From: an uncultured Actinomycetes bacterium
Lineage (GTDB): Bacteria; Actinomycetota; Actinomycetes; Mycobacteriales; Jatrophihabitantaceae
Assembly: GCA_963737785.1 (NCBI GenBank)
Contig: CAVTTS010000010.1
Location: forward strand, 248,127 to 312,126
Length of the DNA stretch: 64,000 nucleotides
Direction of reading: 5' to 3'
Every line of letters begins with the position of its first letter. Positions within the stretch are counted from its first letter, which is position 1. Under the pieces are notes generated by a model. That model saw nothing but the letters and a program-made list of their open reading frames with translations. It did not search any database and was not told the DNA's origin. Position numbers and translations under genes: made by a program. This document shows, one piece after another, positions 1-64,000 of the stretch.

Positions 1-563
1 TCGGGCAGGCCACGGCCGCCGGCCAGGTTCATCGCGACCAGGTCCAGGAAGATCCCGACGACGCGCCGGAAGTCGCGGCGGCGCTGGGCCGCCTCCCCGC
101 GCAGGGCGAGATCCGGCAGGAAGAACGCGCCGGCGCCGAACACGACCGCGGCCAGGGCCGGGATCACCGGAGCGAGTGGGAGGCCGGCCAGGCGCATCAC
201 CGACCACAACGCCGGCGCCAGCAGGAAGAACAGGATCGCGAAGACGACCTTGGTCGCGAGGAACGACCCGAGTGTTCGGCTCATGATCGCGAGGTCGGCG
301 CGTACCCGGCCCAGTCGCCAGCCGCGGTCGGCGGCCAGCACCTCGAGGCGGTCGCCCAACCGGTCGACGGCGCGCTGGATGCCGCCGGCCGACCCCTTCT
401 CGACCTCGAGCGCGGTGGCCGTTCGGGTGTGCATCGAGCGCGATCCCGCATCGATGCGCGCGATCATCGTCGCGACCCCGGGCTGCGGACGCAGCCAGAC
501 CCGGATCAGCGCGTAGATGCCGATGCCGACGATCGCGCCCCAGAACATCGCCCAGATCATCGC
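1..563 (-). CDS. tadC: TadC-like Flp pilus assembly membrane protein (type II secretion system F family), partial: the N-terminal part is in the window and the gene continues beyond the window start
   Basis: Minus-strand ATG at about 563 (plus-strand catcgcccagatcat). The translation is hydrophobic and TM-rich (MIWAMFWGAIVGIGIYALI...). It lies directly downstream of tadB in the same orientation. It is not in the ORF track because it runs off the window. Confidence 0.5.
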
Positions 564-573
564 GGTCGCTCCG

Positions 574-1449
574 TCATCGCGGCACCGCAGCGGGGTCGAC
601 CGGACCGGCCACGAGGAATCGCTCGGTCCGCGCCGGTGACGCCAACCCGCGCAGCCACATGAGTCCGCCGGCCAGCATCGCCACCACGATGAGCAGGACG
701 CACTGGCCGACCAACGTCCCGTACGGCTGGACGTAATGGTGGTTGAAGACGGCCAGGAAGCCCATCACCCCCAGCACGATGAACAGCACGATGCGCACAC
801 TGCTGCGGATGCTCTTGCGGCTGGCCTCGATGCGCCGCCGCATGTCGAGCTCCTCGCGGGCCGAGACCGCCAGCGCGGTCAGGACGTCGCGCAGGCCCGG
901 GCCACGCAGCCGCGCGTTCAGCACCAGGGCGGCACAGATGACGTCGGCGCTCGGATCGTCGATGTCCTCGGCGAACGCGAGCAACGCGTCGGGCAGCGGT
1001 TCGCGGATGCGCAGCCGGTCGACCAGCAGGTTCAGCGACGGGCGGATCGCGGTGCTGGCATTGGCGGCGGTGGCCGGGATGGCCTGCTCGAGGCCGATCG
1101 CGCCGGCGATGGTGTCGCGCAGTGACTCCGTCCAGGACGCCATCGCCTCGAGCCGCGCGATTCCGACCCGCTCGGCCGCGGCGTTGCCGGCGATCCGGTC
1201 CCAGTACGCCGCGAGCAGCGCGATCGCGACCCCGGCGACCACCCACCGGGTGGCGAACAGGGTGAGGCCGCCGGCCACGATGCCGCGCACCAACATCCAG
1301 GTGCGCTGGTTCGCAGACATCCGTCGGCGGCGCGACCGGGACGGCTTGCCGACCGGGCGGTCGGGCAGTCCTACGAAGGCGAGGACGAGCACGAACAGAC
1401 CGAGCCCGACGACCGCACCGGCGGCGATCACGAGCAGGCTGTCGTTCAC
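574..1449 (-). CDS. tadB: TadB-like Flp pilus assembly membrane protein (type II secretion system F family)
   Basis: 291-aa ORF with multiple TM helices and a GspF-like topology. It overlaps the cpaF stop (1446-1449), which is operon-like coupling. Confidence 0.7.
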   Translation of the reverse strand: MNDSLLVIAAGAVVGLGLFVLVLAFVGLPDRPVGKPSRSRRRRMSANQRTWMLVRGIVAGGLTLFATRWVVAGVAIALLAAYWDRIAGNAAAERVGIARLEAMASWTESLRDTIAGAIGLEQAIPATAANASTAIRPSLNLLVDRLRIREPLPDALLAFAEDIDDPSADVICAALVLNARLRGPGLRDVLTALAVSAREELDMRRRIEASRKSIRSSVRIVLFIVLGVMGFLAVFNHHYVQPYGTLVGQCVLLIVVAMLAGGLMWLRGLASPARTERFLVAGPVDPAAVPR

Positions 1450-2762
1450 GACCAGCGTCCCGTGATCTGCGGCGCGTAGCCGTACGGCTCGAGCGCGTCG
1501 ATGCGCGCGATCGGCGCATGCGCGACGGCCCGCCCGTCGGGCGACAGGGCGAACACCTCGCTCGACAGCACGCGCCCGTCGATGCCGGTGACCTCGCGGA
1601 CGCTCTCGATGCAGCGCACCAGGCTGCCGCCGCTCTCGTAGTCGTTGCGCTTGCGCAGGAAGACGACGAAGTTGATCGACCCGGCGATGAGCATGTGCGA
1701 CGCCTCGACGGGCAGGTTCTCGGCCGACTGCAGGGCGTAGGTCGAGATGCGGTTGAAGACCTCGATGGACGAGTTGGCGTGGATGGTCGACAGCGAACCG
1801 TCGTTGCCCTGGCTCATGGCGTTGAGCATCGTCACGATCTCGTCGCCGAGGACCTCGCCGACGATCACCCGACTGGGGTTCATGCGCAGGGAGCGGCGGA
1901 CCAGCTCGGCCATCGTCACGCCGCCGACGCCCTCGGAGTTCGGCAGCCGCTCCTCGAAGGCGACGACGTTGGGGTGCAGGTCGGCGAAGGCGTCGAGCCC
2001 GAGCTCGAGCGCGCGCTCGACGGTGACCAGCCGCTCGTTGGCCGGGATCTCGTTGGCCAGCGCGCGCAGCAGCGTGGTCTTGCCCGAGTTCGTCGAGCCG
2101 GCGATCATCAGGTTCATGCGGGCCAGCACGGCCGCGCGCAGGAACGTCGCCAGCTCGACCGACATCGTCCCGTTGCCGACGAGATCCTCGAGGCTGACCT
2201 TGCCCAGTCGCGACCGGCGGATGCTGACGGACGGGCGCGCACAGACGCCCATGACCGCCGACAGGCGCGAGCCGTCGGGCAGGCGCAGGTCGAGTTGCGG
2301 GTTGGCCGAGTCGAACGGGCGGCTGGTCAGCCCGACGTTCGCGGCCAGCACCTGGATGAGCTCGACGAGCTCGTCGTCGGTCTCGGCGACCGGGTCATGC
2401 AGCTCCTCGCGACCGTCCGCGTAGCCGACGAAGACGCGGTCGCAGCCGTTGATGTCGACGTTCTCGACGTCGGGGTTGTCGAGCAGTGGCTGCAGCCGTC
2501 CGACTCCGAACAGGGCCGCATGGATCGCGGCCGCCGTGGCCTCCTCCAGGTCGGGAGCCATCGGAGCCCGGCCATCGCTGATCTCGGCCCGGGCGTGGTC
2601 CTCGAGCACCTGGACGATCAGCGACCGCGCGAACTGCCGCTCGTCCTCGGTGCTCATCGGCACCCGTCCGGCGATCTCGTCGCCGCGGCGCTGGATGTTC
2701 AGCCGATCGGCGACGCTCGCGCGCAGCCGGCGGATCAGGACCTGATCGGTGGGGGCGGTCAT
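1446..2762 (-). CDS. cpaF: CpaF/TadA family secretion ATPase of the Tad pilus
   Basis: 438 aa. Walker A GSTNSGKTT, Asp box and His box typical of the CpaF/VirB11-like ATPase family. Sits in tad gene context. Confidence 0.9.
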   Translation of the reverse strand: MTAPTDQVLIRRLRASVADRLNIQRRGDEIAGRVPMSTEDERQFARSLIVQVLEDHARAEISDGRAPMAPDLEEATAAAIHAALFGVGRLQPLLDNPDVENVDINGCDRVFVGYADGREELHDPVAETDDELVELIQVLAANVGLTSRPFDSANPQLDLRLPDGSRLSAVMGVCARPSVSIRRSRLGKVSLEDLVGNGTMSVELATFLRAAVLARMNLMIAGSTNSGKTTLLRALANEIPANERLVTVERALELGLDAFADLHPNVVAFEERLPNSEGVGGVTMAELVRRSLRMNPSRVIVGEVLGDEIVTMLNAMSQGNDGSLSTIHANSSIEVFNRISTYALQSAENLPVEASHMLIAGSINFVVFLRKRNDYESGGSLVRCIESVREVTGIDGRVLSSEVFALSPDGRAVAHAPIARIDALEPYGYAPQITGRWS

Positions 2763-3703
2763 CGGGCATCCTGGCCGTGGCGGCCCCGCGGGGTGGCGGC
2801 CGCGGCCCGCTGTTGGCGGCGCTGCTCACGCCGCGACGGTGTGGGCGGCCCGGGTTCCGGCAGCGCCGGCAGCGGCGAGTAGGGGCCGGCCGGGACGGGT
2901 TCGGGCGCGGGCGCATAGCCGGCCGGCGCGTAGGCGACGGGGACCGGCGGCCGGACGAAGTTCGCCAGGGTCGCGACCATCGACTGGCCCGACCGCACGA
3001 GCAGCGTGCGCTCCGGACGGCTGACCGGACGCCCGTCGAAGATGCCCGCCCCGACGCGGTCGGTCGCGAGGTGGCCCAGGAACTCGGCTCCGGGCACGTC
3101 CTCGCGGATCGTGGCCACCGCCCCCGCGACGTCGCGGCTGTTCGGTGGCGCCTGGACGGCCATGCCGAGCAACGGGGCGCGGCCGCTCGTCCCGACGACG
3201 GCCGGAGCGAGATTGTGCAGGCGCGAACGCGTGCTCACGACACTCGACACGCTCGTCCCGAGCACGCAGACGGCGACGTCCGAGGCCTGGACGATCGGCA
3301 TCAGCGGCGAGCGCGAATCGACCCGCCCGACATCGACGATGACGTCGTAGCCCTCGAGGTTGCGGAACGCGTCGGCCAGAACGCTCCAGAGCTGGCCGCC
3401 GGCGTGGCTCTGTTCCGGACCGGAGAGGCCGACGATGACCTCGCCACCGCCGGCGACGCTCTGGGCGTGCTCGAGCAGGACGTTCGGGTGCAGTGTCCGG
3501 CGGGCCAGCGGCAGCAAGGTGAGCATCCCGCGGGTCAGGTCGAGCGGCTGGCCGTACGGGTTCGACAGGCGCAACCCGACGTCGCCGCCGACCGGGTCGC
3601 AGTCGACGAGCAGCGCCCGCCCCGGCCACAGCGACGCCGCCAGCATCGCCGCCGTGGTGGTGCCCGGGGCGCCCTTCGCCGAGAAGAAGCAGACAACGCT
3701 CAC
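2759..3703 (-). CDS. TadZ/CpaE-like ParA/MinD-type ATPase-like pilus assembly protein (ssd-like)
   Basis: N-terminal deviant Walker A FFSAKGAPGTTT. Lies immediately upstream of cpaF with a 4-nt overlap. Same arrangement as the mycobacterial tad locus. Confidence 0.65.
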   Translation of the reverse strand: MSVVCFFSAKGAPGTTTAAMLAASLWPGRALLVDCDPVGGDVGLRLSNPYGQPLDLTRGMLTLLPLARRTLHPNVLLEHAQSVAGGGEVIVGLSGPEQSHAGGQLWSVLADAFRNLEGYDVIVDVGRVDSRSPLMPIVQASDVAVCVLGTSVSSVVSTRSRLHNLAPAVVGTSGRAPLLGMAVQAPPNSRDVAGAVATIREDVPGAEFLGHLATDRVGAGIFDGRPVSRPERTLLVRSGQSMVATLANFVRPPVPVAYAPAGYAPAPEPVPAGPYSPLPALPEPGPPTPSRREQRRQQRAAAATPRGRHGQDAR

Positions 3704-3714
3704 GCGATCATCGC

Positions 3715-4434
3715 CTAGTTGGTCGCGTAGTCGATCGACAGGTGCGTGTCGACGGGCAGCTCGCCGATAGCGACGGAGTCAGCGGTGGCGTACGGCACCA
3801 GGGCCTGCGCATCAGCGGTGGTGAGCAGCAGCGAGACGCTGACCGTGCCACTCGACGAGGTGGCACCGACGACGACGTCGACCACCCGCGCGGACGAGAC
3901 GATGACGTAGCCGACGGGCAACTGCGGCGCCGTCGAACTGCCGGTGCTGCCGGTGGTGGTGCCCGTGCCCGTGGTCGATCCGTTCGAGTGCGGGCCGTAG
4001 AACACCCGCACGATGTCGCCGGGCGCGATCTGCTTCGCCGGCCGCTGGTCGATCGACAGGGTCACTCCGAGGACGACGGAGTCGGCCGGCACGACCTGCT
4101 TGATGCGGAACATCTGCGCGTTGATCAGAGTCCCGGACGGGATGCTCGTCGTCGCGTAACTGCCGATGAAGTTCGCCTCCGCGTCGGCGTCGACGACGTT
4201 CGCGCCGTCGGAGGCGACCCGCGTCGTGGTGAAGTCGTTCGCGCTGACCTTCTGGCCGGCGGGGATGGCATGCGACGCGACCAGCACATCGACCCGATTG
4301 CCGGTGCGGTAGACGACGATCGCGGCGCTGAGGGCACCGACGACGATCAGCAGCACAGCGAGCACCGCCAGCAGACCGCGCCGATCGCGCGCGGGCGTCG
4401 GCAAGCGATTACGCGACTGCTGTGGGCTGACCAA
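3715..4434 (-). CDS. CpaB/RcpC-like SAF-domain pilus assembly protein
   Basis: 239 aa. Single N-terminal TM helix (LLAVLAVLLIVVGALSAAIVVY) followed by a beta-rich domain with a Thr/Gly/Ser linker. Position is upstream of tadZ. Confidence 0.5.
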   Translation of the reverse strand: MVSPQQSRNRLPTPARDRRGLLAVLAVLLIVVGALSAAIVVYRTGNRVDVLVASHAIPAGQKVSANDFTTTRVASDGANVVDADAEANFIGSYATTSIPSGTLINAQMFRIKQVVPADSVVLGVTLSIDQRPAKQIAPGDIVRVFYGPHSNGSTTGTGTTTGSTGSSTAPQLPVGYVIVSSARVVDVVVGATSSSGTVSVSLLLTTADAQALVPYATADSVAIGELPVDTHLSIDYATN

Positions 4435-4574
4435 CTAAACCTCCGTCATACAAGGCTGGCCTGGTCAGGTTACCCAGTCCCCCCGAGGCCCGCCGATCGG
4501 GGCATATCGGGCGACGCCACTCGTCCGGTCTCTGGCCCGCCACTCGTTGGATCTGTGGCCCGCCACTCGTTCGG

Positions 4575-5681
4575 TCAGTGGTAGGTGAACGTGTATTTGA
4601 GCGACGCCGCGAAGTTCCCGGCCTGGCCGGGTGTGACGTCGAGTTTCATCGTCACGTCGTAGGCGGCGGTACTGGTGCCGGCGAGTGTCTTCGTGACTCG
4701 CTGGCCCGCGGGGGCCGCGAAGATCGACTGGACAGCGACCGGATCGACGCCGAGCAGCGGGGCCGCGGCGAGGGCGTCCCGCTCGACGGCGGCCACACTC
4801 GAATCCGCGACGGAGAAGACCGTGCTGACCGGCGCGGCGCTGTCGGCCGCACTGTCGTCGGCCGACCGGGCCGAGGTCGACGCGGCGGAGGTCAGCGGCT
4901 GTTCGAGGGAGCCGCCCGGCAGGGTCAGCGCGAACGTCAGGGTCTGCCCCCAGGGCGGCTGGATGTAGGAATCCGAGTAGCCGTCGAGCATCCCGACGTC
5001 CGCTCGGTCAGGACGCCGGGTCAGGTCGAGCGCGAACCTGCCGTCGCTGACGACCTTGTCGATCGCCGCGTTGTGGAAGTAATCGATCTGGATCACGTAC
5101 TGCGCGGTGACATCCCCGTTGTCGCCGTCGGACAGTTCGACATCGAGCGACAGCCAGTCGTCGACCAGGCCGTGCAGCACCCGCTGCTGCGGAACGACGA
5201 CCCCGGTGCCGACCTGGGGCAGCACCTGCTCGATCTCGGCCGCGGACAGGCCGAGGATCGAGGCGTCGGCCAGCAGGCTCGTCCGGGCGCTCTCGGCGTC
5301 GTCGAACGTGCGGGAGATGTCGAACCACTTCGGGGTGTGCGTGTAGTTCTTGTCCTGCGCGCCGCCGGCGGCGTCGCTCGCGGCGGTCACGTCGAACGCC
5401 GGAATGACGATGGTCCCGCCCGGCAACACCGCCTTCGTCTGCAGCATCGGTCCACTGCGTTGGTAGGAGCGGTAGTTCCGATCGGCGGCGAAGCCGAAAC
5501 TCGCCCGGGTCGGACGGGTCGTGAAGTCGAGCGTCAGCGCGTTGCCGTGGACGATCGAAGCCGGCTGGTTGTCGGTGTTGCGGCCCTGCGTCATGCACCC
5601 TCCGAGCAGAGATATGGCGGCCACCACGACGAGGGCCGAGACCGCGCGAACAACACTCGCCCGGTTCTCACGGGAAGCCAA
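4575..5681 (-). CDS. Lipoprotein of unknown function
   Basis: 368 aa. Signal peptide plus lipobox LLGGC. Its start overlaps the stop of the upstream 630-aa gene (5668-5681), consistent with translational coupling. Confidence 0.6.
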   Translation of the reverse strand: MASRENRASVVRAVSALVVVAAISLLGGCMTQGRNTDNQPASIVHGNALTLDFTTRPTRASFGFAADRNYRSYQRSGPMLQTKAVLPGGTIVIPAFDVTAASDAAGGAQDKNYTHTPKWFDISRTFDDAESARTSLLADASILGLSAAEIEQVLPQVGTGVVVPQQRVLHGLVDDWLSLDVELSDGDNGDVTAQYVIQIDYFHNAAIDKVVSDGRFALDLTRRPDRADVGMLDGYSDSYIQPPWGQTLTFALTLPGGSLEQPLTSAASTSARSADDSAADSAAPVSTVFSVADSSVAAVERDALAAAPLLGVDPVAVQSIFAAPAGQRVTKTLAGTSTAAYDVTMKLDVTPGQAGNFAASLKYTFTYH

Positions 5682-7560
5682 TACTTACGCCCCCGCCGAC
5701 GCTGATGTTCCAGTCCTCCAACAGGTTCTTGACCAGCTGCGGCCAGCGGTTGGCCAGCCGCTGCTGCTCGATGCGGGAGTCGACCGACGAGGCGACGATC
5801 TGGCGGACCTCGTCCGGGTTGTCGGCCAGCAGCTTCTGGTAGGCGGGCAGCGTGTCGTTGGTGACATAGTCCCAGCGGGCGTTCTTGTCGGTGATGTTGA
5901 AGTCGGGCAGGGGCAGCGAGAGCGAGCCGTCGACCGTCTCGTGCACGAACGGGAACGGCTCGACGGTCACCGACGCCGAGATCGTCAGCGGCGAGTACTG
6001 GGCCGGCGTCTTGGTGCCCGGGATCGACGCCGACCCGATGACGGTCATGAGGTAGGTCATGCCCTCGCCGATCGGCCCGTCGTGGTTGCGCATGTCGTCG
6101 TACTGCTTGTTGATGATCTGGTTCTGCTCGCGCGACAACAGCAGCTTGTTGCCGGCCGCGACGTTGGCCGGCGTGCCTGAGTCGATCAGCTGCCAGGCCT
6201 GATCGGCGGGGCCGTCGATGAGCCCGGCGGCGTACATCTCGTCGATCGCCGCCGTTCCGCCATTCACGTAGGCTTCGTGCATCGACGCCTGGTCGAAGAA
6301 GATGTGCTTCTGCATGGCCAGGAACTTCTGCTCGAACCACTGGAACTCGGCGGCGCTCATGTTGCTGACTGCACCCATCGCCTGCAGCTCGGGCGGCAAC
6401 GCGCCCCGCAGCCAGCTCGGCACCTTGTTCAGCTGGCCGCCCAGCGCGCCGGCGAGGTCCTTGAACATGTTGATGTCGAGAAACCCGGCCGCGAACGACG
6501 GGCCGATCATGTTCGCCATGCCCGCCCAGGTCAGGTTCGGGTTGTTCAGGAACAGCTGCCCGTAGAAGGTGTAGACCGCCGAGATCGTCGCGCGGTTACC
6601 GTCCGTCCCGGCCGCGGGATCCCAGCCGTTGAGGTCGATGCCGGCCGCGACCGCTGCTTTGACCGCCCAGTACTGTGCGAGCAGCGCCGAGTAGCGGACG
6701 GGCGGAATGCCGTCGGCCCGCGCGTCGTCGAGCAGGGCCTGCAGGATCGCGGGATCGGTCGTCAGCGTGGTCACCGGCCCGCCCGGCAGCTCGCCGTCCT
6801 TGTTGTCCTCGACGATGTCGAGGATCTTCTCGGCGGCCGCCATCGCCGGCGCCATCATCGACCACGCCTGGGCCGTGGTCAGCGTGCCCGCGGCGGCCTG
6901 GCCCTGCAGCCCGATAACTCCGTACGCGGCGTCGACCCGGCGGCCGATCTCGTCGAGCGGCACGCTCGAACCACCGGGCAGGATGCTGTCGGTCTCGGCG
7001 TCGATGGCGGCGGCCAGCTTCGATCCGAGCGAGTTCAGCGACGACTTGGCCAGCAGCGCCTCGTTGACGAGCAGCCCCTGCTGCCGGGCCGCGTGCTGGT
7101 AGATCGTGTCCTGTTGGTCGGACTGCGTCGGCGGCAGCGACCGGGCCAGCGCGTCGGCGTTCTGCTCGATCGAGTCGTATTGCCGTTTGAGCCCGGCGAG
7201 CGTCTCGCAGGTACTGGTGAACTGCTTGGCGTACGCCGAGAGCAGCTGCGACACCGTCCCGCTCGCCGAGATGACCGCTTCGAGCTCGACCTGGATGCCG
7301 AACGAGGCGGTTTGGAAGTCCGTCGAACGAGTGCCGTGCCAGAGCGCGACAGCGGTCGCGATCGCCGACTTCACGGTGCCGGCGTCGGTCGTCATCTGGG
7401 CGGACGTGGTGCCGAACGTCCGCGCCGCGCCGGCCAGCGCGCCCGCATCGCCCGAGGGCGGGTCGAAGACGTCGCTCATCCACGTCCTCGCTGCGCTGCG
7501 GGCGCGGTCGAGGCTTCTCGCGCGCTGCACCGATGATTCGCTCGCTCGGCGCTCGCTCAT
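5668..7560 (-). CDS. Large hypothetical protein with a WXG100-like N-terminal helical hairpin (possible T7SS-substrate-like or Tad-associated protein)
   Basis: 630 aa. The N-terminal ~100 aa are helical with a central W-H-G motif (AVALWHGTRSTDF). The rest is Ala-rich with no TM segment. Its start overlaps the stop of the small upstream ORF by 4 nt. An alternative start is Met28 at about 7479. Confidence 0.5.
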   Translation of the reverse strand: MSERRASESSVQRARSLDRARSAARTWMSDVFDPPSGDAGALAGAARTFGTTSAQMTTDAGTVKSAIATAVALWHGTRSTDFQTASFGIQVELEAVISASGTVSQLLSAYAKQFTSTCETLAGLKRQYDSIEQNADALARSLPPTQSDQQDTIYQHAARQQGLLVNEALLAKSSLNSLGSKLAAAIDAETDSILPGGSSVPLDEIGRRVDAAYGVIGLQGQAAAGTLTTAQAWSMMAPAMAAAEKILDIVEDNKDGELPGGPVTTLTTDPAILQALLDDARADGIPPVRYSALLAQYWAVKAAVAAGIDLNGWDPAAGTDGNRATISAVYTFYGQLFLNNPNLTWAGMANMIGPSFAAGFLDINMFKDLAGALGGQLNKVPSWLRGALPPELQAMGAVSNMSAAEFQWFEQKFLAMQKHIFFDQASMHEAYVNGGTAAIDEMYAAGLIDGPADQAWQLIDSGTPANVAAGNKLLLSREQNQIINKQYDDMRNHDGPIGEGMTYLMTVIGSASIPGTKTPAQYSPLTISASVTVEPFPFVHETVDGSLSLPLPDFNITDKNARWDYVTNDTLPAYQKLLADNPDEVRQIVASSVDSRIEQQRLANRWPQLVKNLLEDWNISVGGGVSIGFP

Positions 7561-7853
7561 TCGGCGCGCATCCGTCCGCCCCCGGCGACCGCGAGGTCGG
7601 TGCCGCCGTTGGCGGCCAGCGTCCCGACGGCTTGCAGCTGCGTTTCGATGTCACTGGCCGACCGGGCGGCCACCGCCCCGAATCGGGCCAGCGCCGCGGC
7701 CGCGGCGGCGGATCCCACGGATCCCGAGCCCGTCGACCCCGCGGAGCTCAGGGCGCTGGACGCGCTGCCGACCGTCGCGCCGGCCGAACGCAGCGGACCC
7801 GCGACGCCGCGGATCGCATCCGGATCACCGCCGACCGGGCTGCCCATGGACAC
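7557..7853 (-). CDS. Small Ala/Gly/Ser-rich helical protein, hypothetical, co-transcribed with the 630-aa protein
   Basis: 98-aa ORF whose stop overlaps the downstream start (ATGA). Low-complexity composition. This could be a small secretion-partner-like protein or non-coding. Confidence 0.35.
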   Translation of the reverse strand: MSMGSPVGGDPDAIRGVAGPLRSAGATVGSASSALSSAGSTGSGSVGSAAAAAALARFGAVAARSASDIETQLQAVGTLAANGGTDLAVAGGGRMRAE

Positions 7854-7865
7854 AGGCTACCCGCG

Positions 7866-7935
7866 AATCTTGATGCGTATGCGTCGCTATAGCGGAGTAT
7901 GCGTATCGGCGTCCGGACGCTGATACGCCGAAGGG
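7866..7935. repeat. Isolated copy of the GATAC/GTATC palindromic repeat family (a near-perfect palindrome GCGTATCGGCGTCCGGACGCTGATACGC)
   Basis: Sequence cttgatgcgtatgcgtcgctatagcggagtatgcgtatcggcgtccggacgctgatacgcc shares motifs (gatgcgtatgcgtcg, gtatcagcgtcc) with the array at 16468-16870. Confidence 0.55.
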
Positions 7936-7968
7936 CCGGCCCCCGCTGGTGCGGGAGCCGGCCCTTCG
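7931..7968 (-). terminator. Putative intrinsic terminator downstream of rpoC
   Basis: GC-rich inverted repeat agggccggcccccgc...gcgggagccggccct just after the rpoC stop. The downstream tract is only weakly U-rich. Confidence 0.35.
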
Positions 7969-7980
7969 AGCGATCTGCGA

Positions 7981-11889
<3,909 letters not shown>

Positions 11890-11988
11890 GGTTCCTACCT
11901 TCTTTTGGTCGTGCTTTGTACTTCGGGGCGGCTCCGGCCGGCGATGGCGTGATGCAGGTTTCGCACCACTCCGCCGCCGGCCATCGCC

Positions 11989-15462
<3,474 letters not shown>

Positions 15463-15723
15463 GGACTACTGAGCGGGCCGATCCGCTGCCTTGGGCACCA
15501 CGAAGCAGACCCTTTACGGGCCGCGGGGTGTCGGAGGGCAGCGCAACACAGCAGTCTAGCCATCTTGGGCAGGGCGACGCAAGGCCACCCCCTGTAGGCG
15601 CATGAAAAGGGTGGCTCACATACCCGCCGACGTCAAGCACCGCGGCTCAAAGTCTTGCGGACGTGTCCGGTCCAATCAGTACAAAATGGCGCATCCGGTG
15701 GCCCGTGTCGGGCTTTGGCGGCG

Positions 15724-16488
15724 CTACGGCTGGGGTTCGCGATCCGGTGCGACGCCTGGTTGTTCGCTCGCAGCGAGCACGTAGAGCCACGGCTCGCGCG
15801 CTCCGTCGACGTGGTCCAGGCTCAATAAAGTCCACGGCGAGCCGTCGATCACCGCCCGTAGCTCCGGCGCGCGCCAGTAGGTGAAGTGGCGCGCGACGTC
15901 GAGGCGCTCGGTCGTCCAGCCGTCTCCGTCGCCCTCTTTCACGGTGAACGCCAGGATGCCGCCGGGGCGCGTAGCCGCGGCGGCTTTGCTCAGCGCGTCG
16001 CGCAGCTCGTCGCGGGTGAGATGCAGCAGGACGGCGAAGGCCACCACCGCGTCGTACGGGCCGCCGAAATCGTCCGTCACGAGATCGAGCCGATCGGCAG
16101 CCTGGCCGCTCGCGCGCATCAGATCGACGAAGGCCTGCGTGCCATCGGTGCGACGGACGTGCAGTCCGCGCTGCTCGAGGGCGGTGGCATCGCGGCCCGT
16201 CCCGCTGCCCAGTTCGAGGACGTGTGCGCCGGGTGGTGTGCGCGCGGCGACCTCGTCGAGCAGGGCCGCCATCGCCGGGGTCGGATGGGTGGACGTCAGG
16301 TCGGCGTAGGTCTGCGCAGCCCGTTCGTAGGAGGCGATCGTGGCGCGGTTGGTGTTTTCCGTCGGCGCCGGGTCGTGGCCGTCAGTCACCGCCCCAGCGT
16401 CCCAGATGGTGGCAGGCCTGCGCGCGGACCGGTCGGACCCGGGCCTGGTCCGAGATGCCGCTGGACCCTGATATTCATGCGTCGTCAT
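15724..16488 (-). CDS. Class I SAM-dependent methyltransferase
   Basis: Motif I VLELGSGTG. The annotated N-terminus runs into the palindromic repeat array, so the real start is probably internal, for example the GTG at about 16389 (VTDGHDP...). Confidence 0.7.
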   Translation of the reverse strand: MTTHEYQGPAASRTRPGSDRSARRPATIWDAGAVTDGHDPAPTENTNRATIASYERAAQTYADLTSTHPTPAMAALLDEVAARTPPGAHVLELGSGTGRDATALEQRGLHVRRTDGTQAFVDLMRASGQAADRLDLVTDDFGGPYDAVVAFAVLLHLTRDELRDALSKAAAATRPGGILAFTVKEGDGDGWTTERLDVARHFTYWRAPELRAVIDGSPWTLLSLDHVDGAREPWLYVLAASEQPGVAPDREPQP

Positions 16489-16870
16489 GGCGGCGCATAG
16501 GTATCAGCGTCCCGGTGTGGCGGCGGCGCGGAGTGGATCTTGATACGTATGCGTCGTCATGACGTCGCATAGGTATCAGGGTCCGACTCGTGGCCGCGGG
16601 CGCGAAGTGGATCTTGATATCTATGCGTCGTCATGGCGGCGCATGGGTATCAGCGTCCCGCTCCCGCCAAGCACCGAAGTGGATCTCGATACGCATGCGT
16701 CGTCATGACGTCGGTTCGGTATCAGCGTCACGGTGTGGCGGCCGCGCGAAGTGGTCTCGATACGCATGCCTCGCCATGACGGCGCATAGCTATCAGCGTC
16801 CCGGTGTGGCGGCGGCGCGGAGTGGATCTTGATATCTATGCGTCGTCGTGGCGGCGTATCGGTATCAGCG
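16468..16870. repeat. Tandem array of six ~72-bp units. Each unit is a ~36-bp imperfect palindrome (GATAYNYATGCGTCGTCATGRCGNCGCATRGGTATC) plus a ~36-bp conserved linker (AGCGTCCCGGTGTGGCGGCGGCGCGGAGTGGATCTT)
   Basis: Palindrome copies start at about 16470, 16542, 16613, 16688, 16760 and 16830. The first and fifth linkers are identical. The array lies between a divergent gene pair. It is not CRISPR-like because the linkers are conserved repeats, not unique spacers. Confidence 0.85.
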
Positions 16871-16967
16871 TTCCGCGGTCTGCCGTGTCGGTGGGCGATG
16901 GATGATCTTCGCAGCGCGTATCGGGGTTATCCACAGGCGCGGGTGGGGGCTTTGCAGGGATTCGTGA

Positions 16968-17657
16968 GTGTGCCAGGGTAGCCAGATGGCCCGGTCGATC
17001 CTGTCTGTGTTGATCTTGGGCATGATCATGGTTTTGTCAGGGTGTGGGGGTAGCCCGAAGCAGGTGCCGTTCACTCCGTCCACGACCTACGACCCGCCGC
17101 CCGGCCCGTCCACGTCAGGCAACCCCGGTTCATCACCGGCGCCCACGGGCCCGGCGTCCGCAGCGACCGGAATCCCCGCCGACGTGCCGACGGTCGCGAC
17201 GAACCCCACCGTCGCCGGCGAGAGACCTCCTGTGCCACCGCCGATGGTCCACACCCAAACCGGCGCCATCACCTTCGCCGAGTTCTTCATGAAGACCGTG
17301 GATTGGGAGATCGCAACCGACGACAACCACTACGTCAAGCACTACTTCGCGTCGACGTGCGCCCAGTGCATCGCGATCGCCGCGGTCGCAGACAACCACG
17401 CCCGCGACGGTCTTCACTCTGAGGGCGGTCGCTCCACGCTCGTACGCGCCGCGATGGGGTCTCGCAAGGATCTGTTCGGTGCGGAGTTGACCGTCGACGT
17501 GTACGTCGCCACGTCCGCTTTGGCCGTGGTAAACGCGTCGGGCACCGTGGTCTCCGGCGATCCGGCGTATCCGGACTATCACGAGCAGCTTCTGTTGAAA
17601 TGGGGTGACGCCGGATGGGTGGTCGTCGCAGCGCAGGGTACGACAGACGGCAATTGA
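16968..17657 (+). CDS. Lipoprotein with a Pro-rich linker, unknown function
   Basis: 229 aa. Signal peptide plus lipobox LSGCGG, then a Pro/Thr-rich linker and a globular C-terminal domain. Confidence 0.6.
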   Translation: MCQGSQMARSILSVLILGMIMVLSGCGGSPKQVPFTPSTTYDPPPGPSTSGNPGSSPAPTGPASAATGIPADVPTVATNPTVAGERPPVPPPMVHTQTGAITFAEFFMKTVDWEIATDDNHYVKHYFASTCAQCIAIAAVADNHARDGLHSEGGRSTLVRAAMGSRKDLFGAELTVDVYVATSALAVVNASGTVVSGDPAYPDYHEQLLLKWGDAGWVVVAAQGTTDGN

Positions 17658-17695
17658 GCCCCCGCCCAACGCGACGCGCGCTCGTCGTCGCGTTC

Positions 17696-18589
17696 ATGAC
17701 TCTCATCGATTTCCTTATCCCCTGGGCGGCACCGCCAACTGCCGTCGCAGTGTCGATGACCGCCGCCGCGGGCTCGAACGCGACCTGCAACGCGTCCGCG
17801 TCCCAAACCGTGTATGGGGGGAACTCGGGCTACTTGGAAAACGGGACGTGTGACGCTCCGGCGCCGGATACGTCGGTGCCGGGGTTGCCGTCGCGGGTGG
17901 TCGATTGCGGGTACGGGACACCGGCCGAGAACGGGGCGCAGAAGCTGTGCGGATCGGGGCTACCGGACTGCCCACCCACACTGACCGACCCGACACCCCA
18001 CCTGTTCCTGAGCCAGATCCAGATCGGTACCGGCTGGGTCACCACCAGCGCCTGGTGTCCCGGCGACCCCCAACCCATACCGCTCGCCGACTCCCTGCGA
18101 GCCGAAGCCCTGAAACTCCTGACCCCCGTCGCGATCGGCACCACCGCCGGCGGCCACGGACTGGTCAACCTCGAACAACTCTTCTGGGCCCAAACCACCA
18201 CCACCGTCACCCTCGGCACCGTCACCCTCCTGGGCATCCCCATCACCCTGCGCGTCACCTTCACCTCCGCCACCTGGAACTTCGGCGACAACCACACCGA
18301 CCGCACCACCACCCCCGGCCGCCCCTACCAACCCGGCATCTGCCACACCAACCAATGCCCCATGTTCTACGGCCACACCTACACCACCACCGGACCCCAC
18401 ACCGTCACCCTCACCATCACCTGGACCGGCCAATTCCACCTCACCACCGGCCCCTGGACCCCCATCCCCGGCGCCCTACCCGGACCCACCGCCACCACCA
18501 CCGTCCACCTCTGCCAAGCCCGCGCCGTCCTCCTCCCACCCACCGGACCCATCCCCACCAACCCCACCACCACCCCCACCAACTGCTGA
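17696..18589 (+). CDS. Secreted Thr-rich, Cys-containing hypothetical protein
   Basis: The track ORF 17615-18589 overlaps the previous gene, so the likely start is Met28 (MTLIDFLIPWAAPPTAVAVS, a signal-like sequence). Multiple Cys residues. The C-terminal half is rich in TxT beta-strand motifs (VTLTITWTGQFHLTTG). Confidence 0.45.
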   Translation: MTLIDFLIPWAAPPTAVAVSMTAAAGSNATCNASASQTVYGGNSGYLENGTCDAPAPDTSVPGLPSRVVDCGYGTPAENGAQKLCGSGLPDCPPTLTDPTPHLFLSQIQIGTGWVTTSAWCPGDPQPIPLADSLRAEALKLLTPVAIGTTAGGHGLVNLEQLFWAQTTTTVTLGTVTLLGIPITLRVTFTSATWNFGDNHTDRTTTPGRPYQPGICHTNQCPMFYGHTYTTTGPHTVTLTITWTGQFHLTTGPWTPIPGALPGPTATTTVHLCQARAVLLPPTGPIPTNPTTTPTNC

Positions 18590-18594
18590 GGGAT

Positions 18595-18740
18595 CCCGGA
18601 TATGCATGCGTCGCCCCGGCGCCGGCTGGATATCAGCGTCCAACGACGATCCACGCAGACACGCACAGGCGTGGGGCCGCGAGTGGATCGTGATATCCAT
18701 TCGACGCCATGGCGTCGGATCGGTATCAGCCGGCGGCGCG
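18595..18740. repeat. Two degenerate copies of the same GATAT...GGTATCAGC palindromic repeat family, including a perfect 16-bp palindrome CGACGCCATGGCGTCG
   Basis: gatatgcatgcgtcgccccggcgccggctggatatcagcgtcc and gtgatatccattcgacgccatggcgtcggatcggtatcagcc. Same orientation as the array at 16.5 kb. Together with that array they flank the 16968-18589 gene pair. Confidence 0.6.
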
Positions 18741-18756
18741 CCCGGGGCCAATCCCC

Positions 18757-18796
18757 GGCGCACACGAAAGGGCGGCCCCGCAGATGCGGGACCGCC
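18757..18796 (-). terminator. Intrinsic terminator downstream of rplL
   Basis: Minus-strand hairpin GGGCGGUCCCGCAUCUGCGGGGCCGCCC followed by CUUUCGUGUG. Confidence 0.6.
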
Positions 18797-18850
18797 CATC
18801 GTCGAACCAGCTAGCAACCGGATCGCGCCGTAGGGCGCGATCGGTCGGCC

Positions 18851-19240
18851 TTACTTGACCGTGACGCTGGCGCCGGCACCCTCGAGGGCCGCCTTCGCCT
18901 TCTCGGCAGCTTCCTTGTTGACCTTCTCCAAGACGGTCTTCGGGGCACCGTCAACGAGGTCCTTGGCCTCCTTGAGACCGAGGTTCGTGAGGGTGCGCAC
19001 CTCCTTGATGACCTGGATCTTCTTCTCGCCGGCACCCTCGAGGATGACGTCGAACTCGTCCTTCTCCTCCTCGGCCTCGGCCGGGGCGGCCGGGCCCGCG
19101 GGACCGGCAGCGGCAGCCGCGACCGGCGCGGCGGCGGTGACGTCGAAGGTCTCCTCGAACTGCTTCACGAACTCCGACAGCTCGAGCAGCGTCATTTCCT
19201 TGAACGCGTCGAGCAGGTCGTCAGTGGACATCTTCGCCAT
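18851..19240 (-). CDS. rplL: 50S ribosomal protein L7/L12
   Basis: 129 aa. Canonical L7/L12 sequence ([26 protein letters not shown]...[12 protein letters not shown]). Confidence 0.97.
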
Positions 19241-19296
19241 GGTTGGCGTCCTTTCTTCGATTTCTTGCTGGCCTGGAAGCCGGCAGGTGTTGGTTG

Positions 19297-20058
19297 TTAC
19301 TCCGCCGGCTCGGCGGGAGTTTCGGACGATTCGGCGTCGGTGGCCACGGCCTCCGGTGCCTCGGAAGTGCCGGCCTCGGCGTCAGCCGGGGCCTCATCGG
19401 CAACCGGAGCGTCTTCGGCGCCCGCGTCGACAACGGGAGCGTCGTCGGCGGCCGCGTCGACAACCGGAGCGTCGTCGGCAACCGCATCAGCGGCGTCCGC
19501 GTCGACAGCCGGTGCTGCCGCAGCGGGTTCCGCGGCGACAGCGACAGCCGGCTTCTTCTCTTCGAGGGCCTTGGCCAGACGTGCCATCTGCGACAGCGGC
19601 GCCTGGAACAACCCGGCCGCGCGGGACGGGAGCGCCTTGAGGGCTCCAGCCAGCTTGGCGAGCAGGACCTCACGGGACTCGAGGTCGGCGATCTTGGCAA
19701 CCTCGGCGGCGGTCAGCGACTTGCCGTCGAGGACACCGCCCTTGATCACCAGGAGCGGGTTGCCCCGCGCGAACTCGCGCAGGCCCTTCGCGGCCTCGAC
19801 CGGGTCGCCCTTGACGAACGCGATCGCGGTCGGCCCGACGAGCAGGCTGTCGGCGATCGTCACTCCGGCCTCGGCGGCTGCCCGCTTGGTCAACGTGTTC
19901 TTGACGACGGCGTAGGTCGTGTCGCGTCCGAGGGCCCGGCGAAGCTGGGTGACCTGCTTGACCGACAGTCCGCGGTACTCGGTGATAACCGCGGCGGACG
20001 ACGTGGCGAAGTGATCCGTGATCTCGGCGACCGCGGTGATCTTCTCTGTGCTCGGCAT
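19297..20058 (-). CDS. rplJ: 50S ribosomal protein L10 with an unusual acidic Ala/Asp/Pro-rich C-terminal extension
   Basis: The true start is [17 protein letters not shown] (ATG at 20058 with a GGAGGA RBS). The longer track ORF is upstream read-through. About 253 aa versus the usual ~175 aa, with DDAPVVDA-type repeats. Confidence 0.9.
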
Positions 20059-20350
20059 GTATCCTCCTCTCACATGGTCGGCGCTGGCCGATCGAGCGAG
20101 TTCGGAACAACAAAAAACGCCCCGGCGCAGGGCGCACGGGGCGGCAAGCATCACGCATACCGAACCGTCCAACCTGCGCGGGTCGTTCCGGCGCTCCGGA
20201 ATCATTCGGTCACGTGTGCGCACGTGACGGCCAGCGGTCTTCGGTGGATCGCTGACAAGGTTACGCACCCGTCGGCGACCGAGCCAAATCGCCGCCACCC
20301 GAGTCACTTTTGGCGGCGCAACCTCATATGCACTGCGCTGCCGCCCCACG
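20059..20350 (-). promoter_or_regulatory. rplJ-rplL 5-prime leader, the likely L10(L12) autoregulatory leader and promoter region
   Basis: A ~290-nt non-coding gap upstream of rplJ, as is typical for L10-leader-containing operons in actinobacteria. I did not verify the structure. Confidence 0.4.
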
Positions 20351-20357
20351 CGATGGG

Positions 20358-22649
20358 TCAGGCGTCAGCGGCGAGGTCGGTCGCGTAGGTCAGGCCGGCC
20401 GTCGACGAATACGGCTCAGCCCGCAGGGCGCTCGCAAACACGTCGAACGCCGTGGCCGGGTCCATGCTGACGCAGCCGGACGTCGGGCTCAGGCAGGCCG
20501 CCTGCGAGGTGAGCACGCCGGCGAAATCGATGTGATCGGACGCAGTCGCACCGGCCTGGTCGATCGCGGCCCACTGACCGGCCTGGACGGGCAGGTAGAT
20601 CTGCGGCAGCGCGATGATCCGCGTCGGCGCCAGCCCGTGGGCCAGGTCGTAGTAGTTCTGCTGCGTCCAGGTCTTCGAGGCCTGGTTGTCGTCGAGCACG
20701 GTGTCGCAGTTGGCCGCGGTCGAGGTCGGGCAGCCATCCGCCGATCCGTTCTCGACCAGCCGGGCCGGCGTCGACGCGAGGTAGCTCGTCACCCACTGCT
20801 CGGCCTGCGCTTCGCTGCTGCTGAAGCCGGCCTCGATATCGGCCGCACCGACCACCTCGAGCCGCGACGATCCGTGCGCCCGAGCCGGCCCGACGACCTG
20901 CGTCGCCCAGTCGGCGCCGCGCTGCGGGGCCGGGTAACTGGAGAAGTCGCCGTCGTTGTTGGTGCCCAAAGCGATCACGGCCGTCGCGGTCGCCGGTTGG
21001 CAGGACGAGTAGCCGTCGAGGTACGCGTCGATCGCGGCCACCAGCTGCGCGTAGGTCAAGCGAGTGGCCGTCCCGCTCAGCAACACCCCGGGCGTCGTCG
21101 CCGACAGCGGCGCCCGGACCGTCTGCGCTCCGACGTCGAGCAGCACGATCGAGTCGCCGGCCGGACCGCCGATGCCGGCATCGGACGTTGCATCGCTGCA
21201 GCCGAGGCGATTCATCGCAGGCGCGTCGGCCGCCGTTCCCTGCAACGCGCGCAGGTAGTGGCTGGTCGATCGACGGGGGGCCGAACGGCTGAGCACGTAG
21301 CCGACCACGTCGATGGTGATCGTCGCGGTGTCGGCCGATCCGTTGAGCACGCTGAGTTCGCCGTCGGCGCTGACCGGGACCATCACGAGGCTCTGCGTCG
21401 TGACGCCCGGTGAGTACTGGACGCTGGCTGTCTCCGGCGGCGAACCGGCCCCGGCGTACAGGCTCAGGTAGCCGCCGCTCACGCCTGCGGTCACCGTCAC
21501 ATCGGCGAGGACGGCGGCCACATCGGTGCTGGGTAGCGCGCCGACCCCGAGGACGTGGGCGGACGTCGCGCCCAGCGGCGCGACCGCTGACGTCAGGGCG
21601 CGCGCGGCCGGGACCGCCACGACGCTGCCCGCGGCGGTCGCGGTTCCAGCCGACGTGTAGCCCGTGACGACCACCGCGACATCGACCGGCGCGGTGGAGT
21701 CGGTGGCGATGACGATCCGCCCGTCCGGGCCGAGCGGGACGAGTGCGGAATTCGACGCCGACTGGCCGGCATCGAAGTGGACGGCCGATCCGCTGGGATG
21801 AGCGCCGCTTGCGTAGCCGCTCAGGTCACCGGCCGCGGACGGGTTGAGCGCGGTCAACTCGATCGAGACCGCACCACCGGCGGGAATCCCGTCGACGCCG
21901 GCGAGCTGGATCGCTCGGGGCGTGGCGCTGGTGATCGGCCCGGAGCCGTCGATGGCCGTATCGAGCACGGTGTCGCGCGCGACCGGCGCGAAGCCGCCGT
22001 TCGGCAAGTCGGTCGCGCCCGCAGCGGCGCTGGACGCCATCGATCCGCCCGCGAAGTAGCCGGTGACGTCCGCGTACACGTGGGTCGCGGCCGGCGACCC
22101 GTTGTGGACGTCGACCAGTCCGTCCGCCCCGATCGCGACGATCACGAGTCCGGACACGCGGGCCGGGTTCGGTCCGAGTTCGGCCGGCGTCAATGTCGTC
22201 ACGGGATCCGCGGCATTCGGATCGTCGGCCGAGAACACGACCGCGCCGGCCGCGGCACTGTTCGTGACGGCGACGGAGAGGACCACCGCCGAAGCGCCGG
22301 TGCGCGGGACACCCGCGACGCCGGCCACCGCGAAGGAGGCGTACGCGCCCGCCGAGATCGGCCCCTGGGCGCCGACATCGACTCGAGTATCGAGCACGGA
22401 TGTCGGCGGCAACGACGTGAAGCTGCCGGGCAGTAATGCCGTAGTGGCGCCGGGGCTCGAACCGGTCGTCACGCTGTCCACGGTCGCGGCGTTCGACGAC
22501 GATCCGCGCGGGCCGACAACGCCGGAACCGGCGGCACCGGCCGTACCGGCCGCACTCGCCACCGAGTCGACGGCCGCGATCACGACGAGGGCGGCCAGCA
22601 TCGACGACGCGAACGCGCGCAGCCGTCGCCTCCCGGGCCCCGATCCCAT
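20358..22649 (-). CDS. Secreted protein with three tandem ~100-aa beta-rich internal repeats plus a ~290-aa C-terminal domain, unknown function
   Basis: 763 aa. N-terminal signal with an RRRLRAF motif (Tat-like). Three modules share the pattern ...LDTR...G..GVP...AV.L.V....GYF. The C-terminal domain is Cys-containing and non-repetitive. Confidence 0.65.
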
Positions 22650-22702
22650 GTGTGCAGAATACTCCTACACGTCAACTTTGCACTTCACGAAACGGACAGA
22701 AT

Positions 22703-25202
22703 TTATACGCCGAACGTGACGAATGGCGTGGGTTCGTCGACCGACGACACCGCCTCGGCAAGGGCCTCCGCCGAGTCGCGACCCACGGCGAGGCGCCGGT
22801 GGTAGCCGAGCATCGCCTCGGACGCGGCATCGTCTCCGACTCGCGCGACCCCGCTCACGACGGTGCGCGAACCGAGGTGAAGCAGGACGCTGGTCAGCCC
22901 CAAAGCCTCATCGCCGGGACGAATCGTCGCCATCCCCAGCTCGCACGCGGACAACACGACGTGTGGCGCCGCGTGGTCGAGTTCGTGCGCGAACATCGGC
23001 CCGTCCGCCATCCGGATCGAGCTGAACAGCGGGTTCTCCGTCTGGTGCTGACCGTGGGCGGCCACGTGCACGGTCGCGGCCGTCGCCATCGCGGCCGCGA
23101 GTTCGGCCCGAGTCGCGCCGGCCGACACCGTCGCGCCGAGTCGGATGCGGCCGATCTCGGCTACCTCGTGATCCGCGCGGCGCAGGTCGGGACCGGCGAG
23201 CGCGATCAGCTCGCCACCGGCCGACCCGGCGGCGCGCGCCGTCACCCAGGCCGTCGCGGAGGGAGTGACGACGACCGGTTCGCCGCGCCGCGACGGGATC
23301 GACGTCCAGGGCAGGGCAGCCAGCAGGCCGGTCGGCACGACGACGAGCCGGTGGCCGCCCGCGCGCAGCGGGCGCACCAACAGCTCGTCGAGCCTCACCA
23401 GCGACCGGGAGAGTGATGCCGACGCCGCCCCGCGGATCGCGGCCGGCAGCCGCTCGTAGGCGAGCACGTCGAGGTCGGCGCGAGCTCGCCGGACCAAGGC
23501 ATCGACGTCGTCGGCGTCCCCGAGCTCGTGCAGAGTCACGCGTCGCGCATCGAGTCGCAGCCCGTGCAGACGTCCACCGACCCGGACGTACGCCACCAGG
23601 ACGGCGTCGGCGTCCGCGACCGCGGCCCGGATCGCGGCCGACGATGCCGGTTGCTGCACGTGACCGCCGCCGGGCAGCGTCCAACTACGGCCTTTGATCT
23701 GTCGCTCCAACTCGGCCCGCCGCGGCTGCAAGGTGGGCGCCTGGCTGGCATCGGCCCGGACGGTCTCGACGAGCTGGCGCAGTTCGGCCAGCAGATCGGC
23801 CGTCTGCGGATCGGCCGGCGGCCGGATCGCCGACAAGCGGCTCGAGACGGCCCGGCCACGCTCGATTGCGGCCAGCACGGCCGTCGGCGACCCGCCGTCG
23901 ACCGCCATCGAGACGTCCAGCTCGGCGAGCCGCGAGCCGTGCGCGGCACTCGCGGTGCGCAGGTCCATACCGCCAAAGCTGGCCTGGTAGGTCGCCAGCT
24001 CGTCGAGACCGGCGCGGACATGTCGGCGCGCCGAATCCCGCCGGCCGGCCGTCTCGTCGAGCCGGGCGCGTACGTACCGATCGTGCAACCGGACCGAGAT
24101 CGGATCACCGGCCGCCGGCGGGTCGGCGACGAGCTCGGCCGCCGCGTCGAGCTGACCGACGGCCAGCAGGCACTCGGCGGCGACCAACGCGGCCGTTCGG
24201 GCGCGGCCCGACAATCCCTGCGTGCGAAGCTCGGCCGCAGCCGCAGCGCCACCGGCGCGAGCCGCGCGGGCGGACGACCGGTCGACAGATCGCCTTGGAG
24301 CAGGACCAGCTCGGCGTCTCGCGCCAGCGATCGTTGCCGCGCCGCCGGAATCGATCGCGGGCCCGGCCGGCGAACCGGCGAGCGGCCGCGACGTCGCCGG
24401 CCAGCAACGCGCACTCGGCTCGGGCCAGTTCGGTCTCGGCAACGTCCTGGGCCAGCCGCTCTTCGCGAAGATGGCGCCGGCGCGGGCCAGGGCGTTGTCG
24501 GCGTCGCGGGCCAAGCCGGCATCGAGCAGGACACGCGCCCGATCGAGCAGCGGAATGCCCTCGGAAACCCCCTCGCCGTACACCAGGGCCTCGTCCATGA
24601 CGGCCAGCGCGCGGGCAGATCGCCAGCGACGAACTCGGCGTACCCGAGGTTGTGCAGCGCCTTGAACCGCCACATGTTGACGCCGCGGTCGGCGGCGAAG
24701 TCGGCGGCCCGCGTGAACATCTCGCGGGCCGGTAGCACTTCGCCGCGCAGCAGTCGGATGTAGCCCGCGTTCAGCAGGATCGAGTAGTGGTCGTTGTCGT
24801 CGGCGGATCCGATGATCGCGATCGCGGCGTCGCTGCTGTCCTGCGCCGACGCGAGGTCACCGCTGCGGAAGGCGATCAACGCGTGCTGGCTGTGCGCTCG
24901 GACCGTCAGAGCTCGGGTCGTCGAGGTGGGACGAGATGCCGTTTCGCCTCGGTCAGCGTGACCAGACCGCGCTCGGCACCGAAGACCTCAGCCTCGGAAT
25001 AGGCGCGACTGATCAGAATGGCCGCCAGGACCCCTTCGACCGCCGATGGCTCGGCCTCGCCCGGGCTCGGCGTGATCAGGGCCTGGGCCCGGCGCAGTAT
25101 CGAGAGCGCGCGGATCGGATGCCCGTGGTTGTGCTCAGCGACCGCGCGGGTCTGCAGCTCGATGGCCCGATCGAGCAGAGCCGTCGCAGAACCACGGGTC
25201 AT
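22703..25202 (-). pseudogene. TPR-repeat CHAT-domain (caspase-like) protease gene, interrupted by at least two frameshifts
   Basis: Three consecutive reading frames (25202-24906, 24879-about 24640, 24673-22703) encode TPR-like helical repeats and then a CHAT domain with catalytic His and Cys motifs (HVAAHGQH ... VVLSACELG). Junctions are at about 24900 and about 24640. Confidence 0.7.
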
Positions 25203-25230
25203 GGCGTCAGGTTGTCATACTCGCGCGGCG

Positions 25231-25746
25231 TCAGAGTTCGAGCGACGGCGTGATCACCGGCGGACGCCCGCTGTCGTCGGGCGCTCGCAGCACGAACTGG
25301 GCCAGTCCGCGGGGCACGTCCTCGAAGACGAACCGGCCGTCGGCGTCCGCGACCGCGTGCAGGACGCCGCCGACGATGCGCAACTCGACCTCGAGCCCCG
25401 CACCGGGCGCGGCCCAGCCGTCGAGCCGGACGCGCTCGGCGCCGGCCGCGGTGATCGTCACCATCGTCGTGAGACTCGGGCTCGTGAACGTGACGGTCTG
25501 CACCTCCGTCGCACCGAGCTCACCGCCGCGCGCTCCGAGCAACTCGGACTCCAGTCGCTGCAGCTTCGCGATCTCGGCGTGCAGCGCGTCGAGGGTGATC
25601 CCGAACTGGATGCGCTCGATGAGCCCGTCCGGGACCGGATCGGCCAGGTCGTACAGCGCCGCCACACGACGCAGCGTTGCGACGTCGTCGGCGTCGAGCT
25701 GGCCGGACGCGAGAGTCTCCACGCTCGGACGGTCGTTGTCGGACAT
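25231..25746 (-). CDS. Hypothetical cytoplasmic protein translationally coupled to the ECF sigma factor (candidate anti-sigma or regulatory partner) with an Ig/carboxypeptidase-regulatory-like C-terminus
   Basis: The real start is MSDNDRPS, whose ATG overlaps the sigma factor stop (TGATG). About 171 aa. No TM segment and no HxxxCxxC zinc anti-sigma motif. The track ORF extends upstream in an overlapping frame. Confidence 0.5.
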   Translation of the reverse strand: MSDNDRPSVETLASGQLDADDVATLRRVAALYDLADPVPDGLIERIQFGITLDALHAEIAKLQRLESELLGARGGELGATEVQTVTFTSPSLTTMVTITAAGAERVRLDGWAAPGAGLEVELRIVGGVLHAVADADGRFVFEDVPRGLAQFVLRAPDDSGRPPVITPSLEL

Positions 25747-26330
25747 CAGGCCTCCCATTGAGGATCGTCGATCAGTCGAGCACGGAGTTTGGCCAGGCAT
25801 CGGCCGCGGGTCGGGCCGATGCTGCCCACCGGCATACCCAATGCCGCCGCCAGCGTCCCGTAATCGGGTCGGTCGGAGAACGCGATGACGCGCAGGAGTT
25901 CGCGACACCGGACCGAGAGCGTCGAGATGTGTTCCCAGAGACGCGATTGCTCGGACTCGCGCAGCACCGTGGGTTCGGGGGACGCCTCCAAGGAGGCCAC
26001 CAGGTCGTCGGGCGCGAAGTCGTGCGGGTCGGCCCGCTTGTCGACCCGGGCGACCCGCCACGCCTCGCGGCGCGCGGTCACGATGAGCCACTGCAGAACC
26101 GCCCGCGAGTCGCTGATCGATTCGCTGTTGCGCACCAGCGCGAGCCAGGCCGCCTGGACGACGTCTTCGGCCGAGCCCTGGGAGATGTTCTGCGCCCGAA
26201 CGGTGTGCCACATGATCGGCGTCAGGAGCGCGACGAGCTCGCCCATCTTCGCCTCGTCCCCGGCGCGGAAGCCGGCGAACAGCGCGCCCGCGCGGGCGGC
26301 CAGGGTGTCCGGGAGCGGTTCGGCGATCAT
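25746..26330 (-). CDS. ECF (extracytoplasmic function) RNA polymerase sigma-70 family factor
   Basis: About 195 aa starting at MIAEPLPDTL. Region 2 (DVVQAAWLALVRN) and region 4 HTH (RELLRVIAFSDRPDYGTLAAALGMPVGSIGPTRGRCLAKLR). Its ATG overlaps the upstream S8 peptidase stop (ATGA). Confidence 0.8.
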   Translation of the reverse strand: MIAEPLPDTLAARAGALFAGFRAGDEAKMGELVALLTPIMWHTVRAQNISQGSAEDVVQAAWLALVRNSESISDSRAVLQWLIVTARREAWRVARVDKRADPHDFAPDDLVASLEASPEPTVLRESEQSRLWEHISTLSVRCRELLRVIAFSDRPDYGTLAAALGMPVGSIGPTRGRCLAKLRARLIDDPQWEA

Positions 26331-28123
26331 GCCGGACGCACCATCGTGGGCACCTGCGCGCTGACGGCCGTCCAGGCCCGGTTCACGCAACTGGCCGGGT
26401 CGATCGCGTCGAGACCGCCCGCTTCGAGGATTGCCTCGACGATCTGGCCGGCCAGGATGGGCGCCGAGAACGAGGTTCCGCTCCAGGTGCCGAATCCGCT
26501 CGCGAAGTTGTCGGGGTCGATCGTCGAACGAACGCCTTCGCCGGGCAGGTAGAGCCGCTCGCTCGCCTGGTCGGCACCGTTCATGGTGATCGGGAAGGTG
26601 CTCACGATCGCGGACCCCATGCGATGGCAGCTGACCCACTCGCCGGCGTTGCTGAATAGGGCGATCGTCTGGCCGTCCGGGTTGAGGGCGGCGACGCTCA
26701 TGATCGGAACCTCGTCCTTGCGCGGAGTCTTGACCAGGCCATCGGCCCACGGCGTGAACGCCGCCGGATACATGCAGCGGAACGTCGCGTCATTCCCGGC
26801 CGCGACGACGATCGCGACACCGCGCTGGGCCAGCGCTTCGAGCGGGGCCAGCAGCAGATGATCGAAGAGCGAATCCTCGGGCTGTTCGTGGTAGTACCCG
26901 AACGACATCGAGACGACGTCGATCAGTTCCTCGGGACGGCCGAGCTGCTGGGCTTCGGTCTGGCGGATGAGCAGCGCGTACGCGGCGTGCATCAGGTCGG
27001 ATTCGGCGATGACACCGTCGGCCCCCATGATGCGAACGGCCAGGATGTTGGCATCCGGGCAGAGCTGCCGGATCAAACCGGCGATGAAGGTGCCGTGTCC
27101 CGAGTCGGTGTCGAGCTCGCCGAGCAACGGGCTGTCGACCACGCCCGTTCCTTCGGAGTTGCCGGCCGCACCGGCGATGCCCATGGGTTCCCCCGCAGCG
27201 GTCGGAGTGCGGTCGACGATCCCGTCGGGGAGCCACGGGTGCTCGCCGGCGCCGGTGTCGAGAACCGCGACGACCGGACGCCGCATGCCCAGATCGTGGC
27301 GACGGTGCGGCTCGCGGCCGATCCACGCCACCGGCTCGCGACCGCCGTGGCCGGGGGCGCCGTACTCGACGACGCCCGAGCCGTTCGCAAACGGAGACCC
27401 GTTCGCGAAGGGCGAGCCGTTCGCGAACGGCGAGCCGTTCGCGAACGGAGCCGCGAACATCAGGTGGTCCAGACCGACTTCCTGAACGCTGGCCGACGGC
27501 GAGTCACGCACGATGCTGCGGAATGTCTGCAGAACCGGCCACGAATCGATCGGCGGGGCCGGCTCGTTCGACACCGCGACCAGTCGAACGCGGTTGACCG
27601 GGGTCGGATATTGCTCGATCGAGTTCGTCCGCGCGTACTCGTGGATCTTGCCGTGTTCCTCGTCGACCTCGAGGCGAAGGCCGTGCTTCTCGGCGGCCGA
27701 CTTCAGCGCGTTGTAGCTGTCGCCGCCCGGCACCGCGCCACGCACGAGCAGCTGGTCGGCCACATAGACCGTCGAACGAGGCTTGGGATCGCCGGGGATC
27801 TGCACGGCGGTGAGCGGATCGAGGACGCGAGCGTTGTATTTGACGAGGACGTCGTAGGGCGGCGAGATCACCACGACATCGTTCAGCGGCTCCGGGCGTT
27901 GGCAACCGTCGGTCGGCGGGTTGACGTCGGGCATGGTGACCTCGTTACTCGGGGATGCGGCAGGTGCGTCTGGGAGCGTAGGGCCGTTCGGTCCCGCGCC
28001 ACCAGGGTCGTGTGTGCTCATCGTCCGTAATGAGCGCACTGTCGGCGCCCTGATACACGCGCCCGCCGATGTATCACCGCAAACGCCGGCCGCTCCTCCA
28101 AACGTGCGGCGTTCGCGTCGCAC
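26327..28123 (-). CDS. S8 family subtilisin-like serine peptidase, apparently intracellular, with a four-fold GSPFAN repeat linker
   Basis: Catalytic triad motifs VAVLDTG (Asp), HGTFIAGLI (His) and GTSFSAPILAG (Ser). No signal peptide. The likely start is MSTHDPGG at about 28021. There is a ~190-aa N-terminal domain before the GSPFANGSPFANGSPFANGSPFANGS linker. Confidence 0.85.
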   Translation of the reverse strand: MRRERRTFGGAAGVCGDTSAGACIRAPTVRSLRTMSTHDPGGAGPNGPTLPDAPAASPSNEVTMPDVNPPTDGCQRPEPLNDVVVISPPYDVLVKYNARVLDPLTAVQIPGDPKPRSTVYVADQLLVRGAVPGGDSYNALKSAAEKHGLRLEVDEEHGKIHEYARTNSIEQYPTPVNRVRLVAVSNEPAPPIDSWPVLQTFRSIVRDSPSASVQEVGLDHLMFAAPFANGSPFANGSPFANGSPFANGSGVVEYGAPGHGGREPVAWIGREPHRRHDLGMRRPVVAVLDTGAGEHPWLPDGIVDRTPTAAGEPMGIAGAAGNSEGTGVVDSPLLGELDTDSGHGTFIAGLIRQLCPDANILAVRIMGADGVIAESDLMHAAYALLIRQTEAQQLGRPEELIDVVSMSFGYYHEQPEDSLFDHLLLAPLEALAQRGVAIVVAAGNDATFRCMYPAAFTPWADGLVKTPRKDEVPIMSVAALNPDGQTIALFSNAGEWVSCHRMGSAIVSTFPITMNGADQASERLYLPGEGVRSTIDPDNFASGFGTWSGTSFSAPILAGQIVEAILEAGGLDAIDPASCVNRAWTAVSAQVPTMVRPA

Positions 28124-28339
28124 ACCATTCGCGAGAAGGTCACGGCGACCCGGCAGTCGCCTCGACCTGGGCGGCTGGGCTCGGGCGCGGTTTCGGAATC
28201 GGGGGGTTCCGTCCGCAAGGGGGCTCGACCCGGCCGCAGCGTCTGGGACCGGCCGCCCGACGGGGGTCGCCCGCGCAATCGGGCGTGGCGCATCGAGCGC
28301 CCGGAGCGGCCGGCTCCCGGACGAACCAGCGCGGAGAAC

Positions 28340-28376
28340 GACGAGGCCGCCTCGGGGTTGTCCCGAGGCGGCCTCG
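28340..28376 (-). terminator. Putative terminator hairpin downstream of rplA
   Basis: Perfect inverted repeat acgaggccgcctcgggg ttgt cccgaggcggcctcgt, 20 nt after the rplA stop. Confidence 0.4.
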
Positions 28377-28397
28377 TCGTTTCTGTCCAGCGAGTGA

Positions 28398-29117
28398 CTA
28401 CGCCGTCGGCGCGTCCTCGAGCATGTTGCGCGTGCGGTTCGGGTCGACCGGGATGCCGGGGCCCATCGTCGTGGAGAACGTGACCTTCTTCAGGTACTTG
28501 CCCTTGGACGAGGACGGCTTGGCCCGCACGACCTCGTCGAGCGCCGCCGCGTAGTTCTCGACGAGCTGCTGCTCGCTGAAGGAGGCCTTGCCGATGACCA
28601 GGTGCAGGTTGGACTGCTTGTCGACGCGGAAGCTGATCTTGCCGCCCTTGATGTCGGCGACGGCCTTCGCGACGTCCGGCGTGACCGTGCCGGTCTTCGG
28701 GTTCGGCATCAGACCGCGCGGACCGAGGACGCGCGCGATGCGGCCGACCTTGGCCATCTGGTCGGGCGTGGCGATCGCGGCGTCGAAGTCCAGGTAGCCC
28801 GCCTGGATCTCGGCGATCAGATCGTCGCTGCCGACGCGGTCGGCGCCGGCGGCCTCGGCCTCGGCGGCCTTGTCGCCGGTCGCGAAGACGATCACACGCG
28901 CGGTTTTGCCCGTGCCGTGCGGCAGGCTGACCGTGCCGCGGACCATCTGGTCGGCCTTGCGCGGGTCGACGCCCAGGCGCAGGGCGGCCTCGACGGTGCC
29001 GTCGAACTTGGTGGGCGAGGTTTGCTTGGCCAGGTTCGCGGCCTCGAGCGGCGAGTAGATGCGCTCGGCCTCGATCAGTTCGGCGACCTTGCGGTAGCCC
29101 TTGCTCGGCTTGCTCAT
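28398..29117 (-). CDS. rplA: 50S ribosomal protein L1
   Basis: The true start is [10 protein letters not shown] (Met7 of the track ORF). Canonical L1 sequence. Confidence 0.95.
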
Positions 29118-29230
29118 GGGGTGCTCCTCATACATCCAGTGGTGTTAGCGGACGCCGACCATCGGCGTCCTCCCACGCTTTCGGTAGTGCCGTCGCGACG
29201 GTGAGTCGGCGACGGATCGATGCGTGTCGC

Positions 29231-29662
29231 TCAGTCGGCGACGGTGATGCCCATCGAGCGGGCGGTGCCGGCGATGATCCGGGCCGCGTGCTCGACGTCG
29301 TTGGCGTTCAGGTCTTCCATCTTGGCCTCGGCGATCTCGCGCAGCTGGGCCTGGGTCACCTTCGCGACCTTGGTCTTGTGCGGTTCGCCGCTGCCCTTTT
29401 CGATGCCGACCGCGGCGAGCAGCAGACGCGCTGCCGGCGGGGTCTTGGTGACGAAGGTGAACGAGCGGTCTTCGTAAACGGAGATCTCGACCGGGACGAT
29501 CTGCCCACGCTGCGACTCGGTCGCCGCGTTGTACTGCTTGCAGAACTCCATGATGTTGACGCCGTGCTGGCCGAGCGCGGGGCCGACCGGCGGGGCCGGG
29601 TTGGCCAGGCCCGCCTTGATCTGCAGCTTGATGACTGCGGCGAGCTTCTTCTTGGGAGGCAT
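29231..29662 (-). CDS. rplK: 50S ribosomal protein L11
   Basis: 143 aa, [18 protein letters not shown]... canonical L11. Confidence 0.97.
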
Positions 29663-29689
29663 GACTTCTCTTCTTCTCTACTGGTTGGG

Positions 29690-30595
29690 CTAGATCTTGG
29701 AAACTTGACTGAACGAGAGTTCGACCGGCGTTTCGCGGCCGAAGATCGACACGAGCACCTGCAGCTTCTGGTGCAGCGGATCGATCTCGCTGATGGTGGC
29801 CGGCAGGGTGGCGAACGGGCCGTCCATGACGGTGACGGACTCACCCACCTGGTAGTCGACCAGCTCGATCTTCGGCTTCTCACCGGCACCGACGCCCCTG
29901 CCGGAACCGACGGCCGCGGCCTTGCGGCTGGCCGGGGCGAGGATCTTGACGACCTCGTCCAGGCTCAGCGGGGACGGGCGCGACGTGGCCCCGACGAAGC
30001 CGGTGACGCCCGGGGTGTTGCGGACGGCGCCCCACGACTCGTCGTTGAGGTCCATGCGCACCAGGATGTAGCCCGGGAACACCTTGCGCTGGACCTGCTG
30101 GCGCTTGCCGTTCTTGATCTCGATGACTTCTTCGGTCGGCACCTCGACCTGGAAGATGTAGTCCTCCATGTCGAGGGAGGAGATGCGGCTCTCGAGGTTG
30201 GTCTTCACCTTGTTCTCGTAGCCCGCGTACGAGTGCACGACGTACCAGTCGCCGAACTCCGTGCGCAGCTTGTGACGAAGCGCCTCGACCGGGTCCTCGT
30301 CATCGTCACCGTCACCCTCGGATTCGCCGGCTTCCACCGCGGCCAGGCCGGCCTCGACGAACTCGGCGTCGGCGGCATCGGTGGCGTTGCTCCCCGAGAT
30401 CAGGGCGGCCCGGAAATCGGCGTCCTCGTCAACGGTCGGAGTGGTCGGGCCGAGGTCGTCGATGCTGACCTCGTCGTCGGCGAGCGAGGACGGCTCGTTG
30501 TCGTCGGCACCGAGCATGCGGGCGGCCGAGGCGAAGTCAGTGGGATCGTCGCTGTCGGCGGGGCGCGCGTCTTCGGCGGGGTCGAAGTCGGACAC
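29690..30595 (-). CDS. nusG: Transcription termination/antitermination factor NusG with an acidic N-terminal extension
   Basis: 301 aa. NGN and KOW domains ([14 protein letters not shown] ... [11 protein letters not shown]). The long Asp/Glu-rich N-terminus is typical of mycobacteria-like actinobacteria. Confidence 0.95.
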
Positions 30596-30677
30596 AGGCT
30601 CTCTTCCTAGCTAGTTCTCAACAGGTCACAGGGGAATCGACGGCCGGGCACGCAGGGCGCCCAACGGCCGAGCGGGC

Positions 30678-30914
30678 TCAGCCGAAGAGCCAGAGCACCA
30701 GCTTGGCGAAGCCGATGTCCAACCCCGCGACGAGCGACACCATGATCACGACGAAGACGATCACAACCGCGGTATAGGTGCCGAGTTCCTTGCGCGACGG
30801 CCAGAGGACCTTGCGCATTTCGGAGATGACTTCGCGCACGAACCGTCCGATGCGCCCGCCGCGTCCGCTTCCGGACGGTCGTGAGGCCGCAGTCTCGGTG
30901 CGAGTCGCAGTCAC
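30678..30914 (-). CDS. secE: Preprotein translocase subunit SecE
   Basis: 78-aa ORF with a single C-terminal TM helix and the conserved secE-nusG-rplK-rplA arrangement. The start may lie further upstream at a non-ATG codon. Confidence 0.8.
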   Translation of the reverse strand: MTATRTETAASRPSGSGRGGRIGRFVREVISEMRKVLWPSRKELGTYTAVVIVFVVIMVSLVAGLDIGFAKLVLWLFG

Positions 30915-31047
30915 TCTGTCTCCTCTCGATACGCGCCAGTCGCCCGAGCGGGCGACACGTCGCGTGACAACACGTTCCGATCAGGCCTTCGCCTGACAAC
31001 ACGTTCCGATCAGGCTGCGCATGCCTGGCTGGCATGCGCTACTGGCG

Positions 31048-31120
31048 CAGGGGCGACAGGACTCGAACCTGCAACCGCCGGTTTTGGAGACCGGTGCTCT
31101 ACCAATTGAGCCACGCCCCT
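31048..31120 (-). tRNA. tRNA-Trp (anticodon CCA)
   Basis: Reverse complement AGGGGCGTGGCTCAATTGGTAGAGCACCGGTCTCCAAAACCGGCGGTTGCAGGTTCGAGTCCTGTCGCCCCTG. It folds as a cloverleaf with anticodon loop CTCCAAA. The position upstream of secE is canonical. Confidence 0.9.
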
Positions 31121-31303
31121 GTGATCCGGCGACTGCCTGCACACATGCGGTCGCAAGTACTGCGCGCATGCTGACGCAAGGCCGTCTTGGACCCCGAAGC
31201 GAGTGTACGGGCCGTGACCCCGCGCCTCCAACCCGAACAATCGCGCGCACCCTTGGCGGCGCCACCTCATATGCGCTGCAGCGCCGCCAAGAGCGAACTG
31301 TCG

Positions 31304-32698
31304 TCAGCTGGATTCGAGCTCGCCGGGCTTCTTGGCGTCCAGCTGCGGGGCGTCGTGAACCGGTGGGTGCGCCGTCGAGGTCTTGAGGGTGTCGAAGATC
31401 GCCAGGCCCTGACCGATCAGTCCGGCGAACAACTCATTCACCCCGGTCGTGCCGTTCAGGACAGTCAGGTTCGAGCCGGCGATGCCGCGCGCTGCCGCCT
31501 CGACCATCGCCGGCAGGACCTCGATCAGGTGCTGGGCGGCGATCAGTTCCTGCGCGCCGTCACGCAGCGACTTGGCCCGGACCTCGTTCGCTTCTGCGTC
31601 CGCGTCCGCCTGGAGCTGGATCGCCTTGGCGGACGCCTCGGCGAGGGTCGTCGTCCGGAAGGCATCGGCCGACGCGCTGGCTTCGGCCTGCACCTTGACC
31701 GCCTTGGCGTTCGCATCGGCGACGGCGGTGGTGCGGTAGGCCTCGGTGTCGGCGTCGGCGCGCACCTTCACCTGGACGGCCTTGGCGTTCGCGTCGGCAA
31801 GCGTCGTCGTCCGGTAGGCCTCCGCCTCGGACTCGAAGCGGGCCTTGTCGCGGCCGGCCTCGGCAAGCGTGCGCTGCTTGTACGCCTCGGCGTCGGCCGG
31901 CCGCCGGACCTCCGCCTCGAGGCGCTGGGCGGCGAGGTCGGCCTGCCGTTGGGCGAGCGCGGTCTGCTGCTCGATGACCTCCTGGGAGGCCTTCGCCTCG
32001 GCGAGCGGACCGGCCTGCGCGGCGAGCGCATGGGCCTGCTCGGTCTCGGCGTTGAAGCCGGCCATCTTGATCGCCGCGTCGCGCGCGTACTGCGCCTTGT
32101 TGGCGACGGCCTCCTGCTCGCGTTCGGCGGCCTCCTGGTCGGCCTTGGCGGCGGCGATACGCGCCTGGCTCGCGACGGCGGCGGCGTGCGGCGCCGCGAG
32201 GTTCTGGATGTAGCCGGTCGCGTCGACGATCTCCTGGATCTGCAGGGCGTCGACGACGATGCCGAGCTTCTCCATCTCGCCGTGGCTGCCGTCCTTCACC
32301 TCCTGCGCGACGCGGTCGCGTTCCCGGATCAGCTCCTCGACGGTCAAAGCGCCGACGATCGAGCGCAGGTGGCCGGCGAAGATCCGGCCGACCAGCTCCT
32401 CGAGCCGGTTCTGCTCGGCAAGGAAGCGCCGGGCCGCGTTGGCGATCGACTGCGGGTCGTCGCCGACCTTGAAGGCCGCGACCGCCTGGACGGTCAGCTT
32501 GATGCCCTGCGCGGTCACGCAGTCCTCGACGATCTCGGATTCGCGCAGGGCCAGCGACAGCAGGCGCGCCTTCTGCTTGACCGGCATCACGAAACAGCCG
32601 TGGCCGGTGACGATGCGGAATTGGGTGTCGCCCGACTTCGACTTGGACCCGGAGATCAGCAGGGCCTCGTTCGGTGCCGGGACGTGCCAGAAGAACAT
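31304..32698 (-). CDS. SPFH/band-7 (flotillin-like) domain protein with a long Ala/Glu-rich coiled-coil region
   Basis: 464-aa intact ORF. The N-terminal SPFH domain is followed by an extended A/E/Q-rich helical region. Confidence 0.8.
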   Translation of the reverse strand: MFFWHVPAPNEALLISGSKSKSGDTQFRIVTGHGCFVMPVKQKARLLSLALRESEIVEDCVTAQGIKLTVQAVAAFKVGDDPQSIANAARRFLAEQNRLEELVGRIFAGHLRSIVGALTVEELIRERDRVAQEVKDGSHGEMEKLGIVVDALQIQEIVDATGYIQNLAAPHAAAVASQARIAAAKADQEAAEREQEAVANKAQYARDAAIKMAGFNAETEQAHALAAQAGPLAEAKASQEVIEQQTALAQRQADLAAQRLEAEVRRPADAEAYKQRTLAEAGRDKARFESEAEAYRTTTLADANAKAVQVKVRADADTEAYRTTAVADANAKAVKVQAEASASADAFRTTTLAEASAKAIQLQADADAEANEVRAKSLRDGAQELIAAQHLIEVLPAMVEAAARGIAGSNLTVLNGTTGVNELFAGLIGQGLAIFDTLKTSTAHPPVHDAPQLDAKKPGELESS

Positions 32699-32785
32699 CG
32701 GTGGTGCTCCTTGCTGCCGCGATCGCGGCGCTCGACTCGCCGGCCCTCGGCCGGAGGGCCGATCCGGAGGTAAACCGGCGACGAC

Positions 32786-33049
32786 TTAAGGGAACGGCTC
32801 GACCTGGACGGAGCGGCCCGAGAGCTGCTCGATGACGAGCACTCTCGTGTGCTTGTCGACCGGGTCCTTCGACCAGGCCGCGAACGCCTCGGTCCCCCCT
32901 CGGACGGGGAGCAGGACTTCGCCGGGACCGCCGGCGGGAATCGGGACGGTGACCCGCCCGATCGTCCCTATGAGGTTGTCGTCCGTGGACACGAAACGGG
33001 ACATTAGACCTACTCGCCGACGTGTAAATACCCGCGTCTGTTCGGACAC
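32786..33049 (-). CDS. NfeD-like OB-fold protein (partner of the SPFH protein)
   Basis: 87 aa. The C-terminal beta-rich NfeD-like sequence (VLVIEQLSGRSVQVEP). Lies immediately upstream of the flotillin gene. Confidence 0.55.
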   Translation of the reverse strand: MSEQTRVFTRRRVGLMSRFVSTDDNLIGTIGRVTVPIPAGGPGEVLLPVRGGTEAFAAWSKDPVDKHTRVLVIEQLSGRSVQVEPFP

Positions 33050-33179
33050 ATATCTCGCGGATCACAACCTCCCCGCCGCTTCGGCGGCGCGACCTCGTAT
33101 GCGCCGCGGCGCCGCCAAAAGCGACGGGTACCGGCGGTGCCGGCGAAAGCACTCGCGCGGGTCTGGGATCATTTGACGC

Positions 33180-34381
33180 ATGGGAGCTCGCGTATCCGAC
33201 CGTATTGCCGCCATCGCCGAATCGGCCACCCTGGCCGTCGACGCCAAGGCCAAGGCCCTCAAGGCCGCCGGGCGTCCGGTGATCGGATTCGGGGCTGGTG
33301 AGCCGGACTTCCCGACCCCGGCCTACATCGTCGAGGCCGCCGATCGCGGCGGCCCGCGACCCCAAGTACCACCGATACACGCCGGTGCCGGGCCTGCCCG
33401 AACTGCGCGAGGCGATCGCGGTCAAGACGCTGCGCGACACGAACTACGCCGTCGACGCCGCCCAGGTGCTCGTCACCAACGGCGGCAAGCAGGCCGTCTA
33501 CAACACGTTCGCCAGCCCTGCTCGACCCGGGCGACGAGGTGCTGCTCGTCGCGCCGTACTGGACGACCTACCCCGAGGCGATCAAGCTGGCCGGCGGCGT
33601 GCCGGTCGAGGTCGTCACCGACGAGACGACCGGCTACATGGCGTCGGTCGAGCAGCTCGAGGCCGCGCGTACGTCGCGCACGAAGGTGCTGCTGTTCGTC
33701 TCGCCGTCGAACCCGACCGGCGCCGTCTACTCCCCCGACGCAGGTCGCGCGCGATCGGGGCCTGGGCAGCCGGAACACGACCTCTGGACCGTCACGGACG
33801 AGATCTACGAGCACCTCGTCTACGGCGGACGCGGTCAACGCCTCGATCGCGCTGCAGCGCCGGCGAGAAGGTCGTCGTCCTCAACGGCGTCGCCAAGACC
33901 TACGCGATGACGGGCTGGCGGGTCGGCTGGATGATCGGCCCGACCGACGTGATCAAGGCGGCGTCGAACCTGCAGTCGCACGCCACGTCCAACGTCTCGA
34001 ACGTCGCCCAGGTCGCGGCCCTGGCCGCCGTCAGCGGCGACCTGTCGGCCGTCGCCGAGATGCGCACGGCTTTCGACCGGCGCCGCAAGACGATCGTCGG
34101 CCTGCTGTCCGAGATCCCCGGCATCGTCTGCCCCGAGCCCGAAGGCGCGTTCTACGTGTACCCGTCGGTGAAGGGCCTGCTCGGTAAGTCGCTGCGCGGA
34201 CGGGTCTCGACGACGTCGGCCGAGCTGGCCGCGACGATCCTCGACGAGGCCGAGGTCGCCGTCGTCCCCGGTGAGGCGTTCGGGACCCCGGGTTACGCGC
34301 GCCTGTCTTACGCGCTCGGGCGACGAAGATCTTGCCGAAGGCATCGGACGAATCGCCAAGCTGGTCGCCGACGCCGACTGA
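33180..34381 (+). pseudogene. aspC: Aspartate aminotransferase (AspC/AspB class I aminotransferase) interrupted by at least six single-nt insertions
   Basis: Three overlapping frames (33180-, 33298-, 33539-) together encode an AspC-like protein ([15 protein letters not shown] ... [19 protein letters not shown] ... [12 protein letters not shown] ... [21 protein letters not shown] ... [12 protein letters not shown]). Insertions occur at about 33352, 33506, 33740, 33753, 33772, 33815 and 33856. Confidence 0.75.
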
Positions 34382-34465
34382 GCCGCCCCGACCGAGAACG
34401 AACGGCCCGCCGCGATCGCTCGCGACGGGCCGTTCGTTGGTGGGGCCGGACGGTCCGCCTAGGGG

Positions 34466-36162
34466 CTACTCGGCCATGAAGTTGATCTGGTGCGCGTCGC
34501 GCTCGATCGCGGCATCGACATCGGCCTGCTTCATGACGCAGGCGAGCGCCCAGTAGTAGATCGCGATCGAGAAGAGGACGATCACCAGCAGGTCCCACGA
34601 CGACGGCAGGAAGTCGTGGTTGCGCGACAACCAGTTGTGACCGTCGACGTCCTTCGGCCCCCAGGCCCCGTAGCGGCCCATCGAGCTGAGGATGGTGAGG
34701 CCGATCAGCCACGGCGCGATCCACACGGCGTGCGCCATCTTGGTGAGCGCATCGGTCTTCTTCACGGCCGCGCCGATGAAGAAGAGGATGAATCCGACGA
34801 TGATCATCACGTCGAGCTTCCACATGAAGTCCCAGCCGGTCCAGTAGATCAGCAGGTCGGCGAAGGCGAAGCCCGCCGGCAGCAGGACCTTCGGCAGCGG
34901 CATCCGGTACGGCCGGTCCCGGTCGGCTGGTCGTGGATCTGCAAGGACCCCAAAGCAACCGGCGCGAACGCGTACATCACCGCGGTGGTGTCGGTGACGA
35001 TGGAGACGATGGAGGACCAGCTCTTGAACGGGCCGAACGCGAGGATGCCGACGACGGCCGCCACGATCAGCGAGACGTACGGAACGCCGCGCGAGTCGGT
35101 CTTCGTCAGCGCGGTCGGCATCTCGGGCTCGGTACCGATGGCGTAGGAGATGCGGGCGGTCGTGCCGAGGTAGACCAGGCCGGTGCCGCCGGGCGAGATC
35201 ACCGAGTCGATGATCAGGATCGTGCCCAACCAACCGGCGCCGACGGCCAGGGCCAGGGTGTACCACGCTCCGTAGTCGCCGGCTCCCGAACCGCCGAGCG
35301 GGTTCGACCAGCCGTGGGCGATGTTCTTCGGGTCGATCGCGCCCACGAAGACGACCTCGAGCAGCAGGTAGATCGACGCGCCGATCGCCATCGCCGTGAG
35401 GATCGCCCGCGAGATGTCCTTCTTCGGGTTGTAGGCCTCACCGGCCAGCTGGGCGGCCTGCTCGAAACCTTGCAGGGCGAACACGACGCCCACAGGTAGC
35501 GCGGCGAAGATGCCGTGGATACCCGCCGGAGCGAAGCCGCCGCCCGCGCCGTGGTCGGTGCCGGTGTGGAAGTTCGCGCCGTGGAAGGACAGGAAGACGA
35601 TGACGACGATCGTCAGGACCGGCACGATCGTTTTCCAGATCACGATGCCGGAGTTGCTCTCGGCCATCAGCTTCGCGCCGGCCAGGTTCAACGCGGTGAA
35701 CGCGACCATCGCGATGAGCGCGACGATCAGGCCACGGTCGTTCAGCAGACCGGACGGCCGGACCATGCTGAAGTGCTTGTTGACCCAGTGGACCGACGAC
35801 AAGTACGTCAGCGCCGCGATGACCTCGACCGGGGCGATGAACACCGCCTGCAGCCACGAGGTCCAGCCGGACAGGAAGCCGGCCACCGGTCCGTGGGAGA
35901 AGTAGGCGAACCGGGCCGTGCCGCCGGCCACCGGGTAGGTGGCGCCGAGCTCGGCGTAGATCAGCGCCAGCGTCGACAGCATGATCGCGCCGATGATCCA
36001 GGAGACGATGCCGGACGGGCCGGCCTCTTTCGCGACGTTCAGAGCACCGAGCAACCAGCCGGAGCCGATGATCGAGCCGAGCGACACGAACATCAGGCCC
36101 CAGAAGCCGACCGATCGATTCAGCTCGGTGTGCACACTCGAGTCTGGTGTGGCTGTCGCCAT
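34466..36162 (-). pseudogene. APC-family amino acid permease interrupted by a frameshift near 34900-34960
   Basis: The N-terminal ~420 aa are in frame 34849-36162 (12-TM APC fold, GSGWLLGALNVAKEAG...). The C-terminal TM helices continue in frame 34466-35266. Confidence 0.7.
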
Positions 36163-36314
36163 TGACTACCTCCCGTAACCGATGTTCGTGATGAGCGTCG
36201 GGGGGATGTTGCCCGCACCACACCGCCCGCGTCAATGGACACGACGGACGATGCGTTAATCCTTCCGTCACCGTTACGTCACCGAAACGTCCCGCCCAAA
36301 TCCGGGCGTAATAC

Positions 36315-36620
36315 CTACGTATGGACGAGGTCTGCGTACTCAGGATTCCGGCGAATGAAAGTGATCATGAACGGGCAGATCGGCACGACGGTCGACCCCT
36401 GTTTGCGCAGGTCATCGAGCGCGCCCCGGGCCAGCACGCTGCCGAGTCCCTGCCCGTTCAGGTCCGAGCGGACCTCGACGTGCGGCAGCAGAACGCCGGC
36501 ATCGGTCCGGCGATAGGTGCAGACGCCGACCGACTCGCCATCGACGAGCAGCTCGTAACGCGACGCGTCCGGACGGTCGACGACCTCGATCATGACAACC
36601 AGCCTCTCACGACAGGGCAT
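36315..36620 (-). CDS. Small GNAT-like (YjdJ-type) N-acetyltransferase
   Basis: 101 aa. The C-terminal motif ...LRKQGSTVVPICPFMITFIRRNPEYADLV is typical of short GNAT-like acetyltransferases. Confidence 0.55.
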   Translation of the reverse strand: MPCRERLVVMIEVVDRPDASRYELLVDGESVGVCTYRRTDAGVLLPHVEVRSDLNGQGLGSVLARGALDDLRKQGSTVVPICPFMITFIRRNPEYADLVHT

Positions 36621-38074
36621 CCGCCTGTTTGAGCACGGCGATCGCCGCCGGCAGTCCCGACAACGCGGTCGCCAGATCCTCGGGATTCGCGATCCGCCAG
36701 GCGTTGGCGTTCACATAGCATCGGATCGCCGCGTCGAAGGCGGCCGGTCCGGCGGCCGCTCGGGCGGCGTGCAACGCGGCCGCGCCTTTGTCGTACGTGA
36801 CGGAGTAGTAGTCGTCCTCGTCCGCGCCATACGAGGCGGTCGGGCGGTCGACCTCGCCGAACTCGGTCAGAGCGGACGCCGGCGGGGGATCGTCGTCGAC
36901 CAGTTGCTCGGCGTACGACGCGAACGCCTCGTCGAGCCAGGCGTGCAGGGCCTGCGAATCGCCGACCATCGCGTAGAACCACTGGTGGGCGGTTTCGTGG
37001 ACGGCGACCAGCCGCGAACCGTCGAGCATCAGGATCGAACTCGGGTACTCGATCCCGCCGCCCTCGGCCGGCACCCGGGCGACCGACAGCGACGGGAACG
37101 GGAACGGGCCGAACCGCGCCGACAACTGCTGGATCGCCCGCGTGAATTCCGGGACGAGCTGATCGCGGATCGCCGACGAGTACGCGCCGAGCCGCAGGTG
37201 CACGCCGTCGACCACGGTGTCCGACACCGAAAACGGGCCGACCGCGACGCTGACGTCCCGGGCCGCGGCGATCGTCGAGTGCCAGGTGCTGTCGCCGTTG
37301 GCCCCTGGCGTCCCGGTCGCCGGATCACCCGACATGATCACCGTGTCGGCGGTCGGCGCAGTGACCGTGAGATCGGTGTCCATCGCCTCGCTCGTGGCGC
37401 TCTCGGCGGTGAACTGGATCATGGGCTCGTCGTGCCACCCGAAGCCGCGCTCCCACGCGAGCAGCGGCTGGGCGGATGCGAACCAGGCGAAGCCGCCGGT
37501 GCGACCGAAGCGGTCGAACGACTCGGCCCCCAACGTCAGGCTGAACGCGATGTCGGCGGTGACCGTCGTGCCGGCCGGGATCGTCGAGGGGAACGGGATG
37601 CGGAGCAGACCGCCCTGCCCGGACGCGTTGTCAGGGCTGAACGTCGGCGCGCCGGCCGCCGTGGTCGGCCCGCGCCGAGTCGACGTGAATGCTGTTGCCC
37701 TCGGCGACGGTTGGCGTGGTGTTGGCGGTCAAGCGGAACACCAGTTCGGTTATGGGCAGGTCGGGCGTGAACGAGATGTGCTCGGTGCCCGTCACACTCG
37801 CCAGGTCGTTGCTCACGACGAACGCAAGGGCGACGACGGGTCGGTGTGGATCGGGCGCCGCGTAGGTCGTCGGGCAGGCGGTCGAGGACGAGCTCGGCGC
37901 CGTCGACGAGGTCGTGGCCGACGATGCACTCGTGCGTCGGGCGACCGCAGCCGTCCCGCGCCCGTGCGTCGCGGTCGTACAGCCGCTCAGCAGCGTGGCC
38001 GCGCAGACCGCCGCGACGAAGGCCCGGGTGCCGGCCTTCGGCCGGGCGGTCAGGCGCGGTGCTCGGCCAGCCAT
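36607..38074 (-). pseudogene. Lipoprotein M1-family (gluzincin) metallopeptidase-like protein, frameshifted near 37530-37640
   Basis: The N-terminal part, in frame 37631-38464, begins MAGRAPRL... with lipobox LLSGC. The C-terminal part is in frame 36607-37533 with HExxH plus glutamate (VHETAHQWFYAMV ... WLDEAFASYAE). Confidence 0.65.
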
Positions 38075-38566
38075 GTGCGTCCGAGATCTTGCTCGAGCTC
38101 GACGGCCTTGACGATCACCGGCTCGGTCGCCGACTCGATCCGCCCGCCGAACAACGGTATGCCGGCGCGCAGGTCGCCACGCAGCTCGCCTCCTGTGCCA
38201 GAACCGTCCGGTCGCAGTTGGAACGTGCCGGTCATCTTCAGCGGTTGGCCCACGAAACTCACCACGACGTCGGCCGACCGCGCATCGTTCGGTTCCGCGG
38301 CCGCCCAGGTGTAGGTCTCCTCGACGGTGATGCCGTCGCGAACCATCGCCCGCACGAAGTCCGGGAGCCCGTCGCTCGGCAGCTTGCGTACGGTCCGGAC
38401 GATCGGCTGGTCGGCGGTCCCCCCGATGTCGACCGAGTAGCTCAACGCGCCGGACGCGGCGCACTTCTGCTCCTGGAACGTTCTGTCGATCATCATCGCG
38501 AAGACGGCGGCGGGGTCGTCGTCCGGCTGCGACAGCGTGGCGGTCACCTTCACGGGCGGCGCACCT
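38050..38566 (-). CDS. Hypothetical protein (C-terminal part of track ORF 38050-38793). The upstream end is unresolved because it overlaps the frameshifted hadB
   Basis: The ORF frame 38050-38793 encodes a non-HadC-like ~170-aa C-terminal domain (...PIVRTVRKLPSDGLPDFVRAMVRDGITVEE...). The N-terminal portion of the same ORF matches a HadB fragment (MLTMAL), which indicates frameshifts. Confidence 0.3.
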
Positions 38567-38975
38567 TCAGCCTTCGCCCGCGCGAGGACGGTCTGGCCGA
38601 GCGAGGTCGCCGTCAGGTCGATACCGACGAGATGATCGTCGCCGAGGGACGTGACCTGCCCCGACCTCGAGCACGGCCCCCTCGGGATCCGGGACCACGA
38701 CTGGACGGGTGAAGCGGACGCCGTAGTCGACGATCGCCCCGGAGTCGCCGACCCAATCGGTGACCGCACGGCAGCCAGCGCCATCGTCAACATGCCGTGG
38801 GCGATGACGTCCGGCAGCCCGACGTCGAGCGCGAAACGTCTGGTTCCAGTGGATCGGATTGAAGTCCAGCGACGCGCCGCGAGTACTGGACGAGGTCCTC
38901 GCGGACGATCGGGATCGACAGGCGCGGCAGTTCGTCGCCGACCAGAGCGATGCGAAGTCGATCATGCGGCGTCAC
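38567..38975 (-). pseudogene. hadB: (3R)-hydroxyacyl-ACP dehydratase subunit HadB (MaoC-like), interrupted by several frameshifts
   Basis: HadB hallmark segments are split across three frames: ALVGDELPRLSIPIVREDLVQY (38787-38975), DFNPIHWN and TDWVGDSGAIVDYGVRFTRPVVVP (38567-38965), and MLTMAL (38050-38793). Confidence 0.65.
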
Positions 38976-39418
38976 CGGCCGCGGCGCGCTCGATGACCAG
39001 TCCGTAGGCGGTCACGACCCGCTCGCCCTCGTCGGTCGAGACTTCGGCCTTGATCGAGACCATGTCGTTGCCGGCCGCCGAACGGATCGAATCGACCGAG
39101 ACGACGACCTGCAGCCGATCGCCGGCGTGCACCGGCCGGTCGTAGACGAAGCGCTGCTCGCCGTGGACGACGCGCGAGTAGTCGATGCCGAGAGCCGGGT
39201 CCTTGGTGATCTGCTGCCGGCCGGCAACGTCAGCAGGATCGGGAACGTCGGGGCGCGATCACGTCCGGATAGCCGAGCGCCCGGCCGCATCCGCGTCGCG
39301 GTAGACCGGGTTCTGGTCGCCGATCGCGTCGGCGAACTCGCGGATCTTCTCTCGCCCGACCTCGTACGTGCGCGGTCGGCGGGTACACGCGTCCGACGAA
39401 GGACTCGTCCAGGGCCAT
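38976..39418 (-). pseudogene. hadA: (3R)-hydroxyacyl-ACP dehydratase subunit HadA-like, frameshifted
   Basis: N-terminal MALDESFVGRVYPPTAHV (frame 39230-39418) plus an ...ALGYPDVIAP segment match HadA. Downstream frames are out of phase. Confidence 0.5.
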
Positions 39419-39629
39419 GGCGAACGACTCCTCGTGAGCGGCTGCTCATGACCCTGAACCGGCGACCTCGTCGGCCGCCCGCCACTCCGTGAGCGCCCGT
39501 GCCGACGTCAAACGGGCCGCGGCGGTCGACGACCCGACGATGGACGTGTGCAGCGGCAAGAGCCCCGCCCGGACGATGCCGGACGGGCTCCTGAACGGTC
39601 GGCGCACCGACCAGTCGGCGCCGAGGGGC

Positions 39630-39794
39630 TCAGCGGGTTTCGCGGTGCTCGGTGTGCTTGCCGCAGTTCGGGCAGAACTTCTTCATCGCCAGCCGGTCGG
39701 GGTCGTTGCGCCGGTTCTTCTTGGTGATGTAGTTGCGGTGCTTGCACTCCTGGCACGCCAAGGTGATCTTCGGTCGGACGTCGGTGGCTGCCAC
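39630..39794 (-). CDS. rpmG: 50S ribosomal protein L33
   Basis: GTG start ([54 protein letters not shown]). Zinc-ribbon Cys pairs. Adjacent to tRNA-Met and tRNA-Thr, as in mycobacteria. Confidence 0.9.
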
Positions 39795-39890
39795 GGGTAG
39801 TGCCTCTCGTTGTGATATTCGGATACAGCTTGGTGACGCTCGTAGAACGCGGCGGAACCGTTGAGTGTTCCTCGCCGAGCCGCGCGGTCG

Positions 39891-39964
39891 TAGCGAGGGC
39901 CGGATTTGAACCGGCGACACAGCGATTATGAGCCGCTTGCTCTGCCAGACTGAGCTACCCCGCC
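39891..39964 (-). tRNA. tRNA-Met (anticodon CAT)
   Basis: Reverse complement GGCGGGGTAGCTCAGTCTGGCAGAGCAAGCGGCTCATAATCGCTGTGTCGCCGGTTCAAATCCGGCCCTCGCTA with a canonical D-loop and T-loop. Confidence 0.85.
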
Positions 39965-39988
39965 CTGGACTCGAGCTGGGCGACCCAG

Positions 39989-40061
39989 AGCCCCCTTACG
40001 GAATCGAACCGTAGACCTTCTCCTTACCATGGAGACGCTCTGCCGTCTGAGCTAAGGGGGC
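39989..40061 (-). tRNA. tRNA-Thr (anticodon GGT)
   Basis: Reverse complement GCCCCCTTAGCTCAGACGGCAGAGCGTCTCCATGGTAAGGAGAAGGTCTACGGTTCGATTCCGTAAGGGGGC with anticodon loop ATGGTAA. Confidence 0.85.
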
Positions 40062-40317
40062 GAGCTGCCACGCCGCTGCCGCCGAGATCGACGCCCGCGG
40101 CAGTCAGCGCCGACCGCACGAGCTTACACGACCACAGGCCGTCCGATCTGCACCGGTAAGTGAGCGCCCCGCAGCCTCGGCCGACATCATGCGCGCGAAC
40201 AGACTGCTTGGCATCGCCGCCTGTCCGGGGTGTCAGGCTACGTGACGCGACGCGAGCGGCTGAAAGGTGCCATGACGTCGCATACAATCGTGAGAGCATC
40301 TGAGTGGAGGCGAGCCG

Positions 40318-41160
40318 ATGACCGCGGTCAAGAGCAGGCCGATGACCGGCACGGCCGCCCCCGGACGGGCGCAGATCTCCGCGCGGACGCTGCGCACCGA
40401 CCGCTGGTGGCAGGCCCCGCTCATCACCTTCGTGCTGCTCAGCACCTGGGTGCATCTACGCGATGCTGCGCACCGCCAGCCAGCGGGCCTACTTCGTCGA
40501 CGAAGTACCACTACCTGTCGCCGTTCACCTCGCCGTGCGTCACCGCGTCGCTGCCCTCGAGGCGCCCGCGACTTCGGCACCTGGTTCGGCCACTTCCCGC
40601 CGTTCATCCCGCTGGCGATCATCGGTGCTGCCGTTCCTGCTCGGCTTCCGGCTGACCTGCTACTACTACCGCAGGGCCTACTACCGCGCGTTCTGGCAGT
40701 CGCCGCCGGCCTGCGCGGTCGCCGAGCCGCACGCGCAAGTACACCGGCGAGACCCGCTTCCCGCTGATCCTGCAGAACCTGCACCGCTACTTCTTCTACT
40801 TCGCGCTGCTGATCTCGCTGATCAACACCTACGACGCGATCCGCGCCTTCCGCGGCCGCACGGCGGCTTCGGCCATCGGGCTGGGCACGCTGGTCATGGT
40901 CGATCAACGTCGTGCTGATCTGGGCGTACACGCTGTCGTGCCACTCCTGCCGGCACATCATCGGCGGCCGGCTCAAGCACTTCTCCAAGCACCCGGTGCG
41001 CTACCGGGCCTGGACGATCGTGTCGAAGCTGAACGCCCGGCACATGCAGCTGGCCTGGACGATCGCTGGTCACGGCTGGTGCTCACCGACTTCTACATCG
41101 CCCTGCGTGGCCTCGCGGCGCGTTCAGCGACCCGCGCATCATCGAGCTGATCACAGGAGC
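40318..41160 (+). pseudogene. sdhC: Succinate dehydrogenase/fumarate reductase membrane anchor (cytochrome b) subunit, frameshifted
   Basis: TM-rich fragments are spread over three frames (40318-, 40463-, 40230-). Lies immediately upstream of sdhA. Confidence 0.5.
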
Positions 41161-41172
41161 TGACCAGCTCGA

Positions 41173-43112
41173 GTGACCGAGATCGAGAAGCACGACTACG
41201 ACGTCGTCGATCATCGGCGCCGGCGGCGCCGGCCTGCGCGCGGCGATCGCGGCCCGCGAGGCGGGCATGCGCGTCGGCGATCATCTGCAAGTCGCTGTTC
41301 GGCAAGGCCCACACCGTGATGGCCGAGGGCGGCATCGCCGCCTCGATGGGCAACGTCAACAGCAACGACAACTGGCAGGTCCACTTCCGCGACACCATGC
41401 GCGGCGGCAAGTTCCTCAACAACTGGCGGATGGCCGAGCTGCACGCCAAGGAGGCGCCGGAGCGGGTCTGGGAGCTGGAGACCTACGGCGCGCTGTTCGA
41501 CCGCACCCCCGACGGCAAGATCAGCCAGCGCAACTTCGGCGGCCACGAGTACCCGCGGCTGGCGCACGTCGGCGACCGCACCGGCCTCGAGCTGATCCGC
41601 ACCCTGCAGCAGAAGATCGTCTCGCTGCAGCAGGACGACGCGCAGGCGACCGGCCAGACCGGAGCGTACGACGGCAAGCTGAAGGTGTTCGCCGAGTGCA
41701 CCGATCACCGAGCTGCTGCAGCGACGACGACGGCGCGATCGCCGGCGCGTTCGGCTACTGGCGCGAGACCGGGCGAGTTCGTGCTGTTCCAGGCGCCGGC
41801 CGTGGTGCTGGCCACCGGCGGCATCGGCAAGTCGTTCAAGGTCACCTCGAACTCCTGGGAGTACACCGGCGACGGCCACGCGCTGGCGCTGCGGGCCGGC
41901 TCGACCCTGCTGAACATGGAGTTCGTCCAGTTCCACCCGACCGGCATGGTCTGGCCGCCGTCGGTCAAGGGCATCCTGGTCACCGAGTCGGTGCGCGGCG
42001 ACGGCGGCGTGCTGCGCAACTCCGAGGGCAAGCGCTTCATGTTCGACTACGTCCCCGACGTGTTCCGCGAGCAGTACGCCGAGACCGAGGAGGAGGCCGA
42101 CCGCTGGTACACCGACCCGGACAACAACCGGCGCCCGCCGGAGCTGCTGCCGCGCGACGAGGTGGCCCGCGCGATCAACTCCGAGGTCAAGGCCGGCCGC
42201 GGCTCACCGCACGGCGGCGTCTTCCTCGACATCGCCACGCCGGCGCCGCCCGAGGAGATCCTCAAGCGGCTGCCGTCGATGCACCACCAGTTCAAGGAAC
42301 TGGCCGACGTCGACATCACCGCCGAGCCGATGGAGGTCGGCCCGACCTGCCACTACGTGATGGGCGGCGTCGAGGTCGATCCGGACACCGCGGCCGCCGC
42401 AGACGTCCCCGGCCTGTTCGCGGCCGGCGAGGTCGGCCGGCGGCATGCACGGCTCGAACCGGCTCGGCGGCAACTCGCTGTCCGACCTGCTGGTCTTCGG
42501 CCGGCGGGCCGGCGTCGGCGCCGCCGAGTACGTCGCGGCGCTGGGCGGCACGTACCCGGCGGTCGACCGAGGCCGCAGCTCGACGCCGCGGCCGCGAGCC
42601 GCGCTCGCGCCGTTCGACGCGGCCGACGGCGCGGCGAGAACCCGTACACCCTGCACCAGGAACTGCAGCAGACGATGAACGACCTGGTCGGCATCATCCG
42701 CAAGGCCGAGGAGATCGAGCAGGCGCTGGAGCGAGCTCGCAGGCGCTCAAGGCGCGGGCGCGCCAAGGTCGGCGTCGAGGGGCACCGGCAGTTCAACCCG
42801 GGCTGGCACCTGGCCCTCGACCTGCGCAACATGCTGGTGGTCAGCGAGTGCGTGGCCCGGGCGGCGCTGCATCCGCGAGGAGCGCCGCGGCGGGCACACC
42901 CGCGACGACTTCCCGGCGATGAGTCCCGAGTGGCGCCAGGTGAACCTGATCTGCTCGGTCGCACGGCGACGGCGACGGCGTCGAGGTCGTCGAGCAGCCG
43001 ATGTCGCCGATGCGCGACGGACCTGCTCGCGCTGTTCGAGCGCGACGAGCTGCGCAAGTACCTGACCGACGCCGAACTGGCGGCCGCCCGTCCCGAGGAG
43101 GAGCAGAGCATG
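41173..43112 (+). pseudogene. sdhA: Succinate dehydrogenase/fumarate reductase flavoprotein subunit, interrupted by multiple single-nt insertions
   Basis: GTG start VTEIEKHDYDVVVIGAGGAGLRAA (FAD motif), then HTVMAEGGIAA, FVQFHPTG and the active-site region, alternating between frames 41267- and 41316-. Insertions at about 41209, 41279, 41703, 41722 and 41759. Confidence 0.8.
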
Positions 43113-43868
43113 AGCTACGACGCGCAAGTTCCGGGTGTGGCGCGGCGACGCCGACGGCGGCGACCTCGCCGACTTCACCGTCGAGGTGAACGAGGGCGAG
43201 GTCGTGCTCGACATCATCCACCGGCTGCAGGCCACCCAGGCCGGCGACCTGGCCGTCCGCTGGAACTGCAAGGCCGGCAAGTGCGGCTCGTGCAGCGCCG
43301 AGATCAACGGCCGGCCGCGGCTGCTGTGCATGACCCGGATGTCGACCTTCACCGAGGACGAGACGATCACCGTCACCCCGATGCGGGCCTTCCCGGTGAT
43401 CCGGGACCTGGTCACCGACGTGTCGTTCAACTACAAGAAGGCCCGCGAGGTGCCGGCCTTCGCGCCGCCGGCCGGACCTGGCGCCCGGCGAGTACCGGAT
43501 GGAGCAGGTGGACGTCGAGCGCTCGCAGGAGTTCCGCAAGTGCATCGAGTGCTTCCTGTGCCAGGACACCTGCCACGTGGTGCGCGACCACGAGGAGAAC
43601 AAGGAGGCCTTCGCCGGGCCGCGCTTCCTGATGCGGATCGCCGAGCTGGACATGCACCCGCTGGACGCGCCGCGACCGGCAGGCACGCGGCGCAGGAGGA
43701 GCACGGCCTGGGCTATGTGCAACATCACCAAGTGCTGCACCGAGGTCTGCCCCGAGCACATCAAGATCACCGACAACGCGCTGATCCCGATGAAGGAGCG
43801 CGTGGCCGACCGCAAGTACGACCCGCTGGTCTGGCTCGGCAGCAAGATCGGCCGCCGCCCGTCCAGCT
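43110..43868 (+). pseudogene. sdhB: Succinate dehydrogenase/fumarate reductase iron-sulfur subunit, interrupted by about five single-nt insertions
   Basis: MSYDAQ[g]FRVWRGD..., the 2Fe-2S motif CKAGKCGSCSAEINGRPRLLCMT, and the 4Fe-4S/3Fe-4S motifs CIECFLCQDTC and CNITKCCTEVCP lie in alternating frames (43135-, 43499-). Insertions at about 43128, 43474, 43688, 43704 and 43717. Confidence 0.8.
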
Positions 43869-44111
43869 GACGCCGCGCTCGATTCGGCCATCGCGAACCC
43901 TCACGGGGCAGCCCAAAGCCCAGGTGATCGCACGGGGGAACGATCACCTGGGCCACCGCCGAGTATGCACGGGCGGTAGCGAGCGTGCAACCCGTGGTGA
44001 GAACTTATGAGTCTGGTGAGTGAAACCCGACAACGGCCGGTTCAGGAGTTGGTGTCGCGCGGGCGCCGGTAGCGGTTGAGTGGCATGTCGTATGTGGACC
44101 CGGGCCCGAGG

Positions 44112-44196
44112 CCTCGGATGCTGGTGGCGGGTGTTGGGTTCGAACCAACGTAGGCTGAGCCGGCGGTTTTACAGACCGCTCCCTTTGACCACTCGG
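44112..44196 (-). tRNA. tRNA-Tyr (anticodon GTA) with a long variable arm and an encoded CCA
   Basis: Reverse complement GGCGGGTTGCCCGAGTGGTCAAAGGGAGCGGTCTGTAAAACCGCCGGCTCAGCCTACGTTGGTTCGAACCCAACACCCGCCACCA. Confidence 0.9.
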
Positions 44197-44377
44197 GCAA
44201 CCCGCCGTGCGCTGTGCCGAGCTGTCGCCGGCGATACCGGCAACAGCGCAAGAGACTACACGGCACACGCGTCCGCCTCCGCATCGGTTTGCCCCCTCCG
44301 CTAACGTCGAGGCCGAGCTCGATACGTCGGGCGAGCACGCCCGCGTCGGGCGTCACGATCAGGAGGTAGTGCGAACG

Positions 44378-44875
44378 ATGGCCGATCCGTCTTTCGATGT
44401 CGTCAGCAAGATCGATCGAGCAGGAGGTCGACAACGCGCTGAACCAGGCGTCGAAGGAAGTCGCCCAGCGTTTCGACTTCCGCGGGACCAACACCTCGAT
44501 CGTCGCGAGCCGGCGAGCTCAGCGTCACGATCAAGTCCGACACGGAGGAGCGGGCCGCCGCGGCGCTCGACGTGTTCAAGGAGAAGCTCGTCAAGCGTTC
44601 GATCTCGCTGAAGTCGCTGGACGCGGGCGAGCCGAAGCAGTCGGGCAAGCAGTACGTCATCACCTGCTCGCTGCAGCAGGGCATCGACCAGGAGAAGGCC
44701 AAGAAGATCGCGAAGCTGATCCGGGACGAGGGCCCGAAGGGCGTGCAGGCGCAGATCCAGGGCGACCAGCTGCGGGTGTCGGCGAAGAAGAAGGACGATC
44801 TGCAGACCGTGATCGCATTGCTCAAGGGCGCGGACGTCGGCGTCGCCCTGCAGTTCACGAACTATCGTGAGCTGA
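44378..44875 (+). pseudogene. yajQ: YajQ-family (UPF0234) nucleotide/c-di-GMP-binding protein with three single-nt insertions; the last abolishes the stop and fuses the frame to rmlA
   Basis: AGGAGG RBS. MADPSFDVVSKIDR | [22 protein letters not shown] | ELSVTIKSD...LQFTNYR lie in three frames (44207-, 44397-, 44572-). Insertions at about 44421, 44514 and 44869 (tatcgt[g]agctga). Confidence 0.75.
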
Positions 44876-44877
44876 CC

Positions 44878-45756
44878 GTGAAGGGCATCGTGCTGGCCGG
44901 CGGCTCCGGCACGCGGCTGCACCCGATCACGCGGGCAGTCAGCAAGCAGCTGCTGCCGGTCTACGACAAGCCGATGATCTATTACCCGATGTCGACGCTG
45001 ATGCTGGCCGGTATCCGCGACATCTTGATCATCACCACTCCGCACGACCAGGATCAGTTCGTCCGGCTGCTCGGCGACGGTAGCGATCTGGGCCTGAACC
45101 TCACCTACGCGGCGCAGCCCGCGCCGAACGGGCTCGCCGAGGCGTTCATCATCGGACGCGAGCACGTCGGCACCGACACCGCGGCCCTCGTGCTCGGCGA
45201 CAACATCTTCTACGGGCACGGCCTCGGCGGGCTGCTCGGCGCCGGAGCGGCGTTGACCAGCGGGTGCCTGCTCTTCGGGTACCAGGTCAGCGACCCGCAG
45301 CGGTACGGCGTCGCCGAAGCCGACCCGTCCGGCCGACTGATTTCGATTGTCGAGAAGCCGGCCGCGCCGCGCTCGAACATCGCGGTGACCGGCCTCTATT
45401 TCTACGACAACGATGTCATCGAGATCGCCGCCGGGCTCGCGCCGTCCGCGCGCGGCGAGCTGGAGATCACCGACCTCAACAACGTCTACGTGGAACGCGG
45501 CGACGCGCGGCTCGTCGACCTCGGGCGCGGCACAGCGTGGCTCGACACGGGCACGCACGACTCGCTGCTCGAGGCCGGCCAGTTCGTCCAGGTGCTCGAG
45601 CATCGCCAAGGTGTCCGCATCGCCTGTCTCGAAGAGATCGCCCTCGGGCAGGGCTTCATCGATGCGGCGCAGGCCTACCGCCTGGGCGAGGCGTTGGCGA
45701 AGTCCGGCTACGGCCAGTACGTGATGGCGGTCGCAGCGGCGCATCGCGACCGCTGA
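44878..45756 (+). CDS. rmlA: Glucose-1-phosphate thymidylyltransferase
   Basis: GTG start [37 protein letters not shown]. Intact. Confidence 0.9.
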
Positions 45757-45760
45757 CTTT

Positions 45761-46627
45761 CTACTTCCAGTACCGCGGGTCTTCCTCGGCCAGGCGCTGT
45801 AGGCGGGCGATCCGCTGATCCATCGGCGGGTGCGTCGAGAACAGGTTCGTCACGCCCTGCCCGCGGAACGGGTTCGCGATCATCATGTGACTGGCCGAAA
45901 CGAGCCCGGGCGCCTGCTGCAGCGGCATCGCCGCGGTGCCGGCCTGCAACTTGCGCAGCGCGCTGGCCAGCGCGAGCGGGTCGTTGGACAGCTTCGCGCC
46001 GGATTCGTCGGCCTGGTATTCGCGGGACCGGCTGATCGCGAGCTGGATCAGTCCGGCGGCGAGCGGTCCGAGGAACAGCATCAGCAGTTCGGCCGCCGGG
46101 TTGCGATCACGGTCGTCGGAGCCCCCGAAGAAGATCGCGAAGTTCGCTACGTACGTGATGCAGGACGCGATCGCGCCGGCGACCGAGGAGATGAGGATGT
46201 CGCGGTTGTAGACGTGAGACAGCTCGTGACCCAGGACGGCCCGCAGCTCGCGGCGATCGAGGATCTGCAGGATGCCCTCGGTGCAGCACACCGCCGCGTG
46301 GCGCGGGTTGCGGCCGGTGGCGAACGCGTTCGGCTGCATCGTCGGCGCGACGAACAGGCGCGGCATCGGCTGGTGGGCGTCCGTGGCCAGCTCGCGGACG
46401 ATCGCGTAGATGACGGGTTGCTCGGCCTCGCTGACCGGCCGCGCCCGCATCGACGCGAGCGCGATCCGGTCGGACGCGAAGTAGCTGAAGCCGTTGATGG
46501 CGAGCGCGAGAACCAGCCCGATCAGCAGGCCGTTGCGGCCCGCGATCAGGCCGCCGCCGCCGATGAGCAGTGCGGCGAGCGCGCCGAGGAGCACGGCGGT
46601 CTTGAGTCCATTGGTGGTCGAATGCAC
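45761..46627 (-). CDS. htpX: M48 family heat-shock zinc metalloprotease HtpX
   Basis: 288 aa with four TM helices and the HELSHV zinc motif. Intact. Confidence 0.9.
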   Translation of the reverse strand: MHSTTNGLKTAVLLGALAALLIGGGGLIAGRNGLLIGLVLALAINGFSYFASDRIALASMRARPVSEAEQPVIYAIVRELATDAHQPMPRLFVAPTMQPNAFATGRNPRHAAVCCTEGILQILDRRELRAVLGHELSHVYNRDILISSVAGAIASCITYVANFAIFFGGSDDRDRNPAAELLMLFLGPLAAGLIQLAISRSREYQADESGAKLSNDPLALASALRKLQAGTAAMPLQQAPGLVSASHMMIANPFRGQGVTNLFSTHPPMDQRIARLQRLAEEDPRYWK

Positions 46628-46802
46628 GTGAAGCCAACGCTCGAACAGGCCCGAGACGTTCCCAGGCCAGCACCCGGGAGACGCTGCGCTTCAATTCGGC
46701 AGGCGACTATTGGCGCAGAGAAACATGATGAGCGCCGAATGGGCGAATTGGTCGAGCTGACGGGATCACCGAAATAATTGCTTCAGCTATCGAAAGAAAG
46801 CG

Positions 46803-47225
46803 CTATGCGGCCCACCGGAACGAGCGCATCAATGCATCGATGCGCCGCTCGGCCTCGGCCTCGACCCGCCCGGACACGCGGAACTCGGCCAGGACGGCAA
46901 GCTGTCCGTCGGGCGCCGGGAGCAGGAAGCGCGACGTGTCGACCTCCGGCTCGAGGTCGAGGATCTCGGCAGCGACGCATCCGGCGCCGGCCGAGATGGC
47001 CGGCGGGCTGTCGGCGTCGACGAGGCCGAGCGTCAGGATCGCGGTGATCGATCCCAAGCCCTCGCCGTCGACGATGGCCGAGCACAGCATGGCCAACATC
47101 GGAGCGTCATCGAATTCAGCCGGAAACCCCGCTTCCTCGGGTCGCACTACGACCCAATCGCGGCAATCCAGCTCAAATGCGGGAAGCACAGTATCCCCTT
47201 TCATCGACCCCTCCTCTGTCGACAA
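46803..47225 (-). CDS. Hypothetical cytoplasmic protein
   Basis: 140-aa intact ORF with no recognisable motif. I considered a YbjN-like fold but could not support it. Confidence 0.45.
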   Translation of the reverse strand: MSTEEGSMKGDTVLPAFELDCRDWVVVRPEEAGFPAEFDDAPMLAMLCSAIVDGEGLGSITAILTLGLVDADSPPAISAGAGCVAAEILDLEPEVDTSRFLLPAPDGQLAVLAEFRVSGRVEAEAERRIDALMRSFRWAA

Positions 47226-47591
47226 AATTCATCGGCCAAGCCGACGGATCTCGGAGTCTTTCTTACCGAGTGAATCGTCATTCATCACCTCGGAACTCGA
47301 AACTCGCCTCACAATTGCTGACGATCCGGACGCTTGACTCGTCAACCGTTCCGCTCCGCGATCTAATCGGGGGCGGTGCGGCCGATCCGAGCGCTCCCGC
47401 GAGACATCGGCCACCGCAACGAAACATGTCGGCAACGACTCCGTACCATTGATCGCTGCGGAGCCTCGCAGCCAGCTCGCGCCCGGACGGCCCATCTCGA
47501 AGCCCGGACGGCGCGGCGGCGCGGCCCCGCTCCAACGACGACTCGCCGTCCGCGGCGAGGCCAGAACGGGAAGCCGGAGGCGGCCGAGCGC

Positions 47592-49449
47592 ATGTCCAAG
47601 AACGTCGAGCAGCTTGATCGGGTCGTCATCCGAATCGCCGGCGACTCCGGCGACGGCATGCAGCTGACCGGTGACCGCTTCACCCAGGAGACGGCCAACT
47701 TCGGCAACGACCTCTTCACCTTCCCGGCCTTCCCGGCCGAGATCCGGGCGCCCGCCGGCACGCTGGCCGGAGTCTCGTCCTTCCAGCTGCACTTCGCCGA
47801 CCACGACATCCTGACGCCGGGCGACCGGCCGGACGTGCTCGTCGCGATGAACCCGGCGGCGCTGAAGGCGAACCTCGACGATCGTGCCCGAGGGCGGCAC
47901 CGTCATCGTCGACACCCACGACTTCACCGACCGGGCGCTGGCGCGCATCGGCTGGAACTCGAACCCGATCGAGGACGGCACGCTGGACAAGTTCACCGTC
48001 CACGCGATCGACCTCACCCAGCTGACCCTGGACGCGCTCGCCGGCACCGAGCTCTCGCGCAAGGACGCCGGCCGGAGCAAGAACATGTTCGCGCTCGGCC
48101 TGCTGTCGTGGATGTACTCCGCGCCCGACCGAGGGCACGCTCGACTTCCTGCGCAAGAAGTTCGCCAACAAGCCGGACATCGCCGACGCGAACATCGCGG
48201 CGTTCAAGGCCGGCTGGAACTACGGCGAGACGACCGAGAGCCTTCGCCGTCTCCTACGAGGTGAAGCCGGCCATCCTGGCCGCCGGCACGTACCGCAACA
48301 TCATGGGCAACACGGCGCTGTCCTACGGGCTGATCGCGGCGGCGCGAGCGGGCCGGCCTGCCGCTGTTCCTCGGCGCGTACCCGATCACCCCGGCGTCCG
48401 ACATCCTGCACGAGCTGTCGAAGCACAAGCGCTTCGGCGTTCGAACGTTCCAGGCCGAGGACGAGATCGCCGGCATCGGCGCGGCGCTGGGCGCGGCCTT
48501 CGGCGGGGCGCTCGGCGTGACGACGTCGTCCGGCCCGGGCATCGCGCTCAAGGGCGAGACGATCGGGCTGGCGGTGTCGCTCGAGATGCCGCTGGTGATC
48601 TGCGACATCCAGCGCGGCGGTCCGTCGACCGGGCTGCCGACGAAGACCGAGCAGTCCGACCTGCTGCAGGCGATGTACGGACGCAACGGCGAGGCGCCGG
48701 TGCCGGTCGATCGCCGCCCAGTCGCCCGGCGACTGCTTCGATGCCGCCGTCGAGGCGGCTCGGATCGCGCTCACCTACCGCACGCCGGTGTTCCTGCTGT
48801 CCGACGGCTACCTGGCCAACGGCTCCGAGCCGTGGCGGATCCCGGAATTGGACGAGCTGCCCGACCTGCAGGTCGAGTTCGCCACCGAGCCGAACGGACC
48901 GGACGGCGAGTTCCTGCCGTACCTGCGCGACCCCGAGACGCTCGCCCGCCCGTGGGCGGTCCCCGGCACGCCCGGCCTCGAACACCGCGTCGGCGGCATC
49001 GAGAAGGCCGACAAGACCGGCAACATCAGCTACGACCCCGACAACCACGACTTCATGGTCCGCACCCGGCAGGCCAAGGTCGACGGCATCGCACGCTCGA
49101 TCCCGCCGCTCGCGGTCGACGACCCGCGACGGCGACGCCGCGTGCTCGTCCTCGGCTGGGGCTCGACCTACGGCCCGATCGGCGCGGCGTGCCGCGAGCT
49201 GCGGCGCGCCGGCGGCTCGATCGCGCAGGCCCACCTGCGCCACCTCAACCCGTTCCCGGCCAACCTCGGCGAGGTGCTCGCGCGCTACGACAAGGTCGTC
49301 ATCCCCGAGATGAACCTCGGCCAGCTGGCGCTGCTGATCCGCGCGAGGTACCTCGTCGACGCGATCAGCGTGACCCAGGTGCGCGGGCATGCCGTTCAAG
49401 GCCGACCGAGCTCGCCGAGATGCTGCAAGGAGTGATCGACAATGTCTGA
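47592..49449 (+). pseudogene. korA: 2-oxoglutarate:ferredoxin oxidoreductase subunit alpha, interrupted by at least six single-nt insertions
   Basis: Start [28 protein letters not shown]. Conserved segments ([11 protein letters not shown]..., [57 protein letters not shown]...[13 protein letters not shown]|[13 protein letters not shown]...[30 protein letters not shown]) alternate between frames. Insertions at about 47890, 48118, 48240, 48352, 48709, 49390 and 49403. Confidence 0.8.
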
Positions 49450-50493
49450 CGACGTGACCTCCAACGGCCGGACGCCGACTCGGCGCTCAAGGCCAAGGAC
49501 TTCAAGACCGACCAGGAGGTCCGCTGGTGCCCCGGCTGCGGCGACTACGCCATCCTCGCCGCCGTCCAGGGCTTCATGCCCGAGCTCGGCATCCCCCGCG
49601 AGAACATCGTGTTCATCTCGGGCATCGGCTGCTCGTCGCGGTTCCCGTACTACATGAACACCTACGGCATGCACTCGATCCACGGCCGCGCGCCGGCGAT
49701 CGCGACCGGCCTGTCGACCTCGCGTCCGGACCTCTCGGTGTGGGTCGTCACCGGTGACGGCGACGCGCTGTCGATCGGCGGCAACCACCTCATCCACGCG
49801 CTGCGCCGCAACGTGAACCTGAAGATCCTGCTGTTCAACAACCGGATCTACGGCCTGACCAAGGGGCAGTACTCCCCCACCTCCGAGCTCGGCAAGATCA
49901 CCAAGTCGACGCCGATCGGTTCGCTGGACACCCCGTTCAACCCGGTCTCGCTCGCGCTCGGCGCCGAGGCGACGTTCGTCGCCCGCACGCTCGACTCCGA
50001 CCGCAAGCACCTCACGTCGGTGCTGCGCGCGGCGGCCGAGCACCAGGGCACCGCGCTCGTCGAGATCTACCAGAACTGCAACATCTTCAACGACGGCGCC
50101 TTCGACCTGCTCAAGGACGCCGACACCCGCGACGACTGGACGATCCGGATGGAGCACGGCCAGCCGCTGCGCTTCGGTTCGGACGGGTCCAAGGCGGTCG
50201 TGCGCAGCGCGTCGGGCGGCCTCGAGAGTCGCCGACGACGTCGCCGATGACGACCCCCGCGTCGTCATCCACGATGCGCACGTCGACGACCCGGCCCTAG
50301 GCGTTCGCGCTGTCGCGGCTGCACGTCGTCCGACATCCGGCTCGCGCCGATGGGCGTGTTCCGCGACGTCAACCGGCCCACGTACGACGGGCTGATGAGC
50401 GCCCAGCTCGCAACCGCCGTCGCCAGCCAGCCGGTCGGCGACGACGCGTTGACGGGCCTGCTGCACGGTGCCGACACCTGGACCGTTCTGTAG
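49443..50493 (+). pseudogene. korB: 2-oxoglutarate:ferredoxin oxidoreductase subunit beta, frameshifted near both ends
   Basis: ATG overlaps the korA stop (ATGTCTGA). TPP-binding core RWCPGCGDYAILAAVQGFMPELGIPRENIVFISGIGCSSRFPYYMNTYGMHSIHGRAPAIATG. The N-terminal junction is at about 49480 and the C-terminal junctions at about 50240-50300. Confidence 0.75.
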
Positions 50494-50495
50494 CG

Positions 50496-50978
50496 GTGTT
50501 CGAACTCACCGGGCCGGACGGGCTCGTCCTGTCCGACGACCGCGCGCGGCTGGACGTCGATCTCATCTGCGCCTGGCTGGCCACGTCGTACTGGGCGAAC
50601 GAACGCGATCGGGCCACCATCGAACGCTCGATCGCCAATTCGCAGAGCTTCGGCGTGTACGAACCCGACGGCGCCCAAGTGGCGCTGACGCGGGTCACCA
50701 CCGACCTGGCGTCCTTCGCGTGGATCGGCGACGTCTTCGTCGACGAGCGCGTGCGCGGACGGGGCATCGGCAGCTGGATGGTCGGCGCGGTCGTCGAGTC
50801 ACTGCGGGCGGCGGGGGTCCCCCGCTTCATCCTCGCGACCCGTGACGCCCACGAGGTGTACCGGCGGCTGGGCTTCGACGCACTGCGCGTGCCGGCGACG
50901 TTCATGGAGATCGACAACCGTCCCAACCGACCCAGTCTCACCGACGTCCGGCTGCGCGCGGAGCCCGGCCCGCAATGA
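50496..50978 (+). CDS. GNAT family N-acetyltransferase
   Basis: GTG start. Motif A RVRGRGIGSWMVGAVVE. Intact, 160 aa. Confidence 0.75.
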   Translation: MFELTGPDGLVLSDDRARLDVDLICAWLATSYWANERDRATIERSIANSQSFGVYEPDGAQVALTRVTTDLASFAWIGDVFVDERVRGRGIGSWMVGAVVESLRAAGVPRFILATRDAHEVYRRLGFDALRVPATFMEIDNRPNRPSLTDVRLRAEPGPQ

Positions 50979-51415
50979 CCCGCCGCCGCGTCGCGGCCGG
51001 CCTGACGTGTGCCGGTCTCGCGCTCATGGTGGTCGGGACCTTCCTTCCGTGGGTCCGCTCCGGGTCGGTCGGACGAAGCAGTTACAGCGCGACCGGCCTG
51101 CTTCGCCGACTGCTCGACGCGTCCGGCGCGCTGGCATTCGCCCTCGATGCCTGGGCGTTCCTGGGGCTGGCCGCGGCGCTGGCTGTCGTGGCCGTTGTGG
51201 CCGGCTTCCGCCGCACGGGGGCCGGGCTGGCCGCGCTACTGGCGCTCGTGACCGGTGCCGTCGCCGTCGCGACCTTTCGAGCGCCGGGTGGTGGTGAGAT
51301 CGCCGCGGATCGCGTCGGGCCGACCGTCGCCCTCGTCGGGGGGGCAATTTCCTTAATTGGCGCTATGCTTCTTCTCACTTCACGCGAAAATTACGTACCG
51401 CCATACGGGAGTTAA
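50975..51415 (+). CDS. Small integral membrane protein with four TM helices
   Basis: 146-aa intact ORF that is mostly hydrophobic. Its stop overlaps the next gene. Confidence 0.55.
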   Translation: MTRRRVAAGLTCAGLALMVVGTFLPWVRSGSVGRSSYSATGLLRRLLDASGALAFALDAWAFLGLAAALAVVAVVAGFRRTGAGLAALLALVTGAVAVATFRAPGGGEIAADRVGPTVALVGGAISLIGAMLLLTSRENYVPPYGS

Positions 51416-51417
51416 TC

Positions 51418-53066
51418 ATGACGCAGCCCCCCACGACCCCCGGAACGGGTCCGCTGGACCCGACGCCGGCCGCGTGGACGGCCGACCAGCCGGCCAACGG
51501 TCACGGCTATCAGCCGCCGGCCGGTCAGCAGTATCAACCCCCGCAGCCATACCAGCCGGCGCAGCCATACCAGCCGGCGCAGCCATACCAGCCGGCGCAG
51601 CCATACCAGCCGGCGCAGCCATACCAGCTGGCGCAACCCAGCCGACGTACGCGCCGAATCCCTACCAGGTCGGCGCCGGCTACGCACCGGGGATGCCGAC
51701 CTACCAGCCCGCGCCGCCGTACCCGCCGCAGCAGTCCGGTGGCGGTTATCCGCCGGCCGGGGCGCCGATGTACCAGCCGCAGCAGCCGACCGGCTCGTGG
51801 GACTACCTCGGCGCCGTGCAGCCGACCTGGACACCGCCCCGCAAGCGTCGCGGGCCGGCGCTGCTCGCGGCCGCGGTCGCGGTCGTGCTCGTCGGCGGTG
51901 GCACGGCGACCTACGTCGCCGTTTCGCAGCAGTCCGGCGGTGGCGGCAGCAGCCCGCAGGCCGCCGTCAAGACGTTCGTCGGCGACCTGAACAAGTCGGA
52001 CCTTCTCGGCGTGCTCGACGACCTGGCCCCCGGCGAGCGGGACGCGCTGCTCAATCCGTTCGAGGACGAGATCACCCAGGAGAAGCGGCTGCACGTGCTG
52101 AGGTCGAACGCCGACGCGTCGAACGTGACCGCATTCAACGTCTCGGCGACCGGGCTGACGTTCCAGAGCCAGGACCAGGTCGTGAACGACCACGTGCGCG
52201 TCGTCCGGTTGACCGGCGGAACGATCACGGTCAACACCGACCTGTCGAAGCTGCCGCTCACCGACGAATTCGTCAAGGCGCTGTTCCCGCACGGCCTGCC
52301 ACCGGCCAGCGGACCGGCGACGGTCGATCTCGCCCAAGTGGTACGCATGACCGGCGAGCCGATCCAGATCGCGACGCAGAAGGTCGGATCGTCCTGGTAC
52401 CCGAGCATCCTCTACACGGTCGCGTCGTACGACATGGTTGCCGGCGGCGGGGCGCCGACCGCGAGCGACTACATCGGCGCGGCCGGGGCCGCGTCCGCGC
52501 AGGATGCGGTCACCCAGTTCATCGACGCCCTCGCGGCGGGCAACGGCCAGAAGGCCGTCGAACTGACCTCTCCCGACGAGATGGCCGTGCTCCACGACTA
52601 CGGCACCGAGGTCGCGAGCGCGCTCGGCAACAGCAGCAGCGGCTTCGGTTCGGCCGTCAAGATCAGCAATCTGCAGCTCACGACGACCGACATCACCGGC
52701 GGCAAGCGAGTGCTCTTCCACAGCGCGACCGTCACCGAAGACGGTCAGTCGGTGACGATCACGCTCGACAGCGACTGCATCCAGATCGACGCGTCGGGGA
52801 CGACCAAGAAGTACTGCGGCAACGATCTGGTCAACGAGCTCGAGTCGTCGGGTGCGTTCTCGCAGAAGCTGACGCCCGAGCAGGTCACCGCGTTCGAGCA
52901 TCTCGCCCAGGGACTGCCGAACATCGGCGTCGACACCAGCGAGTCGGCCGGCAAGTGGTACGTGAACCCGCTTCGATCGATCATGGACACCTCGACCGAG
53001 TTGTACAGCGGCCTGCAGAACGACGACCTGATCGTCCTGCTGAAGCTCGCCCAGCAAATCCACTAG
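51418..53066 (+). pseudogene. Membrane-anchored protein with a Pro/Gln-rich repeat N-terminus (QPYQPA x5), one TM helix and a large extracytoplasmic domain. There is a frameshift inside the repeat tract
   Basis: Frame 51418- (MTQPPTTPGT...QPYQPAQPYQPA...) switches at about 51630 to frame 51357- (...PTYAPNPYQVGAGYAPGMPTYQ...LLAAAVAVVLVGG...). An 18-bp tandem repeat cagccataccagccggcg repeats five times. Confidence 0.55.
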
Positions 53067-53133
53067 CCGACCAGTCCGGCGGTCACTGATCGGCTCGGTG
53101 ACCGCGGGCCGGGCGCGGCTAGAGTGAGTCGTC

Positions 53134-54157
53134 GTGGCCGAGCGCTCAGTGGGAGCGGCCGCGGGACGCGACGACATCGGCGCGGGACGCGAAAACATTG
53201 GCGCGGGACGCGACGACGTCGGCGTGGGACGCGACGACATGGCGCGGGACGCGACGACATCCGCCGCGGCCTGCTCTACGGGACGAGCGCCTATTTCCTG
53301 TGGGGGCTGTTCCCGCTCTACTGGCCGTGGCTGAAGCCGGCCGGCGCGGTCGAGATCCTCGCCATGCGGATGATCTGGTCGTTGGTCTTCGTGGCCCTGC
53401 TGTTGTGGCGGACGAACAGCTGGGGCGCGACGCGAGCGGTCATCGCCGACCGTCGCAAACGCTGGCTGCTGTCGCTCGCCGCGGTGCTTCGTGACGGTCA
53501 ACTGGGGCGTCTACATCTGGGGCGTCAACGCCGGCCACGTCGTCGAGACCAGCCTCGGCTACTTCATCAACCCGCTGTTCACGATCCTGCTGGGCGTGGT
53601 GGTGCTGCATGAGCGGCTGCGTCGGCGTCCAGTGGGCGGCGGTCGGCATCGCGTCGTCGGCGATCGTCGTCCTGACCATCGACTACGGCCGGCTGCCCTG
53701 GATCGCGCTGACGCTGGCCGCGTCGTTCGGTCTGTACGGCTTCGTGAAGAAGCGGGTCGTCGGCCGGCGCGCTCGAGTCGCTCGCGATCGAGACCGGGAC
53801 GATGGCGTGCCCGCACTGATCACGATCGGCGTCATCGCCGCGAACGGGTCACTGGTGTTCGGACGTCACGGCGTCGGCAACACGGCGCTGCTCGTAGGCA
53901 CCGGCGTCGTCACGGCGATCCCGTTGCTGTTCTTCGGCGCGGCGACCCGCCGGTTGCCGCTGTCGGCGATGGGCATGCTGCAGTACCTGACCCCGATCCT
54001 GCAGTTCGGGGTCGGCATCGGAATCGATCACGAGAAGATGCCGCTCGCGCGGTGGGCCGGCTTCGGTCTGGTCTGGATCGCGCTGGTCGTCCTCACCGTC
54101 GACGGCGTCCGGGCATCCCGCCGTCCGGCCGAAGAACCCGCGGGCGCACCGGGCTGA
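53134..54157 (+). pseudogene. rarD: RarD (EamA/DMT superfamily) permease with an N-terminal heptad-repeat extension, interrupted by about four frameshifts
   Basis: RarD signature LLYGTSAYFLWGLFPLYWPWLKP..., [18 protein letters not shown] and [15 protein letters not shown] lie in frames 53124-, 53491- and 53609-. The N-terminal repeat is in frame 53134-. Confidence 0.65.
53150..53280. repeat. 21-bp tandem repeat, about five to six units (GGCGCGGGACGCGACGACATC), encoding a heptad repeat G-A-G-R-D-D-I at the 5-prime end of rarD
   Basis: The units ggcgcgggacgcgacgacatc, ggcgcgggacgcgaaaacatt, ggcgcgggacgcgacgacgtc, ggcgtgggacgcgacgacatg and gcgcgggacgcgacgacatc are directly visible. The last unit is missing one g. 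Confidence 0.8.
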
Positions 54158-54223
54158 GTCGACCCCGGCCGCTTCCGTTGACTTCAGCATTGACGTATAC
54201 CGTTATCGGCATATGATTGCGCC

Positions 54224-54592
54224 ATGGCTCGAGCGGCGACAACAACCGACGCGTTCAACGCTGTCGCGGAACCGCGCCGCCGCGAGATCCTCGAGCGGTT
54301 GTCTGGCGGCGAACGACCCGTCAACGACCTCGTCGACGAGCTGGGGCTGGCCCAACCGGTCGTGTCGAAGCACCTGCGGGTCCTGCGCGAGGTCGGGCTG
54401 GTCGACGTGCGTGACGCGGGCCGCCGCCGCTTCTACCGGCTCAACAGCGAACCGTTGCGCGCCATCCATGACTGGGTCGGGACCTTCGCGAGCACCTGGA
54501 CCGAGCGTTTCGACCGACTCGACGCGGTACTCGACGAACTGGTGCTGGACGAGCTGGCGACGACGACAACTGATGGAGAGGCAAACGAATGA
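54224..54592 (+). CDS. ArsR/SmtB family transcriptional regulator
   Basis: 122 aa. wHTH (LAEPRRREILERL ... ELGLAQPVVSKHLRVLREVGLV). Intact. Confidence 0.85.
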   Translation: MARAATTTDAFNAVAEPRRREILERLSGGERPVNDLVDELGLAQPVVSKHLRVLREVGLVDVRDAGRRRFYRLNSEPLRAIHDWVGTFASTWTERFDRLDAVLDELVLDELATTTTDGEANE

Positions 54593-55068
54593 CGAGCACC
54601 GGCACGGCCGTGGTGACTCTCCCGGCCGACGACCAGATCATGATCACCCGCGAATTCGACGCTCCGCGGCACCTGGTCTACCGGGCCTGGACCACGCCCG
54701 AGCTGATCAAGCGCTGGTGGGCCGGGCAACGCGGGGTCGTCACTCTCGTCGACGTCGATCTGCGCGTCGGGGGTCGGTGGCGATACGTGATGACCGCCAA
54801 TGGCGGCTTCGTGGTCGCGTTCCACGGTGAGTATCGCGAGGTCGTGACGGACGAACGGATCGTCAGCACCGAGGTCTTCGAGACGATTCCCGACGAACAG
54901 GCGCTCAACACCGTCACGTTCGAGTCGACGGGCGGCCGGACGACGCTGCGCCTGCTCGTCGAGCATTCGTCGCAGCAGTGGCGAGATCTGCACGTCGACT
55001 CCGGCATGGAAGGCGGCGTCCAGGAGGGTTTCGATCTGCTCGAGCAGCTCGCAGCGTCGCTCGCCTGA
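54589..55068 (+). CDS. SRPBCC-family (Aha1/activator of Hsp90 ATPase-like) protein, the usual partner of ArsR regulators
   Basis: 159 aa. Overlaps the arsR stop. Sequence is typical of SRPBCC domain proteins (TREFDAPRHLVYRAWTTPELIKRWW). Confidence 0.75.
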   Translation: MTSTGTAVVTLPADDQIMITREFDAPRHLVYRAWTTPELIKRWWAGQRGVVTLVDVDLRVGGRWRYVMTANGGFVVAFHGEYREVVTDERIVSTEVFETIPDEQALNTVTFESTGGRTTLRLLVEHSSQQWRDLHVDSGMEGGVQEGFDLLEQLAASLA

Positions 55069-55141
55069 ACGGGGCGACCCTCATAGCGAGCGCACGCAAA
55101 AGCGGGCGATGCGTATCAACGTCGGGTGGTGAGAGCGGATC

Positions 55142-56137
55142 TCAACCGGTGCGGACGATCACCAGGTCGGTGAGGGCGCCGAGTGCGGCGCGGGCCGGCA
55201 CGTCCGGCAGCTGTCCGAGCATCTCGCGGGCGGCGTCGGCGTAACTCTGCAGCGTCTTGCGGGCCTCGGCGAGCGCGTCGGACTCGCGCAGGAGCGTCAG
55301 GGCCTCGACGTGATCGGCGTCGTCGGGCAGCGGCCGCGCGACAAGCTCGCGCAGGCGCGCGCCGGCCGGGTCGTCGGACCGCAGTGCGTACAGCGCCGGC
55401 AGGGTGAGGATGCCCTCGCGCAGATCGGTACCCGTCGTCTTGCCCGACTCCGTCGATGCCGAGGTGATGTCGATGATGTCGTCGGACAGCTGGAAGGCGA
55501 CGCCGATCTGTTCCCCGAAGCGGCGCAGGGTGTCGACGTCGTCCGCGCCGACCCCGGCGAACATCGATCCGAACTCCGCGGCCGTCGCGATCAACGATCC
55601 GGTCTTGTCAGCGAGCACGGCCAGATAGTGCTCGATGGGGTCGGCGTCCTCGGCGGCCCCGACCGTCTCGTGGATCTGGCCGGTGACCAGCCGGCCGAAC
55701 GTGCGGGCCTGGATCCGCACGGCGTTCGGCCCGAGGTCGGCGAGGATGTCCGACGCCCGCGAGAACAGGAAGTCGCCGGTCAGGATCGCGATCGTGTTCG
55801 TCCACCGGGTGTTCGCCGACAGGGCGCCGCGCCGCACGGCCGCCTCGTCCATCACGTCGTCGTGGTACAGCGTGGCGAGGTGCGTCAATTCGACGACGAC
55901 CGCGGCCTGGGTGACCGCCGGTTCGTCCGCATCGCCGAAGTGCGCGGCCAACACGCTGACCATCGGGCGGAACCGCTTGCCCCCGGCATCGACGAGGTGA
56001 CGAGCCACGCCGGCGACGAACGCGTCGTCGGAGCGCACCGCCTCGGCCAGGGCGGACTCGATCGCCGCGAGACCGCCGCGGACGGATGCCTCGAACGACG
56101 GGTCGTCGAAATCGAGGCCCAGCGGATTAGCGGTCAC
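55142..56137 (-). CDS. Polyprenyl diphosphate synthase (trans-isoprenyl transferase, GrcC/IdsA-like)
   Basis: Likely GTG start at 56137 that overlaps the nuoN stop. First and second aspartate-rich motifs (LYHDDVMDEA and FQLSDDIIDI). Confidence 0.85.
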   Translation of the reverse strand: MTANPLGLDFDDPSFEASVRGGLAAIESALAEAVRSDDAFVAGVARHLVDAGGKRFRPMVSVLAAHFGDADEPAVTQAAVVVELTHLATLYHDDVMDEAAVRRGALSANTRWTNTIAILTGDFLFSRASDILADLGPNAVRIQARTFGRLVTGQIHETVGAAEDADPIEHYLAVLADKTGSLIATAAEFGSMFAGVGADDVDTLRRFGEQIGVAFQLSDDIIDITSASTESGKTTGTDLREGILTLPALYALRSDDPAGARLRELVARPLPDDADHVEALTLLRESDALAEARKTLQSYADAAREMLGQLPDVPARAALGALTDLVIVRTG

Positions 56138-57694
56138 CCGACCAGTGTGGCCGCATGTCCGGCGAGGTCGAGCAGCGGCTGGGGCGCGATGCCCAGCAGG
56201 ATGGTCAGACCGGTGGCCACGGACAGCGACACCCCGGTGAAGACGCCCGGGATCGAGACCGTCGGACCGTTCTCCGGGGGCTCGGCGAAGTACATGAGGA
56301 CGATGATGCGCAGGTAGAAGAAGGCCGTGATGGCCGACGAGACCAGCGCGATCACGACCAGCGGCGCGGCCTCGTGATAGGCGGCCCGGAACACGTAGAA
56401 CTTGCCGATGAACCCGGACGTCAGCGGGATGCCGGCCATCGACAGCAGCAACAGCGTCACCACCGCGGCGAGCGTCTTGCTCTTCCGGGCCAGGCCCGAC
56501 CACTGCGACAGATGCGTGGCTTCGCCGTCCGCGTCGCGCACGAGCGTCACCACGCCGAAGGCGGCGACCGTGGTGAAGCCCGTAGGTGGCGAGGTAGAAC
56601 AGCGTGCTCGACAGGCCGTCCTTGGTCGAGCGACAACAGGCCGACCAGGATGAAGCCGGCGTGCGCGATCGACGAATACGCCAGCACCCGCTTGATGTCG
56701 GTCTGGGTCAGGCCGAAGATCGCGCCGACGGCCATGGACGCGATCGCCACGGCCCAGATCATCGGGCGCCAGTCCCAGCGCGTGGTTGAGAAGCCGACGT
56801 ACAGCACCCGCGCGATAGCACCGAACGCGGCGACCTTGGTGCACGAGGCCATGAACGCCGTGACGGCGGTCGGCGAACCCTGGTAGACGTCCGGCGTCCA
56901 GCTGTGGAACGGGGCGATGCCCGCCTTGAACAGCAGACCGACGATCAGCAGGGCCAGCCCCGCGTAGAGCAGCACGTCGGGCTTGTTCGAGTTCGACGCG
57001 GCGGCCAGGATCTGCGGCAGATCGACGGAGTTGGCGTAGCCGTACAGCAGCGCCAGGCCGTACAGGAAGAACGCCGAGGCGAACGCACCGAGCAGGAAGT
57101 ACTTGACCGCGGCTTCCTGCGACAGCAGGCGCCGCCGGCGAGCCAGGCCGGCCATCAGGTAGAGCGGCAGCGACAGCACCTCGAGCGCGATGAACATCAG
57201 CAGCAGGTTGTTCGCCACCGGGAAGATCAACATGCCGCCGACCGCGAAGAGCGACAGCGGGAAGACCTCGGTCTGCACCCGCTCGCTCGTCGCCAGCTGG
57301 CGGTCGCGCGGTGAGCCGACGACGACCGCGGCCTGCGCCACGATCGGGCCGCCGACCTCGACGCGTGCGCTCGGCGATCAGCAGCACCGACAGGATCGCC
57401 AGGACGAGGATCGTGCCCTGGATGAACAGTCCCGCGCCGTCGATCGCGATCGCGTCCTTGGCCGTGACCAGGCTGTGCCGTGACGGATGAACGCGAGGTC
57501 GACCAAGGCGGCCAGCAGGCCGCCGATGGTGATCGCGACCTGGGTCGGGAAGCGCAGCTCGCGCGGCGACGAACGCCTCGGCGAGCACGCCGAGCAGCGC
57601 CGCGCCGAGAACGATGAAGATCGGCATCACCGCGTGCGTAGGCCAGCCCCGGGTACTGGATCGTGGGCAGCGATGCGGCGGCCAGCGGCGGCGC
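56134..57694 (-). pseudogene. nuoN: NADH-quinone oxidoreductase subunit N, multiply frameshifted
   Basis: NuoN segments (MPIFIVLGAALLGVLAEAF, FPVANNLLLMFIALEVLSLPLYLMAGL...FHSWTPDVYQG, and the C-terminal ...GKFYVFRAAY...) lie in frames 56134- and 56547-. Confidence 0.7.
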
Positions 57695-59293
57695 TCACTT
57701 CGATTCCTCCAGCGGCCGTGCCGGACTTCGGTAGTCGGATCGGTCTTGCCGACGTCGTGCAGCGTGTACTTGATCGCCGGGTTGATCATGTCGAGTGATC
57801 GGCTTCGGGTAGACCCCGAGGAAGACGATCAACGCGATCAGCGGTCCGACGGCCAGGCCTTCGCGCAGCGTGAGGTCGCGGAACTTCTTGACCTTCTCAC
57901 TGACGGTGCCCTGCATCGTGCGCTGATAGAGGATCAGCACGTACAGCGCGGCCAGGATGATGCCGGTGGTCGCCAGGATCGCCAGGCCCTTGTGCCGGGT
58001 GAAGGTGCCGACCAGCACGAGGAACTCGCTGATGAACGTGCTCATGCCCGGCAGCGCGAGCGCCGACAGTCCGGCCAGCAGGAACACGCCGGCCGAGCAA
58101 CGGCGTCACCTTGGCGGCGCCGCCGTAGTCGCGACACGAGTCGGCTCTTGCCGCGCGAGATCAGCATGCCGACGACGAGGAAGAGCAGGCCGGTCGAGAG
58201 ACCGTGGTTGACCATGTAGAGCACCGCGCCCTGCCGCCCTGCGTCGTGAAGGCGAAGATGCCGATGCCGATGAAGCCGAAGTGCGCGATCGACGTGTACG
58301 CGACCAGCCGCTTCATGTCGCGCTGGCCGATCGCGAGCAACGCGGCGTAGAGGATGCCGATCACCGACAGGATCAGGATCGTCGGCGCGAAGTATCGCGA
58401 CGCCTGCGGGAACAGCGGCAGGCAGTAGCGCAGGAAGCCGAAGGTGCCGACCTTGTCGAGCACGCCGACGAGCAGCGCCGCGCCGCCGGCGGGCGCCTCG
58501 GCGCCGGCGTCCGGCAGCCAGGTGTGGAACGGGACGAGCGGCGCCTTGATCGCGAAGGCGATGAAGAAGCCGAGGAACAGCCAGCTTCTGCGTGGTGCCG
58601 CTCGGAACGCTGCCGATGAGGTCGGCTGAATCGCGAAGGTGCTCTTGCCGGACGTGATGTAGAGCCCGATCACCGACGCGAGCATGAGCAGGCCGCCGAC
58701 GAGCGAGTACAGGAAGAACTTCATCGCGGCGTACTGGCGGCGCGGGCCGCCGAAGCTGCCGATGATGAAGTACATCGGGACGAGCATCGCCTCGAAGAAC
58801 ACGTAGAACAGGAACACGTCGGTCGCGGTGAACACGCCGACCATGAAGAACTCGAGCAGCAGGATCAGCCCGAAGAAGGCCGGCGACATTGCGCTCCGGT
58901 GCATCGGCCTCCTCGGCCCCGTCCGCGCTGTCGAAGGTGTTCCAGGACGCGAGGATCACGCACGGGACGAGCACGACCGCCATCGCGACGAGGACCAGCG
59001 CGATGCCGTCGACCCCGAAGGAGATGTGCACGCCGAACGCCTTGATCCACGATCCAGCTGCGCGTTGAACTGGAAGCGCGGCGCCCGGTCGGTCGTCGAA
59101 CTTGAGCCGCGACGATGATCGCGTACACCAACGTGGCCAGCGAGAAGGCGAGCGCGAGCTGCTTGGCCAGTTCGGCCTGCGCCTGCGGAAGCGCGAACGT
59201 GATCACCGACGCAGCGACGACGCCGACCAGCGGCAGGCTCAGGCACGTCAGTGCCGCGCAGCGACGCACGTCGATGACGGCTGTCGTGCTCAT
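57695..59293 (-). pseudogene. nuoM: NADH-quinone oxidoreductase subunit M, multiply frameshifted
   Basis: NuoM segments are spread over frames 57695-, 58161-, 58042- and 58865- (MSTTAVIDV..., [79 protein letters not shown]). Confidence 0.7.
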
Positions 59294-61234
59294 GAGAACC
59301 GCACCGCCAGCAGCACCGCGAGGACGGCGACGGATCCGCCGAGCATCGACAGCGCGTAGCTGCGGACGAAGCCGGTCTGCGTTCGCCGCAACCGGCCCGA
59401 TCCGCCGCCGAGGCCGGCGGCCAGGCCGTTGACCGTGCCGTCCACGCCCTTGTTGTCGAAGAAGACCAGCGCCCGCGTGAGCCACTGGCCGGGACGCATC
59501 AGCACCGCCTCGTTGAAGGCGTCGGCGTAGAGGTTCTTGCGGGCGGCGGTGGTGACGACCGAGACGCCCACCGGCTGGACTGGCCGGCACCGGTCGCTGG
59601 CCGAACACGACGTAGGCGACCGCCGACGCCGAGCGCGACGACCGCCAGCGTGATCGAGCCGAGCACCACTTGTTGAGCGGGTGCGCGGCCTTCGGTCGCC
59701 GCGCCGACCGACGGCGCCAGCCAGTGCGCGACGCCACCGTTGACGACGAGCAGGTACCCGCCGACCAGCGAGCCGCGACGGCCAGGATCGCCATCGGGAT
59801 CGTCATGATCTTCGGCGACTCGTGCGGGTGCACGTCCTCCTCCCAGCGCTTCTCGCCGAAGAACGTCATGAACAGCGCGCGGGTCATGTAGAACGCGGTC
59901 AGGCCGGCGCCGAGCAAGCGCGACGATGCCGAGGATCCAGCCGGACGTGCCGCCCTTGTCGAAGCGCATCCTCGATGATCTTGTCCTTCGTCCAGAAGCC
60001 GGTCAGCAGCGGGAAGCCGATGATCGCCAGGTAGCCGCAGAGGAAGACGACGAACGTGATCGGCATGACTGTTCGCAGGCCGCCGAACCGGCGCATGTCG
60101 ATCTTGTCGTTCATCGCGTGCATGACCGAACCGGCCGAGAGGAACAGGGCGGCCTTGAAGAAGCCGTGGCCGAGCAGGTGGATGATGCCGATCGCGTACA
60201 TGCCGGGGCCGAGGCCGACGGCGAGGAACATGTAGCCGATCTGGCTGACCGTCGAATAGGCCAGCACCTTCTTGAGGTCGTCCTGGGCGCAGCCGCAGAT
60301 GCAGCCGTAGCAGCAGCGTGATCGCACCGATGATGGTGACGACCGTGCGGGCCGCCTGCGAGGCGTTGAAGATCGGCGACGAGCGGGCGATGAGGTAGAC
60401 GCCGGCGGTGACCATCGTCGCGGCGTGGATCAGGGCCGAGACCGGGGTCGGGCCCTCCATGGCGTCGGGCAACCAGGTCTGCAGCGGGAACTGGCCGGAC
60501 TTGCCGCAGGCGCCGAGCAGCAGCATCAGCCCGATCGCGGCGGCGACGCCCTTGCTCGCGTTGCCGCCGGCGCCGAAGTGCGCGAAGACGCCGCTGAAGC
60601 GAGGTCGTGCCGAAGTAGGCGAACATCATCATGATCGCGATCGACAGGCCGACGTCACCGACGCGGTTGGCGATGAACGCCTTCTTGCGCGGCGGTGGCC
60701 GCGACGGACGGTCGTAGTAGAAGCCGATGAGCAGGTAGGACGCGAGGCCCACGCCTTCCCAGCCGACGTAGAGCAGCAGGTAGTTGTTGGCCAGCACGAG
60801 CAGCAGCATCGCCGCGACGAACAGGTTGAAGTAGCCGAAGAAGCGGCGCCGGCCCGGGTCGTGCGCCATATAGCCGACCGCATAGATGTGGATCAGCGAG
60901 CCGACCCCGGTGATCAGCAGGACGAAGATCAGCGACAACGGGTCGATGCAGCAAGCCGACGTCGACCTTGAAGCTGCCGACCGGCGACCCAGGCGAACAG
61001 GTGCCGGTTGATCTCGCGGTTGCCCGTGCCGCCCCTTGACCGAGAAGAACAGAGACAGGCTGTAGATGAACAGCGCGACCGGGACGAGCGGCGCCGACGC
61101 AGGTGCCCCACTTGTCGGTGCGCTTGCCGACCGATCAGCAGAACCGCGGCCGAGAGCGCGGGAAGCGCGACCAGCAGCCAGGCGTGCGATCTGCACGCCG
61201 TGAGCGGCAGTCGACGATCATCGAGCTGGGCTCC
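59290..61234 (-). pseudogene. nuoL: NADH-quinone oxidoreductase subunit L, multiply frameshifted
   Basis: NuoL segments lie in frames 60111-, 58865-, 59899- and 59290- ([71 protein letters not shown], and the C-terminal [12 protein letters not shown]). Confidence 0.7.
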
Positions 61235-61534
61235 TCAGTACTTGAGCAGGTTGGCATCGTCGACCGATGCCGACCGCCGGGTGCGGAAGATGGACATGAT
61301 GATCGCGAGGCCGACGACGACCTCGGCGGCGGCCACGACCATGACGAAGAACGCGATGATCTGGCCGTCGAGGAGCCGTTGATGCGCGAGAACGTGACCA
61401 GCGTCAGGTTCACGGCGTTGAGCATCAGCTCGACGCACATGAACACGACGATCGCGTTGCGGCGCACGAGCACGCCGACCGCGCCGATCGTGAACAGGGC
61501 GCGCCGAGAGCACCAGGTAGTAGGTCGGGGTCAT
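61235..61534 (-). pseudogene. nuoK: NADH-quinone oxidoreductase subunit K with one frameshift
   Basis: [11 protein letters not shown] | [42 protein letters not shown] | [45 protein letters not shown] lies across frames 61235- and 61135-. Confidence 0.75.
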
Positions 61535-62298
61535 CGTCCAGACCTCCCGGCGAGCTCGCGGATCGCCGGGCGTCGAGGCCGATGCACCGACTCCTCGGAC
61601 GAGCGTGCCGTCGGGCAGCAGCGCCGGCGTTCCGATCGAGTTGCCGGAGGACAGCACGCCGGGGCCGGGCAACGGCTGCGGGCGGCCCGACCGGATGCGC
61701 TCGCGGGCGGCCTGCTTCTGCGTGGGCTTGGGCCGTCGCGCTCGACGTGCGCGAGCACCATGGCGCCGACCGCGGCGACGATGAGCAGCGCCGAGGTCGA
61801 GCTCGAACGCGAACAGGTACTTGGTGAAGATCGAGCGCGGCGAGCGAGTTGCACGTTGGTGCCGCCGGCGTTCTGGCCGTCGAGGTTGACCGGCTTGATG
61901 TCCTTGAACGCCCGGCCGACGGCCGAGCGTCGACCAGCAGCGCGAACGCCGAGCCCGAACAGCGCGGCGGCCCACCGTTGGCCGCGCAGCGATTCGACGA
62001 TCGAGTCGGAGGAATCGCGGCCGACCAGCATCAGCACGAACAGGAACAGGATCATGATCGCGCCGGTGTAGACGATGATCTGCACGAAGCCGATGAACGG
62101 CCCCTGCTCGACCATGTACATCGCGCCGAGGCACATCATCGTGGCGGCGAGCGACAGCGCCGAATGGACGGCGTTGCGGAAGAGCACCATGCCGAGTCCG
62201 CCGGCGAGGGCGATCGGGCCGAGGATCCAGAACGACACGGCCTCACCGAGCGGCACGTCCCCGTGCATCAGCGGCGCGGCCGCGAGAGTCGCGCTCAT
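61531..62298 (-). pseudogene. nuoJ: NADH-quinone oxidoreductase subunit J, frameshifted
   Basis: Start MSATLAAAP at 62298 overlaps the nuoI stop. NuoJ TM core [69 protein letters not shown]. The C-terminus continues in another frame. Confidence 0.65.
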
Positions 62299-62917
62299 CC
62301 GTGGTGCCTTCCGACCTCGATGGCGCGGCCGGTGATCGGCTTGCCGGCCACATTCGCAGTGCTCTGCGGCTCGCCCTGCTGCAGCGGGGCCTGCGAGGCG
62401 ATGGTGTAGTAGTCCTTCTCGTCGTCGCCCAGGCGCATCGGGTGCGGCGGGGCCTCCATGCCGGGAAGCAGCGGAGCCATCAGCTGATCCTTGGTGTAGA
62501 TCAGGTCCTGCCGGTTGTCCAAAGCCAGCTCGTACTCGTTGCTCATCGTGAGCGAACGGGTCGGGCAGGCCTCGATGCACAGGCCGCAGAAGATGCAGCG
62601 CAGGTAGTTGATCTGGTAGACCGCGCCGTAGCGCTCGCCGGGTGAGTAGCGCTCGGTCGTCGGTGTTGTCGCCACCCTCGACGTAGATCGCGTCGGCCGG
62701 GCAGGCCCAGGCGCACAGCTCGCAGCCGACGCACTTCTCGAGGCCGTCCGGGTGCCGGTTGAGCACGTGCCGACCGTGATAGCGCGGCGCGGTCGGATAG
62801 ATGTCGAACGGGTACTGCTCGGTGAAGACCTTCTTGAACATGGTCGTGAAGGTCAACCCGAAGCCCTTGGCAAAGCCGAGGACGTTGGGCGCCGGCGGTG
62901 TTGTCAGGCATCGTCAT
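62295..62917 (-). pseudogene. nuoI: NADH-quinone oxidoreductase subunit I (2x 4Fe-4S ferredoxin), frameshifted
   Basis: ATG at 62917 overlaps the nuoH stop (ATGA). [20 protein letters not shown] is in frame 61531-62856. The second cluster [21 protein letters not shown] is in frame 62295-62675. An insertion (gacgac[c]gagcgc) sits between the two cluster motifs. Confidence 0.75.
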
Positions 62918-64000
62918 CGCCTTCGTCCTGGACCACGGTCGGCCCGTCGTTGAGCTCGCGGCAGCGACGCCCGGGCGCGCGTGACCCGCGCGACCTTCGG
63001 CGTCTTCGGGATCACCAGGTTCATCGGCGGGGTCGGGAACGTCGGGCCGAGGCGGGCCTCGATCTCTTCGTCGTCGAGCGTCGTTCGCTTCGCGACGCTG
63101 ACGCGCACCCTCGGACGAGAACGACCCACGACGCCCCGATGACCACGACGGGTATACCGATGGCGAACGCCGTCTCGTACCAGGGCCAGCCGCGGTCTGC
63201 GGAATACGTGGACAGCCGACACGAGCATGATCCACACCAGGTTGAGCGGGATCAGCACCTTCCAGCCCAGGTGCATGAACTGGTCGTAGCGCATACGCGG
63301 CAACGTGCCGCGCAGCCAGACGAAAACGAAGATGATGATGACGACCTTGATGACGAACCAGATCATCGGGTACCAGCCGGAGTTGCAGCCCGACCAGATG
63401 GCGTGCAGGCCCCACGGCGCGTGCCAGCCGCCGAGGAACAGCGTCGTGGCCAGCGCCGAGACGGTGACCATGTTGATGTACTCGGCGAGGAAGAACATCG
63501 CGAACTTGAACGACGAGTACTCGGTGTGGAAGCCGCCGACCAGCTCGGACTCGGCCTCGGGCAGGTCGAACGGGGCCCGGTTGGTCTCACCGACGATCGC
63601 GATCGCGTAGATGCAGAACGAGATGAACAGCGGCGACGTCACGTACCAGCGATGATCCTGACGCGGCGACGATGCCGGAGGTCGACATCGTGCCCGGACC
63701 AGACGAAGACCGCCGCGATCGACAGGCCCATCGCGACCTCGTAGGAGATCATCTGCGCGGCCGAGCGCAGACCACCGAGCAGCGGGTAGGTCGAGCCGGA
63801 CGCCCAGCCCGACAGCACGATGCCGTAGACCCCGAGCGACGAGCAGGCGAAGACGAGCAGCACGCCGACCGGCAGGTCGGTCAGCTGCAGCGGCGGTGTG
63901 GTGGCCGAAGATCGAGACCGTCGGGCCGAACGGGATCACCGAGAAGGCCACGAAGGCCGGCACCGCCGAGAGGATCGGCGCCAGGAAGTACACCGGCTTG
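62914..64000 (-). pseudogene. nuoH: NADH-quinone oxidoreductase subunit H, frameshifted. It continues beyond the window end
   Basis: NuoH segments [22 protein letters not shown], the quinone-binding region [20 protein letters not shown] (frame 63639-63863), and [56 protein letters not shown]. Confidence 0.7.

Follow-up and report, generated by a model that had tools for sequence, protein, structure and literature searches.

Intergenic palindromic repeats are well described in Proteobacteria; for high-GC actinomycetes, the TRIT elements of Mycobacterium apart, far less has been described. The closest described systems are the REP sequences and their clusters, the BIMEs (PMC3733652): short imperfect palindromes of non-coding DNA, located mostly 3' of genes, found alone, paired or in clusters whose short linkers are conserved, with G∙T-containing stems that fold better on one strand, targeted by insertion sequences and plausibly protecting transcript ends as RNA hairpins; all of these traits recur in the repeats described below. 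High-GC actinomycetes lie outside the REP survey of Di Nocera et al. 2013 (PMC3733652). TRIT (Gardner et al. 2011, PMC3152330) is a sequence-conserved palindromic stem-loop without U-tract from the same order, Mycobacteriales, tightly tied to gene termini and bidirectional owing to its palindrome; it is reported only in Mycobacterium, with 147 copies per genome, centred ca. 8 nt before stop codons. Elements of the IS1182 family target stem-loops (IS1272/IS1182; Wan et al. 2017, PMC5678879). MIRU/VNTR loci of Mycobacterium are 40–100-bp tandem units in intergenic DNA; MIRUs are non-palindromic, lie between operon genes and carry short translationally coupled ORFs.

The locus reported here, within a 64-kb window (the whole stretch of DNA analysed), is a new example of this familiar kind of bacterial repeat and not a new system. 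The palindromes form a small, hitherto undescribed intergenic family in a Jatrophihabitans-like actinobacterium, TRIT being set apart by description, and the tandem array at 16459–16876 (+ strand) is probably a locally amplified, BIME-like cluster of a lineage-specific, non-coding REP/TRIT-like palindromic repeat. The array consists of six non-coding units, head to tail, with a period of 71–74 bp. TRF returned a single array (16476–16876; period 72, 5.6 copies, 77% matches, score 389), and the 36-nt IUPAC pattern of the first-pass annotation matched all six units with ≤3 mismatches and had no match in 100 shuffles; the six-unit array with a period of ca. 72 bp described there is confirmed by both. 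Successive periods are 72, 74, 72, 71 and 72 bp and the reading frame is thereby broken; GC content is 62% vs 69% for the window; a codon-position GC signal (GC3) is absent across the array region, which marks it as non-coding.

A unit consists of an imperfect palindrome of 50 bp, GGATCTTGATA..CATG..TATCAGsGTCC, with 23 pairs around CATG, and a 21–24-nt linker after it. The element termini are GGATCTTGA...TCAAGATCC, the dyad centre is CATG, and GRAGT usually stands in front; this 5' GRAGT is part of the conserved unit, the truly variable linker being only ca. 17 nt. The 36-bp palindrome first proposed for each unit (core starts 16470, 16542, 16616, 16688, 16759 and 16831) is real around CATG, but it is the inner part of the 50-bp palindrome. 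The units, all on the + strand and supported by the covariance model and the hairpin fold unless stated otherwise, are: u1, 16463–16512, with type A core CGTCATGGCGGCG; u2, 16535–16584, with type B core CGTCGTCATGACGTC, identical to that of the soil contig L062; u3, 16609–16658, type A; u4, 16681–16730, type B, degenerate; u5, 16752–16801, degenerate, followed by the linker of u1 (pairing and linker comparison); u6, 16824–16873, type A. Core types A and B alternate along the array, and a repeat-family search gave a two-unit super-period (ca. 145 bp × 3). The palindromes are 72–92% identical among the six units. Units u1 and u5 are followed by identical linkers, as had been noticed for two of the five, and l4 is close to them (l1 = l5 ~ l4); l2 and l3 can hardly be aligned at all, and the spacing is still 21–24 nt. 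A possible collapsed seventh unit, GATCTTCGCAGCGCGTATCGG... (16905–16935, + strand), was read from the sequence with low confidence; it was missed by both nhmmer and the covariance model, and the 9-mer TTATCCACA at 16927–16935 overlaps it.

The covariance model gave nine copies at three loci of the 64-kb window, all inside 11 kb and all in the same orientation, and no further copy in the remaining 53 kb. Two degenerate copies reported earlier at 18595–18740, one with a perfect CGACGCCATGGCGTCG palindrome, were recovered by nhmmer and by the covariance model: d1 (18592–18641, + strand; nhmmer E 3e-14), degenerate, 2 nt past the stop codon of a secreted-protein gene, and d2 (18685–18734, + strand; nhmmer E 4e-16), with the perfect CGACGCCATGGCGTCG core, in tandem with a spacing of 93 bp. 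The palindrome that had been placed at 7866–7935 is indeed a relative beside the rpoC terminator, but comprises one full solitary copy, r (7865–7914), and a 14-nt inverted partial arm (7915–7928), together 7865–7928 on the + strand (nhmmer E 2e-6; covariance model). It is located just past the rpoC terminator hairpin (7929–7968, − strand), 8.5 kb from the array, across rpoBC. Copies r and d1/d2, as well as those of three other genomes (L047, L048a/b, L062; see below), all stand just 3' of genes; the array instead lies between divergent gene starts.

Covariance model scores (bits, + vs − strand) were: u1, 66.9/48.8; u2, 74.6/46.7; u3, 76.9/43.9; u4, 65.2/25.5; u5, 56.4/15.1; u6, 66.7/29.3. Predicted hairpin ΔG on the + strand was −13 to −32 kcal/mol and was the better one for eight of the nine copies (+ vs −: u3, −31.2 vs −13.4; r, −22.5 vs −5.4 kcal/mol); G∙T pairs numbered 35 on plus vs 7 on minus. 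The non-Watson–Crick positions of u3 are G∙T on the + strand in 4/4 cases within the 36-nt core and in 6/7 within the 50-mer; the whole array folded with −271.9 (z −13.0) on the + strand vs −192.7 (z −7.3) on the − strand. The copies owe much of their G∙T strand bias to descent from one master copy, and it thus reflects few independent events; the favoured strand is inconsistent in the other genomes (the gene's sense strand in L062, no preference in L047 and L048b). GC skew was too weak to give the direction of replication, and with it the leading or lagging strand for this bias.

Covariation was evaluated on 13 members: 80.6% of the cells were paired, vs 71% in shuffles and 29–44% with slid partners; two-sided change was found in 18 of the 23 pairs; the observed values were reached in 0 of 500 shuffles. 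Stem pairing is maintained via compensatory changes. Related 50-bp palindromes that agree in termini, length and CATG centre were found elsewhere: the family has members in three or more further actinobacterial sequences. In L047, another MAG, a reconstructed member directly after rplL is split at the central CATG by an IS1182-family element, with a 4-bp TSD (CATG) at the palindrome centre; its internal stem sequence is replaced wholesale, with pairing, length and termini kept. Sister ISs of this element (relatives in Rhodococcus and Pseudarthrobacter) have the TIR GAGCCTGTTGCAG and 4-bp TSDs. The family element is a target of the IS1182-family element in this relative, which is direct evidence for insertion at the hairpin centre. 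One member was found in L062, a soil metagenome contig, and two diverged copies in L048 (Jatrophihabitans sp. DSM 45814), after rplA and after rpoC. The repeat, with relatives in the window and in other genomes, is not confined to one locus.

Pattern scans covered 185,579 species genomes and the JGI metagenomes, and L062 was the only clear extra member: the first metagenome scan (both-arms pattern) gave no match, the second (looser pattern) this one true member. No match was obtained in the viral sequence scan with the repeat pattern, nor by blastn of the array and the idealised palindrome vs plasmids and phages; Rfam, at gathering threshold and at E ≤ 10, gave no family, only tRNAs and generic hairpin (miRNA-precursor) noise. 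In the databases, no strain was closer than ca. 90% rplL identity.

The REP-like assignment of the first-pass annotation agrees with the 23-pair stem-loop and its extragenic position, mostly 3' of genes; the MIRU-like one was abandoned. With MIRU/VNTR loci the array shares a unit length within their range (ca. 72 bp) in intergenic actinobacterial DNA, but its units are palindromic hairpins without ORF, outside any operon, with frame-breaking periods, divergent flanking genes and no GC3 signal. From classical REPs the element differs in length (50 bp vs the usual 20–40 bp; PMC3733652), in the absence of the GTAG/CGTC end tag (termini GGATCTTGA / TCAGsGTCC; CGTC only inside the apical stem), and, apparently, in a low and local copy number, nine copies in 11 kb of the 64-kb window vs hundreds dispersed. 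Linker classes exist as in BIMEs; the cluster units, however, all have the same orientation (6/6 score higher on +) vs alternating orientation in BIMEs. A Pfam scan of the ORFs of the 64-kb window gave no Y1_Tnp/RAYT or other transposase, and no cas or integrase gene. Positional likeness to TRIT holds only for d1; tandem arrays are not described for TRIT (PMC3152330), which has no Rfam family and whose consensus is available only as a figure, the comparison being made by description. As in the IS1272/IS1182 system (PMC5678879), the L047 element sits in a dyad centre, right after rplL, but it made an ordinary 4-bp duplication, CATG, and not a stem-loop replacement; the window contains no IS. 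Further points count against the REP-type reading: the array is situated between divergent gene starts and not at a 3' end, and hairpins without U-tract did not terminate mycobacterial RNAP in vitro (PMC3993855). What is documented is a new family with conserved architecture (length, termini, dyad centre) and compensatory stem evolution; the present evidence reveals no new biological mechanism.

A protein-binding array is an improbable alternative. The 50-bp palindrome would be an operator- or centromere-like site of a dimeric protein, and the six phased sites (ca. 72 bp, ca. 7 helical turns) would be held in a nucleoprotein complex controlling the divergent methyltransferase/lipoprotein promoters or local topology (e.g., a gyrase/NAP site downstream of the highly transcribed rpl/rpo operons). 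The location in a divergent promoter region is consistent with this, as is the 71–74 bp spacing, kept although linkers l2 and l3 diverged beyond alignment; moreover, the window and L062 share the actual sequence, not just the pairing, of the asymmetric core CGTCGTCATGACGTC and of the termini CTTGATAC/GTATCAAG. In three genomes, members lie where transcription units (rplA, rplL and rpoC) end; part of the clustering near rplL is due to sampling, every locus having been fetched around this gene. On the other hand, 50 bp is far above known operator length, the wholesale stem replacement in L047 and the strong covariation point to structure over base-specific contacts, and a strand-asymmetric G∙T pattern is meaningless in duplex binding. 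There is no adjacent regulator, ParB-like or other DNA-binding gene, and no dedicated transposase or binding protein for the repeats was identified in the 64-kb window. We know of no actinobacterial operator, HAIR, CsoR and ARG box included, that fits the spacing.

Comparison with relatives places the array and d1/d2 inside a 3.1-kb accessory insertion (15647–18769) that separates the rplL terminator from the rpoB promoter. Blastn vs L055, L057 and L059, together with gene maps, placed the end of homology at the rplL terminator (18801–18770) and its restart at 15646; since rplL directly adjoins rpoB in the closest relatives, 15647–18769, missing from them, is an insertion. On the right the segment is bounded by the canonical intrinsic terminator of rplL (18770–18797, − strand; 12-bp GC stem and T-tract, conserved in relatives), and on the left by the rpoB upstream/leader start (15604–15646, − strand; promoter-like TTGACG, conserved with relatives). 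It contains a methyltransferase gene, the array, the lipoprotein/secreted-protein pair and two repeats. The methyltransferase (15724–16389, − strand; class I, SAM-dependent, small-molecule type; Pfam Methyltransf_23/12/25/11) corresponds to gene call P0001 (221 aa), whose GTG start at 16389 is 70 nt outside the array; the array had been said to spill into the 5' end of this gene, which is true for the longest ORF only (ATG at 16488), the sole version that overlaps it, and no codon GC signal is present there. The pair, which is conserved, is formed by a DUF6318 lipoprotein (16986–17657, + strand; Pfam, exact protein P0122, lipobox LSGC in the translation) and a secreted Thr/Pro-rich protein with a weak PKD-like match (17696–18589, + strand; Pfam). 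That these are the only plus-strand genes in a minus-strand block of ca. 33 kb agrees with the GC3-filtered ORF map. A sigma-70 promoter scan of 15400–19300, uninformative for actinobacterial promoters, gave no hit; transcription of the array is putative. The rplL–rpoB spacer, next to two marker genes that rank among the most conserved and the most widely used, is a hotspot of variable content and a recurrent entry point of accessory DNA in the lineage, and this bears on the interpretation of rpoB-region synteny, on MAG assembly breaks and possibly on VNTR typing. The contig of one relative ends 30 nt after rplL.

The hairpins could alternatively be recombination sites of a mobile cassette, i.e., ends read in the form of folded single strands by a trans-acting recombinase (cf. 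integron attC, IS200/IS605-PATE), with the extra units as remnants of cassette turnover; this too is improbable. Repeats do bracket the gene pair as had been claimed, six copies left and two right, in the same orientation; the whole block is an insertion vs the nearest relatives; hairpin quality is strand-specific; and a second contig, of 37.5 kb, encodes a 100% identical copy of the C-terminal 236 aa of the secreted protein, but not the flanking rplL, methyltransferase and lipoprotein. This second copy, however, breaks within the gene and not at a repeat. Of the repeat-bounded cassette first suggested, the insertion and its right edge with repeats stand, but the left edge (15647) is without repeat by nhmmer and covariance model. 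The closest relatives, in which rplL adjoins rpoB, lack the cassette. In L066, which carries a distantly homologous gene pair, no such hairpin repeat follows the pair at the 3' end, and the solitary copies r, L062 and L048 are without associated cassettes. There is no tyrosine or HUH recombinase in the 64 kb, and neither attC core sites (RYYYAAC/GTTRRRY) nor a conserved cleavage tetranucleotide. A search for relatives of the cassette protein in viral contigs gave none. An integron attC/CALIN assignment was rejected (RYYYAAC...GTTRRRY absent from the consensus, no ORF between the six units, no integrase in the window), and a dif-like one was rejected on sequence features.

There is also a small chance that the array is a plain minisatellite (VNTR), a neutral and functionless product of replication slippage tied to the other copies only by local duplication. 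The two-unit super-period, the identical l1/l5 linkers and the confinement of all copies to 11 kb would fit, but the palindromes are far better conserved than the linkers, relatives in other genomes carry compensatory changes, and copy r at 7865 is 8.5 kb off, on the other side of rpoBC. Hardly credible are a degenerate CRISPR array, to which the 36-bp repeats and 36-bp spacers bear a superficial likeness, and a MITE that arose from the IS1182-family element of the relative L047, suggested by a 14-nt identity, GAAGTGGATCTTGA, beside that IS: the repeats differ by 8–28%, linkers are homologous or identical (three of them near-identical) and cas domains are absent from the window, in keeping with the earlier rejection of CRISPR, while the IS has TIR GAGCCTGTTGCAG with a 4-bp TSD, the GGATCTTGA arms being its target and not its ends, the units lack flanking TSDs, and the MITE idea was dropped once the sister ISs located the start of the TIR.

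For the preferred reading, a locally amplified REP/TRIT-like repeat, the cellular role and the spread of the repeats may be pictured as follows. An element would already have been downstream of rplL, as in the relative L047, and further copies would have arisen when a two-unit block slipped or recombined unequally. The cluster may then have been the entry point for the gene pair, or have been split by its entry, with six units ending up on the upstream side and two on the downstream side, all in one orientation. Rightward transcription with the cassette would give an RNA with a stack of stable hairpins at its 5' end and two more at its 3' end, which may protect the transcript ends and hinder convergent read-through into rplL, as enterobacterial REP hairpins do; at the DNA level, recombination and IS insertion may use the elements, as cruciforms or hairpins, for targets. 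A wider proposal is offered only tentatively and is more likely wrong than right: the elements could represent a so far unrecognised class, in actinobacteria, of mobile or recombinogenic hairpins defined by their structure (length, termini GGATCTTGA/TCAAGATCC and CATG centre fixed, internal stem free), which would mark where the highly transcribed rplKA, rplJL and rpoBC units end and offer landing sites to IS1182-family elements and to accessory cassettes that are captured; the six-plus-two arrangement would be an array split by capture, and the ca. 72-bp phasing, nearly constant in spite of linker turnover, would come from a dedicated protein reading the folded or duplex element.

A scan of the genome collection with the left-arm pattern gave 46 matches, all single, in unrelated phyla, none with a right arm, which is about the chance expectation. 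In the window itself, a possible half-element relic, CATGACGTCGCATA, was seen at 40270–40285 (+ strand; nhmmer E 0.018), 14 nt of which equal the right arm of u2 and may have arisen by chance.

Tandem Repeats Finder gave a single strong array at 16476–16876 (period 72, 5.6 copies, 77% matches, score 389); the 36-nt degenerate palindrome of the first-pass annotation matched six sites on the + strand at ≤3 mismatches vs none in 100 dinucleotide shuffles. Unit starts were 16470, 16542, 16616, 16688, 16759 and 16831 (u1–u6, + strand); unit lengths 72, 74, 72, 71 and 72 bp. Two further copies, d1 (18588–18643) and d2 (18681–18737), and one more, r (7865–7915), were located by nhmmer and a covariance model; the rest of the window (53 kb) contained no additional copies by the covariance model. 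From the array score, the empty shuffles and the copies found by both profile methods, the six-unit array with dispersed copies is real and far exceeds chance expectation.

When the inverted repeat was extended and inspected pair by pair, the element came to 50 bp, with 23 pairs flanking a central CATG (consensus GGAyCyTGATA...CATG...TATCAGsGTCC) and usually with GRAGT on its 5' side; the palindrome and its centre were borne out as first annotated, the length of 36 bp was not. Palindrome-to-palindrome identity was 72–92%. The linkers range from identical (those after u1 and u5, matching exactly as had been noticed) to unalignable (those after u2 and u3), yet their length is constant at 21–24 nt; the truly variable part is ~17 nt. 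A super-period of two units (~145 bp × 3) overlies the array, and core types A, CGTCATGGCGGCG, and B, CGTCGTCATGACGTC, alternate along it. The region is non-coding, the codon-position GC signal being absent; in the public protein collection the methyltransferase (P0001, 221 aa) is called from a GTG at 16389, which leaves 70 nt between its start and the array, and the earlier view that the array spills into this gene holds for the longest ORF only.

The window (GC 68.8%) is from a high-GC actinomycete; its rplL had no relatives at ≥90% identity in a 15-billion-protein collection, and the best named relatives were Jatrophihabitans species and 'Pseudonocardiales' MAGs. In minus-strand order the window carries nusG-rplK-rplA-[S8 peptidase/CHAT island]-rplJ-rplL-[...]-rpoB-rpoC-Tad genes. 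Among relatives that share the flanking island, the closest (L055–L060, 90% rplL identity) have rpoB 450–520 bp after rplL. The blastn match to relatives runs to the rplL terminator (18801–18770) and restarts leftwards from 15646, in the rpoB upstream region; window 15647–18769, absent from L055–L060, is therefore a 3.1-kb insertion, and relatives lacking the cassette, a comparison proposed in the first-pass annotation, do exist. The insertion contains the methyltransferase, the array, a DUF6318 lipoprotein gene (16986–17657), a gene for a secreted Thr/Pro-rich protein (17696–18589) and d1/d2; the array is thus embedded in lineage-specific accessory DNA inserted between rplL and rpoB. Third-position GC of the inserted genes (15724–18589) is 0.81–0.85, below the 0.90–0.95 of neighbouring core genes, which is consistent with recent acquisition. 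The same spacer holds an IS1182-family element in L047, a small ORF in L048, asparaginase and a Mce operon in L049, MFS/LysR and Mce genes in L052/L053, and ABC and acyl-CoA dehydrogenase genes in L061, and is therefore a recurrent insertion hotspot in this lineage. L050 (contig_61575), a 67-kb MAG contig sequenced in the same project as L047 (ENA ERZ250395xx samples), stops 30 nt past rplL (10391–10420); the assembly may have broken here on repetitive or variable spacer DNA.

That the repeats are the ends of a hairpin-bounded mobile cassette, as also proposed earlier, agrees with their bracketing of the gene pair. Also in favour, 236 aa at the C-terminus of the secreted protein (17876–18589) recur, 100% identical, on a different 37,504-bp NCBI/ENA contig (P0242) that is without rplL, methyltransferase and lipoprotein, each found on one contig only; the second copy suggests that part of the gene was recently duplicated or transferred. 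Its breakpoint, however, falls inside the secreted-protein gene, the left edge of the insertion carries no repeat, and no recombinase is found nearby. In addition, a distant homologue of the secreted protein (L066, 3–997; 39% identity) is preceded by a gene with a DUF6318 lipoprotein-like C-terminus, with overlapping stop and start codons, so that the two genes form a conserved module; a hairpin repeat was not found at the 3' end of this pair. The mobile-cassette reading is a rather unlikely rival.

Relatives of the repeat beyond this locus were found in three places. Two diverged palindromes (TTGGTATACC..CGTCGCCATGGCGAC..GGTATACCAA) occur in Jatrophihabitans sp. DSM 45814, one 13 nt past the rpoC stop, the other after rplA. 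On a soil metagenome contig (L062), a DinB/mycothiol-type gene has CGACCTTGATACCCCTGCGTCGTCATGACGTCCCAGCGGTATCAAGATCG at its 3' end; both the termini and the asymmetric 15-nt core of this copy are identical to those of u2 and u4. In L047 (MAG contig_27824, ERZ25039533) the IS1182-family element (10435–12343; 534-aa transposase, NF033551) lies 44 nt after rplL; it interrupts a 50-bp palindrome precisely at the dyad centre and is flanked there by a duplication of the 4 bp CATG. Sister ISs, carried by plasmids of Rhodococcus and Pseudarthrobacter, show that the clade makes 4-bp duplications and that its TIR begins GAGCCTGTTGCAG. Removal of the IS and one CATG restores GGATCTTGAGGCCGCAGTTGACC-CATG-GGTCGCGACGGACCTCAAGATCC, preceded by GAAGT; length, termini, centre and 5' flank are those of the window units, the inner stem is different. 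The L047 genome lacks the usual terminator hairpin of rplL. A search with the left-arm pattern, one genome per species (185,579 species), gave chance matches only.

In an alignment of 13 members the 23-pair helix was 80.6% paired vs 71% with shuffled and 29–44% with slid partners; 18 pairs had both sides changed, and none of 500 shuffles reached the observed values. Members elsewhere and covariation together define the family by structure and termini and make it older than the source genome. Non-Watson-Crick positions in the nine copies comprised 35 G.T on the + strand vs only 7 on the − strand, many of them common to copies and so derived from one master copy by few independent events; one + strand-only change, T.T (type B) to T.G (type A), does look compensatory. 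For 8 of 9 copies the RNA hairpin had the better energy on the + strand, often by a wide margin: −31.2 vs −13.4 (u3), −22.0 vs −4.9 (u6) and −22.5 vs −5.4 kcal/mol (r); the entire array folded at −271.9 (+ strand, z = −13.0) vs −192.7 kcal/mol (− strand, z = −7.3).

An array of phased protein-binding sites would account for the conserved 72-bp spacing and for sequence-level conservation of termini and core. The element's size of 50 bp speaks against it, as do its free inner stem, the covariation and the asymmetry between strands. A purely neutral minisatellite is contradicted by palindromes better conserved than linkers and by family members in other genomes.

The array is genuine and well delimited; its sequence family is new, its kind, the REP/TRIT-like palindromic intergenic repeats, is known. 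As the first-pass annotation held, it is REP-like: the palindromes are short and imperfect, sit in non-coding DNA close to gene ends, come single, paired or clustered, tolerate G.T in stems on one strand and serve as IS target; stem-loops are known targets of IS1182-family members (PMC5678879). Within Mycobacteriales they also match the TRIT motif in kind, a palindrome without U-tract that is conserved in sequence and placed at gene termini (PMC3152330). CRISPR was rejected, as before (repeats too variable, linkers homologous, cas genes absent), and so was the MIRU-like assignment made earlier (units palindromic, ORF-less, shifting frame from unit to unit, not intra-operonic). A MITE of the IS1182 element was rejected, the GGATCTTGA arms being IS target, not IS ends; attC was rejected since core sites and integrase are absent. 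No Rfam family matched the repeat, nor did the plasmid and phage collections.

A founding element downstream of rplL, as in L047, may have multiplied via slippage or unequal exchange of a dimer; the cluster may then have been the entry point for, or been split by, the lipoprotein/secreted-protein pair, which would account for the same-orientation units, six on one side of the pair and two on the other. Were array and cassette transcribed together, + strand hairpins would form a cap at either end of the mRNA and impede convergent read-through into rplL; a sigma-70 scan of 15400–19300, which says little on actinobacterial promoters, gave no promoter. A role as classical terminators is excluded: U-tracts are absent, and hairpins of this sort are ignored by mycobacterial RNAP in vitro (PMC3993855); moreover, the canonical terminators of rpoC and rplL come before r and d1/d2, respectively. 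That IS elements and gene capture use a structure-defined hairpin class at rpl/rpo operon ends as their landing pad is a speculative and rather unlikely extension.

A perfect E. coli-type DnaA box 9-mer (TTATCCACA, 16927–16935) between array and lipoprotein start is probably fortuitous, ~0.5 such 9-mers being expected by chance per window. The accessory island between rplA and rplJ (20358–28123), an interruption of the ribosomal protein cluster of unusual kind, also occurs in L048, L050, L053 and L055 and is conserved in the lineage; it encodes a CHAT-domain protein, large no-Pfam proteins and an S8 peptidase, with a sigma-70-like protein in relatives. The S8 peptidase ORF contains an 18-bp × 4 tandem repeat, itself palindromic (GAGCCGTTCGCGAACGG..., 27378–27450). 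The 3' part of rplJ has a 30-bp (10-codon) tandem repeat (~3.3 copies, 19371–19504) that may encode a repeated acidic/Ala/Pro tail; L10 of this group is long (195–263 aa, RL10_C domain). A near-perfect 18-bp × 5.2 repeat (98% matches, 51542–51635) lies within a 569-aa no-Pfam ORF, and ~1.5 kb beyond it is a 21-bp × 5.2 repeat (53160–53269).

Follow-up and report, generated by a model that had tools for sequence, protein, structure and literature searches.

Among described systems, most of those closest to the locus reported here join proteases to sigma factors. [quoted passage not shown] In the SAVED-CHAT/PCaspase system with PCc-sigma and PCi (type III-B/CBASS), one protease, SAVED-CHAT, is the initiator that activates the other, the executioner PCaspase, by cleavage, and PCaspase in turn cuts a sigma factor and an inhibitor (bioRxiv 10.1101/2023.06.23.546230). 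As summarized in the same preprint, the CalpL-CalpT-CalpS system relies on a single, CRISPR-associated, Lon-type protease (CalpL, SAVED-Lon) that is soluble, cytoplasmic and activated by cyclic oligoadenylate; an ECF sigma factor is set free when this protease cuts its soluble anti-sigma factor (bioRxiv 10.1101/2023.06.23.546230). [quoted passage not shown] Finally, Bacillus ISP and pro-subtilisins keep an S8 domain latent by an N-terminal inhibitory element, which in the intracellular ISP is a LIPY/F pro-peptide with a proline-aromatic motif near the junction (PMC6220982).

The DNA analyzed here (the window) is a 64,000-nucleotide stretch from an uncultured Actinomycetes bacterium (contig CAVTTS010000010.1). 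Its minus strand reads nusG (29690-30595), rplK (29231-29662), rplA (28398-29135), then a block of genes encoding an S8 subtilase, an ECF sigma factor, a 171-aa partner protein, a TPR-CHAT protease and a 763-aa protein, then rplJ (within 19297-20349) and rplL (18851-19240). The placement between rplA and rplJ, which an earlier note on this DNA had pointed out, is genuine but common to the 12 closest relatives only. The order and common strand of the five genes described there were likewise borne out, but the conserved unit comprises four of them. The 763-aa protein (20358-22649, minus strand, starting 53 nt downstream of the CHAT gene) is a clade-specific passenger and not a core member: of 80 related loci, only L001 and L005 have it beside the module. 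It has the signal-like hydrophobic N-terminus of a secreted or wall-associated protein, and its three repeats, earlier put at about 100 aa, measure ~125-135 aa each; they are too diverged to be detected by BLASTP. Searches of Pfam, NCBIfam, PADLOC, PHROGs and PDB sequences gave no match for this protein, whose repeat region is also found in many actinobacterial proteins that are secreted and multidomain, with FN3, PKD, amidase or M23 domains.

Neighborhoods in other genomes support a functional link among the S8, sigma, partner and CHAT genes. In 47 of the 54 related loci with sufficient flanking DNA, the sigma gene has the S8 gene as a same-strand neighbor, and in 41 it has both protease genes. 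This linkage is kept across many Actinomycetota in two gene orders, it persists in a few loci where the four genes are split into two operons (L030, L044 and L047 have a separate S8-CHAT operon), and it agrees with a common promoter-like motif; broad conservation around the sigma gene is limited to these four families. We propose, at chances we judge to be even, that the four genes make up a cytoplasmic, self-contained switch that controls the ECF sigma factor by proteolysis, through cleavage of the partner. Several observations on the locus count against this switch: S8 is present with no CHAT gene detected nearby in 6 of the 54 loci, neither protease gene occurs within 6 kb of the sigma gene on the same strand in another 7, and the genomic surroundings resemble a housekeeping region rather than a defence island.

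The sigma factor (194 aa, 25746-26330, minus strand) matches Pfam Sigma70_r2 and scores 46.4 bits against TIGR02937 (sigma70-ECF; cut-off 42.9), and its nearest solved relatives, by weak matches, are CnrH and R. sphaeroides RpoE. The sigma gene overlaps its neighbors on both sides, the S8 stop codon by ATGA and the partner start by TGATG, as the earlier reading of the sequence had stated. The partner (171 aa, 25231-25746, minus strand) is built of three helices (aa 9-70, 25537-25722) and an Ig-like/CarboxypepD_reg-like beta-sandwich (aa 82-171, 25234-25503), joined by a disordered linker in which G71 and R73 (codon of R73, 25528-25530) are invariant. CarboxypepD_reg was matched weakly by 60 of 67 family members, and the linker arginine is invariant across all lineages. 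This anatomy fits a cleavable tether, and the partner is a candidate soluble anti-sigma factor of a new type. In agreement with the first description of this protein as soluble, it has no TM segment and no Cys/His zinc motif; unlike class I anti-sigma factors, it lacks a TM helix, an HxxxCxxC motif and a detectable ASD. Its N-terminus matched no anti-sigma domain family and offers only three helices, which, like the missing zinc motif, counts against the proposed switch. It also differs from Csx30 in fold and size (171 vs 565 aa). An Ig-fold inhibitor, IPI, acts on the intracellular subtilisin Isp1 (PMC3901451), a precedent that may be relevant to the beta-sandwich of the partner, the two being compared by fold and not by sequence.

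A motif of the form TGTATCA-N16-CTCCT is conserved ahead of the operon. The candidate promoter in the window (28030-28057, minus strand) consists of TGTATCA (28057-28051), a 16-nt spacer and CTCAT (28034-28030), and the S8 ATG at 28021 follows after 8 nt, which implies a leaderless mRNA; from its sequence, the operon appears to be leaderless. The dyad GTATC-N17/18-CTCC was found in 37 of the 51 regions that precede the module's first gene, whatever the gene order; 64 instances upstream of S8 or sigma were found across 1.34 Mb of loci, typically with the start codon 6-8 nt beyond the -10 element. CTCA replaces CTCC in the window copy, as it does in the three loci with a separate S8-CHAT operon, and in these the ECF-type motif also precedes that operon. 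A second, divergent copy (TGTATCA-N16-CTCCT, 28070-28097, plus strand) points towards the 3' end of rplA. It is followed by no ORF in the window; divergent or secondary copies occur in many related loci, and in L001, L005 and L010 such a copy precedes a gene for a HopA1-family protein (Pfam 3.5e-15). Downstream of it lies a highly structured non-coding stretch (28100-28395, plus strand; RNA fold z-score -7.35) that has hairpins with G-run loops, among them the GGAAUCGGGGGGUUCC hairpin; at its end is a bidirectional terminator that it shares with rplA. No credible Rfam match was obtained for this stretch, which could represent either a small RNA under sigma control or a remnant.

Control of both protease genes by a sigma-type promoter, including the separate S8-CHAT operon, also suits another arrangement, in which the sigma/partner pair is an ordinary regulator that answers some other signal and S8 and CHAT are only its regulon, the partner not being a substrate. 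The two enzymes would then be effectors of bulk proteolysis, dormancy or cell death induced by stress or infection, and a zymogen of the pro-subtilisin type and a caspase-like protease could plausibly be executioners; moreover, sigma and partner are kept without nearby proteases in L050, L052, L057 and L059. We nevertheless consider this arrangement rather unlikely, since it leaves unexplained the invariant arginine in a disordered linker, the conserved Ig-like domain and the tight translational coupling of S8 and sigma, and since the protease acts upstream of the sigma factor in the characterized CHAT/sigma and Lon/sigma systems (PMC10028731; bioRxiv 10.1101/2023.06.23.546230).

The S8 protein (564 aa, 26327-28021, minus strand; Pfam Peptidase_S8, 5e-17) has no hydrophobic N-terminus and, as the earlier note had stated, no signal peptide; it is an intracellular pro-subtilisin-like zymogen. 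An I9-like prodomain (~aa 50-190, 27452-27874) precedes the catalytic domain (~aa 245-564), in which D255 (27257-27259), H309 (27095-27097), N410 (26792-26794) and S517 (26471-26473) are the catalytic residues, invariant among homologues. It differs from ISP in having a ~140-aa prodomain as in secreted subtilisins, yet without a signal peptide, and in being genetically wired to sigma and CHAT. The TPR-CHAT protein (833 aa once repaired, 22703-25202, minus strand; Pfam CHAT, 1.4e-26) is a caspase-like protease with an N-terminal TPR solenoid, TPR_12 and TPR_MalT matching its first 328 aa, and a C-terminal CHAT domain (22739-23404) bearing the catalytic histidine (23054-23056) and cysteine (22943-22945). 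The H.A.HG and (S/A)AC(E/D) motifs are conserved among its homologues, and, judged by such catalytic residues and motifs, both proteases look active. The earlier note had recognized this TPR-CHAT gene as frameshifted. It is indeed broken in the window, by six indels of 1 nt each in homopolymers (near 24930, 24909, 24615, 24463, 24316 and 24234) and not by a single frameshift, relative to L081, an independent Logan contig of run ERR11523676 that is 99.6% identical. The L081 allele has an uninterrupted N-terminus collinear with homologues, rpoB and rpoC are intact elsewhere in the window, the gene start is at 25202 and not ~24879, and the cluster of indels is probably an assembly artefact.

At the junction of the S8 prodomain and catalytic domain, the hexapeptide PFANGS is repeated perfectly four times in tandem (27377-27448, minus strand). 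The repeated linker noticed earlier corresponds to an 18-nt array at 27378-27450 (TRF: period 18, 4.1 copies, 87% DNA matches); of the 36 codon pairs compared in it, 12 differ, and all of these are synonymous. Lineage-specific equivalents occur in 39 of 49 S8 homologues. Copies within a gene differ by 698 synonymous and 32 non-synonymous codon pairs; this codon pattern indicates that copies within one gene are kept identical by selection. The unit differs between sister species and its copy number, ranging from 3 to 8, varies between otherwise identical genes; the motif, tandemly repeated and species-specific, is unlike that of ISP. In almost every unit, proline is followed by F, Y, M, L or H; the residues before it are small or polar. 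The region is modelled as disordered (pLDDT < 50 for residues 194-229).

Copies identical in peptide sequence, a unit diversifying rapidly between species and a variable copy number are typical of multi-copy peptide precursors and pherotypes, and the repeats sit exactly at the subtilisin autoprocessing junction. S8 and/or CHAT might thus excise the hexapeptides as a signal or RiPP-like product under sigma control, by analogy with Kex2-processed alpha-factor repeats and with cyanobactin precursors processed by S8 proteases; the HopA1-family protein behind the divergent promoter copy would fit, as this family supplies lyases of class V lanthipeptide pathways. We regard such peptide production as very improbable: the four proteins all lie in the cytoplasm, the neighborhood contains no conserved exporter, modifying enzyme or receptor, no potential cleavage-site residue is conserved across units, and many homologues have 11-residue units or one motif copy.

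In Nocardioides, divergence of the repeat unit correlates with divergence of S8 (r 0.74-0.81) and of CHAT residues ~1-200 (r 0.79, Mantel p 0.0002), and does not track the CHAT core, the partner or sigma (r 0.00-0.17). In loci that begin with S8, its gene does not adjoin the CHAT 5' end; there, a partial r of 0.79 is obtained between the catalytic domain of S8 and the N-terminus of CHAT. These statistics come from 9-10 related loci, whose pairs are non-independent. At the sequence level, they show that S8 co-diverges with the hypervariable N-terminal TPRs of CHAT. This co-divergence could also reflect shared diversifying pressure rather than contact, if the xP[FYMLH] repeats were a pseudo-substrate lying across the S8 active site and not a CHAT ligand, a one-step variant of the switch. 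The ISP motif [LVI]-[IFLV]-P-[YFH] binds the active site in this way, its proline displacing the scissile bond (PMC6220982), and the S8 protein is likewise intracellular and has, in almost every repeat unit, a proline followed by F, Y, M, L or H. We nonetheless find this autoinhibition improbable: the residues before the proline are small or polar and not hydrophobic as in LIPY/F, a complete I9-like prodomain is already there, the AF2 model does not place the linker in the S8 cleft, and the tracking of unit divergence with the CHAT TPRs is left unexplained. Two observations on the repeats also count against the proposed switch, namely that AF2 docks the linker nowhere and that some S8 homologues carry a single proline-aromatic motif without repeats.

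In the proposed switch, the N-terminal helices of the partner would grip the sigma factor and its Ig-like domain would serve as a protease handle. The TPR-CHAT protein would act as sensor and initiator protease, and S8 would be a latent pro-subtilisin locked by its own prodomain, whose species-specific junction peptide, a kind of barcode, would be bound by the hypervariable CHAT TPRs or processed by CHAT. Once the cascade fired, the partner would be cut at its invariant linker arginine and sigma released to transcribe the leaderless operon from TGTATCA-N16-CTCCT, giving positive feedback, and to act also on the second promoter copy, which would serve lineage-specific cargo or a small RNA. The cut after arginine finds no parallel in Csx29, which cleaves Csx30 between residues 427 and 429, beside Met427 (PMC10028731), a point that counts against the model. 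We infer the binding of partner to sigma, which protease cuts which protein, the order of these events, their trigger and their output, which may be a stress response or anti-phage activity.

The earlier claim that no characterized system has this architecture holds for the exact gene set, which was assigned to no named system by Pfam, NCBIfam, PADLOC or PHROGs or in the literature searched, but its logic has close analogues in Craspase, SAVED-CHAT/PCaspase and CalpL/T/S. Release of the sigma factor by a cut in a flexible inhibitor, as in Craspase, is what we propose; however, no Cas7-11/gRAMP, CRISPR array, Csx31 or Csx30 homologue is found among the block genes or conserved neighbors, CHAT resembles Csx29 through the generic CHAT core only (NCBIfam 21 bits, cut-off 300), the S8 zymogen with its peptide repeats is an integral, additional protease, and target RNA cannot be the trigger. 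Two proteases, a sigma factor and a small inhibitor-like protein are shared with the PCaspase system, in which the sensor is a SAVED domain binding cA3 instead of TPRs, the second protease is a C14 caspase instead of an S8 subtilase, the sigma factor itself is cleaved, and a kinase and a CRISPR/CBASS context, both absent here, are present. As in classical ECF pairs, an autoregulated sigma factor is co-transcribed with a presumed inhibitor and proteolytic release is proposed, whereas the proteases, unlike those acting on RseA, are dedicated cytoplasmic enzymes whose genes belong to the operon of the sigma factor itself. The four-gene cassette appears to be undescribed so far, and it looks like a protease cascade that works independently of CRISPR and activates its own sigma factor.

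[quoted passage not shown] The DNA is high-GC and actinobacterial (GC 0.65-0.75 in the window), and all genes discussed lie on the minus strand. After nusG (29690-30595), rplK (29231-29662), and rplA (28398-29135) comes the gene encoding the S8 subtilase (26327-28021; Pfam match, 5e-17), followed by the sigma factor gene (25746-26330), whose ATG overlaps the S8 stop codon (ATGA), and the gene encoding the 171-amino acid partner (25231-25746), whose ATG overlaps the sigma stop codon (TGATG). The CHAT gene starts at 25202 and is located between the partner gene and an ORF encoding a 763-amino acid protein (20358-22649), with rplJ (within 19297-20349), rplL (18851-19240), and, further along, rpoB and rpoC beyond it. 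The earlier note's description of the block was essentially correct. As it had proposed, the S8 protein has no N-terminal hydrophobic segment that could serve as a signal peptide, the partner contains neither a transmembrane helix nor an HxxxCxxC zinc motif, and the 763-amino acid protein carries a signal-like N-terminus expected of a secreted protein. No signal or transmembrane segment was found in the S8, sigma, partner, or CHAT proteins.

With the sigma protein as query, a scan of GTDB species, each represented by a single genome, yielded 80 loci, all from Actinomycetota, including Jatrophihabitans-like and 'Pseudonocardiales' metagenome-assembled genomes (MAGs), Lapillicoccus, Phycicoccus, Oryzobacter, Ornithinimicrobium, Microlunatus, Nocardioides, Aquipuribacter, and others. 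One module-bearing contig (L013, CAZZZW010000258.1) is labelled as an Oscillatoria nigro-viridis MAG; it is probably mis-binned, since its sequence is high-GC and actinobacterial in character. Among the 54 loci with enough flanking sequence, tblastn with the window proteins placed S8 beside sigma on the same strand in 47 and S8 together with CHAT there in 41, and found the partner next to sigma in 42, which bears out the linkage of the four genes suggested in the earlier note. Where tblastn missed the partner, in Nocardioides loci, there is a diverged partner ORF of the right size and with the same motifs. The gene order is S8-sigma-partner-CHAT in 29 loci and sigma-partner-S8-CHAT in 18, and in L030, L036, L044, and L047 an S8-CHAT pair is located approximately 6 kb away on the opposite strand. 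When all predicted neighbors were clustered, only the S8, sigma, partner, and CHAT families were broadly conserved; the remaining neighbors reflect lineage-specific synteny and look like housekeeping genes, and placement between rplA and rplJ is common only to the 12 closest relatives.

The 763-amino acid protein, counted in the earlier note as the fifth member of the block, is encoded beside the module in only two of the 80 loci (L001 and L005), and we therefore reject it as a general output of the module; it is a clade passenger rather than a core member. Its triple-repeat region of approximately 380 amino acids recurs, at approximately 27-38% identity, in many large secreted actinobacterial proteins that are otherwise unrelated and carry FN3, PKD, amidase_2, M23, S8, or RCC1 domains, and from these sequences it looks like an unannotated surface- or wall-binding module without a Pfam family.

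The CHAT gene had been described as frameshifted. Its reading frame is indeed broken in the window, but not by a single frameshift, and the gene starts at 25202 instead of approximately 24879. An independent assembly of run ERR11523676, the 1.6-kb Logan contig L081, carries an identical partner gene and is 99.6% identical overall to the window; the differences are a single substitution and six homopolymer indels of one base each, all inside the first 1 kb of the CHAT gene. All six indels fall within 24234-24930, the stretch encoding the N-terminal TPRs, which is hypervariable among related species. The N-terminus encoded by the Logan contig (328 amino acids; matches to TPR_12 and a MalT-type TPR family) is uninterrupted and collinear with homologs, showing approximately 52% identity to L002, a related locus, over 320 residues, whereas the window sequence requires frame changes 3>2>1>3>2 to track the same homologs. 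Splicing this N-terminus onto the C-terminal ORF of the window gives a CHAT protein of 833 amino acids, in line with the usual 818-900 in relatives. The errors are local, since rpoB and rpoC (7.4 kb in the window) are intact; the indels are confined to the hypervariable stretch and the partner gene is clean as well, which suggests, as a plausible cause, a consensus blurred by co-existing strains differing mainly in the TPR segment. A genuine pseudogene is unlikely, since the 1.6 kb contain six homopolymer indels but a single substitution, rpoB and rpoC are intact, and an intact allele occurs in the reads; judging from these sequences, the gene is probably intact in vivo. In the C-terminal CHAT domain, the H.A.HG and (S/A)AC(E/D) motifs are retained in nearly all homologs, and the His/Cys dyad is present.

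A shared promoter motif was found upstream of the module. Of the 51 regions preceding the leading module gene, 27 contained GTATC-N17-CTCC in an unbiased dyad count, and 37 contained the dyad when spacers of 15-19 nt were allowed; across 1.34 Mb of loci, the motif is nearly restricted to such positions. Altogether, 64 instances lie upstream of S8 or sigma, whichever comes first, including the detached S8-CHAT operons. The consensus of the motif is (G/A)TGTATCA(G)(G)-N-CTCCT; a GTATC/CTCC spacing of 17 nt was counted 76 times and one of 18 nt 21 times. The start codon mostly follows the -10 element by 6-8 nt, which implies leaderless transcripts. In the window, the operon copy of the motif on the minus strand consists of TGTATCA (28057-28051), a 16-nt spacer, and CTCAT (28034-28030), with the ATG at 28021 located 8 nt later, a position that supports the start of a 564-amino acid S8 protein. 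Such a promoter pattern classically marks an ECF sigma factor that regulates its own expression, and we infer that TGTATCA-N16-CTCCT is recognized by the co-encoded sigma factor. One locus (L023) contains two S8 copies, each with its own promoter motif.

The motif occurs twice in many loci; the second copy lies downstream of CHAT or points away from the operon. In the closest relatives, L001 (approximately 4530-5650, minus strand), L005 (approximately 2700-3456, minus strand), and L010 (approximately 7150-8065, minus strand), the divergent promoter precedes a gene, located between rplA and the module, that encodes a HopA1-family protein of approximately 240-280 amino acids (Pfam PF17914, 3.5e-15). 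In L015-L017, the second copy precedes a putative AraC-like protein (by eye) of approximately 290 amino acids, and in other loci various other genes. In L068, a diverged second partner paralog (7439-8100, plus strand) is encoded upstream of the module behind a promoter-like motif (CTCA variant), and in Microlunatus parietis (L033) a gene divergent from the module (6735-8276, minus strand), which starts MATVKGLLVGIDDYGDPRNNLDSCVADV, encodes a putative caspase (C14)-type protease, as judged by eye.

The window has no HopA1 gene, and only the divergent promoter is left there, a perfect TGTATCA-N16-CTCCT (28070-28097, plus strand) that faces the rplA 3' end and has no downstream ORF. The 296 nt that follow this promoter on the same strand (to 28395) have an unusually stable fold (z -7.35), include a GGAAUCGGGGGGUUCC hairpin with a G-run loop, and end in a terminator shared with rplA; this stretch may encode a small RNA that depends on the sigma factor, or be what is left of a divergent gene since lost. 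In 11 Nocardioides loci (within L060-L080; e.g., L064, 15120-15273), a 120-nt non-coding element lies behind the second copy downstream of CHAT and extends into a convergent gene. The element is 95% identical between the 11 species, compared with approximately 72% identity for their S8 proteins, and allows a reading as three hairpins, with a GGGGGA run in or next to the loop of each. No Rfam family matched the non-coding elements of the window and Nocardioides, and a single RNA family across lineages is not established, because a covariance model built from the Nocardioides element gave significant E-values only for its own training set. A small RNA transcribed from the second promoter by the sigma factor is only a possible output.

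Profile searches confirmed the sigma factor as ECF type (TIGR02937, 46.4 bits against a cut-off of 42.9; Sigma70_r2 detected), with sigma-2 and sigma-4 regions only in about 190 amino acids, but assigned the partner, which the earlier note had placed in the anti-sigma position, to no named anti-sigma family. The AlphaFold2 (AF2) model of the partner (pLDDT 88) comprises helices at residues 9-14, 19-35, and 42-70, disorder at approximately 73-78, and a seven-stranded beta-sandwich of generic Ig-like/CarboxypepD_reg-like fold; the family search gave only a weak CarboxypepD_reg match. Class I anti-sigma domains (ASDs) are four-helix structures with or without a zinc motif. The partner model has three helices, and no ASD family matched any of 67 partner family members even at E<=1. 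A profile search of 1.84 billion cluster representatives recovered 1338 relatives (about 1,300 clusters at 50% identity) with almost no annotation, and among the 150 matches listed nearly all are stand-alone proteins of about 155-185 amino acids. In the linker, G71 and R73 are invariant in close homologs, and the arginine is kept in every correctly framed lineage (LGAR, LVGVR, LGVR, ALAR, PAIR); placed in the model between a helical module and a globular handle, it looks like a potential site of regulated cleavage.

The S8 protein is, on the basis of its AF2 model (pLDDT 79.8, pTM 0.83), predicted to be an intracellular pro-subtilisin with an I9-type-like prodomain. A beta-alpha-beta-beta-alpha-beta domain at residues approximately 50-190, modelled with confidence, packs against the catalytic domain; residues 194-229 are a disordered linker; and D255, H309, N410, and S517 (the Asp/His/Ser triad and oxyanion Asn) are invariant in 73 sequences. 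The protein thus shares the triad and a docked alpha/beta prodomain with classical pro-subtilisins but lacks their signal peptide. Homologs are named only 'S8/S53 family peptidase', and the best database match is 53% identical, compared with 79% for the best non-self match of the partner, so S8 evolves much faster than the partner.

The (PFANGS)x4 linker reported in the earlier note is present and lies exactly at the junction between the prodomain and the catalytic domain. In an alignment of 48 S8 homologs, the repeat character of this junction is conserved and the repeat sequence is not: examples include PYSGFT x5, PYVNGS x7, PFTHGS x4, PMVNGT x7, GAPYWT x5, QWGSVG x8, PLHSSN, and PYTGGH(V), and the Nocardioides units are PHNKPN, PHNEPN, PHNRPN, PHNRGN, PHNKPT, PHNRPT, PHNQPD, PHNQPH, PHNDPH, and PLNDPH. 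Perfect or near-perfect tandem units in 3-8 copies were found in 39 of 49 S8 proteins, with a period of 6 in 34, 7 in four, and 11 in one. Metagenomic relatives carry 11-residue units (GVPYMGGGSVG, GNPYWHVPSAS), 5-residue units (PYVAH, GYMGT), or, in some cases, a single copy of the motif. The common denominator of the units is one proline followed by an aromatic, hydrophobic, or histidine residue, and a conserved (S/E)xYGxPGxGGRxPV motif follows the repeats at the pro/mature junction.

Comparison of copies within genes gave 698 synonymous and 32 non-synonymous differing codon pairs out of 2169, a count biased against non-synonymous differences by the detection threshold of at most one amino acid mismatch per unit. 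Silent variation is exemplified by CGT, CGC, AGG, and CGG for arginine in one gene and AGC and TCA for serine in another. In 30 genes the copies show no amino acid differences, and approximately one-third of codon pairs differ silently, so selection at the peptide level, rather than recent DNA duplication, keeps the copies identical. In sister species the unit differs in all copies at once, and two Nocardioides S8 genes (L072 and L076) have four and three PHNKPN copies, respectively, but are otherwise 100% identical in the alignment; copy number therefore changes on very short timescales. A system that serves to produce peptides might be imagined from such repeats, but we consider this very improbable.

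The junction repeats co-diverge with the CHAT N-terminus. Sequences from ten Nocardioides loci were compared pairwise. Mean identity was 0.86-0.99 for sigma, the partner, and roughly the last 600 residues of CHAT, but only 0.52-0.75 over about the first 200 residues of CHAT; along S8 it was 0.53-0.90. Repeat-unit distance correlates with the S8 prodomain (r 0.81), the S8 catalytic domain (r 0.74), and the CHAT N-terminus (r 0.79, Mantel p 0.0002), in contrast to the CHAT core (r 0.06), the partner (r 0.00), and sigma (r 0.17). Since S8 abuts the CHAT 5' end in Nocardioides, a swapped DNA cassette could explain this pattern, and the test was therefore repeated with nine Lapillicoccus-type loci of the other gene order, in which sigma and the partner separate S8 from the CHAT N-terminus. 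In this set too, the CHAT N-terminus gave the strongest correlation with S8 catalytic distance (r 0.94; partial r 0.79 when controlled for sigma, partner, and CHAT core). In these small samples (ten and nine loci) with non-independent pairs, sequence divergence favors functional co-evolution of S8 with the CHAT N-terminal TPRs. Charge complementarity between unit position 4 (K/R against D/E) and CHAT or S8 columns was also considered: 28 CHAT columns, all within the N-terminal 220, separate the two groups; however, the directions of charge were mixed and the comparison was confounded by phylogeny, so this result was set aside and the region-level co-divergence retained.

Intracellular subtilisins (ISPs) offer another reading of the repeats. 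In place of a prodomain, they carry a short N-terminal extension with an [LVI]-[IFLV]-P-[YFH] motif (PMC6220982), whereas the S8 protein of the block has a full prodomain and its repeats share just the P-[FYH..] core. The repeats may be docking or processing sites at which the CHAT TPRs engage the zymogen, or may act as pseudo-substrate plugs in the way of the ISP LIPY/F motif (PMC6220982); we regard the autoinhibitory plug as improbable and retain recognition by the CHAT TPRs as the working reading.

The closest characterized logic, by analogy, is that of the type III-E Craspase, in which the TPR-CHAT protease Csx29 cuts a flexible loop of Csx30, an inhibitor of an ECF sigma factor for which the locus itself contains sites (PMC10028731). 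The next closest are SAVED-CHAT acting on PCaspase with a sigma factor and inhibitor, and CalpL/T/S (bioRxiv 10.1101/2023.06.23.546230). Like Craspase, the block encodes TPR and CHAT domains and an ECF-type sigma factor. Its CHAT protein scores only 21 bits against NCBIfam CAS_csx29 (cut-off 300) over ~90 residues of the CHAT core only, and a sequence search of the PDB with it gave no match. Neither Csx30 nor Csx31 is encoded, the partner being a 171-amino acid helices-linker-Ig protein with no fifth conserved protein beside it; no Cas7-11/gRAMP or other Cas protein and no CRISPR array was found among the block genes or the families conserved within +/-10 kb in the 80 loci, and the block contains no SAVED or Lon domain. 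The module would work like those systems but is not one of them. With ordinary ECF/anti-sigma pairs, the block shares a sigma factor with sigma-2 and sigma-4 regions only, an adjacent partner gene, and an ECF-type promoter before the first gene, but differs in that the partner has no recognizable ASD.

Assignment to a named system was rejected, since Pfam, NCBIfam, PADLOC, and PHROGs returned generic domains only for all block proteins. PADLOC-DB v2 gave no significant defense-model match, the sole match being IetS to the S8 core (E 0.005, 13 bits), and NCBIfam IteS scored 16 bits (cut-off 900). A literature search that included the ECF reclassification and a 2025 protease-effector preprint found no description of the S8-ECF-partner-CHAT set, in agreement with the earlier note, whose author knew of no characterized system with this architecture.

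We propose that the partner would be a new type of soluble anti-sigma factor, that CHAT would act as sensor and initiator and S8 as a zymogen, and that the cascade would end with cleavage of the partner at the linker arginine; the freed sigma factor would then amplify the operon and fire the second promoter. Taken as a whole, this scheme has, in our judgment, about an even chance of being right. The principal rival, that the two proteases are outputs only and take no part in controlling the sigma factor, we consider rather unlikely. Within the proposed cascade, the Ig-like domain of the partner might also act on S8, by analogy with IPI, an Ig-fold inhibitor of Bacillus Isp1 (PMC3901451), although this is a lead only.

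The hypervariable sensor-like parts and the patchy occurrence of the module hint at conflict or defense; the housekeeping context and the lack of PADLOC matches give no such hint, and no defense claim is made from context because the neighbors look like housekeeping genes. In its boldest form, the proposal would be a stand-alone, CRISPR-independent cascade of a caspase-like protease and a subtilisin that gates the ECF sigma factor by cutting a new class of soluble anti-sigma factor, with the hypervariable N-terminal TPRs of CHAT reading a species-specific hexapeptide barcode in the S8 zymogen, and that may be an abortive-infection or antiviral alarm and may drive a small RNA; this version we hold to be unlikely.

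To our knowledge, the protease-controlled sigma factors of the cytoplasm that have been characterized so far belong, as accessory components, to type III CRISPR systems (Craspase, CalpL/T/S, SAVED-CHAT/PCaspase). As the system is small, with four genes and one defined promoter, it is directly testable, and it is potentially useful as an orthogonal protease-to-transcription switch. If the proposal is true, the same logic would exist as an autonomous module across many soil actinobacterial lineages, with soluble anti-sigma factors of a new architecture, a cascade whose second protease is an intracellular pro-subtilisin, and a junction whose peptides are perfectly repeated, diversify rapidly, and co-diverge with a TPR array. 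This pair of junction and TPR array would provide a tractable natural model of recognition between repeat peptides and repeat proteins, and of insulation between paralogous protease pathways.
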